Below, one piece after another: positions 1 to 64,000 of a stretch of 64,000 nucleotides of DNA (positions within the stretch are counted from its first letter, which is position 1; the number at the start of each line of letters is the position of its first letter). The position numbers and the translations under genes were made by a program. The stretch spans positions 29,574,001 to 29,638,000 of the forward strand of contig NC_043002.1 of the NCBI RefSeq assembly GCF_006345805.1. The letters run 5' to 3'. A model generated the notes under the pieces. It made no database searches. It saw nothing but the letters and a program-made list of their open reading frames with translations, and was not told where the DNA came from. The stretch is from Octopus sinensis (taxonomy: Eukaryota).

Positions 1-440
1 ATCATATCGCTGTCTCTTGACGCATATCCTGTGTTCAGTGCTATAAAATAAGGCATAGCTGACTGGTTTAGATGTTCACTTCGAATCATTAGATCTGGAG
101 TTCAATCGCACTGATAAGCACATTGAGAAAGCATCTTCTATGCTATCCTTGGGCCAACACAATATTTTGATATAAATTTCGGCACAATAAGTATGTTGTA
201 ATATTCCTATAGAATTTTCAGTGCTTGGACAGCTGTATTCCCAGAACATCACCTTGAGCGAATTAACGAGAATAAACCGCAAGCATTACTGTTTTTTTTT
301 TTGGACATTTACTTTTTCTGTTGATCTTTTATTCCTTTCTTCTTTTGCCATATTTCTTGATAACATGATGTGAGCAAACCATCATAAACTCATATACTCT
401 CGCACATGCATATACACTCGCAAGCACAAACAATATATAT

Positions 441-468
441 ACAGATATATATATATATATATATATAT

Positions 469-530
<62 letters not shown>

Positions 531-609
531 ATATGCGTATATATATATATATTTATGCATGTATGTATGCTTATATATATATATGTGTGTGTATATATAT
601 ATATATATA
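441..609. repeat. Compound (TA)n/(TG)n microsatellite
   Basis: Direct reading of the sequence. Confidence 0.95.
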
Positions 610-679
610 GCTACGCTGGTGAAGTATAGGCATAGTTATGTTGGAAAATTATAGGACCGTAGCCTAACTTAATAATAGA

Positions 680-1636
680 TTATACACAAGTTGTTTCAAA
701 CATTTCCTCGAAGATCGTTGCATATCTAATGGTATATGTAGTTACGACGAGCAGGCAGGTAGAAAAAGGGAATAAAGCTGTACTGTCTGAATTAGGAAAA
801 CATCGTAGAAATACTGCGTTTGTGTGGGTTGAACACAGAAAAGTTCTTAACTTCACTCCCCAATTACGGTCACTGAAGTCAGTACAGGCGGTAAAAGCAA
901 CTGCCACCTTTGTTGCTGCTATGAAAAGGTTCATGTAGATGTATTCAGCAGTTCTCTTATATGTAAGGGAATATAGAACTATTTTGTCTGATGTTATTTC
1001 AAACGACATTTTAATTGTGTGTTTGCTTACTTTGGATTTTAAGTACAATATAATTCGTTTTCGGAAATCCATCAATCCATATGTCCTAGGGTATGCAGTA
1101 GCAAGCGACACAAATGTAAACCTCAATAACTTTGTGGACAGTTTGATGATCAATACTCTAATTATTAAGAATATTTGAAAAACAGCTGAATTTAATCAGA
1201 GAAATTTCCACTAAGAGTGGGAAATATTTTGGCCAAAAAATTTTCGCATCAAGCTATTTAACATTGAAACAACTGTTTCCCAATCCAAAAGTTTAGCCTC
1301 AAGGCTCATTCTATTTCCCTGTTTCACAAAAGAAGTGATATAAATACATACCAAGTTATTGTTGGAAATAGATCATGCATAAGTAATGCGAACAATTATA
1401 GAGTGACCAATGAATATTACTCCAGACTTTTTAAAGATATGAAGATCAGCGATCAGCATATTCCTCTTACAACAAAGTTTTATACCACAATCATTTGCAT
1501 TTGAATTGCCCCGTCTGAAATCAACATTTAGGTTACTCGATTACTCTATAACGGAATCCACTCTACCGTTTTTAAATTTTGAAACATCCCGAAATGTGCT
1601 GCAAATTTCCACAGAAGAAAAGTGGAATGAAAGGAC
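680..1636 (-). pseudogene. Candidate decayed coding region of unknown family
   Basis: One minus-strand frame has only 4 internal stops (1541, 1373, 1211, 1196) over about 319 codons of AT-rich non-repetitive DNA; it is open from 1195 to 680. No family can be assigned with confidence. Confidence 0.3.
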
Positions 1637-3274
1637 TTAATGTCAGTTCAGACAGATTCCGAATGTTTTATAGTATCACTCAAACAGCGTCTGCTCAACA
1701 ATTGCAACAAAAAAAAATACATAAAGTGCTCAAAAATGAAGAAAACTACATACTGCGGAGACAAGCACTCACTTTCTGATGACCTAAAACTAGAATTGCT
1801 GGACTCACATATGTCAGCAAACATCTCAACGAGAAATACTCTGAATGCCACACACACAAAAAGAAAAACAAATCATGTTATGCATGCTTCCAGAAAAGTT
1901 CGTATGTTTTCTGTAAAATTCAAAAAAGATGGCAATATTAATATATATATATACATATTATCACAAGAAACATTAGTGGTACATGCACAAACAAAAGTTC
2001 TACCAAGTGTGAAGGTAAGAGACTTGACATAGATTGTTGGAAATAAAGAGTCACGTACTATCATACAGTACTTCTATTCTTTTTCTATTAGGTATGAACA
2101 GATCTTCTAAAGTTAGCACAAAGGAGAATATTTATGTACAACTGCTTCGAAAGCTGTAGTTCCTCAACTCTTATTATATATTCAGATTTATCCACTTCAC
2201 TTGTTAATGTTAGTACATATCTAATCCACAATTTGAAAAACAACGATTATTAAGCAAAGTAAAGAGACCGGCTAACAAGAATTTTACCCACACAGTCTGT
2301 AAGTAGAACAGTAAAACTATGCCAAGTGATTTTCGGTTCGACATGTAGCAACTATTGTCGTTATCCAAACTCATGTGATGGAGCTTTTGTTTCTGACTTA
2401 CAAAACAAGATGTCTCATTCTAGAAAGAATACAAATAAATAAACAATGTGAACGCATACATATACACATAAACACTAACGCATACATACACACACAAACA
2501 CACAGATATGTATACAATCTCGCGCACACACACTCATATACATACACACACATATACGTACATATGTATATATACATATATATATAAATTCTCACACGCA
2601 TATATATATATAACATATATATACACATACACATATATATACATACATATATATATGTATATATATACATAGGTATATGTATATGTATACACAGACACAC
2701 ATACACACATATGTATATATATATAAAACAACTCCTATGGTTTTAGCGAAATTTAATATGAACTTTCTGATTTATATATAAGTATATAATAGGCTCAATG
2801 TGGTGTTCATGCGTGTAAATACATATATCTACATAAATCTGCGTGTTATACTGGCGTATTTTCACAATTGTAGGTTAGTTAAGTATGCCAAAGTTTCTTG
2901 GCGGCTTAAAGAGAGGGTGGAAGGGGATAAGGACAGGAATTGCTGAAAAGATGAAGGCAAGATCAATAGAAGAACCTGAGGGATATTGAACTTATATTTC
3001 CACATAAGATTTTTTACCCTGTAGGAGCTTATCTGTGCAGATAAAAAAATGTTTTTATTTAGTTAGTATTTCATCAACATAAAAAGAAATGAGCTGGCGG
3101 GGTGACAAAAACGGCGTATTCTTTTGTTAAAAAGAATGTATATATACTAACATATTGGTAGTGTGTTCATTATATTTATACGTATATTCATTCATACTCA
3201 CACAGATATAAAAATATATGCACAAATTGAAACATACATACATATGTAATACGTATAGGTAGAAGTAAATATGT

Positions 3275-3333
<59 letters not shown>

Positions 3334-3370
3334 GATAGATATGTGTATATACAATTATATATATACATAC

Positions 3371-3413
<43 letters not shown>

Positions 3414-3450
3414 GATAGATATGTGTATATACAATTATATATATACATAC

Positions 3451-3497
<47 letters not shown>

Positions 3498-4093
3498 CAC
3501 AAACACATGCGTACATACAGACTTTTGAACAAAAACCTTATATACACGCACGGCCACACACACACCACACACACAGATGTAAATATATATAAGAAAACGT
3601 CTCAATTGATACAATAAAGAGATAAAATTAAGAATTTTAATTGCTGTATCGATAAGCGGTTCATTACAACAGCGAAAGATGTAATAAGGAAATCAAGGCA
3701 AGTAGCAATATTTTGAAATCGATTAATATGTACGTGTCAGGTTTTCATAATAAATAATAGAGAATGCATTTATTCACTGTTTGTGTTGATTATATTATTA
3801 CAATTATACGACTCCATGCCAATACAAAGTAGCCGGTCTAGACGACTCTTATTCGAATACTCTAACAAGGATTTGTGGTTGAGTATTATATTTGGCTCGA
3901 GTCAAAATCTCGTGAACTGTGCCCACTTCTTAGCGTAACAAAAAATAATCACGCACGTACACACACACACACTCACACACACACACACACACACAATCCT
4001 AGTTGACATTTATAGAAACGAAAAAGCCAAAGGTAGTTTTATGTATAACAAGCAAATGTATTAGTATGACGCTCGGGAAAAACGAAAAAGTCT

Positions 4094-4311
4094 TACACGA
4101 GGGGTTGGTGAAGAGCTTCTGGTTTTAAGGGAATCGCGAAAGGCCTGGTTGAAAGGCAAACCTTCCGAGTTATTTTTTCACAGGCAACGAAAACTGAAGG
4201 ACTGCTGTAATAAGTCTGAGAGCATAATATGTTGAATAAAATCATAATCAACTGATCGTCCTGTATTTTCTTTTACCCGAAACCGGGAACTTTTCGGCCC
4301 TACCTCATGTA
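4094..4311 (+). mobile_element. Mariner-derived MITE, diverged copy
   Basis: TA-flanked degenerate TIRs (TACACGAGGGGTTGGTGAAGAGCTTCTGG ... CCGGGAACTTTTCGGCCCTACCTCATGTA); interior homologous to 50313-50532. Confidence 0.7.
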
Positions 4312-4702
4312 TATATACCTATATATATTCACACATACATACATACATACATACATACGTACATACAGACAGACAGACATACGTACATACATACATACGT
4401 GCATACATACATACGTACATACATACGTACGTACATACGTACATACATACATACGTACGTACATACATACATACGTACGTACGTACATACATACATACGT
4501 ACGTACATACATACATACGTACATACATACGTACATGCATACGTACATACATACGTACATACATACGTACGTACGTACACAAACATACGTACGTACACAT
4601 ACATACATACATAGATACATAGATACATACATACATACATACATACATACATACATACATACATACATACACATATATACATATATATATATATATATAT
4701 AT
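4310..4702. repeat. (TACA)n/(TACG)n tetranucleotide array ending in (TA)n
   Basis: Direct reading of the sequence. Confidence 0.95.
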
Positions 4703-4711
4703 GAAAAGAGA

Positions 4712-4749
4712 ACCAATGCTTTCCTAGCAATTACCGGGTACGTCGGCTA

Positions 4750-4787
<38 letters not shown>

Positions 4788-4825
4788 TAGCTGACGTACC
4801 CGGTAATTGCTAGGAAAGCATTGGT
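4712..4825. repeat. 114-bp palindrome: 39-bp arms (1 mismatch) around (TA)18
   Basis: 4712-4750 is the reverse complement of 4787-4825 except at 4745. Confidence 0.95.
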
Positions 4826-5661
4826 CCATAACTTTCGTTAATTCAATAACAATAATACAAAGTATGTAGTTCTGAAAACGATTTTTGTGCATTTACACAG
4901 AATACTAAAATGTTTTACACAGGACCTTGTTTTTAGGAATTCCCAATAAGTTATGAATGCACAAATTGTGAAGTCAGTTATGTAATAACATGTAATTAGT
5001 TACCCGATAGTACGAATTCAAATAAAGTAGCCCAGGAAAGTGCTTTATTGCGTTCCCAGAGTATGTAGAACTTCGAAGGAAATACTAATAAGCTATGTAT
5101 GCTAAAATCGTGAAGCATGTTACGTAATAACAGACTAATCAGATATGAGACAATAACAATTCAAAGTAAATAGCTCTGAAAAGAGCTTTTGTGCGTTCCC
5201 AGAGAATATTACCATCAGCGGCGCTAGTGTTGGTATATTCGTGAATAAGTCACTAACCGAAATAAATAGATTTATTGTTTGGGAAAATACTTTTTACTTG
5301 TTTAATAGTTGTATTGGATAAATCTAACAGTTTAAATACTAAGAAATACGAATATTCAATTTGATTTATACCAAATGATTTAGGAAAATGAATGGGTTAT
5401 CTCCCTTGGTTGCTAAAATCTGTATGAATGGGCTATTTCCCTTGGCTGTTAAAATGAAATATATAAGATATATATTAGGATCCCTTCCAGGGACCCTATT
5501 ATCGATCTTTCAACAATCCGTGTATGAAATGACGTTTCCACACATGAGTTCTACTCACGTATCAAGTTTCATCAAAATCAATAAAACAATGTAAAAGTTA
5601 GCTCACAACTCCACAGACACACCCCAAAACAGAATTTCCCACATCTGTAGTAGAAATACGA
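4787..5661 (-). mobile_element. Non-autonomous Helitron-like element
   Basis: On the minus strand it ends in a degenerate hairpin plus CTAG followed by T, inside (TA)n. Putative A|TC 5' end at 5661 (alternative 5690). Degenerate internal repeats near 4867, 5028 and 5170, and a 36-bp tandem duplication at 5388-5455. Confidence 0.6.
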
Positions 5662-5918
5662 TAAACTGAATGTAGTTCTTATATTCACGATAGGGGAGCA
5701 TTTTTTCCGAGTATACTAATAAGATCAAAGGAGTTAATGAATGGTGTAGATAACAACCGGGCTACATATGTTTCATAACGAGCTGACGTCGGAAGTTGTA
5801 AATATCCAAGTGAGGTGTGTACCGCAAGGATACTCGTCATGCCAAGGGTATCATCATTTAATGAAAGTTTACATTGTTGCAAGCTAGGTACATGTTAACA
5901 CATGGAAGATAAGATATA

Positions 5919-5969
5919 TATACTTGTACCTCGCAGGTGGAATTTCTAGATATAATTCCATGGCCCAAG

Positions 5970-6061
<92 letters not shown>

Positions 6062-6123
6062 TGAGAGAGCCCCTTGGGTCATGGAATTACATTTAGAAAT
6101 TCATCCGTCGAGGTACAAGTATA
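5919..6123. repeat. Foldback/MITE-like inverted repeat with a self-complementary (CT)n(TA)n(AG)n core
   Basis: About 61-bp arms (TATACTTGTACCTCG ... CGAGGTACAAGTATA) with 7 mismatches; TA at both ends. Confidence 0.85.
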
Positions 6124-6681
6124 GGGGTAGTTTTTTTACGGAAAACCAGCAATCACCCATGCATACAAGGCCGATACATTTTTGCACCAGTGAAGTGGAG
6201 CAACGTGAGTGAAGTGGACAGCGTGAAATAAAATGTCTTGCTTAAGAACACAACATACTGCCTCATGAGTGTTAGCCCGACACTAGCCACTGAGCAGTGT
6301 ATATATGGATGGATGTATGCATATATTATATATTTGCGCCAGATAACATTTCATGTGTTGTGACGGTAGATTTAAACCACATGTCAGCATATCTTTATTT
6401 AAAATGGTGATAAGTAATATGAACATATGTCGGCAGGTCTAAATATGCGAAGAATTTCTATTGAGAATTTAGTTCGAGTAACATAATGCACAAATTATCT
6501 TTGAAACAGAGGCCAAATCCAGAAATATCGTTACTAATTTTACGTTATGTAATACTGTCCAATATTCACGTATAATATGTTTATAATTACTTCAACTAAA
6601 TGTTTACTAATACATTTCGAATATTCTCTACATCAATTAACTTAGGGGAGATCCGCTATCTATATATATTATATATATATA

Positions 6682-6714
<33 letters not shown>

Positions 6715-7311
6715 TGAGAGAGCCCCTTGGGTCATGGAATTACATTTAGAAATTCATCCGTCGAGGTACAAGTATAGGGGTAGTTTTTTTACGGAAAACC
6801 AGCAATCACCCATGCATACAAGGCCGATACATTTTTGCACCAGTGAAGTGGAGCAACGTGAGTGAAGTGGACAGCGTGAAATAAAATGTCTTGCTTAAGA
6901 ACACAACATACTGCCTCATGAGTGTTAGCCCGACACTAGCCACTGAGCAGTGTATATATGGATGGATGTATGCATATATTATATATTTGCGCCAGATAAC
7001 ATTTCATGTGTTGTGACGGTAGATTTAAACCACATGTCAGCATATCTTTATTAAAATGGTGATAAGTAATATGAACATATGTCGGCAGGTCTAAATATGC
7101 GAAGAATTTCTATTGAGAATTTAGTTCGAGTAACATAATGCACAAATTATCTTTGAAACAGAGGCCAAATCCAGAAATATCGTTACTAATTTTACGTTAT
7201 GTAATACTGTCCAATATTCACGTATAATATGTTTATAATTTACTTCAACTAAATGTTTACTAATACATTTCGAATATTCTCTACATCAATTAACTTTGGG
7301 GAGATCCGCTA

Positions 7312-7313
<2 letters not shown>
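6061..7313 (+). repeat. Tandem duplication with a 653-bp period
   Basis: 6061-6660 matches 6714-7313 with 2 one-base indels and 1 substitution; junctions lie in (TA)n(AG)n. Confidence 0.95.
6150..6300 (-). mobile_element. Family C SINE fragment (also duplicated at 6803-6953)
   Basis: GTGGACAGCGTGAAATAAAATGTCTTGCTTAAGAACACAAC is homologous to the core of 51463-51706. Confidence 0.65.
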
Positions 7314-7348
<35 letters not shown>

Positions 7349-7557
7349 GTTCCATAAGTTCATGTTTATGAGTGTATAATAGACATACTGGGTTTGTAGT
7401 TGAATTGCGAAGTATTTCCTCAAGCTGTCATGTATTCAAAGTGCCATTCATTTATTCGCAATCAAAGATGGCAATACTAAACCAAAGTTATAAGAAATGG
7501 TTAGTTATGAGTTCAGAGTCTTAAATATCACATCACATTTAATGCTATATATATATA

Positions 7558-8705
7558 TCTTTATATATATAAAACTGAGAATGTGTGTCTGTCTGTGTGT
7601 TTCCCTAAAACTTGAGAACTACACAACCAATTTTATTCAAATTTTACACATGCCTTACTTAGGGTCCGGGAAGTGTCATCGGTAAAACAAATTTTGAACT
7701 TTTTGCCTAGGGCGAGCCCACAGCAATATCATATCTTCTCCACTACCAATCCCTAAAACTTGAGAACTACACAACCAATTTCATTCAAATTTTACACATG
7801 CCTTACTTAGGGTCCATGTAGTTTCATGGGCAAAAAAATGTTTACTTCTTGCTTAGAGCGAGCCCATAGCAATATCATATCTTCTCCACTATTTCAGTAT
7901 TACGTGTTAAAAGTGAAACAAAAACATTTCTCTATTTTATGTCAGATACTTTCACTTTAACAATAAAAATAATAATAACAATTGAATTATATGTAGTAGG
8001 TAATAATTAAAATCAAACTAAAGTATAATATAATCGTAACATAAAAAAGTAAAAATAGCAATTGGTATAAAATTGCATCAATGACTTGAACAAGTGGTTT
8101 CACATGAATGGGAATAAATTAAAAATAAAATTAGCGTGCAGAAATGGAATAGTCCAGATGGATAATAAAAAATTAAATTAAAGAAAAGACTATTGTCTAT
8201 AAAGTATACAATATAGAGAAAAAAGATGATTTGAACACATGGAGGAAAGCACCTTCGAAAAGTGTCTTGGTGCGACTATGAAAGTTATCTAATCAGAGGC
8301 GGTAAACTCGCCACAATAGAAGCAAGGTTCGAGTCAACGGAGCGTGCAAGGGACTAATTTGTTTTATTTTTACCTTTATATCTGGGACGTAGGACTTCCC
8401 CGAAAAAAATTTAAAATGGTCCCCACCACCAGAATTAGAGGTAGGCTGGATTGTAGCCACACTTCTGTACAAGAGGGTGGACAAGATACAATTGATCGAA
8501 ATTACAAGAGACGAGCTAACAATTCTAGTCTGTTATATATTTTGAGTATTGTTATCACTAGCGATATCAAGATATAACTTTGTATTAGATTATATAACTT
8601 TGTGTAGACGTATATATATAGATGTACATGTAATATGTATCCATATATATACACATATACATGCACTAGCACTATGACCCGGCAACGACGGGTCTTTAAT
8701 GCTCG
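7558..8705 (+). mobile_element. Non-autonomous Helitron
   Basis: A|TC 5' end (TCTTTATATATATAAAACTG); 3' hairpin GACCCG-GCAACGA-CGGGTC at 8676-8694, then CTCG|T (CTAG variant); both flanks (TA)n; internal duplication of about 145 bp (7603-7744 and 7750-7891). Confidence 0.72.
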
Positions 8706-9024
8706 TATATATATATATATATATAAGTGATGTTTAACGCTGGTATAATTCAAATACTTTTAATTCCGACACATGTTTCGAAGATTTCACTGATATTATT
8801 CCAAAGGAATATATGGTGTGAAACAATGTAATCTTCTCTTCAGGGAGGTGAAGAAATGAAACTCGTCAATAAGACATATACAAAAACTTCCACGTAGACC
8901 CGAAGTTTCTATCTTTAAAAAACAAGGAGTTACAACCTTTTTACTTGTGTAATTTTTTGCTACCCTGTAACTATCTATTTTTCCGTGTTAATTGTTAACA
9001 AGGGAAAATACACTCATCTATATG

Positions 9025-9068
<44 letters not shown>

Positions 9069-9075
9069 ACTACAA

Positions 9076-9450
9076 ACACTCCTCTAACGGAGGTCTCAAA
9101 AGACATTTTAAGATCCACAAAGAGCAGAACTTATCCGCAGCTCTTAGTGGTCCAAATCAGATGTGTGGGCGTCTTTTCAAAACATTGTCTGGTTTAAAAA
9201 GCCATATCAGATGCCATGATGGTTCTAAGATGTAGGGACAGGATGCAGTCAAACTCTGCATAAGGAGTAGACAGCCACCATGTATGTATGTATGTATGTA
9301 TGTATGTATGTATGTATGTATGTATGTATGTATGTATGTATGTATGTATGAGTGCATGTATTTATGTATGTACGTGTGTATGTGTGTATGTATATATGTA
9401 TGTATGATGTATGTATGTATGTACGTATGTACGTGTGTATGTATGTATGT
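9076..9450 (+). mobile_element. RTE-like LINE 3' end with C2H2-like C-terminus and (ATGT)n tail
   Basis: Translates GGLKRHFKIH...MCGRLFKTLSGLKSHIRCH...stop, then a short 3' UTR ending CAGCCACC and an (ATGT)n run from 9280. Confidence 0.6.
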
Positions 9451-9728
9451 TCTAAACCCAAAACGTGGTAAGTTAAGTTATAGATATTATATTAATCAAT
9501 ACAGCAGTGAACTTTCGAGTTCTTTGTCGCTTTATATAATCGTTTATCCTCAAGATCTCCAGAGTGAAGGAAGCTTCTTTTCCATGTTCTATATGTCCAT
9601 CGTAGTGATGATTAATTGGAGCAGGCACTAAGCTCCCTTATTTTATTTAAAAAATCATTTCTGCTTCCAGTGAGGATGGACCAATAATTCGCACCACTAC
9701 ATGGCATACATCCACCGCTAATTTGCCT

Positions 9729-10324
9729 GATAAATTCTAGATTGAATTTTTTTCTGATCTTCCACAGAGGGTAGACGAATTGTTTTCCAACTTCTAGCTT
9801 CATGTGTTCTTTTCTTATCTTTTTATTTATCTATTTATTATTATCACTGGGTTTTTTTTCTATAAATTTTAGTTTCACGAATTTTTCCACAAGCCCTCTT
9901 TAACCTCATGCTATGTCTATTCTGGAAATGTATTCGTTCTTAAGATTATCCCCAGGAATTATATAGTCATTGTACATTAGTACCAAAAACGGACTAAATA
10001 TCAAAAACCTACGTGCTTCATTGAGAGACAATGTAGCACGTAGGTTTTTGATATTTAGTCCGTTTTTGGTACTAATGTACAATGACTATATAATTCCTGG
10101 GGATAATCTTAAGAACGAATACATTTCCAGAATAGACATAGCATGAGGTTAAAGAGGGCTTGTGGAAAAATTCGTGAAACTAAAATTTATAGAAAAAAAA
10201 ACCCAGTGATAATAATAAATAGATAAATAAAAAGATAAGAAAAGAACACATGAAGCTAGAAGTTGGAAAACAATTCGTCTACCCTCTGTGGAAGATTAGA
10301 AAAAAATTCAATCTAGAATTTATC
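9729..10324. repeat. Near-perfect 596-bp palindrome
   Basis: Arms 9729-10017 and 10035-10324 differ by 1 substitution and a T8/A9 indel; an inner 5-bp stem CATTG/CAATG leaves a 5-nt AGAGA loop. Confidence 0.97.
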
Positions 10325-10814
10325 GTGAATATTATTTAATACATCGGAATTCATGTTTATTCTACACGTAAACGCAACCAGCGTCCTTGAGTTATTGCCC
10401 CATCTTACTTCCGTTTTATTTCTCCCTCTCTCACACACACACATTCACAAACATACTCGCACTAACACACACACACGCAATCACACATACATATACATAC
10501 CTATCATAGTTTAGCCATATTTATTAATAATGTTGCTTGTTATAATATGTTTTCTTTGGGGATTTATCTACTTCATATTATCTTCTTTGCTTACAATACG
10601 CAAACGCTACATATAACTTCCTGTATTAAATTTGGAGAGGGCGAAATTCCTTCCATTACAACATGAGACACGAAGCTGGTCCCAAAGCAGGAACACCCAA
10701 TCAGGGCTAGAGCAGGGGTGCTAGCATATATTAAATATAATACATACCAATACATACATGCACACTCCCGCAAGCATATACTTAACTTATCGGTTCAGAT
10801 GTATGTAAGTATAT

Positions 10815-10815
10815 A

Positions 10816-10878
<63 letters not shown>

Positions 10879-10909
10879 TATATATATGTATATGTATGTA
10901 TGTATGTAA

Positions 10910-10946
<37 letters not shown>

Positions 10947-11222
10947 ATATATATATCTCATATATTTATCAGTTTAAATGTATGTAAGTATGAATGTATG
11001 TATATGCATATATATATATATATATATACGTATGCACACACGTATATATACATATATGTATGTATATATATATATATCATATTATATATGTATATATATA
11101 CATGTATCTCATATATATATACATGCATGCATATAACACGCCAGGAAACAAACCACATACATATGGTGTACATATATATTCGTATATAACTTATATGTAT
11201 GTATACATACACACTCACACGC

Positions 11223-11259
<37 letters not shown>

Positions 11260-11275
11260 ATATATGTGTATATAG
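10815..11275. repeat. Degenerate (TA)n/(TATG)n microsatellite field
   Basis: Direct reading of the sequence. Confidence 0.9.
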
Positions 11276-11808
11276 GAAATTCTATATATTAATATGCATA
11301 CCACATATACATATTTAGGATAAACATAATTTAATACATATGTCTTTATACATACTAAACATGGAGATTGGGTGAAGGAGAGAGTAGGAGAAAGCGAATA
11401 AGAAATATATCAAATGCATAACTTTTGCTTGAGGCGAAGAGCATAAGAGAGGAGAAGATATTTGGCGAAGAGTGGGACCAGTGTATTTGACATTTATGAA
11501 GAAGATAGCTTTTTCTAAAACTAAGTAGTGAGCATCTCTCGGTGGCCAGAAGGGATAATCTGATGCCACCACGGGTGGAGTCATTATTAATGTTTTTGAC
11601 TTTTGTTGTGTCCCATTATGACACTGCTCCCAATCCGATATCCCCTCGCACCATTATTGCCTTCAGGCTTCTTGCAGCAAATACTATTTAGGTTCTCTTA
11701 TCAATAAATATATTTCTTTTTTATGTTATTTATGCATATAATTTGCCCCTGTGGCTAACGAAAATTCTTGTTGTTGTTATTATTGTTGTTGTTTTTGTTG
11801 TTGTTATT

Positions 11809-12045
11809 AAACTGGAAGAATCGTTAGCACGCCGGGTAAAATGCTTAGCAGCAGTTCTTCTGTCCTTACATTCTGAGTTCAAATTCTACCGATGTCCGCT
11901 TTGCGTTTATACTTTCACGGTCGATGAAATACGTACAACTTGGGTAATGGAATCGATGTGATCGATTTTTCTCCTCCCCACAAATCCAGGTTTTGTGCCT
12001 ACCTAGAGTAGAAAGGATTATTATTATTATTATTATTATTATTAT
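11809..12045 (+). mobile_element. Family A SINE with (ATT)n tail
   Basis: CTGGAAGAATCGTTAGCACGCC head, B-box-like GAGTTCAAATTC, 3' end GTAGAAAGG(ATT)n; homologous to 36334-36545. Confidence 0.8.
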
Positions 12046-12280
12046 AAGGCGGCGTGCTGGAAGAATCGTTAGCACACTGGACGAAATGGTTAGGGGCAAT
12101 TCGCACAGTGCTATGTTCTGAGTTGAAATTCTGCCGAGATTGATGTATCCATTTACCCTTTCGAGATCGATAAATTAAGTACCAGTGAAACACTGCTGTC
12201 GATGTAATAAAGTTATCCACGCCCTCAAAATTTCAGGCTTTGCGCCTTTAGTAGAAAGGATTATTATTATTATTATTATT
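12046..12280 (+). mobile_element. Family A SINE with (ATT)n tail, full length
   Basis: AAGGCGGCGTGCTGG head through GTAGAAAGG(ATT)n. Confidence 0.85.
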
Positions 12281-12282
12281 AA

Positions 12283-12390
12283 TGTCGTTGGCACACTGGG
12301 AAAAACGCTTTGCGGCATTTCTTCCGTCCTTACGTTCTGAGTTCAAATTTCGGAGTCGACTTTCCCCTTCAACATTTTGGGGTCCACTAA
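12283..12390 (+). mobile_element. Family A SINE, partial
   Basis: GTTGGCACACTGGGAAAAACGCTTTGCGGCATTTC...TTCTGAGTTCAAATT matches the family A 5' half. Confidence 0.65.
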
Positions 12391-12660
12391 ATATCTTCTT
12401 CTTCTTCTTCATCTTCTCCTTCACCTCCCCCCTCCTCCTCCTTTTCCTTCTCCTCCTCCTTCTTCTCCTTTCCTTCTCCTTCTTCTTCTTCTATGTTTGG
12501 CTTTTGCTTTGTATTTGTGCAAGTTGACTTCATGTCACACCCAGAGACCTCAAGAGACAACAAGTTAAAAGTACAAGTTGGTGTTATGACTAGGGTGTCA
12601 TATATTTTGGTTTAGCATAGAGTATTGTTCTAGAGAATGTCTGTCCAAACATAAGTAAAT

Positions 12661-13606
12661 TGGAAGGCCCTCCACCAGGCGGGCAATGCGGTCGGTTACA
12701 GCTCCACTCTAGCGTTCTATAGAGGGTTAGTGGAGGAAAAATGCGACGACGTTCTCGGGGAAACTCTAGGCGTTGAAGACGACGAACTGAGCGGTCTGTT
12801 CGGGAGGACTTTCGGGCCGGGGCCGATGGATAATTTCCAGAGTCTCTCGCCTGGCAGTGCTACCGAGGGCTCTGCCTGTCGAGATAAACTCTACCGGCAC
12901 GGAAGTGCCGTCAGCCGGGCCTGCCCGAGGTGTTGCCAGGACGACGAAACCGTTCTGCACGCACTCGTCCAGGCCCGAGTATTGCTGAAATATGGGTTTA
13001 TGTCGAACAGCTACTGTCACGTGTAGGACGGATCCGACTATCGGCCGAATCCATAGTGAAGATTGCCCCGCCGACCTCCTTTAACAAGGAGGCGAGGCCG
13101 TTTTCTTGTGCCTTGTGGCTGTGGCGAAAGAAGTCGTGTGGTGGACTCGTTTGAAAGGCTAAAGTCAGAACTTTCCTCTTTGGTCAAGGCCTCATCAACT
13201 TTTCAAGTTTCACTTGAAAAGGAAGATGAGGTTAGAGAGGAAAGTGCTGTCCGATAGCAAGTTTTGAAAGGTGGGTGAATTGTGCGAGACTGGCCTGTAT
13301 AAAGGGACCAGTTCTCAGGTTCGCCTGTAATTTCAAAGAAAAAGGTATGTAAAAGGAGAAGAAAGGGGACTCTCTACACCCCCGTTTTTTGACCAGGCTC
13401 CCGTTGGCTTTTGTAGGTTTTTTCCACCAGGAACCTTTCGAGACGTCTCCCTTTTGGGAGTTTTTCATTGTTGAATTTTATAAGTTGTTATAAAGATTTT
13501 TACTCGATGTTTTTAAAAAAAAACGGCAAAACCCTTTGTAACCTTTCGTCCTGTCTTGTCCTTTATGTAATCATGCGTGTCAGCCCTTGTGGCCAATAAA
13601 AAAGAA
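12661..13606 (+). mobile_element. Tx1/L1-clade non-LTR retrotransposon 3' fragment (zf-RVT-type C-terminus and 3' UTR)
   Basis: Frame-corrected reading SLAWQCYRG(A)LPVRDKLYRHG...CPRC...ETVLHALVQ(C)PSIAEIW; GC-rich against the background; T-rich 3' UTR ending AATAAAAAAG. Confidence 0.75.
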
Positions 13607-13609
13607 TTG

Positions 13610-13667
<58 letters not shown>

Positions 13668-13708
13668 TACAAAAAAGGATTCACGTAACTCTTCACGAAG
13701 GTAAACAG

Positions 13709-13873
13709 TCAAGGCGAAGAGCGCGATCCGATTGTAAGACATTTTATTAGTTGAACGATATTTCAACAGAAGACTTTGTCTTCTTATTTTGAACTTGACA
13801 AAGACAGACGTACTTTTGAAATATCGTTCAACAAATATAATATCTTACAATCGAATCGCGCACTTCGTCTTGA
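13709..13873. repeat. Imperfect hairpin, arms of about 73 bp, about 85% identity, 18-nt loop
   Basis: TCAAGGCGAAGAGCGCGATCCGATTGTAAGA... pairs with ...TCTTACAATCGAATCGCGCACTTCGTCTTGA. Confidence 0.9.
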
Positions 13874-14221
13874 TCATCATCATCATCATCATCATCATCA
13901 TTTTTAAACGTTATTTTATTGACCTATATTATTTAAAGCATTTGCAATGTTTTATATTTCCAGGCTTAAAGAGATTTGTGTTTTATATACGCTTTTGACA
14001 AGATTGCTTCCATGCAAAAATTTCTCTTTTTATAATGATTGACCTATTTCTTTCTTTTTTTATTTTTTGACCTCCTTCCAACTTGTCCAAATCAGCTAAG
14101 CTAAAAAGGGCTTAATCCGATTTTTATGCAATTTCTGTAAAAATTTTTTAGCAATCTTTAATTATTGTAATCGATAAAAAAATTCTATGTAAATTGGATT
14201 ATCAAATTTATTTATTTATTT

Positions 14222-14369
14222 AAATTCCGCCTTTGCCTCTCATACTCGACTTTGCCTCTCATACTTTCGGAGTCCATAAATTCCTTACCATTTACGCACT
14301 AGAATCGATGTAATCGACTAGTGCGGTCTCCCAAATTTCAGGCCTCTCACCGCCAGTAGACGGGAATAT

Positions 14370-14406
<37 letters not shown>
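14222..14406 (+). mobile_element. Family A SINE 3' part with internal 19-bp duplication and (ACT)n tail
   Basis: AAATTCCGC...CTTTGCCTCTCATACT twice ...CAAATTTCAGGCC...(ACT)n. Confidence 0.55.
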
Positions 14407-14407
<1 letters not shown>

Positions 14408-14747
14408 GCAGAAGTACTTGCATAGTGAGTACGTCCCTACATATCACAGAACCATTTGTACACATTAGGCGTGTATAATTACCTCATGCATAGCATGCAT
14501 GTAAATTTTACCCATAGTACACTGCATTATAATACAGTGCGGTTGTATACTGCCATACCGTAGTAACAAGGCACAAATTCTCCATATGCAAGAATGTCTA
14601 ATCATCACTCTATTTATGATTTCAAGATATGCGTTACATATATATATATATTCATACACAGAGAAACACACACACGCACACATACTTGCATACATGCAAA
14701 CATATATATGTACACATATATACATATACATACATGCATATATGTAT

Positions 14748-14796
<49 letters not shown>

Positions 14797-14873
14797 CACA
14801 CACATATATAATATATGTGTATACAACTATATAATGTATGTATATGCGTGTGTGCGTGAGTGTGTATATATAC

Positions 14874-14904
<31 letters not shown>

Positions 14905-16082
14905 AAGAGAGAGAGAGAGAGAGAGATACACATATATATATATATATTCATTGAGAGGGCTATACATTTACAGAGCGAGAGAGTGGGGCGTGGTTATAAA
15001 GTATCATAGAACCAAGGTCAGTCTCAGATACTTTGCTATCAAAATGGTTAAATCTAATGTGCGAGTCCCGTGAGTTTCCAGCGCATCTCCCTCACCATCC
15101 TCCTGAGCAACGCCTTTTCAGTTTTGTCTGCTGGGACCGTGAGGCAGTCTGCATTATAGGAAATCGAGAGAATGTCAGAATTTTCTTGCTTGCTACAGGA
15201 ACAACAAACTCATACAACCCTTTCGTGATTATTTTAAAAAGAAATATGTGATTTATTTATCTCTCAGCATTGGTTGCAGAAGAGAAAATAGCGAAGTAGA
15301 GCGTTCAGCAGACTGCTCAAGATCGCCTTTGGTTTTACGATACAAACTTCTTGTTTGAAACCGGTAGTTCTCAACCAAATTCATATGACCCTTAAGGATC
15401 CATATGACATTTTGATTTATATAAGATTTTGCTGTTAAAATTTATGTTCAATAAATTAGTTTTACTTCTAGAATACACAAAATATTTTATCATTTTTTAA
15501 ATATAAATCGTAATAATCTTTAATTATGAAAATATTATAGGACTTTTGAAACATCGAATAAAGGGCCATAAGTGTAATAGGAATCAGCGGTTTCATAGGC
15601 AAAAATTGGTAGAGCGTCACAGCTTTAAGATTATATTAAAACCCTCCATTAAAATTTCCCGTTAATTTATGTTCCACAAACCAAATTTATGATTAATATG
15701 TGTCTTCCACGCTAAGATCGTTTATTTTACTAAATTCTTCCTTATTTTCATTATTAATCGCAACAAAGGCAATGTATTTCAGCTGTGGTATATTCATGAA
15801 ATAGTCCCTGGCTCAATGATATAAGCTTTTGGTTTAAAAGTGAACTAAATTTAAACCTTGTATAACTGACCATTATAATCTTTGGAATAAGTAAACACCA
15901 ACTGCAAAACTTTACTCTGATAGATGATTTTTTTGTGAAAGATATATTTCTTCCACTGATTCTTTGGAGTTTTATTGAGACTACATACGGCAACACCCAA
16001 TATCTGGTCCCTACGTCATTCTACGTAAGGCCACATGTAGGATTTTAAGTTAAGTTACCTTCTCGTGTCATATCTACTCATA

Positions 16083-16299
16083 AGAGTCGGTTTCCCGGTT
16101 TCGTGGCGTATGCATTCTCAACCAGGACGAGACGCCGGTTCGTCGCAGAATTACTCATTTTTGACACTGAGTGGACAGGAGCAAAGTGAAATGAAGCGTT
16201 TTGCTCAAGAACACAAAGTGTCGCTCGGTCCAGGAATCGAAACTACAATCTTACGATTACGCATCTAATAGCCTAATCACTAAACCGCATACCTTCACA
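16083..16299 (-). mobile_element. Family C tRNA-derived SINE
   Basis: Homologous along its length to 51463-51706 (GTGAAATGAAGCGTTTTGCTCAAGAACACAA). Confidence 0.8.
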
Positions 16300-17029
16300 A
16301 CACCTTGTAGGATTCCGTCAGGCAAACAAGTGGTTGCATTTGATTCACTGGATATCACCTTAGTGGGAGTCTTATACTATCTGCTAAAACATTTCCCAGC
16401 ATATATTTCCGATTCTGCATAATCTATACATATAATGGTACAACAACACTGAAATACTCCGAGAAGCAACAACAAGAAGTCGAGGTAGGACGTGGTTAGT
16501 AGCTTTATAAAGTTTCTTGTATCGAAAAAACAGCGCAATGTCAACATTTTTTTCAGAATTTAGCCAACCAGAAAGAACGAAAGGTTGCAGATGACCTGTT
16601 CCAATGTTTTAAACAATTGTTGATTATGAAATGTTTAAAACAAGACATTATGAAACATAATAAGAGCAAGGGTAATCAGTCATATATAAGTCTATATGTG
16701 TATACGCGCTGTGCATGTGAGTGCGCGCGTGAGATTGTATGTGTGTGTGCGTGTGTGTTTCAGCGTGTCTATAAACATACACACACAGACACTCACATAT
16801 ACATATGGAGATGAATGCATATATTCCTACGTACATGCATCCATTGATACAATTAATACTATAGAAAGAAAAATCTCGTGTTCTCCATCTCTCCTTATCT
16901 AGTTCTGTTTGTATGGTTATGTCGCTCCGTACTCCACCATTCACGACATTCTCTTTCGCTTCGTAGGTAAGCATAATTATAATGAATAAGCAAAAATCTA
17001 CCTCACAAAAATGTATTAAGAAATCAAAT

Positions 17030-17990
17030 ATTATGCCATCTATCTATCTATCTATCTATCTGTCTCTAACTATCTACGTATTCTTCTACATATATAGATA
17101 AATAGATTGATTGCCAGATATATATATATATATAGAAAGATAGATAGGTGGCAACTAAGTGCACATGAACACCAGTTGCAAATTGACACGAACAGAAATA
17201 TAAATGTGTGTATATGTACGACCATATATATATATATATATATATGTAAGTATAAATATGTATATATATGTATATAGATGCGTATGTATATATATATACA
17301 TGTATAAATATATATATATATATGTATATATATACATGTATAAATATATATATATATGTATATATATATACATGTATAAATATATATATACATATATACA
17401 TACACATGTATAAGTGTATATATACATATATACATATATACATATACATATATACATATACATGTATAAATATATATATATATACATATACACATATAAA
17501 TATATATATACATATATACATATACAAATATATATATACATATATACATAAATATATATATATATATATGTATATATATTTATATATATCGTATATGTTT
17601 ATAGGCGTGGAAATATATACGTGTTTGCAAAGACGCGCGCGCGCACTCACGCACACAAACACACACTCATACACACACACACACACCACGCCACGCACAG
17701 AAGCGCGCATGCACATACATTCACTATCATACATGTGTATGTGATCCGTGTGCACATACATATGAATATGAGCTTTTGCCTGTATCCATATTCATACACT
17801 TAGACATACATATATGTGTATATAATTGTGCATACATACACACGCACATATATATATATATATGCATGCGTAGAAATATTCATATATGTGTATATAAATA
17901 TATGTATATATCCATATACTTATGTGTATACACACACACATACACACGCATACACATATGTATATATATGTATGTATATATGATATAGAC
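17030..17990. repeat. Large compound microsatellite/minisatellite field ((TCTA)n, TA-rich ATACATGTATAA units, (CA)n)
   Basis: Direct reading of the sequence. Confidence 0.9.
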
Positions 17991-18591
17991 GAGGAGCACC
18001 GAATGACTGAGGACCACACGTAATTTTTGTATATGTTAATGTTCATCATGTAAAAAGCTTGGCTGATAACCAAACAGATAAGAATTATTTGGAATTTCCG
18101 AAAGACAAAACATGTTTAAATAACGTACAAACGTATGAAGGAAACGTTGAAATGTTGACGTCACACGCATATATTGCTTTGAATCCACACACATACAAAC
18201 ACGCACCCATATACATATACACACACACGCTAACAGACTCACTGAGAAGCCCAGGTAAAAGCATACGCTCATATTTACACACCATCTATTTGAACCTAAT
18301 ATACTTTTATCACTTGTTTTTGTTTTGAAGCCTCATATATAAACATTTCTAGATGTAGGAATACATACACATATACATATATATATATATCCGGCTGTGT
18401 GTGTGTGGGTATATGTATATATGTATGTTTGTATGTATGTACGTATGTATGTATGTACGTATGTAAGAATGCATATATATATATATTTATATATATGTAC
18501 ATATACAAACATAGTTGTATATGTATGTATATATTTATATATATTCTTTTATTCTTTTATTTCTTTTAGTCAGTAGACTGCGGCCATACAG

Positions 18592-19336
18592 TATAAAATA
18601 AGACGATGTAATAAGAGCTATAAATGAAATGAACCGAACTCAGTTACTGGCACTAATGGATTCCGAGCAATCCCTTAAAAAGCATGTAAGCGAGTCCTAG
18701 CAAGACCACTGCTGTCCCTCTTCCAGAGCTTCCTTGCAACTGGCAAATTTCCAAGCAAGCTCAAGGACGGTAAAATATGCTCTATGCATAAAGGAAGTAG
18801 CAGAACAGAGGTCAAAAACTATAGACCTATCTCTCTAACCTCGCACTTCGGCAAATCATGGAACGAATTGTCAAAAAGAAACTAATCACCTTCCTTGAGA
18901 AATGTGATTTGCTGACTGACACCCAACATGGTTTCGAACCAGGAAGAAGCTGCATGACTCAGTTTTTACTACACTATGACCGGGTGTTGAAACAGTTGCT
19001 CAACCACTCAAATTTGGATGTGATATATCTCAACTTTGCAAAGGCCTTCGATAAGCTCGATTATGGAATGATATGTCACAAACTACGTGATCTTGGCATA
19101 GTCGGGAAATTGGGAGAATGGCTGCATGCCTTTCTGAAAGATAGAAGTCAGGTAGTAGTAGCCAATGGGGACACCTCCATTGACACACGAATAGTGAGTG
19201 GTGTTCCGCAAGCCAATGTTTTAGGACCACTACTGTTCATAATAGTCCTGTCAGAATGTCGCCATCACAAGTTATGCAGATGATACAAATGTCTCACAGT
19301 AGATACAGAACCCTGAAGACGCTATACACCTGCAAT
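18592..19336 (+). mobile_element. CR1/Jockey-group LINE reverse transcriptase remnant
   Basis: NYRPISLTSH...QHGFEPGRSCMTQ...DVIYLNFAKAFDKLD...SGVPQANVLGPLLF...YADD after a frameshift; multiple lesions. Confidence 0.88.
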
Positions 19337-19344
19337 GTAGGTAT

Positions 19345-19960
19345 ACAGAGGTGCTAAAATGAAGTTAGATAGCCTTATAAGTAATGAAACCAGTGGTACG
19401 CACCCTTGATATGGAATGAAAGACTGGAATAGAGTACAAAGAGTTTGTAACAAAGCAAACAAGGTGAACAAGTGGTACAAGACCCGGCAAATATGGAGTG
19501 ATATTTCTAGAGGCCACAGCCCATGGAGAACTATCCCGTGGAATTGAGTAAGCTCTGAAGGAGGCTAAACTCAACGTTAAGATCGTTGAAAAGACAGGGA
19601 GCTCCATCAGATCACAACTATTTAGGACGCACCTCGTTTGAGAATACCACATGCACCATTGATAACTGCAAGGTATGTAAGATTAACCCTGGTATTAACT
19701 GTAAAACTTAAAATGTAGTCTACAGCATAAGGCGCATAGAGAATGATTTTAAAGACAACAACATACTTTGATGAGACATCTAAAAGCATTGCGGAGAGGT
19801 TAAGTGACCATTTGAAACAATATGACGGCAAAAAATTCCTCCATATTCTACCAACAGGCCAAAGACCAGCATGGAGGCACCCTGGGTCAACTTGATATCC
19901 GCATTGTATCCAAGCACCCGGAGGGCTCAACATTCAAACAAGTGGGGCCTCATCCCCAGT
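19345..19960 (+). mobile_element. Penelope-like element C-terminal remnant (linker, Cys motif, GIY-YIG endonuclease)
   Basis: VIFLEATAHGEL...KIVEKTGSSIRSQL...CTIDNCKVC...CKT*NVVYSI...YFDETSKSIAERLSDH...QHGG fits the decayed Penelope GIY-YIG layout. Confidence 0.72.
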
Positions 19961-21072
19961 ACTATATAGCAAATATACATAGGTGTCATACTCCAAAACC
20001 CACAGTTTATATCGTCATACAAACTCATACACAGGCACACATACATGCACATTCAAGGAGACAGAGACACGCACACAAATACACAGATACATACAGACCA
20101 ACATACACACACACAAACACACAAAGATAATAGCAAACAGGCACAAACACACAAACATGGATATGCAGAAAGCATACATACATACGAACGTGCACACATG
20201 CATATATACACATATATACGGAGTACATGCATACATACAAACATGCACACATAAATACATGCATACACACGCATACATACATACATGCATACATACATAC
20301 ATACATACATATGTGTACGTGCAGGCACACTGACGCACACGCATGCGCACAAATAGACAAACAAACAAGCAACAAAAGAAGAAAAAAGAACGCAGTTCCG
20401 ATAACGGACAGAGTCAACGACTATTGAAAAGGTTGCAAGACGGAAAGAACATTGTAGTAAAAATAAATGACTCCCCCTAGACACAATAAAATATGCTTCA
20501 ACACAGGAATTCACATAAAGAATCTTGCAAACCAAATACCAAAACGTGTATATATATATATACACACCCTCATAAACTTAACAGTTTAAAAGGGTTTTAT
20601 ATGTGCAATCGCTTGTGGATGTATAAGTGTGTGTTTTAATAAGTTACCAAGAAAATGGCTACTGACAATGACTTTTACACTCCTTTTCCGAAGAGGATGC
20701 GATAATATGGTGGTGTAAGCGATACTCCGTGGGTATGGAGAACTAAACCTGATAAATATTATTCACGCTAGATGTTCAATGAGGAATTAACCGGTAGTAG
20801 GCTTTGTCTTATATTGAATTTCCCTTTATTCTATCATTCTATTACTATTATATAATTACAACTGTCTCGCATTTTAATTTGAATTTCCGTATTTTATATA
20901 TACCATTATCTACATCTAACCTATTGAATTTATATATTCAACCGGCTTTCGAGGCATTTAGCGATCAGCTACTGCGCCTATCAGAATGCTGGTATATTAA
21001 TGGAACTCGTTTTCAAATGAAAAGCTTTATGTTGCTGATCTCTCATTTCTTTTACAGTATCTGTTGTCCATT

Positions 21073-21131
<59 letters not shown>

Positions 21132-21255
21132 CCTTTCTACTATAGGCACAAGGCCTGAAATTTGGCGGGAGGGGAATAGCCTATTACATTGACCCCAGTG
21201 TTTCACTGGTACTTAATTTATCGTCCCTAAAAGGATGAAACGCAAAGTCGACTTT
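21132..21255 (-). mobile_element. Family A SINE 3' half; its tail is the (AAT)n at 21073-21131
   Basis: Reverse complement ends ...GGCCTTGTGCCTATAGTAGAAAGG(ATT)n. Confidence 0.8.
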
Positions 21256-21261
21256 TGAAAA

Positions 21262-21362
21262 TTTCAGGGTCGGTAAATTAAGTACCAGTGAAACGCTGTG
21301 GTCGATGTAATTGATTAGTCCCCCTCCCTCAAATTTTAGGCCTTGTGCGTATTGTAGAAAAG
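21262..21362 (+). mobile_element. Family A SINE 3' half
   Basis: GGTCGGTAAATTAAGTACCAGTGAAAC...GGCCTTGTGCGTATTGTAGAAAAG. Confidence 0.8.
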
Positions 21363-21425
<63 letters not shown>

Positions 21426-21427
21426 TA

Positions 21428-21463
<36 letters not shown>

Positions 21464-21557
21464 TAGTTTTATTTTTATAGCGTGCTTTCACTTCACTACC
21501 GAGCGCAGCTCTGTGTGCCTTGGGTATGTGCTGTGATTTGTTGTGATGCTCTGATGG

Positions 21558-22310
21558 CTATTGTATGGAAAGTGTTCTGCGTAGGATGTGTGCAGTGCCT
21601 AGTAGTGCAATTTTCTGTATGTTATATGTGTTTGTAAGTCCTGGTGTTTTTGTTATGTATTTGTCTGAATATTTTTTTATCATGCCTAATGCACCTACTA
21701 TGATAGGAATTGTTTCTGTTTTCAGGTTCCACATTCTAGTTACCTCTATCTCCAGGTCTTTGTATTTTGAGAGTTTCTCCACTTCTTTTAGGGACACGTT
21801 GTCATCTGCCGGTATTGATACATCAATTAGAAAGCATTTTTTTTCTTCACGATCTCTGACAACTATATCTGGTCTGTTGGCCTTAATTTCTCTATCTGTG
21901 TGTATCGGCATATCCCAGAGTATGGTTGCTTTCTTGTTTTCTGTGACCTTTTCTGGTGTGTGCCTATACCATTTTCTGTTGTTATTCCATAATGTTGGCA
22001 TAGCTTCCAATGTATGTAGGTTCCAACTCTGTCATGTCTGTGAACATATTCCTTCTTAGCCAGGACTGGGCAGCTAGAGATAATATGATTTATTGTTTCT
22101 TGTCCATCTCCACATATTCTGCAGTTACTTGTAATATTTCTTTTCGTTACATGTTTTTGGTAATTTCTGGTGGGGAGGCTTTGGTCTTGTGCTGCAATTA
22201 AAAATCCCTGTTTTTCTGCTTTGAGTCCTGAGCTTCTCAACCATTGCTGGGATTTTTCTTTGTCTATTTCTTTTGCGTTTAGTTTAGTGCAGTATTTACC
22301 ATGAAGGGGT
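21558..22310 (-). pseudogene. R4/Dong CCHC finger and restriction-like endonuclease
   Basis: CRICGDGQETINHIISSC, RHD, NRPDIVV...LIDVSIP...EKLSKYKDL, PIIVGALG. Confidence 0.95.
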
Positions 22311-22529
22311 TTTTTCTTGCCATCGTTTTATCATGGCTCGTTGCTGTTCTATTTTTAGTTTGGATTTCATTTGTTTTATAGCTTTTGTTGTTTCTTCATC
22401 ATCTTCTTCTTCTTTGTGTTTATTAGGTGGTATGATTTCTTGTTTGTATTTGTCAGCTTCCTTAAATACTGAGAACAGTTTTTTGTTTTGCTCGTGTTTT
22501 GCTGCTATCTGGATCAGTTTTCCTTCCTT

Positions 22530-23850
22530 CTAAAGTAGGTATTTTTGCAGTCCTATGGTGGTTATTTTATAGTAGTTTTCCAGCTTTATAAGGCCTCTAC
22601 CACCTTCTATACGTTGTATATATAGTCTTTCTATGTCAGATTTTGGGTGATGCATCCTAGATCCTGTCAGTATTTTTCTTGTTTTCCTATCTATTTTGGA
22701 CAGTTCATTTCGTGTCCAGTTAAGGATATTGTAGCTGTAACTTATAACTGGGACAGCTAAAGTGTTGATACCTATTATCTTGTTTTTAGCATTGAGCTCT
22801 GTTTTTAGTATTGATCTAACTCGTCTATAATATTCTTTTTTTATTTTCTCTTTCATTTGTGTGTGTTGTGTCTTATCTAGTCATAGATTCCTAAGTATTT
22901 GTAAGTTTGGCTTTGGTCTAATTCTTTTAATTCATTGGTTTTATCTAGTGTGATGTTGTTACTCTTAACTAGTTTTCCTCTTTTCATGGTTACTTTGGCG
23001 CATTTTTCTAATCCAAATTTCATATCTATTTCTTTGGTAAATCCATGAACTGTCTTTAATAGTGTTTCCAGCTGTTTGTCATTTGCAGCGTATAGTTTTA
23101 GGTCATCCATATATAAAAGGTGGCTGATCGTTTTGCCGTAACATTTATATCCGCATCCAGTTCTATTTAGCATATCAGATAGAGGTGACAGTGCCAACCA
23201 GAAAAGGAGTGGAGAGAGCGTGTCTCCCTGGAATATTCCTCTTCTAATGGGGATGTCTTTGGTTTTCATGAGTCCCTCTTTTGTTTGGAGGTGTAGGACT
23301 GTTTGCCATTTATTCATAGAGTGCTCTATGAATTTTATGATTGTTGGTGCTACTTTGTTAATGGCTAGTGTTTCGAGGATCCATGTGTGGGGAATGCTAT
23401 CAAACGCCTTTTTGTAGTCAATCCAGGCCATACTGAGGCCTTTCTTCTTTCTGTGGCTGTCTTCAGTTACGGCTTTATTAATCATTAGTTGATCTTTACA
23501 GCCATATGAGCCCTTGCAGCATCCTTTCTGCTCTTCTGGGAACAGTTTGTTTTCGTCCAGGTGCTTGTTCAGCCTTTGCGATATCACTGCAGTAAATGCC
23601 TTGAACATAGTAGGGAGGCAGGTTATTGGTCTGTAGTTTTCTGGTTTTGTTGTTTCGTTTGATTTGGGAATTAAGATGGTTTTCCCCTTCGTGAGCCATT
23701 CAGGCATTGTCTCTGGCTCTGCTAGTATGCTGTTAAAGTTTTCAGCCAGCTTTTTGTGCATTCCTGTTAGATATTTCAACCAGAAGTTGGGGATCTTGTC
23801 ATGCCCAGGTGCCTTCCAGTTGCTTAGTTTTTGCAGTGCCTGGGTGACCT
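22530..23850 (-). pseudogene. R4/Dong reverse transcriptase domain
   Basis: WKAPGHD, NYRPITCLPT, EQKG, AWIDYKKAFDSIPH, GIFQGDTLSPLLF, LLYMDDLKLY, FGLEKCA, YKYLG, LYIQRIEGGRGL. Confidence 0.97.
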
Positions 23851-24382
23851 CTTCAGTTGTTATGGGGGTCCAAAGTTTTCAGATGCCGAGTTTGTTATCT
23901 TCATACTCCTTTTTTTTGGCTGTTCGTTCGCCGACCATATTTCTTTCCAGAATTCTTCCAATTCTTCTGCCGTTGGTGCTGCAGTGACTTCTATTTTATT
24001 TTTGCCCAGTTCTTGGTAGAACTTTTTGGGGTCGGAGTTGAACTTTTTGTTCTGTTCAAAGAAGCGTTGGCGTTTCTCGTACCGGCGGATCCTTTGAGCT
24101 TTGGCAAGGATATCTTGCTTCAGCTTTTCTTTTATCTCCGGCAAATCTTTTTCTGTGATGTTATATTTGCGGAGCATTTTTGTTCTCTTTTTGTTGCTCA
24201 GTAGCGTTGCTTGTTTGCTGATTTCATTAAGAATCGACAGGTCTTTTCTAATTTTTTTATTTTGTTTTGGATGTTATTTATCCACAGGGTTTGTTTGGGT
24301 GGTGGTACTCCTGTTTGGGCGGGTTTGGGTGAGTATCCAGCTTCTTTTGTGGCTGCAGTGGCTGCTGCGTATATCAGGTCAT

Positions 24383-25192
24383 TTAGTTCAGTGATATCAC
24401 TTTTTTTGTTTCAGTGGCTAGTTCAGTGACGGCTAGGTTTATGTTGTTTATAATTGGCGTTGTTATTGCGTTTATTTTTATTCTTGGGAGGTATGGTCGG
24501 TGGTCCATTTTGAGCTCTGTGGTTTTTAGTTCTTTGATTATTTTATTTTTTATATTATCATAATCATTAGGCTCCCCTTCGTTGTTTACATCGTGTTTGT
24601 TGGGAATGTTGCGTTTGTCTTCGTGTTTTACAGTTTCAGTGTTTATATTATTGGGCATTGTTGTGTGGCTTCTATCTACATTTTCCTGGTGTATTTTTTC
24701 TTTTAAATGTTCTATTTCTATTTCTGATATTTTTTTGGCTTTGAGAATGTATCTTCGTACGTTAGCTAATTTATTAGGGTTCATTGCTGTATCCAAGTCT
24801 ATATCTCTATTATTTTCCTTCCATATTTTATATGTATGTGTTGTTGTATTTTCATTTTGTGGGTAGAGCATTGCTGTGAAGTATGCGTGTAAGATCGAAA
24901 TGTATTCCTCACGTGTCCATTTACGTCTTTTGGGTTTTAATTGCGGGACATGAGGTACAACGTCCGGCCCATTATTTTGACGGTCGTCATTTTCGTAGGG
25001 TACCGGTCCGTTTATTTCTGTTGTCACATTATTTCGCACGTGTAGTTTTTCGTACATTTTTTGTTGTAGGTTTAATGTACGTACCGCTCGATTGTTATTC
25101 TTGGGTTGAATAGTATCGGTGGCATTTAATTTCTTCGTAGTTCCTTTGTACATGGTGTTTGAGGTCGGGGATGATCGTGTTGTTCCACGCAT
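24383..25192 (-). pseudogene. R4/Dong ORF N-terminal region
   Basis: RRKWTREEYISILHAYF...NPNKLANVRRYILK motif typical of R4-clade N-termini; continues after an A-run frameshift as DITELNDLIYAAA. Confidence 0.8.
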
Positions 25193-25415
25193 GTTTACAT
25201 GTGTTGTGTTAGAGGTGGAGATAATATCGAGTCAAAATACATCATTTCGTTTCGAAAATAGTAATAAATTTCAATTCGTATTACTTACTCGGATATTGTC
25301 CAATTCTTTGTTAGTAAATCTTTGGCTCCATAGGGTGTCCTTGTTTTCGATGTTTGTGGATAGATTTCGGAGCTCTGTATTTTCCTTCTTACATCTTAAA
25401 CGTCCCCGGTGTCTT

Positions 25416-25427
25416 TTATTATTATTA

Positions 25428-25499
<72 letters not shown>

Positions 25500-25545
25500 C
25501 ATCCTTATTATTATTATTATTATTTATTATTATTATTATTATTCT
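25416..25545. repeat. (TTA)n microsatellite at the Dong 5' flank
   Basis: Direct reading of the sequence. Confidence 0.95.
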
Positions 25546-25570
25546 TGTTGTTGTTGTCGTTGTTGTTATT

Positions 25571-26035
25571 GAGTGAAAAAGCAGCTCATACCCTCAAAGT
25601 GACACTGGTGTACCCAATATACCCATCAAGATGCCATCAAAGTGACACTTGGAAGCCCAATGTACCCAGCATGACTACCCATCTGATAGAGTACACGAGG
25701 CACATCCATATGTGCACGACCTGGTGATCCGATATTAAAATAAACATTGCATGTCCTTGTAAGTGGGATTCAGTTAAAATTTTGTTCAGGTCAAGTAGCC
25801 CATCCCACCTAACAGGCCCCTGTATAAGGGTTGTGTAAGGACGATCGAAACACCCAGGTTTCCAGAGAGGAATTATTCAAACCCCCAAAGAATTTCTTTC
25901 AACACATGGCTATGACGCTCCCTCACTACTCCTGCTCGTGATCGGATATGTCCATGTGGTCAGCTGCAATACAACAAGCTCAACTGGTTAATGGTCAAAC
26001 AAGTGACGAGAAAATCTGTGGTATTGAGCATACCG
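25571..26035 (-). mobile_element. Family D non-coding retroposon with (AAT)n tail
   Basis: Homologous to 62444-62864; ends CACTC-AATAAC in element orientation. Confidence 0.75.
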
Positions 26036-26217
26036 CAACTTTCATCATCTTCATCGTCATCATCATCATTATCATCATCATCATCATCATCCATCTGTAG
26101 TAGTAGTAGTAGTAGTAGTTGTAGGAGAAGGAGGAGGAGGATTGGCAGCTACACGCCTCGCAGCAAATCTGCCTTGCCACTATGTACTCTCTTCTGTTTT
26201 TAAGTTTTTTAAAATTT

Positions 26218-27376
26218 TATTTTGAGGAATGAACTGAATTCGGACGATGATACAAAACTTCATCGTTGGAATGTAAATAACGAAGACAATGTCACATTTT
26301 AAACTTTAGAAAAGTCTTGAATATATATTTACTGTTCCATTTACAGATCTCATTTGTAATGTGCGAATTGGTTGATTCCTTGATTCTGAAAATCCATGTT
26401 TATCCACACTATTAGGCAAAACCAAGTGCACCGATTTTTATGGGTATAATTGTAAATTTGTAATCTGGACATAGAAGCTGGAGGTTTCGAAACAGTTGTC
26501 CATATTTATCTCTTTCTGTTTGATTTGAAATAAATTTTCACATCAGCAGGACTACTGACCTCCATGACGGTACATACTTTTCTTTACTTTCCCAAACAGC
26601 ATCCGATGCTTATAGCAGATGCTTGCTCATAACAGACAATTTGACGGGAATGTTCCACCAGTATTCTTTGCGTTGCTGTTTCTGTACATAATTTATACAT
26701 ATTCAATAATAGGAGGATACTCTACATTCGCTCCAGGACAGACTTTGTTTCTGGATAGCATTGCAGTTTGTTTTAGCGACACTGTGCAAACACATAGGGA
26801 GGTAATACCTTAATGAAATTTGGGGGCAATTGCTAATGATATGTGTGATGTTTTCCTCATATATACGAGATAATCTACAATTTCGGTTGTAGAGACTTCA
26901 TTGTCTCATATTTATTATTACGTACTTAAAAGCAATCTCCTGTCCTTGAACTGAAAATGCAAGTCCTTGGAAGTGTAATGTGAAATAGCAGTTACGAGTT
27001 CAGGAGAAGCTTCGTTTCATGTCAATGTTACTATTTCCCGCAATTCTCCCAGAAACATACCCATGCACGCTCTATTTTAGTATGCTGAGCGCTTTACCTC
27101 CAGGTCTTCTTTCAGGTATGCTAGTCTGATTTGCGGTTGAATGGGAGGTCGTCAGGAAGAGAGTGCTTCCTGAGGAGCTCGCTACAATCACCTATTTTTT
27201 CTTCACTTTTCAACTCTAGGTTGGTTAATATGTTTATTTTTTTCTGTTGTTATTTAGCTGGTACTGTCTGAGAGACACTATACGACATTCAAAGCCTGTC
27301 TGCACCGATATCCAGCCTCTACACTCTTTATCTCTTCTTAGGTAACGTCTTTCGATATCACTATTTCTGTGGAAAT

Positions 27377-27377
<1 letters not shown>
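26218..27377 (-). mobile_element. RLE-LINE family 2, decayed 3' fragment
   Basis: FHRNSDIERRYLRR...RGWISVQ, NCRL...NITHIISNCP...RYYLPM, KEYWWNIPVK, EVSSPADV, RNLQLLCPDYKF..IPIKIGALG; several stops and frameshifts. Confidence 0.82.
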
Positions 27378-27407
<30 letters not shown>

Positions 27408-27599
27408 GTGTGTGTCTGTCTGTATGTATGTATGTGTGCTTGTGTTTGTGCGTGAGTGCATGTATGTATGTACTTACGCACCCATGTCATCGCCACCAGT
27501 GGAGGAAACAGTGAAAAAAAGAGTGAATATTTTTTTGAAAAAAATAGACTGCATTTTCATGCAGAAATTAAGCAATCTGCTCGAAAATGTCCAGGCAGT

Positions 27600-27695
27600 G
27601 TAGTGGATAAGGGAAGATTGGTCTGAAATATCTACGGACGAGTACGTATATCAAAAGCTGAGCTCATCACTCACCAACGGAGCCACAAGGGTAAT
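27600..27695 (+). mobile_element. Decayed RTE-like LINE 3' end (C2H2-like)
   Basis: LV*NIYGRVRISKAELITHQRSHK resembles a CxxCGR.C.SKAGL..HQRSH terminus. Confidence 0.4.
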
Positions 27696-30259
27696 GTATA
27701 CTTTTGAGCGTACGTTGTTCTAAATTATCAGTGACGGTTTCCCGTGGTCAAGAGTAGACAGCCATAATACGCACGCCCACACATGCAAGCACACACGCAC
27801 ACACATACACATATGCAAGCATGCATACACACACACAAAAAAGAAGTATATATATATATATGTATGTATGTATGTATGCATATATGTATGTATAACGTCG
27901 AAGCCACTATCAACCTTTCCTTGTAAAATTTGAATACACAAGTACTCAACTAAAAAGTATTGAGTAATCATTTAGCTTGACGATAAACTGTTTTTGTATA
28001 TAATTTTGACGTGCAGATACTAGAGTATATAATATATAAACGTATGTACGTACAAATGCACATGCATGTGTTTGTGTGTGGGGGTATATATGAATATATG
28101 TCTGTGTGTGTAGTATACATGAAACTACACATCAGGAGATCCCAACATTAATTGAAGGCGTACTCAATACATATATCTAGTGTATTAAAATTAACGTGTA
28201 GAAGGAAAAGTTTGATAATGCCCCCGAAATTTTATCGATGATTAGTTTTGTCCAACTGTCTAAATTGACACCGGCCGTACCTCGAAGTATCCACCAAAAT
28301 TTCGAAGTATAAATTAATATAGTAATGAATGAATGTGTCTATTAATGTGAGTACATGGACACTTATATAACTGTGTGCGTGTGTGTGTGTATGCGCGTCT
28401 ACGTGTGTGTGTATATGTGTTTATCGTAAGAGAACACGTTTGTCTATCTGAATATATGTATATATTCACGTAGGTTTCTGAGCGTACACATGTGAGTGTG
28501 TTTGGACGTTTGTGTGTATGTGTGTTTATAAAGAGGCAAATAAGATAAAAGTTTTTATTTCTTTGCCGACTTATTTGCGATTTTCAAAGATGTCTGATCG
28601 GTTAGGTGTGGTAGTGTATGGCTTTGAATGTTGGTGGCGAGTGAGGTTGAAAGAAGATGTGTAAAAGGTCTGACAACATAAACAAACACAAGTGATAAAA
28701 CAGATGGTAGGGATAACTTTATAAAGATTCCCTTCTGTCGAGATTGGGAAATGTTCATAATGGAAATATGCAAACAGTGAGAAACCTAAAGCCACGCAGA
28801 TCACATGTACTCACGCGTACACACTTTTACAACCAGCGCGCACACATAAACTACACAAAAGTACACACAAGCACATATATGTGTGTGTGTGTGTGTATTA
28901 CGAGTGCCTCTGTATGTGTACAATCTTAAATAGTCCAAAACCTATAAACCTATAAACCTACAATCTTAAATAGTCCAAAACACCGGTGTTGTTTTAGCAT
29001 TGATGAGAATAGAATAGTGTTGAATTCCCATCTCTGAGGTATTTTGGTCGATCGAATATGAGATCGAATGAGATGTGCTGAAGTGTTGCATTGCATCATT
29101 TTCAGGTACGCTATACTATTAGAAACGTACGGAACTGATAAATCACGAATACATTTCTATTCTTTTGTGTTCATGTATACACAGACACATACATATATAT
29201 TTATCAATATATTTATATGTATGTATGTATGTATGTATGTAAGTATGTATGTATGTATGTATGTATGTATGTATGTATGTATGTTATGTATGTATGAACA
29301 CACACACATCTATCTATCTATCTACCTATCTACCTGTATATATGTGTGTGTGTATCTGTGAGTATGTCAGTGAATGTGTGTGTGCGTGAGTAAGTGTGTG
29401 TGTGCGTGTGTGTGTGGTTTCGTAAGATCGAAACAAATTACGTAGACAAGTTTGCGGATAAGATGTTTTTACAATTGTAATCCGCAAACTCGTATTCTAG
29501 CGAGCTTGATAAACATTTCACTCCATTGCGAGAGCTGAGATTTTTTTCTTTTTTTTTTTTTTACCACCGACATATGTAGTATATAACTGTATATACGAAA
29601 TAATGTAACCCGCGCACACTTACGGCTCGATAACATGTACCATGCTTTTGCTAATTGTTTTAGGTGCCTATCGAGCAGTGATCAGATAGGGATCTCTCTC
29701 GACTCTCCCCACTCTTTAGTCCATTTCTTTCAGACTACAAATGATGTGCAACCAATAGTAATGACTATTGTTGATGTAAAAGTGTTGAACCATCCAGTAA
29801 TAATAAGAAATTACTATGCTAATTTAAACAATAGGTAGAATCGAGGCCATAGTAGCCCCGTAGCTAGAAAATCAACGAACACAACAACAGCAACAACAAC
29901 AGCAGCAGAAGCAACAAGAAGTCGTGACTTATCCACAGCCGTTGCTGTCTCATGTATTGAAGAGTACATAGGAGCAGAGCCAGATTAAAAGAGAGTGAAG
30001 GCGAAAATTTCCCCGCGCCTCCGAGTATAATGCTTCCCCAGCTACGATGGGAATGTAGCACTCAGTACAGGGAAGGGCCAATTCCCAGTTACTTGACATG
30101 AAGAGGCTCTGCTTCAATATACAAAGGTATCTTGACTTCCTAAAAAATGTAATGGATTCTCTGTTATGATAAATTACTATAGATTTTGCCACTTTAGAGA
30201 CACCAGAGCAACTGCTGTCGCTGCTTTTGGGACATATGCATGTATGTACTTATGTATTT

Positions 30260-30294
<35 letters not shown>

Positions 30295-30433
30295 AAAAGA
30301 GTTTGACCGAAAGAAGTTACTTCTCTAGGTCAAAATACTTTCAACGCATGACTGAGCAATGACACTTTCAGTTAAAGGTACATGCACACATACCTGCGCG
30401 TGCATATACACATATATTGCTACTTTTAAACTT

Positions 30434-31390
30434 AGTTATTTTGGTGAGGCATTGAAAACTGGACTTATTTTATGAAACAACAAAGTATGGAATATGCTCC
30501 AAAATTAAAATTTTGAATTAGTTATAGTTATTGTTATCAACATTTAGTTGAATTTAATTATCGTTATCAACATTTAGTTGAAATTAGTTTTAGTTATCAA
30601 CAGATAAAAACCTTTGTTTTCGGGTTATTTTTGTTTGTATGTATGCATATATGTGTTTGCAGAATTGGATGTTTTATGTATGTTTTCTTATGCATATAGT
30701 TGCATATCTAGGCATACTCATATATATTTAAATGATAAATTTCTGGAGAGTGTTATAGATTTTTACTGTTCCACTGATGGATTTGATCTGTAGTCTTCGA
30801 ATTAGCTTTCTTCTTTCTGATTTTGAGAAGCCTAACTTCTCAAGATTGCTATCTAGGCAGTGTGTTACCTATCTCAAGCCCCAAATAATTACAGGGTTAA
30901 ATCTGAACTTGTAATCTGGATAGAGTAACTGTAGATTTCTCAATAGTTCGGCATAGGTGTTCTCTTTTTCACTGATCTTCAGCTTTATGTTAACATCGGC
31001 TGGGCAGCTAATTTCCACAAATGTCCACAGTTTCTCTTCTCTATCCCAAATCACTATATCAGGTTTGTTGTGCTTACATTTTACTGAGGTCTTCACTAGT
31101 ACCTTCCACCAGTATTCCTTTTTATTCTGAGTGGCTATGGCTTCTACCATATTGTGGGTTCTTATTTGTTTGTCTTCGGGATTACCATTCCGATGGATTT
31201 CATTATAGAGTGTCCTAGCTACAACGTCATGTCTCATCGGTAGATAATACCGTGATGACATTTTCGGACAACTGTTTATCATGTGGGTGATATCTTCAGT
31301 GTTAACACCACAAAGTCTGCATCGTTTGTTACATTTTACAGCTTTGCCTGTATGTCGATCTCTTTTCTGCATCAGGTACTTGGTTGATAT
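30434..31390 (-). mobile_element. RLE-LINE family 2, 3' fragment with 3' UTR
   Basis: CRLCGVNTEDITHMINSCP, RHD, NKPDIVIWD...VEISCPAD...EKENTY; stop at 30728; 31-bp tandem repeat in the 3' UTR (30530-30600). Confidence 0.9.
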
Positions 31391-32427
31391 ATATGTATGT
31401 ACGTACGTATGTATGTATGTATGTATGTATGTATGTATGTATGTATGTATGTATGTATGTATGTATGTATGTATGTATGTATGCAAGTATGAATATATGT
31501 ATGCATGTATGTGCGTATGAATGTATGTATACTTGTATGTATATATTTACATATATATATATATTTATATATATATATATATACATACACATATGTATGT
31601 GTGTACGTAAAGATAGATAGATGTATACACTGATGGATTTAGTGCGCAAAAGTTTCTATGTGTGTGTATGTGTATACGAATGCGCGCGTGTGTGTATATA
31701 TATATATATTAATATATATATTTCTTTATTGCCCACAAGGGGAAATATATATATATATATATTATGTGTGTAAGTAAGTATGTATGTATACTTACGAATG
31801 TGTGTGTGTGTGTGCTGTGTCTCTTCGTGGTTTTGAGTGAGAGCACACCTAAATGATAGGTAGATGGGTAGATAACTACCGAGAAACAAAGTGAGTGAGA
31901 AAGAGAGAGCGAGAGAGAGAGAGAGAGAGAGAGAATGGCAGAGAAAAGAGAGAGATGAGAGAGCAGGAGAGAGTGGGAGAGATAGTCAGAGAAGTGTTTA
32001 GAGCAAATTTCATTTCTACATTATTTGTTCATGAACTAAAATGTTTGTGTGTATGTCTAAGTTTTTATGTATTACATTTCCCTATTATGTGAGTAAAGAA
32101 ACGCATGTGCGGTGTGGGTATGCGTATTTTATATTCTTTCTGTGTGTGAGTGCGGGCGCGTGTGTCAGTGGGTATGTATATGTGTGTAAATGTGTGTGTT
32201 TGTGTGTACGTGTGTGTACGTGTGTGTGTGTGTGTGTGCATGTGCCTCTGTGTGATTATACGAATACGCACTCGACACATATATATTCACATATTCACAC
32301 GTATATCTATAATACAAGGAATACAAAGTTATGAAAGCAGCAGCAAAAAAAAAACAAAAACAATATATATTTTATATATATATATATATATATGTAAATA
32401 TATATATATATGTAATATATATATATG

Positions 32428-32474
<47 letters not shown>

Positions 32475-32496
32475 AATATATATATATATGTATAGT

Positions 32497-32531
<35 letters not shown>

Positions 32532-32780
32532 CGGTGTATATATATGTGTATATATATGTGTGTGTGTGTATATAGATATAAATACTATATATATATATGT
32601 ATTAATGTGTAAAAAACATGTATGTATGCATATATATGAATGTATATATATGCATGTATGTATGTATGTATGTATGTATGTATGCATATATGTAATCAAA
32701 AGTGATATGAATAGATGAATAGATAGACAGATAGACAGATACAGAGGTAGATAAATAGATAAAGAGAGAGAGAGAGGGAT
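31391..32780. repeat. Compound (TATG)n, (TA)n, (TG)n, (GA)n field
   Basis: Direct reading of the sequence. Confidence 0.9.
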
Positions 32781-33469
32781 AAAGAGACAGAGACAGAACT
32801 TGTAAGCAAAGTAGTATCAGTGGTAGTAAGAGGTGCGAACGTGAGTATGCAAACGATATATAGCGGGTGTTGTTTCATTGCTATGAGGGCAGGTGTGTAA
32901 TAGAAGCGGAAGTGAGGTCTGTGAACCTAATAGGTAACATATTGAAGGTGGAGTAATGAGTGAAGGGTGGAGGTTGTGAGATGTGTGAGAAGTGGGTGGT
33001 GGCATTTGAAGACGTTGTATTGTATACGGGTGGAGGGTTCCAGGAACCCGCGCTATATAATATGGGTAGATGGGTTAAAACTTCTTTAGCAACTGGTTTG
33101 GTTTTATGCTAGATATGACAGCTGTAGAGTATTATGTGTTGTGTTGTTGTTCTTTATCTTCTTATCTATCTATATCACAGTCTGGCTTTCTATTTATTTA
33201 TCTGTTTAAACACACACACATCTACACACGCAATGATGCACACACATACACACATACATATATATGCATATATATACGCATATATAAATACACACATATG
33301 TGTTGATATATATTTACATATATATATATGTTCATGTATATATATATATGCATACATATAAGCCTACATATATATATATAAATGTATATACATGTGTGTA
33401 TATATATACATATATATATATAAATATTTAGGTATTATATTTATATGTATATACACACACACACATATC

Positions 33470-33503
<34 letters not shown>

Positions 33504-33590
33504 GATATCTATATGTCCATATGTATATATATATATGTATGTCCATATATATATATATATAATATATATGTATATATGTCCATATATATA

Positions 33591-33629
<39 letters not shown>

Positions 33630-33895
33630 CATACGCACGCTCACACACACAGAAAACACACAGACTCACACACACGCATATATGCCTGTGTGGACAAGAT
33701 AGATAAATACAGGTATATATGTATATCTTTCTGACTATATATCTACATATCTAAGTGCTCATCCTTTTATAATACCAAACGTGTGTGTGAATACATTTAT
33801 GCAAACCACTAAAACACACAAACGCGGAAGCTAAATAATATGTATATATTGCTGTAAAATGCTTTACAAGCCAGCGTATAGGCACACATATGATA

Positions 33896-34053
<158 letters not shown>

Positions 34054-34307
34054 GAATATGGTAGTGTATCCTCTTATATAAGCCCACTCAAACTCACATA
34101 TATACCAACACAAATATATTTATAGATAGATAGCATATCTTGTGAAGACTCGAAGAATCTTGCGTTCTAATTTAGTTGTTCCACGTGAAATGTGTTTACA
34201 CCAAAGTGCTCCCCTCTTACAGATTAACAGCAAAAATCAAATTCATTATTAAAATACAGAAAGGAGCTTTTACATATAGATTATATATGAATATACAAAT
34301 CACAAAC

Positions 34308-34471
34308 AGGTGCTGGAGTGGCTGTGTGGTAAGTAGCTTGCTTACCAATCACATGGTTCCGGGTTCAGTCCCACTGCATGGCAACTTTGGCAAGTGTCTT
34401 CTACTATAGCCTCGGGCCGAATAAAGACTTGTGTTTGAATTTGGTAGAGGAAAACTGAAAGAAGTCCGTTA
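34308..34471 (+). mobile_element. Family B tRNA-derived SINE, head and CORE-like segment
   Basis: A-box-like TGGCTGTGTGG, B-box-like GGTTCAGTCCC, then TTGGCAAGTGTCTTCTACTATAGCCTCGGG. Confidence 0.8.
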
Positions 34472-34536
34472 TATATATATATATATACATACACACACAT
34501 CGATAGATAGAAAGACAGATAGATTTATGCGTGTCT

Positions 34537-34567
<31 letters not shown>

Positions 34568-34568
34568 C

Positions 34569-34613
<45 letters not shown>

Positions 34614-35168
34614 CGTCTGTCTGTCTGTCTGCCTGCCTATCTATCTAAATGTGTATACATATAAATGTATACACATATACAAACATATATGTGTGTATAC
34701 GTGCGTGTGTGTGTGTTCATTTTGCATGTTTGTGTGCCTCTGCGTATATGTGTGTGTGTGTATGTGTGTTTGTGTGTGTGCAGCATATGCTCTCTCCAGA
34801 TACGATATCATGTTTCTAAGGGGTCGCACGTTCATAAAAACATGCTTGTGTGGGTCCTTCATCAGTGTATGGCAGAATTACTGGTAAATAAATAAATATG
34901 ATTTTTTTCTTCTTAGAACCAAGCAAGCAGGATAAAAAACAAAAAAAAATTGTGTACATCCCAATTATATGCCTGTGTGTGTATGTGTGCCTGTTTGTGT
35001 GTAATTGTGTGTACATATGTGTATTTATACAGAGATAAATATAGTTGTGTTTGTATATGTGTAGATGTTGATTCGTGTGTGCCTGCTTAAGTGGATATAC
35101 TACCATGTACGTCTATGTATGTATGTATGTAGGTATCTAAACATATATGTATACATACATACACACAC

Positions 35169-35240
<72 letters not shown>

Positions 35241-35908
35241 TTATTTATGTGTCGTAAGATATATAGATAGACAGATAGATATAGACACAATATATACGTA
35301 TTATTCTCGAGAAAATTTCGTTTTACGTCTCATACATTTGTGTATGCGTGGTACACGCACAGACACATATATGCATGTATATGTGTATATTTATTTATAT
35401 ATATATGTATATATACATACGTATATGTTCCTTTAACACACATAGACATACATATAAGTGTACATGTGTGGATATGCGTGCGCTTAAATATATATATGCT
35501 TATATAAGACATAAGCCAGTTTTCATGTCAACCTAGAAAAATAAATATGTCTCTCTGGTTTCCATAAGCAACGTGCCTTTATATCACTCAACATTACCAA
35601 CTGGGAACTGACTAATTTTCAAAACAGAACCACCCAAATTCTTTAACCCTTTATTTACATCATTTTCGATATTTAGTCTTTATTAAACGTTCTTTAACTG
35701 TCAAAATTTTGCCATTAATAATCATTTAATATTAGATGATGTAAACGATTTCATCATGGGATTTCATTATGTTTCATCAAACTCAGGACGTTCGTGTTTC
35801 AAACTCTATAACTCTTAGGGAAGATTTCACGGTCTGCATGTCTTATAATTGTTCTAGATCACTGTTCTTTCCATATAGAAGACGCCTTTTCATTGCTGTA
35901 TTATCCAT

Positions 35909-36046
35909 CCATAGCTGAGTGAACTGGAGCAAATTGAAAAGTCTTGCTTTTCTCGGGAACACAATGAATCACCCGTGCGGAATTAGGAACCAAGATCTTG
36001 TGATCGTCATTGCAAAACCCTAACGACTAGACCATGCACCTTCACT
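35909..36046 (-). mobile_element. Family C SINE, diverged 5' part
   Basis: GCTGAGTGAACTGGAGCAA...CCCTAACGACTAGACCATGCACCTTCAC. Confidence 0.6.
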
Positions 36047-36333
36047 AACAACTCCAGTTTTTATGAAATCGATAAAGCATTTGGCACTATGCTGTGGTGA
36101 CCCATCTTTTCCTTCTCTGGTCGCATCCTCACAAAACTGGAAAGCAATTCGCAACGAATTAAGATTTGTGCTGAGGTTATAAATAACTATATCATACCGA
36201 AAACACCGGTGTCTTCCCATTAACGAAGTTAAACCGAGTCTGTTTTGTAATCAAGCTAAACCACAGTTAGGGAAACTGGAATACTCAAAGATACTTCATT
36301 TACAATTCCTTCATCAGAATTGATGCCTTCTTT

Positions 36334-36545
36334 AGGCGGTGAACTGGCAGAAACGTTAGCACGGCGGGTGAAATGCTTAGAGGTATTTCGTCTGTCTTTA
36401 CGTGTTGAGTTCAAATTCTGCCGAGGTCGACTTTGCCTTTTATCCTTTCGGGGTCGATAAATTACCTATCAGTTGTGTACTGGAGTTGATCTAATCCACT
36501 GGTTCCCACCCTCAAAATTTCGGGTCTTGTGCCTAGAGTAGAAAA
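36334..36545 (+). mobile_element. Family A SINE, full length
   Basis: GGCGGTGAACTGGCAGAAACGTTAGCAC...GAGTTCAAATTC...GTGCCTAGAGTAGAAAA. Confidence 0.85.
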
Positions 36546-37677
36546 TAATTGATGTTTACTAATCTCCATCTATAATACCAACTGCTCTTCTTAGGTTGAA
36601 AACTATGGACTGCCAATCGGTTATTTTTCAGCTGTCTTTTTATATCAACTGTATTTTAATTATTAAAATTATCCGTCTACATAATTCTAGGTTTCCCCCT
36701 CTTCCTTTGTCCTCTTTTATTTTCCTTTCTATTAGCAATGTTTAGTAATAATTTCTTTCTGATTAAGTTTCAAAAATATTTTAGTTTTCTCTCTTTGGCG
36801 GTATCTTATAAAATATTTTTAGCTTTGACTATTTTAGTATTGTAACTTTATTTTTATGTTTTCTTTACGATATTCTCAAAATTCTTTTACATTTCCACAT
36901 CTCAAAATCTTGTGACCTATTTGATAGCATTATACTTGTGTTGATGTTCAAATCTGACCTCAATATGGTAGAGTAGACATCATTTAACATTTTACTTATA
37001 TTCTTCTGTTATCTATATTAATGTTGCTTCTTATTAACTTGCTTGCAAAAACTACCTAATAATATTTAAAGATTCAGGGATGGAGAAGTCACATTATCCG
37101 ATAGAGAGCCGACGACATACCTTGTAGAAGTTATTCTGTTTTTTGTTTCTATGTCCTGATTTGGAAAGATACCGAAAAAATCTTTGCACCCTGGTGTCGA
37201 TTAATTAAGATATATATAAAGCTCTTGGTTTGACATAACCGAATAACGGTTTTACCGGAAATTCCTGGCCTTGTACCTATACTAGAATTCATTGCTTGGA
37301 GATTGATGATGTTCTTTGTCAATAATATCGATAGAATATTTTGTCAATTTTCAAGGGACACCAAATATCACGAATGATTATGATACATATATAAAAAAAA
37401 GATATGATAAGCTCTCGTTTATATGTAAAATCCCACTGGCTGGAATCGTTCTCCGTATATATCGCATGCAATGCATCCGTGTTAACAATTAAACTACAGA
37501 TTCCCTATAGCGTCAGTATTTCTAGCAAGTCAAATGACCGACTTGTTGCAGTATATACCTATGCGAACTCTAAGAAGGTAGGCCTGTTACTACATTGTTC
37601 CTAGTATTTTCTCTTCTCAAATTGGTCTTTGTTATGTTTAGTTTCTTTTGCATTATTAACATTGGCAGAAGGTTGCG

Positions 37678-37805
37678 AACTGACAGAGTCGTTACTAGGC
37701 TGGTGAATATGCCTAGCAGTGTACTAGTCGAACACTGGAGTCGATGTAACCGGCTATACTTACTCTCCTAAATCTGCTGGCTTTGGGCCAAAATTTGAGA
37801 CCATT
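37678..37805 (+). mobile_element. Family A SINE, internally deleted
   Basis: Head GCGAACTGACAGAGTCGTTA joined to the 3' part ACACTGGAGTCGATGTAA...GGCCAAAATTTGAGACCATT. Confidence 0.5.
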
Positions 37806-37836
37806 ATCAATATGAGAAGATTACTACTCATTAGTC

Positions 37837-38069
37837 TTACTCTTTTACACTTCTACTTGTTTCAGTCATTTGACTGCGGCCATGCTGGAGCACCGCCTTT
37901 AGTCGAGCTAATCAACCCCATGACTTATTCTTTGTAAGCCTAGTCCTTATTCTATCGGTCTCTTTTGCCGAACCGCTAAGTGACGGGGACGTAACCCACC
38001 AGCATCAGTTGTTAAGCGATGTTGGGGGAGAAACACAGACACACAAACACACACAAACACACACACACA

Positions 38070-38138
<69 letters not shown>

Positions 38139-38320
38139 ATACATACATATACACGACGGGATTCTTTCAGTTTCCGTCTACCAAATCCACTCACAAGGCT
38201 TTGGTCGGCTCCAGGCTATAGTAGAAGACACTTGCCCAAAGTGCCACGCAGTGGGACTGAATCCAGAACCATGTAGTTGGTAAGCAAGCTACTTACCACA
38301 CAGCCCCTCCTACGCCTATA
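37837..38320 (-). mobile_element. Family B SINE, full length with internal (CA)/(TA) microsatellite
   Basis: Head at 38320, CORE-like part, internal microsatellite, 3' part ...CAGCATGGCCGCAGTCAAATGACTGAAACAAGTA and an A-rich repeat tail. Confidence 0.9.
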
Positions 38321-38396
38321 TTATTTCAATTTTTATTTTCATTTATTTTTTAAGAGCAAGAACAGACAAAACTTGCATGACATTAAGCTTGAAGAG

Positions 38397-38447
<51 letters not shown>

Positions 38448-40989
38448 CAGAGAGAGAAAGAGAGAGAGAGAGAGTGAGTGAGAGAGACGCGAAGGTGTAT
38501 CTCCATACTTCGTGACACTGTATGTCAATCAGATTTCTATTTCGGAAAATATAATTAGATGTAGCAGGTTTATTACACTTGTAAGACGTTCCTCCAATCT
38601 TTGCTGTTTACTTATTGAAACAATCATAAGACATCTGGAAATATCTGATACATTAGCATAAAGCTAGGAGATAGTCGTGTCATAACCTTAATACATTATG
38701 TGTATCATTGACAAGCACAAAGCATTCCGCCATTTAATTTTTCATAAATTTAAATTTGGAATTTACTCCATTATCTTACTATTTTCGTTTCATTCCAGGT
38801 GAGAGGCTAATTGTTTATTTAATATATTGGGTCTACAATAATGTTATTGATTAAAGAGATTTTTGATAGCAAATATGGTCTACTCCTAATTAACTATATG
38901 TTCATTATGCAGAAGAATTCGTTGGAAATATTTTATCATTAATTTGAATTATTTAATCCTTTGATACTTGTTTGTTCGTTTTTCTTTTGTCCCCTAAATA
39001 TCTATATATTATCACTTGTTATATTAACAATTGGTAAATATGAAGGCGATAATACTTTGCTCAAGAATTCTAGTACGACCGAAACATATCAAAAAGTATC
39101 GAAATATTTGTCAAGAGTCAGATGCATTCTGCACTGTTACCCGCCTACTTTAACACAACTGATTTTCAGAGATGTGCCCCTTGTCTTTGGCTTGAATGAT
39201 CATTAGCGTTATGATTTCACAGTATATTACGTGTGTAACTTTAATTATTTAAATCTCCATTGTTTTCCCCTAATTAAATTAATTATGTAGCCTCCACTTA
39301 AATACAATTGGTGAAGGTCATTTTAGTAATTTTCATCCATAGATAAGTAACGAAACACTTACATAATCAGGAAGTCAGAGAGACAGACTTGTGAAAAAAA
39401 GTAACTAAATTCCTACTAGCTTAAAAAGGACATGATATAATTATTCTAGATAAACTGGCATGGCTGGAAAGCTGTGATAACAGGACTATTTAATTACTGT
39501 TTTCTTGGGGTTAAACAAGAACATTATCACATGCAACCACTAGTCAGTCACCGTATGTGTGCTAGAGTTCCTATTTCATATCTGACCCTGCTGTCATAAA
39601 AAATACTAATACATCTGATAACGTAATCTTAGGCCCACTATGTCTAAGAAAAAAGACAAAATAGTCACAGCTGGAAAGCAACTTGTATAGGTCTGATCAG
39701 TAAGGTTTGATCTCGGGTTAAATACTAACAACAGCTATTATAATTTTAGATTTCCTTCAGATGATTCTCTCGCAGGTTGAGTCACTACTTCACTTTAAGA
39801 CGTCAGAACTCCAGTACAACGCACATCATATTAGAATGCCGCAAGAAATGATCACAAGGCAGAACCGACCGACAGGAAATCGAAAGCAGCCAATAAGATC
39901 TCAGTTCGTTACATTTAGGAATCTAGCAGAAAAGTTTAATAATATCTGCTTCAGATCGGACTGTATGGATGAGGTGCCTTAACGACCCCACCAGAAATAG
40001 CAGGTAACGAAAATAAATGCGTAAATAGATGGGTTCTTCTGTTAATTGACATGTAGCTGCTTTAATCAATTTTATCTTTAGTTTTATTTTAGTATTTTTG
40101 TCTATAATTAACTCAGAATTTAGTGCAGAAAAGCAAGTTCCTATGAACTTGTAGACCTTTTTAAGGGTCTCAGTACCAGATATAAGGAAGCGACAGGGCA
40201 TGATATGCATGTTTATCACAGAATGAACTTTACCAAATACTCGAAGAACTAGTTCACGGTGTTGCTGGGCGATGGATGAAGTCTCCCTCACTAAGAAAAA
40301 TAATGTCCCGAACCTATCAATATGCTTAAATGAAATGATTTTTCAGTATCAGGCATAAATATCAACTCGATAGGGTCCAGTTCGAATTCAACTCAATTCT
40401 CTTGTATTTCCCTGCATGGCACTTGACATTAAATGATACTACTTATTTAAATTTTGGAAGTAAGTGACATATCTTCTGTTAGAAATGTTACCTAACGTTG
40501 ACTGGTTCTATATCCAGGGGTAGATTTATCACTTATCCCTGTAATTCAATGCTATGCCAACTGGATCTAAGTAGCGGACGTTATGAATTCTTCGGGGGGT
40601 AGACTTGATGTCATATAATTTATTTACACATACGAAAGATGACTCTTGTTGATATCTTACATTAAATCCGGACTGTAATATCTAATATTCACAGCTGAAG
40701 CTATGCAGTTTCTTTAAACGCTATCGTATTACAGCTTACAATATTGACTTTAGGAAAATATATATCAGATTTTTCTCTTAATATCACAGAAAAAACACGT
40801 GGAGTTTAGATTATGTGGCCTTTTACACAAGGCAGCCAAATATTTTATGTGTTAACAAATAGCAGCAACCAATGCCCTCTCAAATACCAAACATTGCAAT
40901 AAATGGCCAATAAATTCTTTGGAAAGTATGTGTGATACTCTCCAAGATCTCTTCCTACTTCTTCATTATTATTCTCAATCAGATTATAT

Positions 40990-41830
40990 TTTAGTGTTAC
41001 TGCCTACATATGTACTGATGGTGGCGAAGGTACAAGTAGTGGTGATGGTGGTGGAACAACTAATGGAGGGGTTGTTGGTGATGATGGTTACAGATGGGGT
41101 GATGATGGTGATGATAATGTTAGTGCTACTGTTGTGATGGTGATGATCTGGTGTTGTTGGTGGTGGTAATGGTGGTGTTGAGGCGGTGCTGGTGCTGGTC
41201 GTGGAAGTGACAGAGATGGTGATGTAAGAGTAGTGGTGTTGATAGAAGTGGTACGGTGGTATTAGTAGTACTGGTGAGAAAGACGATGGTGGTGGTGGTG
41301 GAGATGGTAGTGGAAGTGATGGTGGTCGTAGTGGTGGTGGTGGTAGTGGTGATGGTAGTAGTGGTGGTGGTGGTGGTGGTAGTGGTGATGGAGGTGGAGG
41401 CGGCATTGGTGGTGGTGAAAGCAGTGGAGATACTGTATTAAAGATTTTGGTTTGCTGGTAGTGGCTGAAATGTTAGTGGTGGTGGTGGTAGTGGTGGTGC
41501 TAAAAATGTTGTTGATAATAGCAATGATGGTTACTGCTTGTGGTGGAGAGGTAGTGGTGTCTTCTTTTCGTAGGGTTGGTAGTATTGTTGCAGTAAGGGA
41601 TGATGTTGGTGGCGTTGCTGTTGTATACGATAGTAGTGATGGTGGTGTCAGCGATGATAACAGAGTGGCGATCGTGATGGTGGTGTTGGTGGTGATGCTA
41701 AAACTTATGATAGTTTCAGATCGGGTGGTAATGGTGGCAGCGGTAGTAGTGCCGAGGTGGTGGCGGCGGTGGTTGTGTTGTGGTGTCGGTGGTGGTGCTG
41801 GTGTTGGTGGTGAGGGTGATAATAATACGT
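40990..41830. repeat. (GGT/GAT)n low-complexity region
   Basis: Degenerate trinucleotide repeat; ORFs are Val/Pro/Thr homopolymer-like. Confidence 0.85.
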
Positions 41831-43377
41831 AACAATCAAAGACTGGTTTGTCTTTTGGAGTGTTTCATTATTTTATCTCGTCGACTCATTCAATTTGGGC
41901 CGTGAGGGAGGGAGGAAGAAGAGGTAAGGAATAAGGAGGAGGTAAGGGCTGGAAAGGGAAATTTTATCTGAGACGAAAACACTGAAAGTGGCCATAAATA
42001 AGAACTGAAAAGTAAACAAAAATAAACAAGAAAATATAATCAATAAAGATGTTTTGCTGTTTCATCTCAGAGAAAACAAGAAAAAGAAAAGAACAAGTCG
42101 AAAGTTAGAGAATGGTGGTGGCGTGAGGGTGAGGGTGATGTTAAAACATTCCTTTGCATCGTTTGAAGATAATTCTTATCTAATCTACATGGGGAGGTCT
42201 TCTAGGCGATAAAAGTGAAACGAATTACGATGGAGGATAATTCATAGGAGAAAAGCTCGTTGATGATATTATAAAAAGAAAGTTGTTATGGCAAAGGTGA
42301 ATGCCAATACGAGAAAGTATATTTTGAGTTTTACAGATGATAATGGTGATAAAACAAGTCAACAAAGAAAAGTCTTTTCTGAATTCTGATTGGACAAATT
42401 TCGCTTATTCTGCACATGTCATTGGGGAAGGCATGAATGCCTTATAATAGCACTATACAGATTTCAGAATGTTATTGTATTCAAGATGGCCGGTCATATA
42501 CCATCATATATACTTACACATTATACACTTTACTTACTTTTATTAGGTATACATAGTGTGAAGGAAAGGGAAAGTAACGGATGCGCCATTTTAATATCTC
42601 TTCTATAAATATTGAGTTTTATTTTAAAAGAAATGATTAGAATTTACTGACAGGTTGAAAGAGAGGCAATGGAACAAATCCAACCATAGTTCCTGTCGGA
42701 AGCCTTTACTGCTTCTTATGTAATACGAAACTTAGAGAAGTGCTAAAATAACTTTTTAAGAATACGGCGAGGGAGATTAATGACCGTGAAAATCAATGTT
42801 ATTTTGTGACTTATCAATTGACAGCCTTACGTAAAAAGGAAACTCTGGCATCAATTTAAATTTATATAAACTTTTTCATTCCATTAATTCTTATGTTGCA
42901 AATGGGAAGTACATTCTTTGATGCGGTAATTGTCTCTGGTTTTTGGTATGAAGACTAAGATTCGTATTTTCACTCTCATCATTAATAGTACCAACTAGAA
43001 TTTGTACATTTTTCACTGTTAATTTAGGAGTAACAGAGAAACTTGTCCTGGTCCTCTCTTCACTTTCTCATTCTGTCCTATATAATTTCTAACTTTGTTT
43101 ATTTCGTCTTGTAATCAATATTATACGTAAGTTCTTACCATTTAGAGTTATACCATCCATCGTGAATATAGTTTTTATTGTAGTTCAACTCTTCTTTCAT
43201 TGACACTTCTCAGAATGTGAAGAGCATTAGCTATTACTTTTCCCCTCAACAAATACACATATTGACAGCTTCAAATATTCACTACTTCAGATGGGAAAAA
43301 TTTCAAAGAAGTTTAGTCAAAAACTGAGCAGATTTAAGTTGCTTCTAGCGTGATCAAATATATATAATATTTAAAAA

Positions 43378-43378
43378 A

Positions 43379-43413
<35 letters not shown>

Positions 43414-43416
43414 AAT

Positions 43417-43462
<46 letters not shown>
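43378..43462. repeat. (GA)n microsatellite
   Basis: Direct reading of the sequence. Confidence 0.95.
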
Positions 43463-43464
<2 letters not shown>

Positions 43465-44235
43465 AAAAGGATTCTAGGGGGATACATAGGACCCATCTTT
43501 AAGTTTGGTTATGTGGCCTGGAACATCAACAAACGAATGTAAAAGCTACTAAATGCTTTAGAAATGTGGTTTCTTAAAAGAATTATATACGTGTACTAAA
43601 CAACGCAGTAATTATACGATCACAGATTATCACCAGGTTTATCAACACTATAACCAGACAGCAGGCTCACTTCATTGTACTCTATAAGGGAAGAAATAGA
43701 ATCGAGCACTTTGTGAAAACCAGGCAGCTGACAGGATGAAGATATCATGGAAGACAACAGAAGATAATCGATGACTTTACTAGTTCGCTTCACAATGACT
43801 GATACAATTTAGTTAAAAGTGAGGTGTTAAGATCTGTGTAGGGCAGGAAGGTATGGTTGCCTATTTTTGCTGTCGACTATTTTTGCATAGCATATGAAGT
43901 GAGAAAAGAGACAAACTTGTTCAGCTATTTACAAGTGAGTCACTGAATGCATATTTTGTGGGCAATCATCTCTTAAAGGTTCGTCGTCCTAAAGGTCCAT
44001 CAACTGGATGATATATATAATCTAGTTTCTACAAGTATTTAATAGATTCAGCTGTTGAATTGAGACTTCGCAGCTGAAATAATTTGCTGTTTCAATAAAT
44101 CATTTGCAACTGATTTCTTCTAAACTAAAATTCTGAACAAAGAAAATTATCATGAGGTCTCTAATTACAAATTATGTATCTCTCAAATATTTGATTCTTG
44201 AGGAAAACTACGTTTGGAGTTTTAGCTAAGATATC

Positions 44236-44410
44236 CGTGTGTTCAGTGGTTAGGATGCTGCTCTCATGATCGTAAGATTGTAGTTTCAATTCTTCGACCG
44301 GGAGATGCATTTGTGCTTGAGCAAAACAATTTATTTCCCGTTGCTCCAACAAGTCAGCCGGAAAAAATTAGTAATCCTCCAACGGAACGCCACAGGATCC
44401 AGGGAACTGC
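44236..44410 (+). mobile_element. Family C SINE
   Basis: GTTCAGTGGTTAGGATG...GATCGTAAGATTGTAGTTTCAATTC...CTTGAGCAAAACA. Confidence 0.75.
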
Positions 44411-46769
44411 TTATTAGCGTATGGCTGGCGAAGTAACTCTGATCTATTTCGTCAGTTAAAATATCCACGGTAGGTAATAAGATTCTAATATAATTGTGTT
44501 CTGTTTCTTAGGCGAGTGGATATGATATTTTTGCATACGGTATTTACTTACTCCCGATATCTTGTTTGACTAATTAACCACAACTTTTATTATAAATAAA
44601 ATTATTTTACATGGCACAGCCTATCGATGCAAATATAACTTTTCTTTAAAATATAACTTTTCTTTCAACAACAGCGCTAAGGAAATTGGATAGTCGAAAC
44701 ACGTAAATGATCTAACAAAAACGTCTTTAAATACATACAAACTAAACTTGTCACAATTTATTTTTCTAACAGTATAAACAGTCAGTGTGTGCGCATGTGC
44801 ATAAATGTGTATGTGTGTTGGTAGAAATGTGAATGTATGTATAGATTTTTTTTGGCATAGAATTTCATATAAAATTGCGTGACGAAACTGAAACAAACAA
44901 TTGTGTCGTGGCTGTGTCATGATAACCATATAAAACAATCACGTATTGTTATAATTACATTTGTATTATGCAGTAATAGTATTATATACAGACAGCATTA
45001 TATACACAATCTATGAAATAAGCCATTTCTTTCTCACTGTGGCGTAAAGGCTGTCTTTATATTTCTCTAACTCTTGGCTTTTTATATGCTCATCTCTGAA
45101 TTTTTCTCCGATACTTGAATAAGTTGATGTATATACATTGTTAGTGTCCCTCTGAAACCAAGGAAAATTCTGTGGGCTATGCAATAGCGGTCAAGTATTC
45201 ATTTGTTTATGCTAATCAAATGTGAATTGCGGTCGTGTTTGTCGGTTTCAGGCGTCCGTCCATGTATTTTGTGTGTGTTCGATACTACGTTAAACCAATG
45301 CAGGTTGCTGCAGATCAACAGTCGGATAAAATGACGGAAAAATTATTCTTGCGACATCTAGGGAAGGAGACACAAATTTGATTTCAGTGAGATCTGAATA
45401 TAAAAAAAATGGCAAAGCAAATCTTACACAACGTATTGTTCGATCCTCAAACTATTCCGCTGTTCTGCCTTTCTAACGGAATAATATCAAATATCAAACT
45501 CATCATCATAATCATCACCGTAATCATCACCGTAATCATCGTCATCCTCATCTCACCATATCGTTATCATCTGGTCTTCCTCGTCGTCTTCATCCTCTTG
45601 TCGTCGTCATCGTCATCATCTCGTCGTTGTCATCATCGTCATCATCATCATCACCACCACCACTTTCACTTTCATAACTGAATTATGAATCTCTTCGTAC
45701 GACATTAGTCGTAGTCATCAAAGAAATTAGAAAACCGAGGAAGAATTGCAACTCAGGACACAAACATCCGGAATATCTATTGCAAGACCTATGGTCCAAA
45801 ATACCAAAGTCTCCACCAACACGCCATCCTTGATTGATATTTTATTTTCTGTCTCAGGAAATATAAAAATAACACTTTACAGCAGCTGCATTTGAAATAA
45901 AACCACAGAGGGCTGAAACAAATTGCTCGTTGAGCCATTATTACTTCCGAGGATCTGCTAACTAGGAAACATACGTGGCCTGGATTTTATTTGCTCCTCT
46001 CCCTCAAGTTGGATATAAGCTGAAGTGAAGACATTATGTTCTTTGTCTATCTCCATACCTTCTTGGAGGTTTTAGGTAAAATTATACTAATATGTCCATC
46101 TGTTTTAATTTAATTTAATTGTATGCATTTATGCAGCAGAGGCGTGCTCTGCATTTAAATTGATGTAATAGTTGCATTGTTCAATTAAATTGAGTCGCTT
46201 GAAACAGTCGTACGGCATTACTTCTACATACCACTATATGAGATATTCTGTACATGGAGTGAATTGCAAACTTAGTCTAAATTCACAGTGACTGATGAAA
46301 CCCAAACAGAGGAAACTGTAATCCTTCAGCTGTTGAGGTACGCTTGTTCTTTTAATGTCTTATAAACCCCCAAATCCTTTTACAACATAACATACATCCT
46401 ACTATACATACAAACATATCATTCATATATGCATACACACGTGCATACGAGCAATCACATATGTGTGTGTGCGAGTGTGTGTATATGTGTGTATGTGTGT
46501 GTGTATGTATGTGTGTTGGAATAACATGGTGCATATTACAAGGGAGACAGCCCTACAGGTTAAATGAAAGAAATAGTGTGAGATGAAAGACTATGTCAAA
46601 TTCTTTTGGTTCGGAATAGTAGATTCCTGAAACAATTTTCCAAATAATGTAGTCGAAACATTATCCTTTACTATTTCCATTCAGTGCCTTGATAGTTTCA
46701 CAGAATAACAGGCCTGGTTCTAGCAGTAGATTTCTTGCGATTTATTTTTATTTATTTCTCATTTTACAC

Positions 46770-46789
46770 TCTAATTATTATTATTATTA

Positions 46790-46823
<34 letters not shown>

Positions 46824-46954
46824 TTGTTTCTTTTTTGTTGTTTATTTTTGCTAATGGAAGAATTTCGTTTGATAGTGTTGAATAGTTAACTCCGGCATAT
46901 TTGATCACGTCTTCTCCATCATGTTGCCTGCATTCATTGGTTATTTGTTTTTAC

Positions 46955-46996
<42 letters not shown>

Positions 46997-47003
46997 TTCT
47001 TTC

Positions 47004-47055
<52 letters not shown>

Positions 47056-47150
47056 GTCTATCTATCCATTATCTTCTCAAAGTATATTAGTATTTATGTT
47101 TACCTATGTATGTGAATCTATATAAACATATTCATACATACAAGCATACA

Positions 47151-47184
<34 letters not shown>

Positions 47185-47424
47185 CGTGTCTATACATATA
47201 CATATATATATATATATGCATATATATGTGTGTGTTTGTGAGTAAGGCAAAATATTCTAACACCTGCTTGCACTATATACCCGTCTTTCTCTCTTTTCCT
47301 CTCACGCAAACGCATTTTAAAAGTTCTTCCTTGAATCTCCTTCCCTTATTATTATTCCTATATATATATATATATTATAATCACACGCATAAGTGTGTAT
47401 ACATATACAGATTTATGTATAAGC

Positions 47425-47482
<58 letters not shown>

Positions 47483-47865
47483 GCTATAGATTGCTAGTTA
47501 TATATAACTATTTCTTTCGCCACAGTCTTGTCCCCTAATAATTACTCACACACATACACACACACACACGCAGGCATATACGCTAACAACACTACCCACA
47601 ACTATTATACACTCATAATGTTAGAGTTATATTCAAAGTTGAAACTATAATACAACATCATTGAATAGGCTAAAATAAATCAAATATCATTAACCACACA
47701 CACATACACGCATATACACACACACAGACGCATACACCCACGCATAAACCCATACAAGCGCATACACAGACGCCCAAAATCAATCACTCATATATACTTC
47801 CATATATATAGAGGGAGAGAGAGAATAAATAGCCCGTGTGTGTATACACATAAAAAATGACTTTC

Positions 47866-47934
<69 letters not shown>

Positions 47935-48671
47935 TATATATACACACACATATATATATATATATGCGTGTGAGTGTGAGCGTGTGTTGGTGCGTGTGTG
48001 AGTATATATATATATACACATATATACATATATACATATATACATATATGTGTGTGTGTGTGTGTATGTATGTATTTGCTGCCAAAATAAACACCAATAT
48101 CAACACGGCAACAATAAGAAGATGAACATAAAAAAGAAAGAAAGAAGAAAGAAAGAAAGAAAGAAGAGAACAGAAAAGAAAATGCGTAAATAAATAAATA
48201 AAATGAATATAAATATTGGAACGAGCCTGAAACAAAAACAAGTTCTAAACCAAAGCATACGGTAGAAAGGTTGAGCGAGATAAATAGATAGACAGATAGA
48301 TAGATTTTGATAGCGATAGAATGAGAAATATATAGATGAAGTAAGTGAGATAGAGATTGAGATAGTGGGGAGAGGATGTGAGTGAGGGAGGAAGAATTAG
48401 TATGGTGGGAACTCATGTATTTATTCTCCCCATTCAGGAAGTGTAATTGAAAAAGTTGGCATGGAACTTCACGTTTGTTCATAATACTGGTGGCAAGAAG
48501 CTTTGATCTAGCAGGGCTGTTTTTACCATTTTTTAAAGCCATTTTTAAAAAAAAATCACACACATCCGCGCGTACACATACAGTCCCTCACACACCCGTA
48601 TACATACAAAAATACATACAACCATATATACACGCACACACACACACACAAACACACACATATGCATTTAC

Positions 48672-48705
<34 letters not shown>

Positions 48706-48710
48706 GCACA
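46770..48710. repeat. Cluster of (ATT)n, (CT)n, (TA)n and (CA)n microsatellites with short unique spacers
   Basis: Direct reading of the sequence. Confidence 0.85.
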
Positions 48711-49349
48711 AAATAGCTCTGTCATATATTCGCACTCACACTCTTTCGCTATTTTTTCTTTTCTCCTCTTCTTCTTTTCTCATTCCCTTCTTCTTGCTCT
48801 TTCTCTCCTCTTTCGGTCTTTCTGTCATTCGTCTTGAGTTTCGTTCTCTTACAGTTTTAGACTTCTTCCCAGGTGTTACACTTCTGTTCTACAATCCAAC
48901 TCCTTCTCCTCCTCCCCGTCCACCACCTCCTCCTCCACATCATCATCGTCATCATCATCGTTTTCATAACACCAACACCACAAAGGTGACGATGACCAGC
49001 ATCACCAGCCGCCCGAACACTACCATATCAATGCTATTACCAGCTCCACCACCATTAGATTCGTGTCCGGTTTTTTTTACGGACGATCTATTAGATAATC
49101 TGGCAGTAGATACCCCTATAGAGACAGGACAATAACGGCCAAGCAGAATACCTTTGAAAGTAGGACTGCTGATCAGGGAACATTTACAGCATCCTGCTTA
49201 CAGGTCTCAGAGGACCAGCCATATGCAATTCTCTAGTTCTCTAATAACAGCAAATGCAAAAAAATGAAAAATGAAAAAATGAAAAAAGAAAATCACTGAC
49301 TTATTACTTATAAAGTACAATATTTTGTGAAATTTTATTTGAATTTCTG

Positions 49350-49465
49350 ATCGGTCTTTCGACGAACCGTTAAGTTACGGGGACGTAAACACACCAGTAA
49401 CGGTTGTCAAGCGATGTTGGGGGGACGGGGACAAACACAAACACACAAACATATACATACATACA
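49350..49465 (-). mobile_element. Family B SINE internal fragment
   Basis: GAACCGTTAAGTTACGGGGACGTAAACACACCAG...TGTCAAGCGATGTTGGGGG. Confidence 0.75.
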
Positions 49466-49822
49466 TATATCATTATTATACACGGATATATTCGTTCTAG
49501 AGTCTGTATATTGCTTGATATACGCACAAATTTCGATAGTTGTCCTCGCCGGCTTTCTTCTGGTGCCTGTTTAATTCGCCGATATTCACGGAATTTCGAG
49601 CTGTGCCGTTAATTAAATCTACACTGGACAGATAGTTCTTATTTTGGTATCCGTTACAAGGGGATTCTTTTTCTACTAGATAGTGTACTATATATGATTT
49701 TATTTGCTATTCATCTAACTGAAAGTTTCTCCCACAGAAATTAAGCCCTAGATCGCTAAAACTTCAATAAGACTTATATTCACTATTAGTTTAACTAACG
49801 GACATGATCCCATTAATAGTAT

Positions 49823-50168
49823 ATCCTTTTATTCTTTTCAGTCATTTGACTGTGGCCATGCTGGAGCACCGCCTTTAGTCGAACAAATCGACCCCAGTAC
49901 TTATTATATCGGTCTCTTTTGCCAAACCGCTAGGTTATGGCTGTCAAGCGATGTTGGGGGACAAACACAAACACACAAACATATACATACATACATATAT
50001 ATATGACGGGCTTCTTTCAGTTTCCGTCTACCATATCCATTCACAAGGCTTTGGTCGCCAGAGGCTATAGTAGAAGACACTTGCCCACGGTACCATGCAG
50101 TGGGATTGAATCCGGAACCATGTGGTTGGTAAGGAAGCTACTTACCACACAGCCACTCTTGCGCCTAT
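49823..50168 (-). mobile_element. Family B SINE, near full length
   Basis: Homologous to 37837-38320 with a short internal deletion. Confidence 0.88.
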
Positions 50169-50312
50169 GTATAGTTTATATTATAAACATCTATAATTAT
50201 TTCTGTTACTAGTTTCACTATAAAAGGAATTTTGTCAAATATATAGTTTCCAGGAGTTTGTATCTTATTTTCTCGACCTCATACTGTGAATAGCAAAGAA
50301 CTTCCTTTCAAA

Positions 50313-50532
50313 TACGAGAAGGTGCTGAAAAGTTCCTGACCAAAAGATTATAGCGAAAGGCTTGGCTGGAGGCCCAAACTTCCGAGTTCTTTTACAGCGC
50401 TTACAAAACTGAAGGACCGCTGCAATATGTGTGTGAATCTGAGAGGGGAATATGTTCAATAAAATCTTAATTAACTGTTCCTACTTTATTTTCTTTTACC
50501 CAAAGCCAGGAACTTTTCAGCACACCCTCGTC
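50313..50532 (+). mobile_element. Mariner-derived MITE
   Basis: TIRs TACGAGAAGGTGCTGAAAAGTTCCTG and CAGGAACTTTTCAGCACACCCTCG; interior encodes KLKDRCNMCVNLRGEYVQ*, like a mariner transposase C-terminus. Confidence 0.85.
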
Positions 50533-51246
50533 GATTTTTATAAAAGACAATGTTCTAAGGCAGGCAAACTTAATGCTGTGAATGTTCTTAAATAGTTGAG
50601 AGTTGATAAATGCAGGAAAAGCACGGAGAAGGATTAAATTCTAGGGGATTGGCAGATGGAGTACAGTGGTTACTGAGGGATGGTTGTTGTAATACGGGTA
50701 AAGAAAAGACGGGAGACTATTGAGGTACCTGAGTTAGAAGCCAGTTCCGGAAAGCAGAACTCACTGTATATGTTAAAGAAAAAACAGTGTCGTGAAACAG
50801 CATGTCTGACAGTGAAATACACGATTCCAATCAGTTGCACAGAACGGAACCAAGTCATACGAAGTAATGTGGTCTTCGGTTTTGCTGAAACTGCTATTCA
50901 ATACCTGCACACATGCATACACATACGCACATATATGAGTAGGTGGAATACAAACACCATTCATGATCTTGCTACGGCATTGAAGGAATAAAATACTGAT
51001 ATTTCGCGTTATATTACTTCAAGTATAAAATGTGTTGTTATTTCTCTCGTACCTCTTCAGCATTTCAAATTGCATCTGTCCGTCCGTCCGTCCGTCCCTC
51101 CATCTCCCTATATATATATATATACATATATATATTGATAGAAATGGCAAGACAACAAAAGAATGAAATAGACCTCGATGTTACGTAAATAGAGGAATTT
51201 ATCTGTAAATATATGTGACAATTATTCGGTAGCCATGATAATCGTC

Positions 51247-51352
<106 letters not shown>

Positions 51353-51396
51353 TGTGTGAGAGAGAAAGAGAGAGAAAGTGAGACAGACAGACAGGC

Positions 51397-51429
<33 letters not shown>

Positions 51430-51462
51430 TATATATAGATAGATAGATATAAAATACATGCG

Positions 51463-51706
51463 TCCTTGTAAAGCCTAGCCAGGCTCATGGGTCCGGTTTC
51501 CCGGTTTCAATGGCGTATTCGTTCCCCAGCTGGTTGGAACGCCAGTCCATCGCAGCGTTACACATTTTTGCCAGCTGAGTGGACTGCAGCAACGTGAAAT
51601 GAAGTGTTTTGCTCAAGAACACAACGTGTCGCCCGGTCCAGGAATTGAAACCACAATCTTACGATCATGATGCGGACACCCTAATCACTAAGCCACGCAC
51701 CTCCAC
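51463..51706 (-). mobile_element. Family C tRNA-derived SINE, full length
   Basis: Sense strand shows A-box-like TGGCTTAGTGA and B-box-like GGTTTCAATTCC. Confidence 0.88.
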
Positions 51707-51942
51707 AAGATAGATAGATATGTATATATACATATGTATATAATTGATAGATATATATAAGTCCTCTTTATATAAACTTGATTAGCATAAGAAACCTTTA
51801 CCCGGGATTGAACCCACAGAAAAGGCAGGGAATGACTGCTGCAGCGTTATAGAATTTTGAATCTAGCTTTATGTTTTTTTATTTGTTTAAGAAACTAAAG
51901 TGAACCAAGTAAAGAAAAGAAGAAATCATAAATGAAACCCAT

Positions 51943-51984
<42 letters not shown>

Positions 51985-52013
51985 ACTACTACTACTACTA
52001 CTACTACTACTAC
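51943..52013. repeat. (ACT)n microsatellite
   Basis: Direct reading of the sequence. Confidence 0.95.
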
Positions 52014-52439
52014 ATTATATGAGACTTGAGTCGCAAATGCCAGTATGACAAATATGTAGAATGAGGAAACTTCTAGATTATCCAGATGTCGTCAAGATCA
52101 AAGCGGAAAAAACCTAACAGACAAAAAGAAAAATTAGAAAAATATAAGAAGGAATAGAGAACGTTAAATAGACGGGAACAACATTGATGATGAAATCTAG
52201 ATGTTTGGCATGGATAGCAAGATGGGGAGAGAGGCACTTAGCAAAATGGCATCTTTGCAAAGGGCTACCAGGTGGTGTCCTTGAATGGAGTTTGAGAAGA
52301 GTGGAAGAGCAGAGGCGACCCCGAGTTTATGTCATCACGGGTTAGTTGCAAAGATAGCTGATCGCATTCTTGTATGAGATAAATTATACGGCTTGTTGAC
52401 TCAACACGCCGGTATGCGCTATGGTTCTGTCTAATAATG

Positions 52440-52599
52440 TAGATATGATACACATGCAAACACACACACACATGATATATATGTCTATATATATGATGTA
52501 TAGACAATATATGTGAATATGTATATACATATATATAAGTTCCTGTGTGTATGTATGTATGTATGTATGTATGTATGTATGTATGTATCTATCTATCTA

Positions 52600-52645
<46 letters not shown>

Positions 52646-52715
52646 GTGTGTGTGTGTGTGTGTGTATGTGTGTGTATGTGTGTGTGGGGGATACACACAC
52701 AAACATTAATACATT

Positions 52716-52752
<37 letters not shown>

Positions 52753-53287
52753 CTTATATATGCGTGTATGACTCTTAATGCTTTCGAGTGAAATTACGCA
52801 CTAGTATGATATATACATTCATATATATATATATGTGTGTGTGTGTTTGTGTGTGTGTGTACGTAAGCATGTGTGTATATAATTACACACATGCTTACGT
52901 ACACATGCTTACGTATATATATATACGTATACATATATACGTATACATATATACGTATACATGTATACGTATACATATATACGTATATATATACGTATAC
53001 ATATATATATATATACATATATATACGTACTCACGTACATTATACATCAACACACAAACATAGCCAAGCACATTATTTGTGCACACATGTGCTTGTTCGG
53101 TTGTATTTCCATATGCTTATATACTTATGCATAGAAATAAATAGACTTACACGTTTAGTTACATACTTGTATACTTATAATAATTATCTACTTGTTAGTT
53201 CAGATACCCACCTCCCCCCTCTCATTTTACTCCCCACCTTCTTTCTCTCTACCACTTCCACTATCTCTCAAGTTATGTATATATATG

Positions 53288-53374
<87 letters not shown>

Positions 53375-53430
53375 ATGTATATATAATGTACATGCACATT
53401 TACATATATATGTGTATATCAGTCTTTATT

Positions 53431-53468
<38 letters not shown>

Positions 53469-53520
53469 ACTATACATGTTTGCGTGTGAATATGTATGTT
53501 TATATATGTGTGCGTATGTG
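52440..53520. repeat. Compound (TA)/(TG)/(TACG) microsatellite field
   Basis: Direct reading of the sequence. Confidence 0.9.
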
Positions 53521-53726
53521 TGTGACATTCGATATCTCTTCCACATTTATTATGACGTCAGTTAATGCTCTTTTAATCCTTCGCTGGTTCCAGGCAGTTA
53601 GCTCTGGCTATGATAGGTTACATTCACTAACCGTATGTATTCATTTATCAATGCTAAATATAATTTAATATACACCCTACGGATAACGGGTCTGACATAT
53701 CACTAATTTTGTTGATTAAAGTGGAC

Positions 53727-54138
53727 AGTCGTAGCTGGGTGGCAAGAAGTTTGCTTCCCAGTCAAATGGTTCCCAGTTCAGTCTCATTGCCTGGCACCTT
53801 GGGCAAGTGTCTCTATTATAGCCTCGGGCCAACCAATGCCTTCTAAGTGGACTTGGTTGACGGAAACTGAAAGAAGTCTATCACATTTATGCCTATGTGT
53901 GTGTGCATGTCTTTGACCCAGCGTTTGCCCACCCCATGCCACCGCTTGACAACTTGTGCTGATGTGTTTACGTCCCTTTAAACAAACGGTTCGGCAAAAG
54001 AGTCCCGATAGAATATCTTTAAAAGATATTAACTACTGGGGTCAATCCGTTCGGGTAAAATTCTTCAAGGCAGTGCCCCAGCATGGCCGCAGTCACATGA
54101 TCGAAACAAGTAAAAGGTAATTCAATAAAGGTAAAAGT
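53727..54138 (+). mobile_element. Family B SINE, diverged full length
   Basis: Head, GCACCTTGGGCAAGTG core, CAGCATGGCCGCAGTC, AAACAAGTAAAAG tail. Confidence 0.85.
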
Positions 54139-54286
54139 TACGGATAAAGTGTTCGCTTCGCAGTCAAGAAATTCCAGGTTCGATTCCATTGCTTTGGACA
54201 TCTAGACCAAATTTTATTTCAAGAACCTCCAGATGCTCCATGGCTTATGAATGAAATTGGTTTGACGGATAATAGATAGAATATAT

Positions 54287-54488
54287 TTTCTACTGTAGGC
54301 ACAAGGCCCAAAATTTTGGTGGAGTGGACCAGTCGATTAGATCAACACCAGTACGCAACTAGTACTTAATTTCTCGACCCTGAAAGGATGAGAGGCGATG
54401 TCGACCTCGGCGGAATTTGAACTCAGAACGTAAAGACTGACGAAATGCCGCAAAGCGTTTCACCCGGCGTGCTCTGCTAGCTCGCCGC
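54287..54488 (-). mobile_element. Family A SINE, full length
   Basis: Reverse complement runs from the GCGGCGAGCTAGCAG head to GTGCCTACAGTAGAAA. Confidence 0.85.
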
Positions 54489-54506
54489 GTTTGTTTCTGT
54501 ATATAT

Positions 54507-55269
54507 TCTTTTCTACTCTTGGCACAAGGACCGAAATTATGAGGGAGGGTGCCAGTCGATAAGATCGATCCCAGTACGCAACTGGTACTTAATTTATCGA
54601 CCCTGAAATGTTGGAAGGCAAAGTCAACCTCGGTGGAATTAGAACTCAGAAGGTAAAGACCGACGAAATACCTATTTCTTTACTGCCCACAAGGGGCTAC
54701 ACACAGAGGGGACAAACAAAGACAGACAAACGGATTAAGTTGATTATATCGACCCCAGTGCGTAACTGGTACTTATTTAATCGACCCCGAAAGGATGAAA
54801 GGCAAAGTCGACCTCAGCGGAATTTGAACTCAGAACGTAGCGGCATACGAAATACCTATTTCTTTACTACCCACAAGGGGCTAAACACAGAGAGGACAAA
54901 GACAGACAAACGGATTAAGTCGATTATATCGACCTCGGTGCGTAACTGATACTTATTTAATCGACCCCGAAAAGATGAAAGGCAAAGTTGACCTCGGCGG
55001 AATTTGAACTCAGAACGTAGCGGCATACGAAATACCTATTTCTTTACTATCCACAAGGGGCTAAACATAGAGGGGACAAACAAGGACAGACAAACGGATT
55101 AAGTCGATTATATCGACCCCGGTGCGTAACTGATACTTATTTAGTCGATCCCGAAAGGATGAAAGGCAAAGTTGACCTCGGCGGAATTTGAACTCTGAAC
55201 GTAGAGGCAGACAAAATACGGCTGCGCATTTCGCCCGGCGTGCTAATGTTTCTGCCAGCTCTCCACCTT
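54507..55269 (-). mobile_element. Family A SINE concatemer: one head and four bodies
   Basis: Units start at 54673, 54857 and 55037 (180-184 bp spacing) with the identical junction AAATACC|TATTTCTTTAC; the head is present only at 55210-55269. Confidence 0.92.
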
Positions 55270-55394
55270 AAACTACGTAGAATATTGTCGGATGAATTTT
55301 ACCCTTTCTTTAAAAACACATTCTTTAAATGTCAGTGTTACAGTAATTCCGTCCAAAAATTGCGTCAATGAATCACACGTCTTTGTGATCAACC

Positions 55395-56948
55395 ACTTCG
55401 GGAGTAGTGAAAGATAGAAATAAGGGTATATTCGCATCAGAGCCCTAGTCACAATGCTTGTAATGACTTTGAACCCCGCTTAGCGGCACCCAAGGCGCTA
55501 TGTAGTGGTGTTAAAAGGGTGGTAGATTAAGACAACTACTAAATAGGCCACAGCAGGATTTGAACGCAGATTACAAAGAACCGGAGTAAATACAAGGCAT
55601 CCGGTACAAACGTCAGCGCCATGAATCTGAGATTTGGCAGTGACAGCAATGTATAACCATTTAGAGCTAGGTTTAAAGGCTATGTACTCAGCCACTTCCA
55701 TGATAATTTAAGGAGCTTGGTACTTCGGGTAATCGACCAGTTGAACATCCATAAATGGAAATGCTGACTGTGATCTATTTCATGTTTTGTCTTATTTGTT
55801 TCAGTCACTGCACTGCGGCCATGTCGGATCTCTTCCTGGACGGATTTAACCGAACGAATCAACCTCAGTACTTATATTTTCGATAAAATTCTGGTACTTA
55901 TCTTGCTTTGTCAGAAAGGTCCATTTCTGCCGCTTGAATTTTATTTGATACACGCTTGATTCTGAATTAATCACCTTTGTGTGCATGGATCGATTTTACT
56001 GAGCTGCTAAGTTACGGGGCCGTAAACAAACCAATACTGGTTGTCAGGTGGTATGGCAGGGTGATAAACACAAAGGCACACACACACGCGCGCTCACAAA
56101 CTCTCTATCTCACACGCACTCAAACACACACACATACACACACACACACACATACATACGAATACGGCGAACTTCGACAGAGTTTCCATCTGCCAAATTC
56201 ATTCACACTGTGTTGGTGGGTCCAGAGTTATGTTTGATGACACTTGCGCAAGGAACCGCACTGAGACTGAATCCGAAACTATTTTGCTGTAAAGCGAGTC
56301 CCTGAATTACATCGCCATACCTGCACCTGCAACTAACTCCCTAACTGTATTCTTCAAAAGTCAAAGGATAACTATTAATGCTCATTTCAATACAATAATG
56401 TTAAGTTCAAAGTGTGCTAATGGACATAAATTCAATATTGTTCCTGTATTCGACATCTAGGTACACTGCAAACCCCCACCTCTCTCACCCCCGACATTTC
56501 TCTGTGTCAGATTGTCCTTGTCTTCCTTATTGATAGTGAACTAGGTGTCTTGTAGTTTTGAACTACGCTCACTTATCCTGTAAGTCAATAGGATCGATAT
56601 AACAAGCAACATGTGATATTAATTGGAAATAATCAATAAATATGCACCTAAATTTAATACATATCTTTAAATCTAGCCCTAAATAGTTATACATTGCTCT
56701 CACCGCCAGATCTCAGATTCCTGACGCTGAGGTTTGTATCGAATGCCTTGTATTTACTCAGGTTCTTTGTAATCTGCGTTCAAATCCCGCTGCGGCCTAT
56801 TTAGAAGTTGACTTAATCTACCACCCTTATAGCACCACTACATAGCGCCTTGGGTGCCGCTAAGCGGGGTCCACCCCCATTACAAGCATTCTGACTAGGT
56901 CTCCGATGTGAATATACCCTCCTTCCTATCTTTCACTACTTCCGAAGT
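55395..56948. repeat. Inverted duplication with arms of about 291 bp (55395-55686 and 56658-56948)
   Basis: About 89% identity by manual alignment; 970-bp spacer; no TSD seen. Confidence 0.92.
55790..56330 (-). mobile_element. Diverged family B SINE interrupted by a 93-bp insert
   Basis: TTTCAGTCACTGCACTGCGGCCATG ... GCTAAGTTACGGGGCCGTAAAC ... GACACTTGCGCAAGG; insert at 55903-55995. Confidence 0.7.
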
Positions 56949-57088
56949 TTTTAGATATCAAATAAAACAAACAACCTTTAAACTGATATCAATGATTGCT
57001 TTGTCAGAAAGCTCCATTTCTGCCGCTTGAATTTTATTTGATACACGCTGGATTCTGAATTAATCACCTTTGTGTGCATGGATCGATT
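55903..57088 (+). repeat. 93-bp direct repeat (55903-55995 and 56996-57088)
   Basis: 2 mismatches in 93 bp. Confidence 0.95.
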
Positions 57089-57339
57089 ATTAAGTGGGTT
57101 TGATTATTGTAACGGTCATTGTTCCTCGGGTATGTATTCCTCAGCTACTGTCCCCACTATAAGCTATTATATTTGTGCAGTTTGTCTTTTTGGTCCACGA
57201 TATTATTAAAAATATCAAATGTCTATAAAATGGAATGACAACGACAGGGAGAAGCTAGAGCCTAAGAACTGCATAAAGCCTTAATAAGGACGAAAAATAT
57301 CAAGAATGGTTAGACATATTCTTAAAATAAATAATTTGA

Positions 57340-57716
57340 GTAGTGATGGTTGTGATGGTGGTGAATGTTACACTGATGATAAGGATGATGATAGTGGCGT
57401 TGGTTGTGTCGTTTTTAAAATGGTCTTAGTGGTATTGGAGTTTGTTACATAAGTGATGATAGTGATGATGATGCTGGTGATGATGGGGGTGACAGTGACA
57501 ACAGTGGCAGAGTTTGCTATAGAGATAATGATGGTGATGGTGGTGGAAGTCACGGAATTTTTTTATAACTGCGAAGATGGTGGAAACGGAGATTGCTATA
57601 GTCTTGGGCATTGGGAAGATAGCGATGGTGATAGAAGATATTGCCACTGGTGACTATGATAATGGTAGTCGTAATAAAACTCATGGTATCGGCGATGAAG
57701 ATGATGATGATGATGT

Positions 57717-57748
<32 letters not shown>

Positions 57749-58625
57749 ATGATGATGATGATGACGATTAGGAATAGGAGGAGTAAGAATGAGGGTGGTG
57801 AGAAAAAGGAGGAGGAAGAAGATGATGATAATAATTAGGATGATGATTTGGAGGAGGAGGAGAGAGAGAGAGAAAGATTAAGATGGTGATGATAATGATT
57901 ACAACGACGACAATGATGTTGATGATGATGATGATGGGGAGGAGGAGGAGGAGGATTAAGATGATGATGATAATGAAGACGATGGTGCTGCTGGCGGTGG
58001 CCGTCATGGTGATATCGGTGCTGAAAGCGGTGCAGTTGTTAGTCGGGTATGGGGGAATAGTGATAGTGGTAGACGTAGTGAGAGTGGCATAAATATTTGA
58101 AGTGAAAGTAATGATAGTCGTGGTGTTGTTACTGTTGTGGCTTTTCTTGGTGGTGGTAGTGACCTTGTTGGTGCTCGTTTCAGTCATCTTCTAGTTGAGC
58201 TATGTCAGTGACACTAGTACTCCCGCCGTAGTTATGTTTTAGGAGGTGGTAGAGGTGATAGAGATAGTACTTCTGCCCCTGGTAAGAGTCATACTGGCGG
58301 TGATGACGATTTGGTGTAATGATGCTGGTTGCTAAGTTAGTGGGGGATCGGAGAGACTATGGTTGTGAGGCAGCAGAGGAGACGTTGTTCGTGGAGGTGA
58401 TGGTACTGTTTGTGTTGGGATGATGGGGGTAGAAGTAGTAGGTGGAGGAGGAGGAGGTGGTGGTGGTGGGGGAGAACTGGAGTGGAGATGGTAGTGATGG
58501 TAGCAGAGGTAGTGGTAATAATAGTGGTGTTCGTTGGTGGTGCTGGTGGTAGTGGTGGTGGTGGTGGTTGAGGTGGTAGTCATGGTGGTTGGGTGGGATG
58601 GCGGTGGTAATGGTTTTGGTGGCGT
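57340..58625. repeat. (GAT)n/(GGT)n/(GGA)n low-complexity region
   Basis: Direct reading of the sequence. Confidence 0.85.
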
Positions 58626-59299
58626 CAGCCGAGGCTGCGACGGTGTGGGGGTAGATTACTAATGGAAGTGACCCTTGCTTTACCGAGATGCCAAAAGAAA
58701 TTTAAAATCATGAGTATGTTATAAGTTAAAGTGTTGGGTATCCACGTTGAGCAGGACTCAGTAATAAAGAAGGAGAATTTCATGCTGTAGAAGGAGAAGT
58801 GGTAGCTTGTTACATACTTGCTCATTATCTTTATCTATAGCTATAATTTAGTTCTTATGTTTATGTGAATGCGTTTATCTCGTAACCTGGCCTGTGCGTA
58901 GAGAATTCTGTGTTTGTGTGTGAATGTGTGTTTGTGTGCGTAAGAATGTGTTCATGTGTATCTGTGTATGTTTTTACTGTACGGGTGGATTACAGATGCT
59001 TTGTGTGAAATTGACCTCTCAATACAACGCGTAATAGAAGAATTAATAACGTAACATATTATCTGACAATGTGGTATTTCCTGCATGTGCTTGTACAGAT
59101 ACATATATTCATGCACAAACACACAGACATACAAAACCGGAGGTACCGATGTGTATATATACATATATGTGTGCATGTGTATGTGTGTGAGTATGTATAT
59201 ACATACATAAGTACATCTAAATATTATATATGTAAATGTATATTTCTATGCGCATGTGTGTATATATTTAAATAATTCATACATAAACACTCAGTCAGA

Positions 59300-59413
59300 C
59301 GCTCATATGTATGTATATATGTATGTGTGAATATATGCGCTCATATGTATGTATATATGTATGTGTGAATATATGCGCTCATATGTATGTATATATGTAT
59401 GTGTGAATATATG
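59300..59413 (+). repeat. 38-bp minisatellite, 3 perfect copies
   Basis: CGCTCATATGTATGTATATATGTATGTGTGAATATATG three times. Confidence 0.95.
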
Positions 59414-59680
59414 CGCGTGTGTCTGTATCTCTGTGGAAGTGTATATGTGTCTTTTATTTGTATGTAAATAAGGCTGAATGGAAATAAACATATTTATACA
59501 TTCATTGGCTTGCAATGAATTCGGTGTATATAATTGCCTCTCCGTTAACACACGCACAAACACACGCATACAGGCACATACCTTCATAACTACGTACGTA
59601 TATGCATATATATATATAGAGAGAGATGTATATATATGTGTATATGTATATAGATGAATATGTACAGAAATGCGTAAATT

Positions 59681-59717
<37 letters not shown>

Positions 59718-59975
59718 TCATGTTTGTATGTTTCTGAAACCATGTCATGATGAGTGTATGAGGTATGAATTCAGGCGAGATCTATATCATTTAACCCCAT
59801 ATGAAGTATAATTTCACACGAGGTGTCACACAATTGGTGTGGAAATTATGCTGGAACTTTCTGCAATAGACGTAAATAAATTTCATAAAATATTAATAGG
59901 AAAATAACACGTAAGTTAGTATCAACATAACTGCCTAGCATTCACAATCAACCCCTATGGTGCGATATTTCATAT

Positions 59976-60063
<88 letters not shown>

Positions 60064-60201
60064 ACCCTGATGATATTATTGTTATTATTGATCGTTTATA
60101 TAATCTTATTAGCGTAGTCATCCTTCTTCTTGTTTATCACTATAATGATAATAATAATAATAATAATAATAATATTATCATTATCATTATTATCATTATT
60201 A

Positions 60202-60247
<46 letters not shown>

Positions 60248-61985
60248 TTTTCTACTTATATCTCTAGACTGTCGTTCCAAGTCTTTCATTTTTTTTTACC
60301 CCTTTTCAGTTTACTTGAAGAATTGTAATTCTATTTCTCCTTGCTCCTAATTCGTCGGCGTAAAATATATAAAAAATTGAAATTATATAATTTAACAAAT
60401 AGAAGAAATAGCGTCTTTTAATGACTACAACCCTGCAACAAAAACAACAATAACAACAGTTATTATACTAGCAATCAGTATTGTATATATTATCAAAAAT
60501 CTTGCTCACACCGACCCGCATATGTTGCACCTTATGTTTGATAGGGTGATATATTTGTCCGCTCACAACGCCCTCCAGTATTTTTATGACATATTTTCCC
60601 CAAGAAAAATTTTCATAAACCTTCTTGCAATATTAGTTTTGTATATATTTTCGGTTTTTTAATTTATTCACACATAGAGAAGCACACTTCCACATGCACA
60701 CTCAAACGTACATAATTATAAGCAAACACATATTGATATTTATCAATCATTTTGTCTGGGTTTTTTTTCTGTGGGTGCGGTTTGTATATACTTACACATA
60801 CATACGCACTACACTCGCGGACGCACGCGCGCGTACACACACGTACACACAAACACACACAGACACACACACACGTTCACATGAACATTGCCGCATCTTG
60901 TTAGATGATAATCGTCTAACATCAGTTAGATATCTGTACATCATGGGATGTAAAAGCTTGCACAACACTTTTACCTCTCTCTCAGTCTCCATATTAGGTT
61001 ACGGAGGCAAGTATAACAAGAAGAATGGTATTATTTTGACTGCAATTTTCCACTAGCGTATCTTCATCCTAGAAGGGTTGCCTTTCCTACAGCTTCGTCA
61101 AACATAACGGGATCCTTCTCCATACAGGGAAACCTGTTCAACCAATAGACAATCCAAAATCCGTTAGGTCACCAATAGTTCAAGGTACCCGAAAAAACTG
61201 TATATCTCGAGAATCCGTGGTCCGATTTATGCGAAACTTCTGTTATTCCATGTGTATTCACATTTAAACGGTACCCTACTTTCAAAGTATTTTCCCCATT
61301 ATACACCGGTTTAGCTGTTTATTAAGGTAACCCCCACAAAAAAACCACAAAAAAACGTGTATTTCGGTAAGCCGTGGCACGATTTACATGAAACTTGTTT
61401 TAATCCATTTGTATACATGTCAGTATCGATACCTGATCTCTCTCTCCTGCGTTTGTCTCTCTCCCTGTTTCGCCAGACGCTCAAACCTCCGAGCGTCCGA
61501 TTCCTGATCTCTCCTGCTCCTCTATGTTTCCCTATGTTCCCTCAGACGCTCAGCACTTGTTTTATGAGTCTCATCGATCCTTCTATTCGCACACCTGTAC
61601 CGATCCTGGGTAAATAATTTCGAGTGCATTCAACGTATCTCAACTTCAAACCCACCGCAAACCACTTTCTTATGAAAAAAAGAGGGGAAGGGTGGGGACC
61701 TAGAAGTTTCCTGGGAAACAGAGTTTCGTTTTGTAGGTTGTTTTTCTTTTCTTTTCCAGGTTATTTCGCATGATTTCAACGAATGTGATATCGAAATCAC
61801 ATTTCCCGAGAAAAGGAAAGATTTGGCTGTTAATTCTTGCACGCCCTCGTACCACGTATCAGCTGTTTTGTGTCCTTTGGCGCAAATAGCGGTTACGTAG
61901 TAGAAGGACATGTTAGGAATAGCAGCCAAATCTTTGGAGGTGAGATATGTTGAATGCGCTCTTAATCACTATGCCATATGCCCAC

Positions 61986-62178
61986 GGGCATATGGCGTAG
62001 GGGTTAAGAGTGCGGATTACTAACTCCAAGATTCCGAGTTAGATTCTAAGCAGTGACCTGAACAAGAACAACAACAACAAGAACAACAACAACAACAACA
62101 ATAATAATAATAATAATAACAACAACAACAACATCGAAAACTACCTTAGGAATGAAAACCCAGGTTCGAAATTTCCTC
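61986..62178 (+). mobile_element. Family E tRNA-derived SINE, 3' truncated, with internal (AAC/AAT)n
   Basis: tRNA-like head GGGCATATGGCGTAGGGGTTAAGAG...GAGTTAGATTC with A/B-box-like motifs; too degenerate to be a functional tRNA. Confidence 0.65.
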
Positions 62179-62200
62179 ACCTTATAACAATGATAATACG

Positions 62201-62240
62201 TATTTCTTTACGACCCACAAGGGGCTAAACACAGAGGGGA
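62201..62240 (-). mobile_element. 40-bp SINE 3' end insertion with a 15-bp TSD
   Basis: AACAATGATAATACG at 62186-62200 and 62241-62255; the insert matches the unit ends of the 54.7-55.2 kb array. Confidence 0.92.
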
Positions 62241-62332
62241 AACAATGATAATACGGTAATGTTGTCACTGCTGGAATATTACTGATCACATTTGTTCTTT
62301 GTGCACTGCTTTTGAGCTTCGCAACAACACAA

Positions 62333-62375
<43 letters not shown>

Positions 62376-62378
62376 TAC

Positions 62379-62422
<44 letters not shown>

Positions 62423-62443
62423 TGGTATTCAAGGTGAGCTAAG

Positions 62444-62864
62444 GAAATATTCTACTCAGTACCACCAATTTGCTTGTCATTTGCTTGACTTTAACCTGTT
62501 GAGAATGTCCCTTGGTGGCTGCATCTCTGATCACGAGCAGAAGTAGTGGGGGAACATCATAGCCATGTGCTGAGAAGAATTCTTTGGGGTTTGGATAATT
62601 CACTTTTGGAAACATGGGTTTTGGTTCAACGTCCTTAAACAGCTATAATTCAGAGATATTTTAAGCGGGATAGAAGAAAATTCTATCTGGGCTCTACCTG
62701 CAAGGTCATGCGCTGTTTATCTCGATAAGAGATCACTATGTCACGCACATATCATTGTGATGCATGTGTCAGGTGTACCCTTATCAGACGGATAGTCATG
62801 ATGAGCGTACTGGGCTTCGTATATTTTACCTCAGTGTCACTTTTAATTGCATGTACTCTCACTC

Positions 62865-62932
<68 letters not shown>

Positions 62933-62985
62933 TAATAATAATAATAATAATAAAACAATAATAATAATAATAATGATGATGATAC
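62444..62985 (+). mobile_element. Family D retroposon with (AAT)n tail
   Basis: Homologous to 25571-26035; ends CTCTCACTC(AAT)n; (AAT)n also lies just upstream. Confidence 0.78.
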
Positions 62986-63448
62986 TATAAACGCAAAACT
63001 ATCCTTGAATGCGTCCACCCCATTTCGACTCATAAATGGCGATGAAGTATTATATGCATCGGAGTTTTATATTGTAATACAATATATGACAGACTTTCAT
63101 GTTTAACCTTATCAATAATATCATTTAGATTAATGAACTGATATCAATTCCATGCACCTTATCGCCGTTAATGAGTTAGAGTTTCGTACGTAATGAGATC
63201 ACACTGACAGACACAGAGACACAAACGCACAGCCATATATTTTGTTGTTAAATATTGGGTCATCTAGCAGATTTAGGATCAGTTCTCCACCTCTATGTAT
63301 GTATATATATATTATATATATATATATATATATATGCTTTTCTTTCTATCTTTCTCTCATTCCCTCTCTCTCTCTCTACACACACACATACATATACATA
63401 TAACATATACATATAACATATACATATATCAATCTCTCTCTTTCTCTC

Positions 63449-63487
<39 letters not shown>

Positions 63488-63539
63488 ATATATATATATA
63501 TATATATGCCTGTGAGTGTGTGTGTGTATTGGTTTGGGG

Positions 63540-63675
63540 TGGTTGTTCTGTGTACCAAATTCGTTCACTAGGCATTGGCTCTTCGGCCTGGGCTATAGTG
63601 GAAGGCACTTGCAGAAGGTGCTTCGCAGTGGAACCGAACCCAAAACCATGTGGCTGCAAAGCATGCTTCTTAACT
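63540..63675 (-). mobile_element. Family B SINE head, diverged
   Basis: GGCCTGGGCTATAGTGGAAGGCACTTG...CGCAGTGGAACCGAACCCAAAACCATGTGG. Confidence 0.7.
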
Positions 63676-64000
63676 ACGTATAAAGAAAAAGACAGATAGT
63701 GATGGAAACAAAGAATGAATGAAGGAAGGAAGGAAGGAAGGAAGGAAAGAAGGAAAGAAAAATAAAAGAATTGAAAAGAAAGGAAGAAGAGATTACATTG
63801 GCCGCGTGTGATCCGAGCGTTGAGGATTGTTCGTTGGTTCGATCTAATAATGTCGGTGGAGTACAGTGGCTTGGAATTTTGTAAATTAAGTCCAGAGATA
63901 TCTAATCTTTCAGTTTTTGTCTTCTCTCCCCATTATTAATGTCTTAATTACACGAATGTAAATAAATTGCAAGCGACATAATATCGAGAACAAGAAAAAA

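What the first reader, a model, noticed from the sequence alone, without database searches (positions are those of the whole stretch)
9729..10324. 596-bp near-perfect palindrome of non-repetitive sequence with a 5-nt loop
Seen: arms of about 290 bp differ by one substitution and one homopolymer base, there is no TSD, and the arms match no repeat family in this window. Established: long palindromes with tiny spacers are unstable. If real, it is very young, homogenised by arm-to-arm conversion, or selected, for example as a hairpin-RNA/endo-siRNA source or ADAR substrate. The T/T mismatch and imperfect centre fit a fold-back priming event. A chimeric-read artefact is the main alternative.
Basis: partly seen in the sequence, partly recalled or inferred. 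Interest (0 to 1): 0.7.

Follow-up and report, generated by a model that had tools for sequence, protein, structure and literature searches.

The report
Young fold-back inverted duplication, 596 bp
A 596-base stretch of non-coding animal-type DNA reads almost the same on both strands; it is most likely a recent copying accident in which DNA folded back on itself, and it is one of several such accidents of different ages nearby, so it is real but of a known, ordinary kind.

Summary
The palindrome is in the sequence exactly where stated: arms 9729-10023 and 10029-10324, loop AGAGA. There is no flush TSD and no other copy in the window. No known RNA family reaches threshold and there is no gene or domain nearby.

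Best explanation (about 0.6): a real, young, in-situ inverted duplication. A strand folded back on the 5-bp inverted microhomology CATTG/CAATG, about 296 nt were copied, and the end was joined to the right flank.

The strongest new evidence is local. At least three other TSD-less palindromes of unrelated unique sequence lie within 4.7-13.9 kb, with arm identities of 97%, 89% and about 87%. Two are centred on self-complementary (TA)n tracts. Locally shuffled controls gave none.

The documented long-read foldback artefact gives A-B-B'-A', not the A-B-B'-C seen here, and the centre holds no adapter. An artefact (about 0.17) and a palindromic MITE (about 0.12) are not excluded, because neither the source genome nor any related assembly could be reached.

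It is not PATRR-like at its centre. The hpRNA, siRNA and ADAR roles are untested. Verdict: a new member of a known kind, of modest interest.

The parts
9729..10023 (.). Left arm of the palindrome (295 nt, 30.5% GC, non-repetitive)
   Evidence: 99% complementary to the right arm. No other copy in the window.
10024..10028 (.). Unpaired centre (loop) AGAGA; symmetry centre at base 10026
10029..10324 (.). Right arm (296 nt, 30.1% GC), the reverse complement of the left arm
10019..10033 (.). Turn-around: CATTG-AGAGA-CAATG, a 5-bp inverted microhomology with a 5-nt loop. It is bounded by the T·T mismatch at 10018/10034. With that mismatch tolerated, the seed is 9 bp (GCTTCATTG/CAATGTAGC). This is the proposed fold-back primer.
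   Evidence: Sequence read directly. DNA fold of the central 61 nt is -27.6 kcal/mol with exactly this 5-bp tip. Its role as primer is inferred.
9756..9756 (.). G opposite T at 10297: a transition difference between the arms, taken as a post-duplication mutation or a heterozygous site
10193..10201 (.). A9 run opposite a T8 run in the left arm: a one-base homopolymer length difference
9451..9728 (.). Unique left flank between the (ATGT)n microsatellite (9280-9450) and the palindrome; the junction has no TSD
10325..10420 (.). Unique right flank, unrelated to the left flank, running into a CA-rich microsatellite. This is the proposed end-joining junction at 10324/10325, or the native continuation if the right arm is the original.
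4712..4825 (.). Sibling event 1: a 114-bp palindrome with 39-nt unique arms (1 mismatch, at a CpG) around (TA)18; no TSD and no spacer
5919..6123 (.). Sibling event 2: a 205-bp palindrome with about 55-nt unique arms (7 differences) around (CT)n(TA)n(AG)n; no TSD
13709..13873 (.). Sibling event 3: an inverted repeat with 61-nt unique arms at 89% and a 43-nt spacer; no TSD

Best explanation
This is a genuine, evolutionarily young, in-situ inverted duplication of about 296 bp of unique non-coding DNA. It was made in one step by intrastrand fold-back synthesis. Proposed sequence of events (inferred): a double-strand break or stalled nascent strand exposed a 3' single strand ending in ...CATTGAGAGACAATG. 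The strand snapped back on the 5-bp inverted microhomology CATTG/CAATG, leaving the 5-nt loop AGAGA. If a T·T mismatch is tolerated, the seed is a pre-existing 9-bp imperfect inverted repeat. A polymerase then copied the strand's own upstream sequence for about 296 nt. The displaced product was joined to the other end without homology, which produces no target-site duplication. The mirror-image history, with the right arm as the original, is equally possible. The two other arm differences (one transition, one homopolymer base) arose afterwards. The element probably has no function. It persists because its centre is not AT-rich and is interrupted by a spacer and a mismatch, features that suppress cruciform extrusion. 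If it is transcribed, it would form a 295-bp dsRNA.
For: Shown:
- One arm is the exact reverse complement of the immediately adjacent arm, with a sharp outer boundary and two unrelated unique flanks.
- There is a 5-bp inverted microhomology, a 5-nt loop and an adjacent mismatch at the turn-around.
- There is no TSD.
- The arms contain no subrepeats, no coding homology and no domain.
- The process appears recurrent at this locus. Three more TSD-less palindromes lie at 4712-4825, 5919-6123 and 13709-13873, with arm identities of 97%, about 87% and 89%. They share no sequence with each other or with the target except (TA)n.
- Controls: 0 complex short-spacer inverted repeats in 5 locally shuffled windows and 1 marginal mirror repeat.
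- 2 of 71 (TA)n tracts have complex reverse-complementary flanks, against 0 in the mirror control.
- Diverged arms cannot come from one chimeric read, so inverted duplications are real in this genome.

From the literature:
- The same architecture has been demonstrated at yeast DSBs: inverted microhomology next to the break, Pol delta synthesis, and capture of the other end by NHEJ with 0-5 bp of microhomology (PMC11724301).
- Replication template switching creates perfect hairpins in one event (PMC8794818).
Against: - No ancestral or alternative allele could be examined. The source species and its relatives are absent from every searchable collection.
- The copied tract (296 nt) is longer than the documented ranges: 2 to about 150 bp at yeast breaks, and up to 59 bp for the template-switch mutations.
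- Microhomology at the distal junction cannot be scored without the ancestral sequence.
- A 5-bp primer is short.
- The two non-central arm differences could also be heterozygous sites or consensus errors.
- The nearby palindromes show that such events happen here. They do not prove that this one did.
Confidence: 0.6

Rival explanations
1. Assembly or library artefact: the second arm does not exist in the animal and was introduced by chimeric molecules or reads (fold-back during end repair or amplification, a missed hairpin adapter, local mis-assembly or polishing).
For: Near-perfect arms, where one of the three differences is a homopolymer length, a typical long-read error. Foldback reads are a documented artefact of ONT gDNA libraries at about 0.6% of reads and can recur at the same site (PMC12870357). 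Whole-genome amplification makes palindromic chimeras (PMC6218980, abstract seen). The centre shares the 8-mer TTGAGAGA with the SMRTbell adapter stem. No independent assembly could be consulted.
Against: The documented artefact folds near the read midpoint and gives A-B-B'-A'. Here complementarity stops sharply after 296 nt and the flanks are unrelated (A-B-B'-C), so two precise switches would have to be carried into a consensus. The adapter match is 8 of 45 nt, and about 2% of random 15-mers of this (GA)n-rich window match as well. Substitutions between the arms are not expected if both were called from the same molecules, unless the sites are heterozygous. Older palindromes with diverged arms lie next to it, and these cannot be read artefacts. 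There are no Ns or gaps near it.
Confidence: 0.17
2. A palindromic non-autonomous transposon (a hairpin-type MITE or foldback-like element) that inserted here recently. The arms would be its terminal inverted repeats meeting in the middle, and a TA duplication would be hidden inside the palindrome ends.
For: MITEs can be almost wholly palindromic (own knowledge, not tested here). A self-complementary TA lies 2 nt inside each end, so a Tc1/mariner-type TA duplication cannot be formally excluded. Absence of a second copy in 64 kb is uninformative for a large genome (inference). The window is full of mobile-element debris.
Against: No TSD is flush with the ends. The TA reading needs two further chance-complementary bases on each side. 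As far as I know, the inferred termini (AATTCTAG...) resemble no superfamily consensus (memory, not tested). The arms have no subrepeats, unlike foldback elements. No second copy exists in the window, and nothing matched in metagenome, viral or prokaryote collections or among ORFs of 5.8 billion proteins. The neighbouring palindromes are mutually unrelated in sequence, which does not fit a family.
Confidence: 0.12
3. A selected hairpin-RNA gene: the locus is transcribed and the 295-bp duplex is processed into endo-siRNAs (hpRNA-like), or serves as an ADAR substrate or sponge, with the arms kept alike by selection or arm-to-arm conversion. This concerns function and is compatible with a fold-back origin.
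For: The RNA would form an almost uninterrupted 295-bp duplex. Drosophila hpRNAs are born as inverted duplications and can be very young (PMC10317233). Generic miRNA-hairpin models score on both strands.
Against: Known hpRNA arms carry homology to a target gene or TE. These arms match nothing in the window or in the protein collection. All Rfam matches are below their gathering scores and symmetric on both strands, so they reflect structure only. No gene, exon or domain lies nearby. High arm identity is fully explained by youth. There are no expression data.
Confidence: 0.05
4. Retro-insertion of a self-primed (snap-back) cDNA: a reverse transcriptase copied an RNA, the cDNA end folded back and copied itself, and the hairpin product was integrated.
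For: LINE reverse transcriptases are or were active in this genome. Snap-back second-strand priming is a classical property of reverse transcriptases (own knowledge).
Against: No poly(A)/poly(T) at the outer ends, no TSD, no LINE or SINE tail, and the arms resemble no transcript-like or repeat sequence.
Confidence: 0.02

Closest known systems
[quoted passage not shown]
   Same: An inverted copy of the sequence immediately next to the junction; a short inverted microhomology and small loop at the turn-around; a homology-poor distal junction with no target-site duplication; the result is a longer inverted repeat.
   Different: 296 nt copied, against a documented 2 to about 150 bp with most under 14 bp. 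Seen here as a fixed or segregating germline allele in an animal-type genome, not in a reporter assay. The break, the polymerase and the joining pathway are all inferred.
Replication template-switch mutations that create perfect hairpins (PMC8794818, PMC5453318, PMC10710096)
   Same: A single event that writes a reverse-complement copy next to its source and gives a perfect stem with a short loop; intrastrand hairpin-loop priming has been proposed.
   Different: Those events are tens of bases long (the largest in that study was 59 bp) and were detected phylogenetically. No phylogeny is available here, and the tract is 5-10 times longer.
Human palindromic AT-rich repeats (PATRR22 about 600 bp, PATRR11 about 450 bp; PMC1851657)
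   Same: The same size class; a non-repetitive, near-perfect palindrome in non-coding DNA; expected to be hard to clone, amplify and assemble.
   Different: PATRRs have a highly AT-rich centre (1-3 G/C in the central 20 bp), relatively GC-rich ends and no spacer. This one has 8 G/C in the central 21 nt, AT-rich ends (13% GC in the outermost 25 nt scored), a 5-nt spacer and a mismatch next to it. It therefore resembles the stable 'quasi' construct more than an unstable PATRR.
Drosophila hairpin-RNA (hpRNA) loci (PMC10317233)
   Same: A long inverted repeat with a short loop, of recent origin by inverted duplication.
   Different: hpRNA arms derive from a target gene or TE, and the loci are defined by Dcr-2-dependent siRNAs and a primary transcript. 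No target homology was found here and no RNA data are available.
Long-read foldback read artefact (PMC12870357)
   Same: A forward segment followed at once by its reverse complement, with little or no intervening sequence.
   Different: The artefact is symmetric about the read midpoint and continues back into the same flank. Here the inverted copy ends after 296 nt and joins a different unique flank, inside a gap-free 64-kb consensus.

Membership tests
Fold-back / template-switch inverted duplication | The new segment is the reverse complement of the directly adjacent sequence | tested here: met
   Arms 9729-10023 and 10029-10324, 99% complementary.
Fold-back / template-switch inverted duplication | Short inverted microhomology with a small loop at the turn-around point | tested here: met
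   CATTG-AGAGA-CAATG: 5 bp, or 9 bp with one T·T mismatch.
Fold-back / template-switch inverted duplication | No target-site duplication; distal junction with 0-5 bp of microhomology | tested here: inconclusive
   No TSD. Microhomology at 10324/10325 or 9728/9729 cannot be scored without the ancestral allele.
Fold-back / template-switch inverted duplication | The ancestral or allelic state carries a single arm in place | not testable with these tools
   No related assembly could be reached.
Fold-back / template-switch inverted duplication | Size within the experimentally documented range | tested here: not met
   296 nt, against 2 to about 150 bp and up to 59 bp. Larger foldback inversions exist, but they are chromosome-scale events.
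PATRR-type unstable palindrome | Near-perfect non-repetitive palindrome of several hundred bp | tested here: met
   596 bp, 99%.
PATRR-type unstable palindrome | Highly AT-rich centre (1-3 G/C in the central 20 bp) with relatively GC-rich ends | tested here: not met
   8 G/C in the central 21 nt. GC in 30-nt bins outward from the centre: 0.33, 0.33, 0.33, 0.37, 0.37, 0.23, 0.10, 0.33, 0.47, 0.13. Criterion taken from PMC1851657.
PATRR-type unstable palindrome | Central symmetry without a spacer | tested here: not met
   A 5-nt spacer plus a T·T mismatch at the sixth pair.
PATRR-type unstable palindrome | Cruciform extrusion, size polymorphism, breakpoint clustering at the centre | not testable with these tools
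   Needs plasmid or 2D-gel assays and population data.
hpRNA / endo-siRNA locus | Long inverted repeat able to form an extended RNA duplex | tested here: met
   -496.5 kcal/mol, z about -80.
hpRNA / endo-siRNA locus | Arms homologous or antisense to a target gene or TE | tested here: inconclusive
   No match in the window or among 5.8 billion proteins for any reading frame, but the source genome itself could not be searched.
hpRNA / endo-siRNA locus | Defined primary transcript and Dicer-dependent 21-22-nt small RNAs from both arms | not testable with these tools
   No RNA data.
MITE / foldback transposon | Target-site duplication flanking the terminal inverted repeats | tested here: not met
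   None flush with the ends; only a self-complementary TA 2 nt inside each end.
MITE / foldback transposon | Multiple dispersed copies | tested here: inconclusive
   None in 64 kb; genome-wide copy number is unknown.
MITE / foldback transposon | Foldback type: arms built of tandem subrepeats | tested here: not met
   No tandem or direct repeats inside the arms.
Rfam miRNA precursor families (MIR2863, MIR7993, mir-3927 and others) | Score at or above the family's gathering threshold, on one strand | tested here: not met
   Best 78.8 bits against a threshold of 94. Scores are equal on both strands, and there are no hits at gathering level.
Long-read foldback read artefact | The fold lies at the read midpoint and the second half retraces the same flank (A-B-B'-A') | tested here: not met
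   Complementarity ends sharply at 9729/10324 and the flanks are unrelated. Definition taken.
Long-read foldback read artefact | Adapter remnant at the junction (missed-adapter type) | tested here: not met
   Only an 8-nt match to the SMRTbell stem, found in about 2% of random 15-mers of this window.
Long-read foldback read artefact | Lack of asymmetric spanning reads | not testable with these tools
   Raw reads are not available.

The most novel reading that the evidence does not exclude
The target may be the newest product of an unusually active, lineage-specific mutational process: TSD-less fold-back inverted duplication of unique DNA, often seeded by hairpin-forming (TA)n microsatellites. 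Four such events lie within 9 kb here. In that reading, this microsatellite-saturated genome continually makes long perfect hairpins, which are raw material for hairpin-RNA genes and dsRNA-editing substrates. The 596-bp one would be transcribed and processed.
Probability: 0.2. Interest if true: 0.55.

Novelty: new member of a known kind. Interest (0 to 1): 0.33.

Why it matters
If it is real, the locus is a clean natural example of a several-hundred-base fold-back inverted duplication caught young, with the priming microhomology still readable. That is longer than the events documented experimentally. Together with its older neighbours, it suggests that hairpin-forming microsatellites seed inverted duplications in this genome. 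Such a process could generate fragile sites, assembly and PCR problems, and new dsRNA-forming loci. For annotation, the practical points are to flag the site as a possible structural polymorphism and a mapping hazard, and not to call it a miRNA or a transposon.

Tried and rejected
1. Independent assemblies. Exact-product look-ups of ORFs crossing the left junction and the centre found nothing.

2. Proxy nucleotide search. A 399-aa concatenation of all long reading-frame segments of the flanks and arms, searched against 5.8 billion proteins, gave no hit.

3. Arm words in other collections. Metagenome, viral and prokaryotic genome contigs all gave 0 matches.

4. Naming the organism:
- The window's LINE RT has relatives that are at most 56% identical and unnamed.
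- Pieces of the window's SINE are not printed in any searchable paper.
- From memory, the SINE and microsatellite style resembles octopod cephalopods. This is untested and nothing in the report depends on it.

5. Known RNA family. There are none at gathering level. The relaxed hits are generic miRNA hairpins, equal on both strands. No tRNAs were found.

6. Gene or TE context. There is no Pfam domain within about 2 kb. The nearest traces are LINE debris at 12.6-13.0 kb and 18.8 kb.

7. Missed-adapter artefact. Rejected.

8. Transposon TSD. An exhaustive offset scan found nothing flush with the ends.

9. Other origins considered and set aside:
- L1-type twin priming inverts different segments and does not duplicate one.
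- Viral hairpin termini or ITRs: no viral ORFs and no match in viral contigs.
- DIRS or Crypton repeats: no recombinase or RT is adjacent.
- Helitron hairpins are far too small.

10. Method note. My first two scans for short-spacer inverted repeats were flawed: the first seed rule was too strict, and the complexity score penalised long arms. Only the corrected scan is used. Searches are superseded.

Full report
**Observation.** The region was read directly and the arms were aligned outward from the centre. The left arm is 9729-10023 (295 nt), the loop is AGAGA at 10024-10028, and the right arm is 10029-10324 (296 nt), 596 bp in total.

The arms differ at three places:
- a T·T mismatch at 10018/10034, the sixth pair from the loop;
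- a G·T pair at 9756/10297, which is a transition;
- one extra A in the right-arm A9 run against T8 on the left.

Beyond 9729 and 10324 complementarity falls at once to chance level, 6 of 11 positions in AT-rich DNA.

As RNA the region folds into one 295-bp duplex at -496.5 kcal/mol, against -123.6 +/- 4.7 for shuffles. As DNA the central 61 nt fold with a 5-bp tip, a one-pair bulge and then continuous stem. In a self-comparison of the whole window, this is the only long, complex, high-identity self-complementary hit. The other long hits are (TA)n-type simple repeats.

**Setting.** The window is eukaryotic in style:
- about 35% GC and no Ns;
- saturated with (TATG)n, (TA)n and (CA)n microsatellites;
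- broken LINE reverse-transcriptase genes;
- a multi-copy SINE-like element with microsatellite tails;
- no tRNA genes and no Rfam family at gathering level.

The palindrome sits in a roughly 970-bp island of unique sequence, between an (ATGT)n array at 9280-9450 and a CA-rich tract from about 10420. No reading frame within about 2 kb has a Pfam domain. Neither the arms nor the flanks occur elsewhere in the 64 kb. I stress that this says little about genome-wide copy number.

**Attempts to reach other assemblies.** All of them failed:
- Exact look-ups of ORFs spanning the left junction and the centre found nothing.
- A concatenation of every long reading-frame segment of the flanks and arms found no relative among 5.8 billion proteins.
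- Complex 24-26-mers from the arm are absent from metagenome, viral and prokaryotic genome collections.
- The window's best-preserved RT has relatives that are at most 56% identical and unnamed, so the source lineage is not represented.
- The organism could not be named, and SINE fragments appear in no searchable paper.

From memory, the repeat style looks octopod. That is a lead, not a result.

**Is it a transposon?**
- An exhaustive offset scan found no direct repeat of 4 nt or more flush with the ends.
- The only formal candidate is a self-complementary TA two bases inside each end, which any palindrome can show.
- The arms contain no subrepeats, unlike foldback elements.
- The relaxed Rfam matches (MIR2863 and others) score equally on both strands and fall below their thresholds. 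They detect a generic hairpin, not a family.

**Is it an artefact?**
- The documented long-read foldback artefact is a read folded within 10% of its midpoint, so the second half retraces the first. It affects about 0.6% of ONT genomic reads and is virtually absent from HiFi (PMC12870357). It predicts A-B-B'-A'.
- Here the inverted copy stops after 296 nt and joins a different unique flank, giving A-B-B'-C. Two exact switches would have to survive into a consensus.
- The centre holds no adapter.
- These arguments lower the artefact reading but do not remove it. The homopolymer difference is a typical consensus error, and the substitutions could be heterozygous sites.

**The most informative result is local.**
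- A corrected scan for complex inverted repeats with spacers of 60 nt or less (my first two versions had faulty filters and are not used) found the target and four others.
- Five locally shuffled windows gave none, and a mirror-repeat control gave one marginal hit.
- One of the four, 52856-52905, is a short 22-nt, microsatellite-like repeat and is not considered further.
- Another, 21130-21364, is an inverted dimer of a multi-copy repeat family and is a different thing.
- With the palindrome seen earlier at 5919-6123, that leaves three sibling structures:
  - 4712-4825: 39-nt unique arms with one mismatch at a CpG, around (TA)18;
  - 5919-6123: about 55-nt unique arms with seven differences, around (CT)n(TA)n(AG)n;
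  - 13709-13873: 61-nt arms at 89% with a 43-nt spacer.
- These three share no sequence with one another or with the target except (TA)n. None has a TSD, and none has other copies in the window apart from a tandem duplicate of one arm.
- Of 71 (TA)n tracts, two have complex reverse-complementary flanks, against none in the mirror control.
- Palindromes whose arms have diverged by 3-13% cannot come from a chimeric read.

So this stretch of genome really does accumulate TSD-less inverted duplications of local unique DNA. The target is the largest and youngest of the series, at 0.7% arm divergence (Poisson 95% interval 0.08-2.4%) against about 13% for 5919-6123.

**Mechanism.** The anatomy matches fold-back synthesis. 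In yeast, resection next to a break exposes a short inverted microhomology that forms a hairpin. Pol delta extends it, and the displaced strand is captured by the other end through NHEJ with 0-5 bp of microhomology. This yields inverted duplications of 2 to about 150 bp (PMC11724301). Replication template switching likewise writes perfect hairpins in a single event and can use hairpin-loop priming (PMC8794818).

Here the turn-around is CATTG-AGAGA-CAATG. The adjacent T·T could be a pre-existing mismatch inside a 9-bp imperfect seed, or a misincorporation at the first added base. Both are inferences. At two of the siblings, the self-complementary (TA)n tract would have served as the hairpin.

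Which arm is ancestral cannot be told. The predicted single-arm allele is either ...B-AGAGA-CAATG(T) joined to GTGAATATT..., or the mirror arrangement. The copied length of 296 nt exceeds the documented experimental ranges, so this is a large example of the kind and not a textbook one.

**Stability and function.** Human PATRRs are the nearest named palindromes by size (PATRR22 is about 600 bp). They are defined by a very AT-rich centre (1-3 G/C in 20 bp), GC-richer ends and no spacer. A 9-bp spacer plus four central mismatches abolishes their cruciform extrusion and their instability in E. coli (PMC1851657).

The present centre has 8 G/C in 21 nt, a 5-nt spacer and a neighbouring mismatch, and its ends are AT-rich. 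It therefore fails the PATRR criteria and is expected to be comparatively stable. This removes the need to invoke selection or homogenisation to explain its presence.

Drosophila hpRNAs are born as inverted duplications. They carry homology to a target gene or TE and are defined by transcripts and Dicer-2-dependent siRNAs (PMC10317233). No target homology was found here and no RNA data exist, so the siRNA and ADAR ideas remain untested possibilities.

| Reading | Probability |
|---|---|
| Real, young, in-situ fold-back inverted duplication | about 0.6 |
| Assembly or library artefact | about 0.17 |
| Palindromic MITE | about 0.12 |
| Selected hairpin-RNA gene (a function, compatible with the first origin) | about 0.05 |
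| Snap-back cDNA insertion | about 0.02 |

It is a new member of a known kind. Interest is modest. What raises it somewhat is the local series of sibling events, and the hint that hairpin-forming microsatellites seed them.

Noticed in passing
window 4712-4825: A 114-bp palindrome: 39-nt unique arms (one mismatch, at a CpG) flanking (TA)18, with no spacer, no TSD and no other copy in the window.
   Followed up: partly
window 5919-6123: A 205-bp palindrome: about 55-nt unique arms with 7 differences around a mirrored (CT)n(TA)n(AG)n core. It is older than the target.
   Followed up: partly
window 6029-7334: A tandem duplication with a period of about 653 bp at 98-99% identity. Its boundaries lie in (TA)n tracts, and it includes the right arm of the 5919-6123 palindrome but not the left, so it is younger than that palindrome.
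   Followed up: partly
window 13709-13873: An inverted repeat of unique sequence with 61-nt arms at 89% and a 43-nt spacer that itself contains a small inverted repeat. It is followed directly by a (TCA)n microsatellite.
   Followed up: partly
window 21130-21364; related copies at 11812-12392, 14246-14345, 36331-36549, 54284-55271: A multi-copy repeat unit of about 180-220 bp (it begins ATCCTTTCTACTATAGGCACAAGGCCTGAAATTT). It occurs as an inverted dimer at 21.1 kb, as direct tandem copies at 11.8-12.4 kb, and as a tandem array with a period of about 180 bp at 54.3-55.3 kb. The family was not identified.
   Followed up: no
window 34283-34491(+), 38130-38346(-), 49988-50166(-), 53731-53902(+): Four copies (about 78% mean column identity) of a SINE-like element of about 170 nt, each ending in a TA/TG microsatellite tail. 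From memory it resembles an octopod SINE. Its sequence pieces were not found in searchable papers.
   Followed up: partly
window 21561-25231 (-), 18825-19280 (+), 30872-31546 (-), 12593-13151: Decayed LINE elements. The first is a nearly full-length copy with its ORF1-like and RT regions split over several frames. The closest database relatives of its RT are only about 55% identical and unnamed.
   Followed up: partly
window 55395-55678 / 56665-56948, and 55903-55995 / 56996-57088: A 284-nt inverted repeat pair at 89% separated by 986 nt, overlapping a 93-nt direct repeat pair at 98% with a spacing of 1093 nt. It may be a composite or rearranged element.
   Followed up: no
window 10019-10030: The palindrome centre contains TTGAGAGA, identical to 8 nt of the SMRTbell hairpin-adapter stem. 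About 2% of random 15-mers of this window match as well and the rest of the adapter is absent, so I judged it a coincidence.
   Followed up: yes
window 8999-9232 (+) and 28558-28810 (-): Short reading frames with C2H2 zinc-finger-like remnants (for example ...LKRHFKIH..., ...CGRLFKTLSGLKSHIRCH...). Pfam gave no significant hit for the first, and the second was not tested.
   Followed up: partly
window 40000-42000 and 58000-60000: Strong positive GC skew (0.39 and 0.35 in 2-kb bins), with long low-complexity proline/valine-type reading frames, i.e. purine/pyrimidine-asymmetric simple sequence.
   Followed up: no
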